Source of the DNA: a virus | Taxonomy: Duplodnaviria; Caudoviricetes | Reading direction: 5' to 3' (one strand) | Virus record (IMG/VR): IMGVR_UViG_3300031519_000199 | Coordinates: 1-25,369 of that record | DNA length: 25,369 nucleotides | Shown here: positions 1-25,369 of the stretch, piece by piece | Numbering within the stretch: the stretch's first letter is position 1 | How the letters are laid out: the number at the start of each line of letters is the position of its first letter | Made by a program: the position numbers and the translations under genes | Notes under the pieces: model-generated | Told to the model about the DNA's origin: nothing | The model's database searches: none | What the model saw: the letters and a program-made list of their open reading frames with translations, nothing else

Positions 1-1092
1 CCTGCAACAGGTAACGTACCGAGCGTACAAGACCTTATTTTAGTGTCAGATATCAGCCGTTTCGTGTTTGCCTTTGGGTGTAATGACTTAGCCAGTGCGA
101 CGAAAAACCCGATGTTGATTCGCTGGTCAGACCAAGAAAACGCTACTCAGTGGACGCCTGCGGCAACAAACCAAGCAGGTAGTCTGCAGCTATCGCGTGG
201 GGCAGAGATTATAGCGGCCAAACAAGCCCGTCAGGAAGTGCTGGTATGGTCTGATTCGGCTTTATACGCCCTACAGTACGTCGGTGCTCCAGTGGTCTGG
301 GGCGCGCAACTAGTCGGTGAAAACATCTCTATAGCGTCTCAAAACGCCGTAGCGTACGCCAACGGGGTAGCCTTTTGGATGGGTGTGGATAAGTTCTATA
401 TGTACGACGGACGCACACAACCGCTGCCCTGTAACCTCCGAAAGTTTGTATTTAACGATTTTAACGCCGCCCAGTATCGCCAAGTGTTTGCGGGGACTGT
501 AGAGTCTTACCATGAAATATGGTGGTTCTATTGCTCGGCTGAGTCCGATACTGCTGATCGGTATGTTGTGTATAACTATCTGGATAACATTTGGTATTAC
601 GGCACGATGGGTCGTACTGCATGGTTGGATTCGGGTCTGAGAGACTACCCATTAGCTGCAACTTACAGCAACAATCTCGTGAATCAGGAAGAAGGCGTTG
701 ATGATAACGAATTAGGAGCAAGCACGCCTATACATGCGTATGCTTCTACCGCTGAGTTCGATCTAGATGACGGACATCAATTCAACTTCATTTGGCGCGT
801 ACTTCCTGATATCACGTTTGACGGATCTACAACAGAAAGCCCTAGTGCTGTTATGACGTTGTTACCGATGCAGAATTCAGGGTCTGGGTATAACTCCCCT
901 GCTTCGGTAGGCGGGTCAAATGACGGTACGATTACCCGATCCGCTGTGTTGCCCATAGAGAAGTTTACAGAGCAGCTTAATACGCGGGTTCGTGGACGAC
1001 AGATGACCATGAAGATAGAATCTACCGGTGCAGGTGTGACTTGGCAATTGGGGTCTCCAAGGTTAGATATGCGACCTGATGGGAGACGGTAG
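1..1092 (+). CDS. Phage tail tubular / packaged-DNA stabilisation protein (P22 gp10 / T7 gp12-like beta-rich nozzle), 5'-truncated
   Basis: Frame 1 is open from base 1 (PATGNVPSVQDLILVSDISRF...), so the GTG at 43 is probably internal. Trp/Gly-rich beta-repeat-like sequence (LIRWSDQEN, EIWWFY, RYVVYNY, RTAWLD). Lies immediately upstream of the internal virion protein genes. Confidence 0.7.
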   Translation, partial: PATGNVPSVQDLILVSDISRFVFAFGCNDLASATKNPMLIRWSDQENATQWTPAATNQAGSLQLSRGAEIIAAKQARQEVLVWSDSALYALQYVGAPVVWGAQLVGENISIASQNAVAYANGVAFWMGVDKFYMYDGRTQPLPCNLRKFVFNDFNAAQYRQVFAGTVESYHEIWWFYCSAESDTADRYVVYNYLDNIWYYGTMGRTAWLDSGLRDYPLAATYSNNLVNQEEGVDDNELGASTPIHAYASTAEFDLDDGHQFNFIWRVLPDITFDGSTTESPSAVMTLLPMQNSGSGYNSPASVGGSNDGTITRSAVLPIEKFTEQLNTRVRGRQMTMKIESTGAGVTWQLGSPRLDMRPDGRR

Positions 1093-1997
1093 TGGCTGGG
1101 GATAACACTGTATACAATGTTCCGTTTCGTGCACCAGCTCTGCCGTATGCCCCACAAGTCTACGACCAGAAGTCGTTTGAGCAGTTTAATAACGTATTAC
1201 GGATATACTTTAACCAACTAGACAACGCGCTGAGAAACGCTATGGCAGTCCAAGAACCATACGAACTACAAGTAGCTAAAGGCCAGATTGCTGGTGCTTC
1301 GACGTTGTATAAGTTTGGTACCAATCCAGACATCGATAGCGCAGAAGAAACGGTATGGAGCACTGGGGGTGATTATCCGTGGCCTACGGCTGCGTTTACT
1401 GCGTTTATTAGTAGCTCAAGCACTGCCGATACTAGTGCAGGTACGGGTGCACAGACCGTAACCGTTGAGGGGGTAGACGAAAACTACGCAGCCCAAACCG
1501 TTACCGTCAATATGAATGGGCAGACTCAGGTACAGATTGGCGATGCTTCTGGTTGGTTGCGGGTTAACCGCATATTTGTTGCTACTTCTGGCTCTGGCGG
1601 TACTGCTGCGGGTACGATCTATGTCGCTAATAGCGGAGTTAGTAGTGGGGTACCTACCGGAATAACGTACGGCCAGATTGTACAAGGCGACAACCAAAGC
1701 CAGATGTCAGTGTATACCGTACCTGCTGGGTACACGTTATTCTTAGATGATGTTACGTTTACAGCAGCTATTGCTATCGCTAACAAGAACGTAACCGCTA
1801 AGTTCGTGACTAGAGACTTTGGCTCAAACACGTTTCGTACAAAGATCATACAGACAGTACAGAGCAACTTGCTTGTGCTACCTTTCAATTACCCGTTCGG
1901 CATTACTGAAAAGTCAGATATAGAATGCCGAGCCAGCTCTGATACCACCAACGTAGAAGTCGGCGCTTCATTTGAGGGGGTGCTAATAGCAAACTGA
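1092..1997 (+). CDS. Putative virion structural/tail protein, apparently two-domain
   Basis: 301-aa ORF whose GTG start overlaps the upstream TAG (TAGTG). N-terminal ~50-aa helical module (APALPYAP..FNNVLRIYFNQLD) followed by a Gly/Thr/Ser-rich beta domain. Confidence 0.65.
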   Translation: MAGDNTVYNVPFRAPALPYAPQVYDQKSFEQFNNVLRIYFNQLDNALRNAMAVQEPYELQVAKGQIAGASTLYKFGTNPDIDSAEETVWSTGGDYPWPTAAFTAFISSSSTADTSAGTGAQTVTVEGVDENYAAQTVTVNMNGQTQVQIGDASGWLRVNRIFVATSGSGGTAAGTIYVANSGVSSGVPTGITYGQIVQGDNQSQMSVYTVPAGYTLFLDDVTFTAAIAIANKNVTAKFVTRDFGSNTFRTKIIQTVQSNLLVLPFNYPFGITEKSDIECRASSDTTNVEVGASFEGVLIAN

Positions 1998-1998
1998 T

Positions 1999-4900
1999 AT
2001 GGCTATTAATATTGGCAAGATTAACGTACCTCCTCCAAATTGGAAAACTTACGATACAAATGGCGACGGCAAACTAACCGACGCTGAACTTACTATGTGG
2101 AATAATGTTGTACAAAATTATAAAACCTATATAGATCCTAACTTTGAAGACACCTACGAAGCAGGGACTGCAACAGGGACGGGAACGGGTACATCTGAAG
2201 GAACCGGTGTAGATCAGCTCGACGTTGTAGATATTATAAGAAACGTGGGTGCACAAGCTCTTGGTTCTGTCCTACTAAACGAACTTGCAGCTCAGGGTTA
2301 TTCCGCAACAGATATAGACGCTTCTTTTGCAACTATGGGTTCTTCGACCCCAGATGCGTATTTCCCACCTAGACCCGATTTTGCAGCTACTCTCTACCCA
2401 AATGGGCCAACGGGCGAAGATGGTAACTGGAGTTCCGAACAGTTAACAGCAATTCAAGAAGCCGATCTTGACTTTAATCTTGACCGTCTGCTAACTGTTA
2501 CACAAGCAAATAGAGTCGCTGAAGAAACCGACACTCCCTACGTGCACCCTTATACAGAACCGGCTTTAAATTATTTGCTAGGGTCTGAGGGGGCAGACTC
2601 GGACGGAGATGGGGTTTTAAGTACGGAAGAGTTAGGGGAGTATCTGGCTGATTCAGGGACGATAATGAACATAGTTGGTTCTGAATCTGAGGCAGCAAGT
2701 GCTATTGACCAAAATCAAGACGGAGTAATTAGCGAAGAGGAATACAGAAACGCAGTGGCTATGGGGGTAGTTAGCGAAACAGACGAAGATCCTAATCCGG
2801 TTCAAACAGCATTCTTAGCAGATATGGGGTTCGACGCCAGCCCTAGTGCAGCTTGGATGGAGGCTTTTACTAGAAAGTCTGCCGCTAGTTTCCAGACGGG
2901 CGCGCAGCAGATATTAACGCAAAGTTTACAAGATGCGGGGCTCGCTGTCCTTGGCATGCTCCAGAACGGATTACTTGAGCAGTTGGAGTCAGGGGAGGAT
3001 ACGTTATCCAGACCAATTATAGATAAAGATGCTCCAGCGTACTCTATTTTTGGAGCCGGGATTGATAGCTATTTTGAGAGGATCTTTGACGGCAAAGACA
3101 CCATATCGAGGGACGCGCTGCTAACTAACGATGAGTTCTATCATGTAGGTATAAAGTTGGCAACAAGAAACAGCTCGACCCCTATGTTGAGTGCAGAAGG
3201 CATTACATTAACGGATACAGACCAAGCTCTCGTAGATCGTTATGTAGCAGTGCGGGATGATTACCGAGAAGAAGCTAACGATACTTATGCGGGAGACGCG
3301 AGCGCAGTAACGGCAGATGAAGTAGCTTCAAAAAGAACCGAGTTACTTGCTGGTGCACGAAGCCCGATAGCAAAAGCATGGGCATCCAAGATTACTGACG
3401 ACCAAATACGCGACCGTATAGCTACGGAAAGAAAAAACGCGGCTATCCTAGCGAGGGCAAACGAAAAGAGTATTTACTCTCCTGAGTTGCTACAAAAACG
3501 TGATGAGCTTGTAGCGGCAGGTATTACTAACGCGGCAGCAATACTTGAAAACGTAGATCCTTTTTCTGAGCTTAGACCCCTACTGTATGAAGCAGCGATA
3601 AACAAAATAGGTGACGCTGCAGACGCACTAGTAGCAAGGCGGGACGATGCTGGCGGGTACTCAGACTTAGATCCTAAAACTAAAAACATGTTAAACCTTG
3701 CGTCTTTTGGTATACGTGCTGTAGGTAGCATGTCCGAGACTTTTGCGGGGGCATTGGCCCTTGTTGGAGAAACGTCTAGTGATAGTGTATTAGGGCGTTT
3801 TGGAACGGCACTTGTCAATTTAGCTTCGAGTATAGAGACTCAAGATTTTAAAGACGCAGCGGATGAAGTAGAAGCTAGGATAGGAAGAACCACAGGGTTT
3901 TGGGGTACTGCCAAAGCTATATTTGGCTCTGGTGATATACCATTAGAATTCCTACTACGTCAGGTTTTACCTGAAGTTGGAGAAGAAATATTACTTAGTA
4001 AGATTACTGGTGGTACGACTAAGGGTGTCAAATTTAATGGTGCAAACTCAGAATTTAAAGAGTTCCTTACCCACCCTGCTAATAGACCCGATGGTGCTCC
4101 TACATGGCTTAAAGACAAACTTGCAATCTTAGTTGGTAAAGATGAATTAGGAGACATGGCGGAGCTTATAGCAGGCACCGCTGGGGAGGCTTATGATCGT
4201 GCTTACTTTTTAGCGAGAGACAGTACAAACCCTGCTACTGGTGACCCATACACTGAAGAAGAAGCAAGAGATTTTGCCTACGGGGTAATGGGTAGAGCTA
4301 CGACGGGCGCTTTTATAGTGAACCGGTTTGCTGCTGGTGTATCTATAGACGACATGGTAGAGAACTTTTTCCCCGGTGCTGATAACAAGGCCATTAGGGA
4401 AGTATTAACTGCAATCCAAAACAACCCTACAGTAAAAACTTTCCTTTCTTTGACAGGAGAAGGGGCGAGTGAAGGTGGCGAAGGGGCTATTGCTGCATAT
4501 TCTGTAGCGAGTGATTTGGTGGTGTTAGACTCCACTATTAATGTTTTAGGTGAAGCTGGAGCCGCTGGCGCACTGGGCACTGCGCTAGGTAGTTTAGTAG
4601 ATATCTCCATGACTGGGGGTTTCGCTATAGATAACGCTGCTTCCAATGTCGCTGCAGCTTTTAACACTGATATAAACGACGTTCTAACCACTGCGCGAAC
4701 AGAGCTAGATGCGGGTGCCAATCTTGCAGATGTAACCGCAAACATGGAAGAAAGTTTCAATGGTATGGGGTTAGCAGACGTACCCCTCCAGACAGACATA
4801 TTAAACGGTGTTGATGATGCGTCGTACACCACGGGACTAGAAACTGAAGAGAAGTTTGATGAACTAGGCTATACGCCTACAGAAAAAGAAATAAACGAGT

Positions 4901-7851
4901 ACATTGGCAAAAATAACGAAGCCGGTACACTCAACAATATAGAAGTCTATGTAGACCCCAGACAAGTTACTCTAGAGGAAGCTAAAGACGCACTTAGAGT
5001 CCAAGGTATAAACAACCCCACTGACCAAGAAGCTGCTGCATACGTCGGTCAAGGGGACGGGAATTTCCAGAGTACTAAGAATACAGAAATACAAGCATAC
5101 GCTGACCCAAGAGTTATAGACGATGCGGAAGCTAGGGCCGCACTACAAGCGCAAGGTATAGCCAATCCAAAACAAGAAGAAATTGACCAATTTACAGGGC
5201 AAGGCGGTGTTAATTTTGAAACTAGCAACATAGGCAAAGCTACTGATTACGCTAACCCATTGTCCCTATCGACTGCAGAGATAGAAGCTGCCGCTGCAGA
5301 ACAAGGATACACCCTATCAACAGGTGAAGCAGAAGCCCTTTCTGGGCGAATATTGCCGGGGCAAACAGAAGCTGAAGCTATAGCCAGCCAAGGAAATGTG
5401 TTTAACGCTGGGGCTATTACAGAAGCAGAACTGCAAGCGATAGCAGACGAACAAGGGTATACCTTAACCGATACAGATCGAGCCTTAATTGGAAACAACT
5501 CTAACGCTGCCCAAGCACTGCTTAATGTAGAAAATCAATTTAATGAAAGCGCAATCACAAAAGCAGAAATAAACGCTGCTGCACGACGTGCTGGCATTGA
5601 CCCTAAAGATCTTACAGAGAGCGATTACGCGTTGGTTGGTAATATAGCGGAGAAAGACGCGGAGGGTAACTTTGTACCTGCGGGAGATATTTTAGCTGGA
5701 GAACAAGCACGTTTTGAAGGTAGGGTAGCAGATGCAACTGCAGCAGAACAAAAAGCCGCAGCAGAAACCGCTATTAAAGCAGCCGTTACAGCCGCTGGCG
5801 CTCCTGCCCTATCTGCTACTGATCTTGAACGCTATATCGGAATGGTTATCGGTGGCGGTCTTACTATCGCTGAAGCAGTAAAAACAGTAGAAAGGGATAT
5901 TGAAGTGAGTAACTACGATACAGATGCTTATCTTGCAGATGCAGATTACCCTGAGAACCCGAATACTGCCTCTGATGAAACCCCTGCCATGTCTGCGTTT
6001 GATGTCCAAGCAATGAATTGGTTGTTCGGTCGGTATGGGTTAGACACTAATGCTTGGCCTGAAGGTATAGAAATCCAAGGAGGGGATATAAACGGGGACG
6101 GTATTTATAGCGCAGATGAACTTAGAGCGATAGGGTTTACACCCGAAATAGGCGCAGATCCTAAATTCTTTGAAGATCCTGAAGGGTCAAATACTGACTC
6201 GGGCGACATATCACCAACAGGTACCGATAACCAAGGTAGTGGTAACTCTGGTATTAGAGACCAAGTAGTAGCGGCTGTAACGGCGGCTGGTGTAACTTTA
6301 GCTGCAGATAAAATTGACGAGATTATTGCGGATATTGTTTCTGGTGCCGCTACTGACATAGACAAAGCAGTCGCAGATAAAGTTACAGAGTACCAGCTTG
6401 GTAATGACACTGACTCTGGTACTGATAATGGGCTAGAAGACTCAACCATTGAGGGCGACCCAGATGATTACGTAAAAGTAAAAGACTTTAATCGTGAAGT
6501 AGGTGCCTTACAAGACAACGTAATAGAGTTAATAAACGAATTAGAAACAGCGGGGGCAACTCGGGATGAGGCTCTTGCTTTAGCTATCGGTGTACCTGCA
6601 GGACAATCGGGAGGCCCATCGGGGATATACGCAGAACTTGGTAATTTCGCTACTTCAGATCAAGCCGAGGCAATCAAAAAAGTAGTTGATGGTATTGCTA
6701 CAGAACTTGGTACAACTGCTGCTGATGTTGTGGCAATAAAAAGTAAACTGGACACTCTTGTAACCCAAGACGATATATCAGGTCTCGCCACTCAGGAAGA
6801 CGTAGTAAATGCGGAAGCGCGTTTAAACACCCGTATTGGTGAGCTTGTAACCGAAGGTAAAACTCGTCTTGACGCTCTAGACATCGCTTTAGGCGAATTG
6901 GCTATTGATTTAGGTACTACTAAAGAGGCTATTACTAAACAACTTACCGCGTTCCAAACAAATCTAGATGCAGACCTAGGAAAACTTGCAACTAAGCAAG
7001 ACGTTTTAGACACCGAAACTCGTATTCGGGATAAACAAGACGAATACCAGCGGCAAGGTATGAAGGCAGATGAAGCCTTAGAAGCTGCAATAAATGACGT
7101 TGCTACTGATTTAGGTACTACTAAAGAGGCTATTACTAAACAACTTACCGAGTTCCAAACAAATCTAGATGCAGATTTGGCTTTGCTTGCTACCAAGAAA
7201 CAAGTTAACGCGCTTGAAACTGAGCTGTACTTAAAGTTATCGGAGTACGAAGCACAAGGTAAAACTCGGGACGAAGCAACTCAGTTAGCTATTAAAGATT
7301 TGGCTACGGATCTAAAGACTACCGAAGCTAATTTGATGACTGAGTTGGGAGTAACTCAAGACACCTTAACCAACAAAATTACTGAAGTTGAGACCAACCT
7401 CACTAACCAGTTCAATAGTCAGATCGAGTCTACCAAAGAACTTATAACCGAAACTGCGACAGAGACTCAAAAACAGATACAAACTACGGCAAACCAGAGC
7501 GCAGCTAGAGACTTCTTTGATATGGTATTGGGTTCTGAGGATCTTGAAGGGCAGCAAGTTACGGTAAGCCAGTCTCCTTTGGCGCAGATCAATTACATAT
7601 ATGATTGGCAAGATCCCTTAGCTAACCAACAACAGCGCGGGTTCTTTGGTGCAGCAAGCCCTTACGGAGAGTCGTTAGCTGCAGGGAAAAGCAGACGACC
7701 CCAGACAATCGCTAATGTTATGCAGGGGCCACTGAACCTGCAAGGCGCACCGGTAGGGCCAATGGGAGGGCCATTAGGTATGGCCGCAGGTGGTAAAGTA
7801 GATTATGATTTCCTAAACGAAATCTCACAAATAATGAGTTTTGGAGAATAA
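1999..7851 (+). CDS. Giant acidic repeat-rich putative internal virion protein with EF-hand-like Ca2+-binding loops
   Basis: 1950-aa ORF with GAGG upstream. Four DxD/NxDG...E loops, ~50-aa tandem repeats, ~67-aa coiled-coil repeats, a Gly/Ala-rich hydrophobic middle segment and a C-terminal MAAGG motif. Confidence 0.7.
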   Translation: MAINIGKINVPPPNWKTYDTNGDGKLTDAELTMWNNVVQNYKTYIDPNFEDTYEAGTATGTGTGTSEGTGVDQLDVVDIIRNVGAQALGSVLLNELAAQGYSATDIDASFATMGSSTPDAYFPPRPDFAATLYPNGPTGEDGNWSSEQLTAIQEADLDFNLDRLLTVTQANRVAEETDTPYVHPYTEPALNYLLGSEGADSDGDGVLSTEELGEYLADSGTIMNIVGSESEAASAIDQNQDGVISEEEYRNAVAMGVVSETDEDPNPVQTAFLADMGFDASPSAAWMEAFTRKSAASFQTGAQQILTQSLQDAGLAVLGMLQNGLLEQLESGEDTLSRPIIDKDAPAYSIFGAGIDSYFERIFDGKDTISRDALLTNDEFYHVGIKLATRNSSTPMLSAEGITLTDTDQALVDRYVAVRDDYREEANDTYAGDASAVTADEVASKRTELLAGARSPIAKAWASKITDDQIRDRIATERKNAAILARANEKSIYSPELLQKRDELVAAGITNAAAILENVDPFSELRPLLYEAAINKIGDAADALVARRDDAGGYSDLDPKTKNMLNLASFGIRAVGSMSETFAGALALVGETSSDSVLGRFGTALVNLASSIETQDFKDAADEVEARIGRTTGFWGTAKAIFGSGDIPLEFLLRQVLPEVGEEILLSKITGGTTKGVKFNGANSEFKEFLTHPANRPDGAPTWLKDKLAILVGKDELGDMAELIAGTAGEAYDRAYFLARDSTNPATGDPYTEEEARDFAYGVMGRATTGAFIVNRFAAGVSIDDMVENFFPGADNKAIREVLTAIQNNPTVKTFLSLTGEGASEGGEGAIAAYSVASDLVVLDSTINVLGEAGAAGALGTALGSLVDISMTGGFAIDNAASNVAAAFNTDINDVLTTARTELDAGANLADVTANMEESFNGMGLADVPLQTDILNGVDDASYTTGLETEEKFDELGYTPTEKEINEYIGKNNEAGTLNNIEVYVDPRQVTLEEAKDALRVQGINNPTDQEAAAYVGQGDGNFQSTKNTEIQAYADPRVIDDAEARAALQAQGIANPKQEEIDQFTGQGGVNFETSNIGKATDYANPLSLSTAEIEAAAAEQGYTLSTGEAEALSGRILPGQTEAEAIASQGNVFNAGAITEAELQAIADEQGYTLTDTDRALIGNNSNAAQALLNVENQFNESAITKAEINAAARRAGIDPKDLTESDYALVGNIAEKDAEGNFVPAGDILAGEQARFEGRVADATAAEQKAAAETAIKAAVTAAGAPALSATDLERYIGMVIGGGLTIAEAVKTVERDIEVSNYDTDAYLADADYPENPNTASDETPAMSAFDVQAMNWLFGRYGLDTNAWPEGIEIQGGDINGDGIYSADELRAIGFTPEIGADPKFFEDPEGSNTDSGDISPTGTDNQGSGNSGIRDQVVAAVTAAGVTLAADKIDEIIADIVSGAATDIDKAVADKVTEYQLGNDTDSGTDNGLEDSTIEGDPDDYVKVKDFNREVGALQDNVIELINELETAGATRDEALALAIGVPAGQSGGPSGIYAELGNFATSDQAEAIKKVVDGIATELGTTAADVVAIKSKLDTLVTQDDISGLATQEDVVNAEARLNTRIGELVTEGKTRLDALDIALGELAIDLGTTKEAITKQLTAFQTNLDADLGKLATKQDVLDTETRIRDKQDEYQRQGMKADEALEAAINDVATDLGTTKEAITKQLTEFQTNLDADLALLATKKQVNALETELYLKLSEYEAQGKTRDEATQLAIKDLATDLKTTEANLMTELGVTQDTLTNKITEVETNLTNQFNSQIESTKELITETATETQKQIQTTANQSAARDFFDMVLGSEDLEGQQVTVSQSPLAQINYIYDWQDPLANQQQRGFFGAASPYGESLAAGKSRRPQTIANVMQGPLNLQGAPVGPMGGPLGMAAGGKVDYDFLNEISQIMSFGE
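6901..7175 (+). repeat. Near-identical 74-bp direct repeat (6901-6974 and 7102-7175), 201-bp period
   Basis: GCTA(T/C)TGATTTAGGTACTACTAAAGAGGCTATTACTAAACAACTTACCG(C/A)GTTCCAAACAAATCTAGATGCAGA occurs twice with 2 mismatches, in frame. Confidence 0.95.
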
Positions 7852-8725
7852 AATGGCAGGCTTTTTAGACTACCTTAAAGATGCTTCTGCTTGGTTAAAA
7901 GAGGAAGAAAACCAAGGCACTGTTGGGCTACTCAGTATGCTCGGTACAGCAGCGTTTTCGGGTAATGACTTCTTTGATACCCAAATAGAGAAAACAGGGT
8001 ACCAAGGGGAGATCCCAGACTACACAGCCGTTAGAGAGCGTGTACAGGATACCTATGACCCCAATAGACGGCCCGGGAGTGGTGGGCAGCGGTTCTTTTC
8101 AGAGACAGAATTTGCAGAACAAGGCCAAGAAGCTTCAGCGCAACAGCGTGCGATCCAACAGGCTCTAAACTTAAAAGCACAGAACGTTGCTAACATGGCT
8201 AGACAGTCTAGTCAGTATGGTGCACCACCTGCGCCTCAACCCCAAATGCCGATGCCCGTTATGCCTGCCCCCGTCGCACAGCCTAGGACTATGGGTGCCC
8301 CTCCTTCACAGGTTGGCGCTATGATGCCCCCTCCTCAACAAGGGGGTCTAGCTAACTTCTCTCCCCAGTACAAATATGGTGGCGGCATTGCTGCTTTAGC
8401 TGGGGGTGGCGCTGCTTCTGCATACAATCGTAGTTACCATCCATATTCAGCGGGTGGAAGTACTGGTAGAGGTTATTACTTAGGGGGTTCAACAGATGGA
8501 ATGGCTGACAAGATCCCTGCTACAATTGACGGTACGCAAGAAGCCAGATTAAGCGACGGGGAATTTGTTGTCCCTGCAGATGTCGTCAGTCACCTCGGCA
8601 ATGGCAATTCTAGTGCTGGTGCTAACACGTTATACGGTATGATGGACAAAGTTCGACAAGCCCGTACCGGCAACAAACAACAGGGTAAAGAGATAAACCC
8701 TAATAAATTCATACCGAACAGGTAG
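7841..8725 (+). CDS. Putative internal virion protein; true start may be ATG 7853
   Basis: GGAG SD lies 6 nt before ATG 7853 (MAGFLDY). Pro/Gln/Met-rich linker. C-terminal GGSTDGMADKIPA..ARLSDGEFVVPADVV motif, of the kind seen in phage tape-measure and internal proteins. Confidence 0.7.
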   Translation: MENKMAGFLDYLKDASAWLKEEENQGTVGLLSMLGTAAFSGNDFFDTQIEKTGYQGEIPDYTAVRERVQDTYDPNRRPGSGGQRFFSETEFAEQGQEASAQQRAIQQALNLKAQNVANMARQSSQYGAPPAPQPQMPMPVMPAPVAQPRTMGAPPSQVGAMMPPPQQGGLANFSPQYKYGGGIAALAGGGAASAYNRSYHPYSAGGSTGRGYYLGGSTDGMADKIPATIDGTQEARLSDGEFVVPADVVSHLGNGNSSAGANTLYGMMDKVRQARTGNKQQGKEINPNKFIPNR

Positions 8726-8731
8726 AAGATT

Positions 8732-9637
8732 ATGGCAGCAGCAGACGATCCTATTGTAGGGCAACAAACGGGGACAGAATCCTCCCTATCTAACTGGGCA
8801 GGTGATTACGTCACTAACATGTTGGGTAAAGGGCAAGCCCTTGCGAACCAACCGTACCAAGCCTATACGGGGCCACTCTCGGCAGGGGCTTCTACCGGCC
8901 AACAAGCAGCATTTCAAGGCGTTGGTAATCTATCTGTTCCTACCGGTCAAATGGGCGGGTTTTCAACACAAGCGCCAAGGGCGGCTTTCCAACCGCAAGG
9001 GTTTACTGCGCAGTCTGCCCAAGACTACATGAACCCGTACCTGCAAGCTGCGTTAGATCCTCAGATTGAAGAAGCGCGACGACAGGCGCAGATTACGCGT
9101 CTCGGGGATGCTAATAGATTAACGCAAGCTGGCGCTTATGGTGGATCTCGCCAAGCTATTATGGAGTCCGAGTTGAACCGTGGGTTAGGGCAGAACCTTG
9201 CCAATATTACGGGGCAGGGATACCAAACTGCTTACGATAAAGCTATGCAACAGTTCAACACGGAACAAAACCGTGAACAAGATGCTTATAACGCAGCTAC
9301 GGGGCAACTCAATACTGAACAACAGGCGCAATCACAAGCACAAAATCTTACGAATCAGTACGGGCTACAAGCCCTACAAAACCAAGCTAGTCTTGGGGCA
9401 CAAGAACGTGCTATCCAGTCAGAAGGTATTGCTGCAGATATTGCTCAGTTTGAAGAAGAACGAGACTTCCCGTACAAACAGACGCAATACCAACAGTCGT
9501 TGTTGCAAGGGTTGCCATTGGCAGCTCAATCGTATCAGTACGCGGCACCTAGCCAGTTATCTGAACTACTTGGGGGGTCTGGCGGTCTCATGGGACTGCT
9601 CCAAAGCTTCGGCTTAATTCCGTCAGACGCAGAATAG
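8732..9637 (+). CDS. Putative DNA ejection/pilot protein
   Basis: 301 aa, Gln/Ala/Gly-rich helical sequence (YMNPYLQAALDP, AGAYGGSRQAI) with a C-terminal Gly/Leu-rich hydrophobic segment. Positioned among the internal virion genes. Confidence 0.65.
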   Translation: MAAADDPIVGQQTGTESSLSNWAGDYVTNMLGKGQALANQPYQAYTGPLSAGASTGQQAAFQGVGNLSVPTGQMGGFSTQAPRAAFQPQGFTAQSAQDYMNPYLQAALDPQIEEARRQAQITRLGDANRLTQAGAYGGSRQAIMESELNRGLGQNLANITGQGYQTAYDKAMQQFNTEQNREQDAYNAATGQLNTEQQAQSQAQNLTNQYGLQALQNQASLGAQERAIQSEGIAADIAQFEEERDFPYKQTQYQQSLLQGLPLAAQSYQYAAPSQLSELLGGSGGLMGLLQSFGLIPSDAE

Positions 9638-9650
9638 GGGGTAATTAATA

Positions 9651-11711
9651 ATGGCATATCAACCAATTGAACCTGTAGGTTTGGGTAGAAATGTTTCTGC
9701 TGAGATGATGAAAGGTGGCCCACGACTACAAGAAGAAATTAAGACAATGGGGCCAAACACGATCAAGATGATTGCGTTGCAGCAGATTGCCGACCAGCAA
9801 AAACAAAAAGCTTCACAGGCAAATCTTCAGGCACAAACCAATCCTGCTACTGTAGTACAGCAATTGGAACAGCAGCTTGGTGGTATGGGTCAACCCCAGC
9901 AGAGTATGGGGCTTCCTCCTATGCGTGATAAAGCGCAACAGGTTGGTGGTGCACTTGCTCAGAAACAACAGCAACAGCAGAAGAATATGCAGCGCGCTGC
10001 ACAAAGCCCACAACAAGGGCGACCTCCGATGATGGCTGGCGGCGGGTTGCTATCTAGACCTGCACCGAATATAGATCCACGGTACTTCGAAGGTGGCGGC
10101 ATCGTTGCTTTTGCAGAGGGGGGCGGGGTAAGTAGTGAAGAATTAAAAGAGATGGGACTTACCTACGAACAGTTTGCGAAGCTTAGTTCTAAGCAACAAG
10201 AAGCGGTAGCAAAACAAATAAATTTTGAACGTAGGCAAAAACAAGACTTATCAAGGTTAGATCGAGTTGCATCTGGCACGCTTGATATTGCAACTGCCCC
10301 TATAGTAGCGGGTGCTAACGTCCTTGAAATGGCTAGAACCAGCGGAATAGGTAAATCGTTAGGGTTGGCTGACCCAGAAGAAGAAGCTAGACATACCCCG
10401 TATATGCAATTTATAGACAGAGCTAAAGCTACCGATGCAGCTAACGCAGGGCGGACTTCGCAAGAAGGTATTTTGAGTCAAATCAAGAAAGATATGGGTG
10501 GTGAAAGCGTACGCACAGGTATTGATACGCTCACTAAAGAACTACAAGGGCAATTTGACGAGAACATTGGTGGCCCCAGCAAAGACCCATTAACTCCTTA
10601 TTCTGGCCCTAAAGTTCCAAAACCTGTAGGACAAAGTGCACCCGAAGAAGTGGAAGTAGTAGAAGAAGTAGTGAAGCCGAGACCGGCAATACCAAAGATA
10701 ACTTCTACAGGTATAGATACCCCTAAAAGTCTAAAAGATGCGGGGCAAAGACCTGACAGAGAAGCAATAACAAAAGGTTTGGGTGCCCTTAAAACGGCGG
10801 GTGTAGATGAAGAAGCAGCGGCTAGGACAGACTACAAAAAACAAATGCGGTTAAGTCCTGAACTCAACGAAGAAAGAAATGAGATGGCGCGGCGAACCAA
10901 GGAGCGTGAGGAGAACTACAAACCTTCTAGAGCGACAACCATCAGAGAAGCATTAGCAGGTGCAGCGAACAGGGGTAGCCTTGGTTCTGTAGGTGCAGGT
11001 ATTTCAGGTGCGATGTCAGCTAGAGAAGGCGATATCCAAAAACGTAAGGATAGTTTGTTCAAAGCCCGTCAAGATTCACTCGACAAGTTAGTGATGCGTT
11101 CCGATGATATCGCTAAAGGCGCTGTAACTTTTGGTGCTGATGCTAGGAAAGGGTTTAAAGAAGATGCGCGAACGTTGGTTGACGTTGAAGCTAGAATGTA
11201 CGCAACAGAAAGTGCTGATGCTAGGCAAGCAAGGCAGCAAGAGGCCGATATCGCTATTGCAAATGCAGGGCAACAATTTACAGCGCAAGTCGAAAACGCG
11301 AGGAATACGTTGAAAGCTCAATCAGATGCGGATCTGGCTGGTTACCGAAAAGAGTCTAATGTGATTGCACGAGAAGGGAATACACAACGCGCAACGAAAG
11401 ACAGAAACACCCTAATTAACAATATAAATAAAGGTAAAGCTAAAACGCAAGCCGATATAGCTGCAGTAATTGCAGAACGCGCGGCTGCATTGGATTCAGT
11501 AGAGGCTAAAATACCCTCTAGTGTAGAGGAAGACGATCCAGAAGCAGTTGCAGAGTGGAAAGAAGGTATTCTATCAGCAATGGCTAAAACGTACGCTCCA
11601 ATGTTAGATGCTTACGATGCACAGCTAAAAGACTTAGGGATAGATGTTCCTGAACCTGCAGCACCGACAGAACCGAAAGCTTCGCCAACATTTGCTTCGT
11701 TGCCGAAATAA
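9651..11711 (+). CDS. Putative internal virion/ejection protein
   Basis: 686 aa. Gln/Met-rich N-terminus ending in MAGGG/FEGGG/FAEGG motifs, then a long Ala/Glu/Lys/Arg-rich helical region. Synteny supports the call. Confidence 0.65.
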   Translation: MAYQPIEPVGLGRNVSAEMMKGGPRLQEEIKTMGPNTIKMIALQQIADQQKQKASQANLQAQTNPATVVQQLEQQLGGMGQPQQSMGLPPMRDKAQQVGGALAQKQQQQQKNMQRAAQSPQQGRPPMMAGGGLLSRPAPNIDPRYFEGGGIVAFAEGGGVSSEELKEMGLTYEQFAKLSSKQQEAVAKQINFERRQKQDLSRLDRVASGTLDIATAPIVAGANVLEMARTSGIGKSLGLADPEEEARHTPYMQFIDRAKATDAANAGRTSQEGILSQIKKDMGGESVRTGIDTLTKELQGQFDENIGGPSKDPLTPYSGPKVPKPVGQSAPEEVEVVEEVVKPRPAIPKITSTGIDTPKSLKDAGQRPDREAITKGLGALKTAGVDEEAAARTDYKKQMRLSPELNEERNEMARRTKEREENYKPSRATTIREALAGAANRGSLGSVGAGISGAMSAREGDIQKRKDSLFKARQDSLDKLVMRSDDIAKGAVTFGADARKGFKEDARTLVDVEARMYATESADARQARQQEADIAIANAGQQFTAQVENARNTLKAQSDADLAGYRKESNVIAREGNTQRATKDRNTLINNINKGKAKTQADIAAVIAERAAALDSVEAKIPSSVEEDDPEAVAEWKEGILSAMAKTYAPMLDAYDAQLKDLGIDVPEPAAPTEPKASPTFASLPK

Positions 11712-11723
11712 TAAGGTATTGCA

Positions 11724-14700
11724 ATGGATGTAACCCTACCAAATGGCGTTGTTGTACGGGACGTTCCTGACGATATAACGCAAGCAGAACTAAAACGGCG
11801 TGCTATTGCAGGGGGTATTATAACGGAGGAAGATTTCCCACCCCCTGAACCCGACTTCCTAGACCAGATCGAAGAGTTTGGTAAGGGTATTCCTAGGGGG
11901 ATTATCGGGTTAGCTGAACAGGCTGCACTAGGTGGCGCTTCTATACTGACCGAAGAAGGCGAAGAAGGTGTTCGTGAGTCTATCCTCGATACTGCTGGTT
12001 CTGCCAGAGAGTATTTTGCACCTGACCGTGGCTCTGAAGATACCGTAGGTGGTAAGTTTGGTGAGGCACTTGGGTCGTTTGCGGGTCTTGGCCTTGCTTC
12101 TTTAGTTCCGGGTATTGGTATGCCCCTTGCTGGTGGGTTAGCTGTTGGCGCTGGTGCTGGTGAAGCTAGAGAACGTTCGCGTGCTGCTGGTGCTACCGAA
12201 GGCGAACGTGGCGTTGCTACTGCGTTAGGTGCCGTAATTGGTCTATCCGAACTAATACCACTCAGAGTATTAGGTTCTCTCCGTAAAGGCGTTGACGACA
12301 GTGTTGTTAAACAAATACTAGGTCGCGTCAAACGTGCCGGTATTGCAGGTGGTGCTGAAGGTGCACAGGAAGCAGCAGCAGGAGTAGCTCAAAACCTCGT
12401 CCAGAAAGGTGTTTACGATCCTGACCAAGGCGTATTTACAGGCAGTGGCGAAGCATTTGGCTATGGGGCAGGTGTTGGCGGCTTGGTTCAAGGGCTGCTT
12501 GATCTAGCACTACCTAAGTCAAGAGGTAGGGGCGACGTTGATCCAGACGAAGTAACCGAAGAGTCCATAGAAGAAACACTGCAGTTGGGGTATGACCCTT
12601 CAGCAGAAATAATCTTTGAAGATGGAAGTGTACTACGTGGCAATAGAGAGACAATAGAAGAGGCGGGGTACGACTTCGATGAGGCGCGGCAGAACACTGA
12701 GTTCCGCGCTCTAGCCAAAGCAAAAGAACAAGAAGCCATTGCTGCAGAAGAAGCGCGTACGGATGCTCTCCGTGAATCTTACGGCAGAGCAAATACTCTC
12801 CGTGTACCTGATGCCCTGATAGAAGATGCTAATACCGAAGCATCCGCTATATTTAAAAACCAAGCAATAAAATCACAAATAGCTAGGACTGAAGAAGATA
12901 ACCGTAACCTGTTAGGGTATGAACCAAGAGACTTCGTTACAGACGCTGAAGGTAACACTGTACCGTTAAAAGAAGTCCAAGATAACTACATAATAGATGA
13001 AGTAGACGCCGAAAAAGCTAGGCTAGAAGCAGAAATTGCACAAGCTGCGGCACTTGCTAATCGAGAAGCGCGACCGATTCTAGCCGACCAACCTGCCCCT
13101 CAAGTACTTCAGCAAAGACAGCTTGCTGATGAAGCACAAGCATTGGGAGCAGCGCAAGCAGAGTTAGCCGGTAGACCGCAAACAGATTTATTCCCGCAGG
13201 CACTCACTACAGCAGAGGCGCAAGAAGCCAGAAGACCTGCGCCAGCACCTGCGCCAGAACCTACACAAAAGATCAGCCAAAAGTTCTTGAAGAGTATCGG
13301 TATAACGAGGGCAAAACCGTTATACAGACGGTTGATGGATGATAAAGAAGTTCCTTTGTCGGAACTTAATGCCGAACTCAAAGCATACGTAGACAACCCA
13401 GACGTAAAAGATGCTCCCACCAAAGCTAAGATAAACGAGTTCTTGGGTGTGCCTCAGAACAAACAGATCGAGCTTGCCTTTGGGGAAACCGAAACGGCAG
13501 AGACAGTAAAAGAAGTTACTACCTCATCATCTACAACAGCAGAAAAATCTGTCACAGAAGAAGCGAAAGAAGATACTGGGACAACACCCAAGAAGTTCGA
13601 TATGAAAAGCCTTGAAGGGCTGTCTATCACAGAACAACTCAAGGTGCTTAGAGGTCGGGGTGCACCCACTACGTTTACTCCTGCGGCAGTTGTTGACGGG
13701 CAACTTAAACTTGAGGGGTCTATTTCTGAGACAGATCTTGAGCAACAAGGCGAACAAAGACGCTTCGTAAGCGAAGTCAGCAGGGATATGCAGCGCCAAG
13801 AACTGGATACTAAGCCGCTAACTATTGGCGAGCGTGCAGAAGCTGTAATGGAGTCGCCCCTCGGTATAGACCCTGCACTAGCTAATGTGCCCTCAGAGTT
13901 TCGTGAGAAAGTTACAACAGCAGTAACAACTGAGCGCGCCATTCGAGACGCTATGGCACAGAAGACCAAGGACGAAACTGCTGCAAAGACAAGGAAAGCC
14001 AACGCAGCAAAAGAGAAGGCAAGACAGGGCGATACTACCCGTGAAACAAAGGAACTAGCGGATGGCCCTAAAGGAAAACAAAAACGAAAAGGTGCGGGGC
14101 CTGTTGTTTCCTACGCAAAACAAATTATCGACCAAGCTGCAAAATACCAGCGCCAAGCCAACAAGGTTACTTTTGACACTGACGCTAGTAAGACTACCGA
14201 TATCAAACTAGGTAACGAAAAAGTCGGTACCGTTAAGAAAGTTGGTAAGCAGTGGCAAGTACGGGTCGGGGAAGAAACTAAATCTTTTACGAACAAAAGC
14301 CAGATTAGTAAGTATTTGAACAAAGAATCGAAGGCTATCAACACGAAACGCCTTGCGGTAATAACTTCTGCTACCAACCAAGCTGTAGCTGAGTTGGCCC
14401 CCATCCAGAAAATTAACGAGCAGTTAGAAGCGTACGCCCCTAGGTACAACATGGATATTGATACGCCCCTAGCGGATTCGGTTGTAGAGCAGTTAGAGGC
14501 GGGTAACTTAAAAGAGGCGTTAGAAGCGTTAAGTAAATCTGACCTTAGACCTAGAGTTAAAGACATCGCCAAGGTACTGATGGGTGTAATAGGGGACACT
14601 AAGGTAGTTGTTGTACCTAAAAATCCTACCAACGCTGCGGAAAGACGTTATAGAGAACTTTTAGATAGAAAATCTGGCACGCAAGGGCTTTATATTTGGC

Positions 14701-17700
14701 GTCCCGACACTACGGGTGTACCGACTCCCGGTATAAAGAGCAATGTTATCTTGCTAGATGGGGAGATCGGGCTAACATCCGCTACCCTATTACATGAGAT
14801 GACGCACGCTGCAACTTTTATTACGTTAAAGAATCCGTCTAACCCAACTACTAAACAACTCATTAATTTGTTTGAGTCTGTGAAGCCGTACCTATCAAGT
14901 TCTTATGGGGCTACGAATGTAGAAGAGTTTGTGGCAGAAGCCTTTGGTAACGATAACTTCGCTATGGAACTAGCTACTATTAACGTTCAGGGCGAGCCAG
15001 CTAGTGCTTGGCAGAAGTTTACTAACATCATAGGAAACCTTATCCGTAAGTTGAAAAGGTTAGATACTGTTAAATTAGAAATTGTTGAAGGTGCCGAAAC
15101 GGGTACTGCTCTATCTGAAGCAGACCGACTAATAAGGGATATATTAGCCCCCACAATAAACTCTAGGGGTGCTGGTTCGTTACTAGAAAACTCTTCGGCT
15201 TCTGGTGTAGAGGAAGTAATGCGTAAAGTAGGTAACGTGCAGAAAGACTTCACACCTATGGACAGTGCAGGTAGGCAGAAGTTTGTTGATGATTCTATGT
15301 CGTTCTTATCGACTGCCTCTAAGAAAGTACAACGTGCCTTCCTAGGGTTTATTCCTTCTCAGGGGTTGGCTGATATTGTTGGTGGGTACAATAAGAAGTT
15401 AGGCAAATTTGCTCTAGACTTACACGCTCTTATGGAAGAGCAACGAGGTAAGTTAAACGAGTACGATAACGCTGCTGATGGCACCATGAAGCAGATTGAC
15501 TCGTGGGTCTACGAAAACTGGTGGGCTAAGGCTCGCGGGAAAGTAAAGGATAGAGAGAAGTTAGATTTACTTAACGATATTATATCTACAAGCACCACAG
15601 AAGAAGTCGATCCGTCTAAGCCGCGAAGCACTTACGAGAACAACAAAAAGAAACTAGCGGTATGGAAAGAGCTGCAATCTAGTTGGAACAACTTAGGTGA
15701 AGGTGGTCAGAACGTCTACAAGGCAATGCGAGACTCTTACTCTGTTCGATACAAAGAGTTGGTAGCAGTCCTCAACGGTAGGATTGACGATCTAAATATC
15801 GACAAAGAGAACAAAGAAAAGCTTAGAACGACCGTCATGGAGAAGTTAGCCAAGCGAGGTAAGGTCGATCCTTACTTCCCCCTATCTCGTTTCGGTGATT
15901 ATAAATTGAGCTTCCAAGCTTTTAATGAAGTGACGCAGACTACTGAACCTGTGTTTATTATGTTTACTACAAAGAACGAACGAGATAGATACATCAAAGA
16001 ACGGCTCGGTGACTCTGACGTAGTGATCCAAGACAGTATCGAACTCTACGACGGCAACGATACCCCTGCATATAAGGAAACGGTTTCTGCTAGTTTTGTT
16101 AACGAAGTGCTAGAGATCCTTAGCACGAAAGGCGGTAAGGACGGTACGGGCGTAAGCGCGGAAGTAAAAAACGAAATCCTAAAAACGTTTATAGAGACGT
16201 TGCCTGAGACCTCCTTTGCAAAGAACTTCCAGCCCCGCGCAGGTACAGCAGGGTTTAAAAATGACCATATCGATGTCATGCGTTCTAAGATATACGATCT
16301 TAGCCGAACTATTGTCCGGTTGCAGTTCAAAAATAAAATAGATAAGCAGAAAGAAGCGATCCGTGGGAAGGTTCCCGGTAAAGAAGATTTAGAACTAGTG
16401 AGGATGAGTAGTCGGGATGGGATAGAAAAAGAACTACAGAACGAACTTCTTTTGCGTGCAGACTTTGCAAGAAATCCCCCTAGGGACGGTATCGCACAAG
16501 CTGCTAACCGAGCTGCCTTTATTTGGACAATCGGGTTCAACACTTCCTCTGCGCTGGTTAACTTGTCGCAGATCCCTTTGTTTGTGTTCCCAATGTTGAG
16601 TGGTAAGTACGGCATAGAGGAAGCGGGTTCAGCTATAGCTCACGCATCAGGACTCATTTCGGGCACGGTGCTCAACGAAAGTACTCGGGTTAGAAGAATA
16701 CGTGGGATCGTGCCTTTTGGTAAGCAAGATACCGTTGACGTATTCGCAATGCCCTCTATAGATAACTTGTTTGAGCTGGACGCAGGGGGTAATTATTCTG
16801 TACGCAAAGACCTTGGCCGTACCCCCAAACAAATAAAAGAACTTGAAGCCCTTATACCACTAGTACAACTAGCAGCAGCTAGGGGGCAGCTCAACCGTTC
16901 AATGTTTGCAGATAGCCTTGGGCTAGATTCGTCTGGTCGAGACAAGAGCGTAACCGACAAAGTTAGCTCTTGGTCTGCTTTCATGTTCCATCAGGTAGAA
17001 CAATATAACCGTCAGGTGACTTTGGTTACCACCTACAACTTAGAGCTTGCTAGACTCAATGATAAGAGCAAAGCCACTGCCGCTGAACAGAAACTATCTA
17101 CGCAGGGGAAAAGGGATCTTGCAGCAAAAAATGCGTTGTTTGAAACACAACAACTCAACGGCGGTGCAGTACTAGAGACAGCTCCGAGATGGGCACAAAA
17201 GGGCTTGGGTCGTGTGGCCCTGATGTACAAGCAGTACGGCATTCAGATGTACTACACCATGTTGAAGTCAGCTAAGACCATGCTAAGTAGAGAAGCTGAT
17301 CCAGAAGTTAGGAAAGCCGCGTTCAAACAACTTGTTGCGGTGCACGGTACGGCGCTTTTCTTTGCAGGGGTGCAGGGATTACCGCTTTTCGGTGCATTTA
17401 CCATGATCGCTAACTTGTTACAAGAGGATGACGAAGACACAGCAGAAACAATCGTACGTAAGTACATTGGCGATGGGTGGTATAAAGGTGGCCTAACAGA
17501 ACTGCTAGATGTCGATGTGTCTCAACGGGTAGCTCTGACTAACTTGTTATTCCAAGTAAACCGATTCAACCGAAATCCTTCCCCAGAAGAGACGCTATTC
17601 TACTACTTAGGTGGCCCTGCGTGGAGTGTCGGTAAATCTTTCTTGCGTGGTGGTGAAGAACTACTTAGAGGCGATATGCAACGTGGTATAGAGAGTATGG

Positions 17701-18176
17701 TGCCGGGAGCGGTACGTAATGGCTTAAAAGCAATACGCTACACCGAGGAAGGGGCACTTACTCGACGTAAAGATCCTATCCTAGACGATATTACCAACGG
17801 TCAGCTACTAGCGCAGGTAATAGGTTTTGCTCCCGCTGAATACTCTAGACGGCAAGAAGAGAACCAAGACTTCAAACGTATGGAGTCCACAAGCCGAAAG
17901 AAACGCGGTGACTTAATGAAAAAATACTACTTAGCGTTGCGTATGGGAGACTACGAAGAAGCTCGTGGTGTAAAGCAGGATATCCAAGACTTCAATCAAC
18001 GTATCAGGAAAACATTTCCAAAAGCAATTATTACGTCAGACTCTATCAAAAGATCTATGCGTTCGCACATGAACACTACGGCAACAACACATAACGGTAT
18101 CGCGGTGAGTCCCATGTTCCGTAGCGCACTGCAGCAACACGCAAGGACTAGAGAACCTATAATCTTGGACGACTAA
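11724..18176 (+). CDS. Large polyvalent internal virion protein with zincin-like metallopeptidase and PLxRFG domains
   Basis: 2150 aa with AAGGT SD. Gly/Ala-rich hydrophobic N-terminal domain, LLHEMTH at 14793-14807 with downstream EEFVAEAF, YFPLSRFGDY at 15873-15902, and a helical hydrophobic C-terminal region. Confidence 0.8.
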   Translation: MDVTLPNGVVVRDVPDDITQAELKRRAIAGGIITEEDFPPPEPDFLDQIEEFGKGIPRGIIGLAEQAALGGASILTEEGEEGVRESILDTAGSAREYFAPDRGSEDTVGGKFGEALGSFAGLGLASLVPGIGMPLAGGLAVGAGAGEARERSRAAGATEGERGVATALGAVIGLSELIPLRVLGSLRKGVDDSVVKQILGRVKRAGIAGGAEGAQEAAAGVAQNLVQKGVYDPDQGVFTGSGEAFGYGAGVGGLVQGLLDLALPKSRGRGDVDPDEVTEESIEETLQLGYDPSAEIIFEDGSVLRGNRETIEEAGYDFDEARQNTEFRALAKAKEQEAIAAEEARTDALRESYGRANTLRVPDALIEDANTEASAIFKNQAIKSQIARTEEDNRNLLGYEPRDFVTDAEGNTVPLKEVQDNYIIDEVDAEKARLEAEIAQAAALANREARPILADQPAPQVLQQRQLADEAQALGAAQAELAGRPQTDLFPQALTTAEAQEARRPAPAPAPEPTQKISQKFLKSIGITRAKPLYRRLMDDKEVPLSELNAELKAYVDNPDVKDAPTKAKINEFLGVPQNKQIELAFGETETAETVKEVTTSSSTTAEKSVTEEAKEDTGTTPKKFDMKSLEGLSITEQLKVLRGRGAPTTFTPAAVVDGQLKLEGSISETDLEQQGEQRRFVSEVSRDMQRQELDTKPLTIGERAEAVMESPLGIDPALANVPSEFREKVTTAVTTERAIRDAMAQKTKDETAAKTRKANAAKEKARQGDTTRETKELADGPKGKQKRKGAGPVVSYAKQIIDQAAKYQRQANKVTFDTDASKTTDIKLGNEKVGTVKKVGKQWQVRVGEETKSFTNKSQISKYLNKESKAINTKRLAVITSATNQAVAELAPIQKINEQLEAYAPRYNMDIDTPLADSVVEQLEAGNLKEALEALSKSDLRPRVKDIAKVLMGVIGDTKVVVVPKNPTNAAERRYRELLDRKSGTQGLYIWRPDTTGVPTPGIKSNVILLDGEIGLTSATLLHEMTHAATFITLKNPSNPTTKQLINLFESVKPYLSSSYGATNVEEFVAEAFGNDNFAMELATINVQGEPASAWQKFTNIIGNLIRKLKRLDTVKLEIVEGAETGTALSEADRLIRDILAPTINSRGAGSLLENSSASGVEEVMRKVGNVQKDFTPMDSAGRQKFVDDSMSFLSTASKKVQRAFLGFIPSQGLADIVGGYNKKLGKFALDLHALMEEQRGKLNEYDNAADGTMKQIDSWVYENWWAKARGKVKDREKLDLLNDIISTSTTEEVDPSKPRSTYENNKKKLAVWKELQSSWNNLGEGGQNVYKAMRDSYSVRYKELVAVLNGRIDDLNIDKENKEKLRTTVMEKLAKRGKVDPYFPLSRFGDYKLSFQAFNEVTQTTEPVFIMFTTKNERDRYIKERLGDSDVVIQDSIELYDGNDTPAYKETVSASFVNEVLEILSTKGGKDGTGVSAEVKNEILKTFIETLPETSFAKNFQPRAGTAGFKNDHIDVMRSKIYDLSRTIVRLQFKNKIDKQKEAIRGKVPGKEDLELVRMSSRDGIEKELQNELLLRADFARNPPRDGIAQAANRAAFIWTIGFNTSSALVNLSQIPLFVFPMLSGKYGIEEAGSAIAHASGLISGTVLNESTRVRRIRGIVPFGKQDTVDVFAMPSIDNLFELDAGGNYSVRKDLGRTPKQIKELEALIPLVQLAAARGQLNRSMFADSLGLDSSGRDKSVTDKVSSWSAFMFHQVEQYNRQVTLVTTYNLELARLNDKSKATAAEQKLSTQGKRDLAAKNALFETQQLNGGAVLETAPRWAQKGLGRVALMYKQYGIQMYYTMLKSAKTMLSREADPEVRKAAFKQLVAVHGTALFFAGVQGLPLFGAFTMIANLLQEDDEDTAETIVRKYIGDGWYKGGLTELLDVDVSQRVALTNLLFQVNRFNRNPSPEETLFYYLGGPAWSVGKSFLRGGEELLRGDMQRGIESMVPGAVRNGLKAIRYTEEGALTRRKDPILDDITNGQLLAQVIGFAPAEYSRRQEENQDFKRMESTSRKKRGDLMKKYYLALRMGDYEEARGVKQDIQDFNQRIRKTFPKAIITSDSIKRSMRSHMNTTATTHNGIAVSPMFRSALQQHARTREPIILDD

Positions 18177-18319
18177 TCGTCTATCAAGCGTTGTTCCTTG
18201 TCGAGTATTTGCAATGTGCTCAATACAATCTGATCGTCACCTGCGCCTAATACGTTAGTGTCACGCAGTTTAACCAGCGTAATCCACGCTTGTAGCAGTT
18301 CTATCTTTGTTGGGGTCAT
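18173..18319 (-). CDS. Small 48-aa hypothetical protein (not in the ORF track)
   Basis: Hand translation MTPTKIELLQAWITLVKLRDTNVLGAGDDQIVLSTLQILDKEQRLIDD*. AGGAG SD 7 nt upstream of the ATG. Its stop overlaps the stop of the convergent 2150-aa gene. Confidence 0.7.
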   Translation of the reverse strand: MTPTKIELLQAWITLVKLRDTNVLGAGDDQIVLSTLQILDKEQRLIDD

Positions 18320-18342
18320 AAGGTACTCCTAGGTTAGGAGTT

Positions 18343-18365
18343 AGAAACCCCCTCCGAAGAGGGGG
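18343..18365 (-). terminator. Intrinsic terminator
   Basis: Minus strand reads CCCCCUC-UUCG-GAGGGGG-UUUCU: a 7-bp GC stem with a C(UUCG)G tetraloop and a short U tract. Confidence 0.75.
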
Positions 18366-18424
18366 GACTGCGTTAGCAGGAGGGTGACAGAACGCTGTAT
18401 AGCGAGAAGGAGGACGTGCTGTCT
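18343..18424 (-). ncRNA. Candidate ~80-nt small RNA with anti-Shine-Dalgarno motifs
   Basis: Bounded by an extended -10 box and a terminator. 5' stem GACAG/CUGUC, inner hairpins CGCU/AGCG and CUGC/GCAG, and two CCUCCU motifs. Confidence 0.45.
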
Positions 18425-18429
18425 AGGTA

Positions 18430-18438
18430 AATATATCA
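18430..18438 (-). promoter_or_regulatory. Putative extended -10 promoter (TGnTATATT)
   Basis: Minus strand TGA-TATATT overlaps the stop codon of the 75-aa ORF. Purines at 18424/18423 are suitably placed for +1. The -35 region is weak (TTCGTG). Confidence 0.4.
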
Positions 18439-18663
18439 CAATATCCGCCACACACGAACCCCTATTTTACTGCCCTCAATTCTAACTCGGGTTTCAATAC
18501 TCCATTGTTTTTTCTTGGTTATCGCACGGGTTTGCCTAATAGCTGCGCCGGTATTGATGCACGGGACAAAGACCGACATACCTACATCGATCTCGTCCCA
18601 TATAACTACAATCCGTACCCCGTCAGGGGACAGATCATAAGTCCGTAATACTCCCTGCCTCAT
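18436..18663 (-). CDS. Small hypothetical protein, possibly DNA-binding
   Basis: 75 aa, overlapping the primase 3' end, with GAGGA upstream. Pattern W..I.VG.SVFVPC ... IGVRVWR; basic C-terminal half. Confidence 0.7.
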   Translation of the reverse strand: MRQGVLRTYDLSPDGVRIVVIWDEIDVGMSVFVPCINTGAAIRQTRAITKKKQWSIETRVRIEGSKIGVRVWRIL

Positions 18664-21466
18664 TATCTTCCTCAGAAAATTGGACTACGATTACATCCGT
18701 AGGTGGCATGTTTAGGTGAGTTCCCTTACTCAATCGGGTCTTCATCTTCTTAGCGCCTAGCTTCTCGATTAAGTCGAGTACAAACGCTCCGTAGTTTATT
18801 TGCTGATCCCCACACCATTTCCGAAGCGGCTTGGGTACTAGGTACAATTTCTTGATATCTGTCTCGTACCGTGCCACCAATTTGTTGCGAGGTATAGCTT
18901 CGGGCTGGATAATGCTGTCCATCGCAGTACCGTCTTGCCTACGTAAATCGCTGGTGCTTTTGATACGTAAGATGTTATCTATATGCTCATTAACGTATTC
19001 GTTTAGCGTCTGCTCAATAGACACCGCCATGTCTCGCGTACGTGCCTTGTTCTCCAGTAGCATTTTTACTGACCAACGATTCAGACTCGGAACATCGTAC
19101 CTAATCAACTCTAGTTTGTTAGCGATGATCGCAGCAACCAAAGTAAGTGTTACACCTACTGACCAGAATCGGTTTTCCGAGGATAGCTCGGCTTCTTTGT
19201 CCACCCGTAACTGCACTTCATTGATAAGCTTCTTCACAGAGTCAAGGTTGTTCATAACGTACTGTGCGAATATAGGCCCAGCATGTCCGTAACACTTACC
19301 AAGAGATCTACTGAAAGCATCAGTTTCTTCTTTACCCATCGATCCTGTAAACATCTTTTCTACACGGACTTCTAGTATGCGCTGTGCTTCGGCGTTGGGG
19401 TTTTCCTTAATCAACCGGATACGCTCAATCAAACTCGTGTTACCTGTGGTCACTGCCATGAGACTCCAAGGTTCTCCCCGCGCTCGTTCAGAGTTACTTC
19501 CGCTGACTAACCGCCCTCTCTGCTTACCAGTTGTAAATTGTAAGGCCAACGTACTAAGGCTCTGTCCTGACGCGTTGGTTAACTCATCCACCAACAAAGG
19601 TAAGTTATGTAGTAGCTCCGAACGGTTCATCTTAGTGTTATTGGTATCTTGTTCGTTCAAGATAATTTCTTCTGGGTCACCCCAAATAGATGCAGCCGCA
19701 CGCATAGCCGTAGTTTTACCTAGTCCTGACTCCTTGCTGTACAAGTGAATTGCCGAACATGCAATATCATCTACGAACTGCATAAGGATGGAACCGAACC
19801 CCATGCAGAGTACATATTGATGCAGCTCAAATCCCGGCCTGTTATAGAACTCTACTACTTCGCGCCACTCGTCTAACGAACCTTTAGGCTCGAACGCCGG
19901 AAACATCCCCATAGTAGCTTTAGAAGGTGGGTTGAATTCCACCCGATCCTTCAGGATCTTCTGGTTACCCAGAATGAATCCCGTTGCTTCGTCATCTATC
20001 CATCCAAATTGTCTGTAGGCTTTATCTGCCATTTCTTTCTCCTGTAGTTCATTTACCCATGCCGCAACATAGTCCATTAGTTTGTCCATCTTTATAAGGG
20101 CAACGCCTTGCATTGCCATGTTCTTTCTAAACTCTTCCTTAGAGGTAATCGCTGTGAGTGGTACCGTAAATTCCTTAACGCCGTCTCTAGGCAGATGCAA
20201 TCGCATCACGGCTGCTTCCCCTAGCTCAATATCAACAATACGCTTAACCACGTAAAGATCGTTACGATATAACAGTTGTTCATCCATATCTCCGTCGTCA
20301 TTTTTAATTCGCTTATACACTCCACCGTTCGCACCACGAATATATGGACTCGGGTACGTCGGTATAACGAAGGTACTTACTGGTTGATTGGGTAGCCCTA
20401 AAGCGGGAGCTTCGACGATATTGTCCTGCTCCGTTGCTTCTTTTACGCGCCTACCAAGGTGCAAAGGCGACCTCAATTTGCCCCGATTGGGACATGCCAA
20501 ACATGTTTCTGGGTTCTCTTCCTCGAAACGGACGCACGTATACCGCTTATCGGCGGTTAGATTATCCCACTTACTATCAGTCTCCTCGGCACTGTATCCG
20601 TCATATCCAGCAGATATCTTGTGGGCTTTCTCCCTAGTGCCATCACTGCACGCCTTCAAGACCGACAACATACCTCGCCACGTAGGTTCAGTAGCTTCGT
20701 TCTTATCGGTGAGCGCCCTGAGTATCTGTGCACAACCTTCCCCACGTCGGGTCTTGTCTAAGATATCTTTGAACTTGTATTCTTGGTTTGCCAAGGCAGC
20801 GTTCATCACTGCACTAGCCCCTTCGATTCTTTTCGAGGGAACTGGTATCAACTCACTTCCTAGTAACTCCGAGAAGGTATCAAAGTCTACTTTACGGGGA
20901 GTATGTTCCCCTATAAAAGTAACCTCAGATGGTACATCAGGTTTATAGTTGTGTGTTCGGGGTACTCGTAAAACACGAGCAGCGTCTGCTGTTACTGCGG
21001 GATCTGCTGGGAAGTTATTATCTGCACAAAGCTGTTTCAAACGAGCCGCTACGGGTAGCCAATCGCCCATAGGTACAGCTTCCGACAATACCCAGTAAAC
21101 ATGAACCCCACGACCAGAGTTTATAAGCGTCGGTCTTGGTAGTTTAAACTTCTTAGCGAAAGTAATGAGTGCCGCTACCGCATCCTCCTGAGATGCAAAT
21201 TCTTTGGACGGGCCGCAATCAAGGTCTAGGAAGAAGGACTTAAGGTGTTTTACGTTATCGACTTTACGCGACTTACCTTCGTTAAATGTAGCCAAAGCAA
21301 AATAAACATCGTAACCCTTATCATCTAGGTCAACGGCGGCATCAATTAAGTAATCTACGGAACCATAAAACTGTTGGCTTCTTTTATCTTTGGAACTGTT
21401 AGATGCAAAAATACAATATAGCCCACTGCTCGATAGAACCTCCTTTAAAAATGTTGTTGTATCCAT
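18635..21466 (-). CDS. DNA primase (AEP/RepB-like) fused to a DUF927-type P-loop helicase
   Basis: AEP motifs FFLDLD, INSGRGVHVYW and RVLRVPRTHNYK; Cys-rich middle domain; Walker A ESGLGKTT and Walker B LLVDE. Likely start is ATG 21466 (MDTTTFL) rather than GTG 21490, which sits inside a stem. Confidence 0.85.
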   Translation of the reverse strand: MDTTTFLKEVLSSSGLYCIFASNSSKDKRSQQFYGSVDYLIDAAVDLDDKGYDVYFALATFNEGKSRKVDNVKHLKSFFLDLDCGPSKEFASQEDAVAALITFAKKFKLPRPTLINSGRGVHVYWVLSEAVPMGDWLPVAARLKQLCADNNFPADPAVTADAARVLRVPRTHNYKPDVPSEVTFIGEHTPRKVDFDTFSELLGSELIPVPSKRIEGASAVMNAALANQEYKFKDILDKTRRGEGCAQILRALTDKNEATEPTWRGMLSVLKACSDGTREKAHKISAGYDGYSAEETDSKWDNLTADKRYTCVRFEEENPETCLACPNRGKLRSPLHLGRRVKEATEQDNIVEAPALGLPNQPVSTFVIPTYPSPYIRGANGGVYKRIKNDDGDMDEQLLYRNDLYVVKRIVDIELGEAAVMRLHLPRDGVKEFTVPLTAITSKEEFRKNMAMQGVALIKMDKLMDYVAAWVNELQEKEMADKAYRQFGWIDDEATGFILGNQKILKDRVEFNPPSKATMGMFPAFEPKGSLDEWREVVEFYNRPGFELHQYVLCMGFGSILMQFVDDIACSAIHLYSKESGLGKTTAMRAAASIWGDPEEIILNEQDTNNTKMNRSELLHNLPLLVDELTNASGQSLSTLALQFTTGKQRGRLVSGSNSERARGEPWSLMAVTTGNTSLIERIRLIKENPNAEAQRILEVRVEKMFTGSMGKEETDAFSRSLGKCYGHAGPIFAQYVMNNLDSVKKLINEVQLRVDKEAELSSENRFWSVGVTLTLVAAIIANKLELIRYDVPSLNRWSVKMLLENKARTRDMAVSIEQTLNEYVNEHIDNILRIKSTSDLRRQDGTAMDSIIQPEAIPRNKLVARYETDIKKLYLVPKPLRKWCGDQQINYGAFVLDLIEKLGAKKMKTRLSKGTHLNMPPTDVIVVQFSEEDNEAGSITDL

Positions 21467-21486
21467 AAGCGTAGATCCAAGCGACA

Positions 21487-21572
21487 CCACGGCAGGGGCA
21501 TGCTTACGCCCTCTTCGACTAGTCTAGCCGTGGGTATTGTTTTAGGGATGGGCTTCTTCTAGAAGATACCCA
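21487..21572 (-). promoter_or_regulatory. Structured intergenic leader of the primase gene
   Basis: Stem CCACGGC/GCCGTGG (21487-93/21527-33) encloses a GGGCG/UGCCC hairpin and the palindrome GACTAGTC. A second hairpin at 21549-21572 contains the 12-bp palindrome TCTTCTAGAAGA. Confidence 0.5.
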
Positions 21573-21578
21573 AATTAA

Positions 21579-22280
21579 TTAGGACTCGTCGTCCCACCCA
21601 TCAATAAGGTCGCTTAAACCTTCTTTTTCTACTGGAGCCGGTGCGGTCTTGACCTTTGCGATCTTCTTCTTTGGCTCCTCAATAACTTCTTCCTCTACCG
21701 ATACTTCGATTTCATCCACGGTCACCGCTTCAACTGCTTCCAGTTCTGCAAATGGGTTATCGTCGTCGTTAGTGAACCCATCGACTACATCAAACGGAGA
21801 TGCGGCTTCCATAGGTACGTACTTGATAACTTGTATTGCTCGCAATCGTAGTGATACACCTTGCTCGCGCATGTTGTAAGGTACAAGAACAACTGCCAAG
21901 CTAACGGTGCTTTTGCTAGTTAACTGGAAGTCATCAGGTAGCTCTTTGTTACCTGCATCAAAGTGCCTAGGCTTGTTGGTAAGATCTTTACCGTATGCCC
22001 CTTTGAGTGTGGCTTTACCTACAAACATACCGTCATCATCTTTCTTAAACGGCATAGGGATTTTTTCAGGCCAACTTGATTGCCGTTTTTCAGCATAAGT
22101 TTTTGCCATTGCACCCATCAATTCTTTAGCTTGTTTCTCATCCATACGAAAACTCGTGCTGTATGATGCACCCTCATCTAGAGGATCACACGGTACACTT
22201 CTGTTCTCCGCATTGTCAAAACGATAAGTCTTGTTAACACGAGGGTACTTCGCTTCTACATCTCTAATCATATAGTTCAT
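21579..22280 (-). CDS. Single-stranded DNA-binding protein, T7 gp2.5-like
   Basis: GGAG SD before ATG 22280. OB-fold-like motifs (KYPRV, GVSLRLRAIQVIKY) and a long acidic tail ending LIDGWDDES. Confidence 0.7.
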   Translation of the reverse strand: MNYMIRDVEAKYPRVNKTYRFDNAENRSVPCDPLDEGASYSTSFRMDEKQAKELMGAMAKTYAEKRQSSWPEKIPMPFKKDDDGMFVGKATLKGAYGKDLTNKPRHFDAGNKELPDDFQLTSKSTVSLAVVLVPYNMREQGVSLRLRAIQVIKYVPMEAASPFDVVDGFTNDDDNPFAELEAVEAVTVDEIEVSVEEEVIEEPKKKIAKVKTAPAPVEKEGLSDLIDGWDDES

Positions 22281-22298
22281 ATATGTTTCTCCAAACAT

Positions 22299-22958
22299 TC
22301 AGTCATTAAATTTAAAACCTTCAACCTCCGAGAATGGTGAGAACCCTGAGTCCTCCATCGGCAATACGCTCAGTTTTAAAGCTGTCGTAGTATCAGGGTG
22401 CTTTATCATCTCCTTGACGGTTTCTGTCTCCTGCTCTTCTAACGGGCGTAATGGCCTGAAAAAGAGTTTTGGTATGTCGCTCCTAGGATCAAAATAGATC
22501 TTAGTTATTACAGCGACTATTGGGGTCTCGCGTGCATCCAAGTACCGTGCGTAGGCACGTAGAGGCATATCCCCACTGATCGCATCACCAAATATAGAAG
22601 TAGGGGGAAGTTGTAGCTGATAGACTGTTTCCAGATCATCTTCTAGTGTTACTGCTAACCGTTGCACAAATCGACATGCACGGCTTTGCCCTCTCCCAGA
22701 ACCTCTTATGTTGTTGACACAATCTAAGCACCGTCCCGCTTGGCGTTGATCTTCTGGCACATCTTCAGCAGGAAATTCCGTATCGGCAGACCAGCATGTT
22801 GGTGCTGATATTCTGGCGGGGTCATAGGCACCTTCGTAAAAAATACGAGACACATATGCTACACCCACGACAACTACGTTAATAGAATTTTCTTCTGGGG
22901 ATGGCGTTCCATCGAACCTTCGGTTGCGTATGCTAATTCGTTTTAGATCTCCACTCAT
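22299..22958 (-). CDS. Phage replication-module protein with a putative Zn site (possible ssDNA-binding/annealing protein)
   Basis: 219 aa with TCWSAD...CLDC..N..GSG..RAC (4 Cys). Start overlaps the upstream stop (TAATG). Confidence 0.6.
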   Translation of the reverse strand: MSGDLKRISIRNRRFDGTPSPEENSINVVVVGVAYVSRIFYEGAYDPARISAPTCWSADTEFPAEDVPEDQRQAGRCLDCVNNIRGSGRGQSRACRFVQRLAVTLEDDLETVYQLQLPPTSIFGDAISGDMPLRAYARYLDARETPIVAVITKIYFDPRSDIPKLFFRPLRPLEEQETETVKEMIKHPDTTTALKLSVLPMEDSGFSPFSEVEGFKFND

Positions 22959-23227
22959 TAGTAATCGTCATCCGATTCTAACTGGGGGATATCTGCACCT
23001 TCTTCGCTTACATCGCTCCACGTAGCTACGGGAGTATCACTTCCATCACCTTTGCTAGTTAAGGCTTCTAGAACTCTAGGTAGACTAAAACGATACAGTG
23101 AACCTATGTGTATGTACGCATCTTTCGGAATAAGCCCTTGCTTTACCCAACCGCGAACAGTAGCGGTATTCACATGAAAATGTTTTGCAACTACAGCGAG
23201 TGGTACGTACGGTGGCAGCTCTGTCAT
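22958..23227 (-). CDS. MerR/excisionase-type HTH DNA-binding protein
   Basis: VAKHFHVNTATVRGWVKQGLIP...IGSLYRF, followed by an acidic tail. ATGA overlap with the upstream gene. Confidence 0.8.
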   Translation of the reverse strand: MTELPPYVPLAVVAKHFHVNTATVRGWVKQGLIPKDAYIHIGSLYRFSLPRVLEALTSKGDGSDTPVATWSDVSEEGADIPQLESDDDY

Positions 23228-23631
23228 TTCGAGGGTCTCCTAACAGAAATAGTATAAGTAGAATCCGAGTTCAACCCTTTGGGCATCTTGTCGGGATTTT
23301 CTTCCAAGAACTGCTTTATATTCTTTTGGTTAAGACGTTTATCGAAGAACTCTGGGATCTCATTTTCGAGTACGAATTCGTACATAGATTCCCAATCGCT
23401 CGTCCAATACTTCTGTCTAACCGATCTATAGAACAACCCTTCGGAAGTTTTCACGCTGCTAACGTCGTGCTCTTTACAATGTTCGAGTAAGGCTTGCTTT
23501 ATCTTGTCCTGTCGGGCAACTAAAAGCTCTTCTTCCTTATCGAATTCCTTCTTAAGCTGTGAACGCTTATTAGATATCTTTAAGTAAACCTTGGTTAGTT
23601 TTTCTAAAGATACGGAACCTGCTCCACTCAT
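23224..23631 (-). CDS. Hypothetical coiled-coil phage protein
   Basis: AAGGAG SD 7 nt before ATG 23631 (135 aa). N-terminal coiled coil followed by SVKTSEG..Y..V...YWTSDWE; the architecture is loosely reminiscent of Mu Gam-like proteins (unverified). Confidence 0.65.
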   Translation of the reverse strand: MSGAGSVSLEKLTKVYLKISNKRSQLKKEFDKEEELLVARQDKIKQALLEHCKEHDVSSVKTSEGLFYRSVRQKYWTSDWESMYEFVLENEIPEFFDKRLNQKNIKQFLEENPDKMPKGLNSDSTYTISVRRPSK

Positions 23632-23660
23632 TTCGATCTCCTTCACTTATCGAACGATTG

Positions 23661-23689
23661 AATATAGTCTATTACGGTGTACTACGCAA
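23661..23689 (-). promoter_or_regulatory. Putative sigma70 promoter for the replication genes
   Basis: Minus strand TTGCGT-17 nt-TATATT, about 30 nt upstream of ATG 23631. Confidence 0.5.
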
Positions 23690-25217
23690 CAATTTCGTTG
23701 TATAAGTCTATCATTTTTGTATGTACGTTGATTCTGTTATCAAGCATTCTATATACGTGCTTTTCTATGGCCGATCCCTGCAACTGAACCACCGTACACT
23801 TGTGGTCTTGGCCCGACCTGTGTACCCGAGCATTAGCTTGGGCGTACGTTTCTAGTGAACTGGTTGGCCCCCACCATACCACCGTATTCGCAGCCGTGAG
23901 CGTTACCCCATGCGCTGCTGCTTGAGGCTGGATAACTAGCACCCTAGGGTTTTCGGTTGTCTGGAAACGTTTGAATATTTCTGTCCTTCTATGGGCGGGT
24001 ACATCACCCCGAATAACTTCTGTTGTAATGCCGTCCTCGGTTAGTTTATCAACCAGTAGGTCAATAACATGTTTGAAGGGTACGAATATTAAAACCTTCT
24101 TGCTGGACTCATCAATTACTTCACGCAGGACTTTATATCGGTGCTTGATATCAAACTCTAGCGCCTCTTTCTTATCGGTGTACACGGCCCCCGCAGAAAT
24201 CTGTAGTAGCTTATTCATGTTAACCGCTGCATTAGCGGCAGTAATCTGCTCCCCCGCTGCGTCCATCACCATTCGATCCTTTAACAACTTATAGTATTTA
24301 ATCTGTTGTCTGGTAAGTTCGACTTCGCGTTTTACATATACCATAGGGGGTAGGTCTAAACACTCGTCCTTGGTGAATCGAATTGCCGGTTGAAGCACCC
24401 GAAACACAGTATCAGTAGCCGTGTCCTTCGCTACCCACCTAAAGTTAGTGATCTTAGTCATCACTCTGTCGCGGAAAGAACCAAAGAATCTAGGTACCGA
24501 GGTCGGATTAACAAGTTTGGCTAACCCATACGCATCCAATGGGCTTTGTGCCGCAGGAGTACCCGTCATCATCCACAACCATTTCTCTGGTGTGAGTAGG
24601 GCGTTCAAAGTTTTCCATCGTTTAGTCTGCGGATTCTTGTAGTGAGTCGCCTCATCCACAATGATTAAGTCAAAGTTACCGTTCGCTATGGCATCGGCTA
24701 CGATCTCTACCCCGTCGTAATTTATTATCACGTAGTCTGCACCGTTGTTAATAATGGCTCGTCGTTTTGCTGCTGGCCCATAAGCCACATCCACTGTACG
24801 GTGCATCGCAAACGTGAATAAGTCATTACGCCATGCGGAATCCATAATAGATAAGGGGCATATCACTAAGACACGCCGGACTTTACCCACGTCCATCAGG
24901 AAATCTGAGGCCCATATCGCGCTGGCTGTCTTACCAGTACCCTGCTCGTTGAAACAGAACGACCGTTTGTTCATGGTCATAAAGGCAGCGGTTGTTTTCT
25001 GGTGCTCGAACGGCGTGTGTTTGCCTGTCCACTTGTACTTCCCTTCAATAGGGGAAGGCACTTTGATGTTTAAGTTCTTTAAAACTTGAGCTTCATCTAT
25101 CCCCCACTTCACCACGACTTCGTTATCAGGTAGTTGCTTACTGTTAGGTATAACCATTGTTACTTTTTGGGGGTTGCGAAGCCGCAAGAGCAACGCCTTG
25201 TTATCTAAAATTTTCAT
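23682..25217 (-). CDS. SNF2-family (superfamily 2) helicase
   Basis: Motifs EQGTGKT (I), VICPLS (Ia), IVDEAT (II), MTGTP (III), HGVTL (V) and QANARVHRSGQ (VI). AGGA SD. Confidence 0.93.
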   Translation of the reverse strand: MKILDNKALLLRLRNPQKVTMVIPNSKQLPDNEVVVKWGIDEAQVLKNLNIKVPSPIEGKYKWTGKHTPFEHQKTTAAFMTMNKRSFCFNEQGTGKTASAIWASDFLMDVGKVRRVLVICPLSIMDSAWRNDLFTFAMHRTVDVAYGPAAKRRAIINNGADYVIINYDGVEIVADAIANGNFDLIIVDEATHYKNPQTKRWKTLNALLTPEKWLWMMTGTPAAQSPLDAYGLAKLVNPTSVPRFFGSFRDRVMTKITNFRWVAKDTATDTVFRVLQPAIRFTKDECLDLPPMVYVKREVELTRQQIKYYKLLKDRMVMDAAGEQITAANAAVNMNKLLQISAGAVYTDKKEALEFDIKHRYKVLREVIDESSKKVLIFVPFKHVIDLLVDKLTEDGITTEVIRGDVPAHRRTEIFKRFQTTENPRVLVIQPQAAAHGVTLTAANTVVWWGPTSSLETYAQANARVHRSGQDHKCTVVQLQGSAIEKHVYRMLDNRINVHTKMIDLYNEIVA

Positions 25218-25230
25218 ATATTTTCCTGCT

Positions 25231-25369
25231 AGAAAAGCCCTGCTTCGTCCACAGATAGGGCTAAGTCTGCGGTATCGGTATAAATTACCTACGGACTAAC
25301 CTGATTTTTGTACCCTGTAACCGGAAGATACAGGGTACGTTTTTTAAAGACGCATCAGGCTAAACGTCT
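25231..25369 (-). ncRNA. Candidate structured RNA (tandem pseudoknots) 5' of the helicase; may extend past the window edge
   Basis: At least five helices in ~135 nt, including a perfect 10-bp stem (25310-19/25329-38) and two H-type pseudoknot pairings. Confidence 0.55.

Follow-up and report, generated by a model that had tools for sequence, protein, structure and literature searches.

A conserved RNA module after the primase gene of uncultured marine phages, predicted to pair with the phages' own early-gene start regions

The window, by which we mean the whole stretch of DNA analysed here (25,369 nucleotides), is a 25.4-kb piece of an uncultured phage (IMG/VR record, 41% complete). Its plus strand carries virion and ejection genes, two giant ORFs among them, and its minus strand is a replication module with an SNF2 helicase, a Gp2.5-like SSB and a DUF927 primase/helicase. 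The RNA element described here lies directly 3' of a conserved 75-aa ORF, which comes after the primase gene and whose 3' end holds the predicted promoter of the RNA. The relevant genes and ORFs are the following.

23682-25217, minus strand: SNF2 helicase gene, with its ATG at 25217
18635-21490, minus strand: DUF927 primase/helicase gene
18436-18663, minus strand: conserved 75-aa ORF, overlapping the end of the primase gene (ORF list, protein-level conservation)
18173-18319, minus strand: 48-aa ORF, 3' of the terminator, present in the window's subgroup only

Pfam and PHROG searches with the 75-aa ORF gave no match. The AF2 model of its protein has a pLDDT of 90, and Foldseek returned no match to this model at E <= 0.001; the top weak rows were R3H/KhpB, KH and Alba-like (E 0.3-1), and a wide structure comparison (VIA) gave at best a Z of 5.3, with an rmsd of 3.5 over 66 aligned residues. 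These matches to a modelled structure are too weak for a fold assignment, and none is made, since no clear fold match emerges.

The first-pass annotation had proposed a small anti-Shine-Dalgarno (anti-SD) RNA between 18438 and 18343 on the minus strand, and all the parts that it named are present: TGA-TATATT, the GACAG/CUGUC hairpin, two CCUCCU motifs and a UUCG terminator. RNAfold agrees with the proposed arrangement, in which the first CCUCCU sits in the hairpin loop and the second follows the stem.

18438-18436, minus strand: stop codon TGA of the 75-aa ORF
18430-18440, minus strand: predicted extended -10 element of the TTGTGATATATT type (TRTGnTAnnnT), a putative promoter
18435-18430, minus strand: TATATT hexamer, directly after the TGA
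18423, minus strand: predicted transcription start, the G of GACAG, 7 nt past the last T of the -10
18386-18423, minus strand: hairpin 1, in which GACAG (18423-18419) pairs with CUGUC (18390-18386) according to RNAfold
18408-18413, minus strand: first CCUCCU, in the loop of hairpin 1 (loop seed GUCCUCCUUCUC)
18378-18383, minus strand: second CCUCCU, in a single-stranded linker 3' of hairpin 1 (RNAfold)
18368-18379, minus strand: small hairpin CUGC-UAAC-GCAG (RNAfold)
18343-18365, minus strand: intrinsic terminator CCCCCUC-UUCG-GAGGGGG with a UUUCU tail, stem-loop at 18365-18348 (RNAfold)

Six bases separate TATATT from GACAG, which starts at 18423, and RNAfold adds the inner pairs ACGU/GCGU to hairpin 1. 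The last two bases of the second CCUCCU open the small hairpin, the place of which is taken by GCUC-NNN-GAGC in relatives of the subgroup, and this second motif aligns with the family-wide GUUCUCC/CUCC core described below. The element folds at -29.5 kcal/mol (z = -3.23), and none of 200 shuffles folds as well (RNAfold). As is usual in the sRNA class, it ends in an intrinsic terminator with a GC-rich stem, a UUCG loop and a U-rich tail; a simple terminator scan of the window passed over it, since just 4 of 8 bases in the tail are T. Taken on its own, the CCUCCU hexamer is no more frequent in the window than chance would give, with 10 copies of CCTCCT on both strands against 11.2 expected, and the case therefore rests on the comparison with relatives. 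A scan of the window for extended targets of both seeds (15-mers, at most 3 mismatches) returned the element itself only. It is conservation in relatives that raises the observation above chance.

A search of IMG/VR with the primase protein gave 11 loci (41-100% identity), and relatives with 41-74% primase identity to the window carry the module after the small ORF. Conservation of the 75-aa ORF at the protein level was confirmed in 563 of 599 candidate IMG/VR stretches, and ~760 are estimated in the collection; the element family belongs to a large group of uncultured marine phages. The sequence after the small ORF was taken from 239 loci (of the ~760 estimated) and reduced to 157 distinct sequences. 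The common order of parts is the stop codon followed by TA, 10 bases, a hairpin, a CU-rich stretch and an intrinsic terminator, with TGATA found in 115 of the 157 distinct loci and a terminator-like hairpin in 142. The hairpin, in most cases GACAG...CUGUC, has a loop that measures between 7 and about 66 nt, and the commonest form of the CU-rich stretch is GUUCUCC. In the MAFFT alignment A4 of 41 representatives, the columns C, U, C and C of the CUCC core are invariant or at least 90% conserved. Family-wide, the CU-rich motifs are conserved as this CUCC core, usually GUUCUCC, whereas CCUCCU itself is a variant confined to the window's subgroup.

A covariance model, R1, was built from the MAFFT alignment of 41 representatives. 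At E <= 0.01 it matches 106 of the 157 distinct loci (60/80 and 46/77), 41 of which are its seeds, and in the window, itself a seed member, it has exactly one match (18340-18438, minus strand, 56 bits). All of the matches to loci but one begin at the stop codon of the small ORF; the exception is L068, where the module lies ~500 nt further on. When R1 was run on whole or partial phage records, a single match at the expected place was obtained in 12 of 14 (E <= 1), the model missing G005 and G009. Together with the pairing counts and the position matrix given below, these matches show that the stems and the promoter-like motif, like the CU-rich motifs, are kept in relatives. A supposed second copy of the RNA in G012 (L296, 33.6 bits) was rejected, as it consists only of a TGATA inside a gene and an ordinary terminator. 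Among GenBank phages, neither the DNA of the region nor, by tblastn, the 75-aa ORF found a match. Judged by their primase, the closest cultured phages are Pseudomonas phage Rollin and Rhizobium phage RHph_TM3_14A (25-29% identity); other genes follow the primase in both, and no such module was found there.

The helices were assessed by pairing counts on alignment A4, which was not fitted to any structure. Across both helices, 87.2% of cells are paired, compared with 46.5-58.1% after a shift of the 3' partners by 1-3 columns, and the proposed stems also stood up to a covariation test in relatives, scoring 0.348 against 0.08-0.17 for slid partners; none of 500 shuffles reaches the observed pairing and covariation values. 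The share of paired cells is 85.6% in helix 1 and 88.3% in the terminator helix, and changes of both partners are seen at 4 of 5 pairs in the former (in some sequences) and at 6 of 7 in the latter. The covariation of helix 1 is modest because this helix is mostly conserved in sequence, wholly different stems being found in a few groups (UGCAG/CUGCA, GUAGC/GCUAC, GGCAGGG/CCCUGCC). A search for 5-bp stems with G-U pairs allowed (48/56 at the true offset, 27-41/56 at others) was left out of the evidence because of its high background. Both helices contain G-U pairs, which fits an RNA made from the minus strand.

The position of the element beside the primase/helicase gene, and the conservation of the GACAG/CTGTC arms more in sequence than by covariation, would also suit a signal acting in the DNA at the junction of the replication and virion modules, be it an origin, a priming site or an inverted repeat bound by a protein. 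We regard such a signal as extremely unlikely, as an arm spacing that varies from 7 nt to about 66 nt is ill-suited to a dimeric DNA-binding site, and, read on the opposite strand, the G-U pairs of the two helices turn into A-C mismatches. Moreover, the T-tail and the -10-like motif are strand-specific, and the complementarity to start regions described below is a property of transcripts.

Upstream of hairpin 1, the TG of the stop codon TGA doubles as the TG of the extended -10 element; the name of the TRTG motif comes from bacterial extended -10 promoters. A position matrix of 56 cluster representatives, all selected for TGATA, gives T.88, R.99, the TGATA that was selected for, three free positions and T.82 at the sixth position of the hexamer, after which come six unconstrained bases and G (.77) A C A G. 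In 99% of these representatives, the last sense codon ends in G or A. The hexamers have on average 3.9 of 6 matches to TATAAT, and TTCGCA (4/6 to TTGACA) stands 17 bp upstream in 22 of the 56, the window's own -35 being TTCGTG, with only 2/6. Groups with other stop codons have other -10-like hexamers in the same place, for instance TGATATAAT and GATAAT, and a large AT-rich subgroup has TAAATG, which lacks the final T; this hexamer and the poor -35 of the window speak against a promoter. From the overall pattern we infer that TRTGnTAnnnT may be a host-type extended -10 promoter that would start the RNA at G18423. Two other readings of the local sequence were rejected. A SECIS or read-through signal formed by the UGA and the hairpin does not suit the many relatives with tandem UGA-UAA or UGA-UAG, and an antiterminator, in which the CU motif would pair with the 3' arm of the terminator, does not suit the AT-rich subgroup, which has no such complementarity.

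The architecture described so far could simply be that of the 3' UTR of the replication operon, where a stabilising hairpin and a terminator would end transcription ahead of the convergent virion genes and the CU-rich stretch would have no partner in trans. The module invariably closes a block of same-strand genes, opposite the end of the convergent giant gene; the terminator-like hairpin in 142 of the 157 loci suits such a UTR, and so do the L084/L175 type and G005, which keep the CU-rich stretch and the terminator, as in a plain 3' UTR, without hairpin 1 or the TGATA motif. However, a plain terminator explains neither the near-invariant CUCC core nor the placement of TRTGnTAnnnT at a fixed distance of 6 nt from the hairpin, nor the phage-specific complementarity of 12-15 nt, lost on RNA swaps, that is presented below. 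We consider this reading unlikely, while giving it more weight than the other alternatives; since a 3' UTR with the same seeds could still pair, in cis or after processing, it overlaps with the reading of the module as a small RNA.

Control of the adjacent 48-aa ORF was also part of the first proposal. In such a cis arrangement, CUCCU would compete for or mask AGGAG, and read-through of the terminator would decide expression. In the window and its subgroup, a third CUCCU does pair with the SD of the 48-aa ORF directly after the terminator, the SD being held in a hairpin ACUCCUA-ACC-UAGGAGU (18341-18325, minus strand), and the ORF is conserved as a protein inside the subgroup. Nevertheless, this local SD hairpin needs no upstream motifs, and the ORF lies outside the family-wide module: it is absent from most of the family, where the hairpin, the CU-rich core and the terminator are kept and the module is directly followed by the end of the convergent gene. 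As the ORF is restricted to the subgroup and the RNA module is family-wide, control of this ORF had to be given up as the main role, and we now think a cis-regulator highly unlikely.

The RNA was therefore compared with the start regions of the phages' own genes. In 10 related phage records, genes were called by a simple ORF and SD rule, preferring SD-like upstream sequence, and a match was defined as a perfect complement of at least 7 nt to the RNA body of the same phage within the start region (-25 to +3). The numbers of matching start regions on the two strands, and the numbers of RNA shuffles reaching the same-strand count, are as follows.

G000 (the window): same strand 3/8, other strand 0/8; reached by 6/300 RNA shuffles
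G001: same strand 6/19, other strand 7/45; reached by 2/300
G002: same strand 12/31, other strand 9/38; reached by 0/300
G003: same strand 3/25, other strand 3/43; reached by 74/300 (weak)
G004: same strand 11/28, other strand 4/48; reached by 0/300
G006: same strand 10/31, other strand 7/37; reached by 2/300
G007: same strand 6/28, other strand 5/40; reached by 10/300 (weak)
G008: same strand 12/27, other strand 2/35; reached by 0/300
G009: same strand 15/35, other strand 5/42; reached by 0/300
G010: same strand 15/39, other strand 9/45; reached by 0/300

Over the 10 records, 93 of 271 same-strand start regions match, compared with 51 of 381 on the other strand (Fisher p = 2.4e-10). When RNAs are swapped between phages, the fit to the start regions is lost: in a permutation of RNAs against phages, the cognate pairs on the diagonal add up to 3.39, permuted assignments average 1.64 (sd 0.32), and only 1 in 100,000 of them attains the observed sum. 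These two results support the proposal that the pairing partners are ribosome-binding sites of phage mRNAs. In 5 of the 10 records, the 8-mer that is most frequent in the same-strand start regions, picked independently of the RNA, turns out to be complementary to it. The matches in individual phages are long, extending to 15 nt with the start codon included in G008 (UGGAGAAACGACAUG), where the helicase match is 14 nt; to 12 nt in G009, where GAAGGAGCAAAC faces GUUUGCUCCUUC of the RNA in 15 genes; to 12 nt in G010 (GAAGGAGCUAAC) and in G004 (AGGAGAACAACA); and to 10 nt at the helicase of G002 (UAGGAGAACG). As an observation in its own right, G008 (15 nt), G009 (GUUUGCUCCUUC) and G010 (GUUAGCUCCUUC) constitute natural orthogonal RNA/start-region pairs. 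Genes that recur among the predicted targets are the SNF2 helicase, a 363-364-aa ATPase (phrog_1297), an HNH endonuclease and the SSB, which would make the targets genes of the replication class. An energy-based test is weaker, reaching significance only when pooled (medians -12.4 against -10.7 kcal/mol, p = 7.6e-6), and is not significant for the window (p = 0.36), G001 (0.13), G004 (0.26) and G007 (0.52) individually. Duplex folding of the whole RNA against start regions was discarded, as it produced implausible long-range structures, and contiguous matches were used instead.

In the window itself, one of the three matching start regions among eight on the same strand belongs to a spurious 60-aa ORF inside a giant gene, and the evidence is limited to the helicase (8 nt) and a 135-aa gene (7 nt) because the fragment lacks the region of the ATPase gene. 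The match to several start regions that is expected of an sRNA seed, co-varying between phages, is found in the family, the window's own matches being only 7-8 nt long.

25224-25231, minus strand: predicted target in the start region of the SNF2 helicase, UAGCAGGA, an 8-nt perfect complement to RNA positions 43-50
23638-23644, minus strand: predicted target GAAGGAG in the start region of the 135-aa gene (ATG at 23631), a 7-nt complement to the loop seed

The linker sequence UCCUGCUA (18381-18374, minus strand) is complementary to the helicase start region of the window. At the helicase site of G012, GAGCAGGA pairs with UCCUGCUC, both sides being changed relative to the window, and this paired change suggests that the helicase site and the RNA may pair in vivo. 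The match at the 135-aa gene consists mostly of the SD core and is weak on its own as a predicted site. Four further records with a CCUCCU-type RNA were examined.

G011 (complete): same strand 10/29, other strand 1/35; reached by 0/300 shuffles
G012: same strand 7/28, other strand 0/7
G014: same strand 1/7, other strand 0/5
G015: same strand 2/7, other strand 1/6, with one match of 13 nt

Pooled with the window and G001, the subgroup gives 29/98 against 9/106 (p = 9e-5). Its ATPase and other same-strand start regions match the loop of hairpin 1 over 8-13 nt, the loop motif GUCCUCCUUC matching GAAGGAGGAC at the ATPase gene and AGGAGGACGA at a 295-298-aa gene. As part of the linker seed coincides with the 3' arm of hairpin 1 or with the small hairpin, local opening would be required before it could pair.

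The term anti-SD that was first applied to the element is apt in that the SD core is paired, but it falls short in that the complementarity runs on into phage-specific spacer bases; for this reason, the RNA is better described as aimed at whole start regions of early genes, and less well as a generic version of the 16S anti-SD. This property also bears on the proposition that the element is an anti-SD sRNA directed mainly against host mRNAs, similar to NfeR1 and the AbcR RNAs and serving host takeover, in which case the fit to phage genes would be a side effect of shared SD sequences. That proposition draws on the presence of CCUCC-type motifs in loop and linker, as in ar14/NfeR1 (PMC10746234), on the sub-threshold Rfam rows of the relatives discussed below (ar14, mmgR, the Betaproteobacteria toxic sRNA and PsrR1), and on phage sRNAs known to act on host genes, for example PreS of lambda (bioRxiv 10.1101/2024.10.31.621285). 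A host-directed seed would, however, predict neither that the spacer bases beyond the SD core differ between phages and change together with the RNA, nor the preference for same-strand over opposite-strand phage genes. We judge a mainly host-directed role to be quite improbable; host mRNAs could conceivably be additional partners.

The candidate sRNA could not be placed in any Rfam family. A search of Rfam 15 returned no row over the whole window (E <= 1) or over 18320-18470 (E <= 10), and no family reached its threshold in the window or in 20 relatives. The nearest rows in relatives, all of them below the cut-off, are anti-SD sRNAs (ar14 and mmgR): the best is ar14 (RF02344) in L236, with 29 bits against a gathering score of 58.8, and suhB/mmgR (RF00519) scores 28.1 bits in L113 against a cut-off of 41. 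Further rows are the Betaproteobacteria toxic sRNA (RF02278; 26.6 bits in L101 against 50) and PsrR1 (RF02701; 23.6 bits in L101 against 42). In the alignment of L236 to the ar14 model, a hairpin loop holds CCUCCC and the loop of the terminator UCCUCCC. The AbcR1/2 RNAs are related to ar14/NfeR1 and are likewise trans-acting with anti-SD motifs. The ar14/NfeR1 RNA of Sinorhizobium meliloti is a trans-acting RNA with unpaired anti-SD motifs that silences mRNAs at their start regions, and it has three hairpins, each with an identical CCUCCUCCC motif in an unpaired region (PMC10746234). The present element resembles it in its intrinsic terminator and in its CU-rich anti-SD motifs in loop and linker (PMC10746234). 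Unlike ar14, the window has two CCUCCU motifs, in the loop and the linker, and no CCUCCUCCC; the element is encoded by a phage, in fixed synteny after the primase gene and the 75-aa ORF; and its predicted targets are the phage's own early genes, whereas ar14 acts on host mRNAs for transporters or ntrB. The two are thus alike in design, and the element does not belong to the ar14 family.

In bacteria, many small RNAs are known to mask ribosome-binding sites. The cases known from phages are few, and act on one gene or on host genes. The c4 antisense RNA of P1 and P7 is described in a review as an RNA of ~77 nt whose loops pair around the ribosome-binding site of a phage mRNA and block translation (PMC12197685). 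Our element is similar in being a phage-encoded RNA of like size with predicted pairing at the ribosome-binding sites of phage mRNAs, but c4 acts on one operon (ant/icd) in the immunity of temperate phages, while here a whole set of early genes matches, in a phage family that looks lytic. The C4 family gave no Rfam row in the window at E <= 1. PreS of lambda is a phage sRNA that pairs with the host genes dnaN and alaS and activates dnaN (bioRxiv 10.1101/2024.10.31.621285). With PreS and other Hfq-dependent phage sRNAs the element shares its phage origin and predicted regulation by base pairing; the targets of PreS are host genes, and it has no sequence or structural likeness to the element. 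In the open-access literature searched, neither this RNA family nor any lytic-type phage family with one small RNA that fits the start regions of a whole class of its own genes was found to be described; the accessible part of the review PMC12197685 makes no mention of 'early genes' or 'own genes'.

On balance, we think it probable that the conserved module encodes a small RNA, predicted at 81 nt (18423-18343, minus strand), that is likely to base-pair at the ribosome-binding regions of early genes of the same phage, which would block their translation. The RNA would be transcribed from its own host-type promoter, or released from the 3' end of the replication operon, and would accumulate as a separate RNA with its 3' end at the UUCG terminator. 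Pairing by the loop seed GUCCUCCUUCUC and the linker seed CCCUCCUGCUA would extend over the SD, the spacer and the start codon of early mRNAs, including those of the SNF2 helicase, the ATPase, the HNH endonuclease, the SSB and others. The predicted pairing spans the SD and in many cases also the start codon, so that repression is the expected outcome, and it is only from this position that we infer the sign of the effect; expression would then shift from early to late genes. In T4, the protein RegA attaches to many early mRNAs at their start regions and turns off their translation in the course of infection. By analogy, the element may be the RNA counterpart of such a protein, the analogy being one of function with no homology, since RegA is a protein that recognises RNA directly and the effector predicted here is an RNA that would act by base pairing.

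More tentatively, it can be hypothesised that each phage tags its early genes with an extended SD 'address' of its own, which a single sRNA from the operon end would read in order to silence the set. Jointly with this reading of addresses, and held just as tentatively, the module could represent an RNA-run switch from early to late expression, an evolvable analogue of T4 RegA with a co-evolving regulon, in a family of marine phages that comprises hundreds of IMG/VR contigs. What appears to be new here is the cognate-specific complementarity between a phage RNA and same-strand start regions of the replication module. The module also indicates that uncultured phage contigs hold recognisable regulatory RNA families outside Rfam 15. 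If the proposed role is true, these phages would provide a ready set of orthogonal pairs of RNA and start region for tests and for synthetic control of translation, together with a natural regulon and regulator that co-vary across many genomes, and phage gene expression would be timed in this family by a simple device made of RNA only.

The gene that borders the predicted small RNA on its 5' side encodes a protein of 75 aa whose conservation extends across hundreds of IMG/VR contigs.
18436-18663, minus strand: gene of the 75-aa protein, adjoining the RNA module.

The two elements lie side by side in nearly all loci examined, the exception being the related locus L068, in which the module is located at 1940-2019, about 500 nt past the small ORF rather than abutting it; the synteny is therefore not absolute. 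Searches of Pfam and PHROG returned no family for the 75-aa protein. Its AF2 model is confident (pLDDT 90) with a beta-alpha-beta-beta core, and a search for structural matches to this model gave none that was clear; the best rows, all weak, were small nucleic-acid-binding folds (R3H/KhpB, KH and Alba). The 75-aa protein may act together with the RNA as its partner.

The architecture of the module itself varies among relatives. In the L216, L224 and L236 loci (about 808-890), the terminator loop itself contains one more anti-SD-like motif, either AUCCUCCC or ACCCUCCC, so that this subgroup carries three CU motifs, one in the loop, one in the linker and one in the terminator loop, a layout matching that of the Sinorhizobium meliloti anti-Shine-Dalgarno (SD) sRNA ar14/NfeR1. 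The related phage G005 (L271-L273) is devoid of both hairpin 1 and TGATA, and only the CU-rich terminator arm is retained after the small ORF. In this phage, a repeat of about 20 nt, CCCTACCAACTCGGAG[A/C]AATAAC before the ATG, is common to four early genes, and it may constitute a phage promoter or operator.
G005 (L271-L273), genes around 17.9-22.8 kb, minus strand: shared upstream repeat, before the ATG.

Two further hairpins of the window are located at or next to ribosome-binding sites.
18173-18341, minus strand: 48-aa ORF with its SD hairpin, 3' of the strong terminator of the RNA module.
25232-25262, minus strand: hairpin AGCCCU...AGGGCU, then UUUCU, immediately 5' of the helicase ribosome-binding site.

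The SD (AGGAG) of the 48-aa ORF is sequestered in the hairpin ACUCCUA-ACC-UAGGAGU, and the encoded protein is conserved, yet confined to the subgroup of the window. The helicase ribosome-binding site, right behind the AGCCCU...AGGGCU hairpin, is the site complementary to the RNA, and this hairpin may act as a terminator or attenuator ahead of the helicase gene.

The opposite strand carries two giant ORFs.
1999-7851, plus strand: 1950-aa ORF, EF-hand motifs near residues 200-254.
11724-18176, plus strand: 2150-aa ORF, LPD39 domain.

The C-terminal portion of the 2150-aa product resembles DarB-type antirestriction proteins (phrog_10089), and both giant products are likely virion-borne proteins that are injected. 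Near-complete phage sequence (share 0.52-0.97) was present in 20 DNA runs from 13 studies labelled as marine, seawater or brine metagenomes, which indicates that the phage is widespread.
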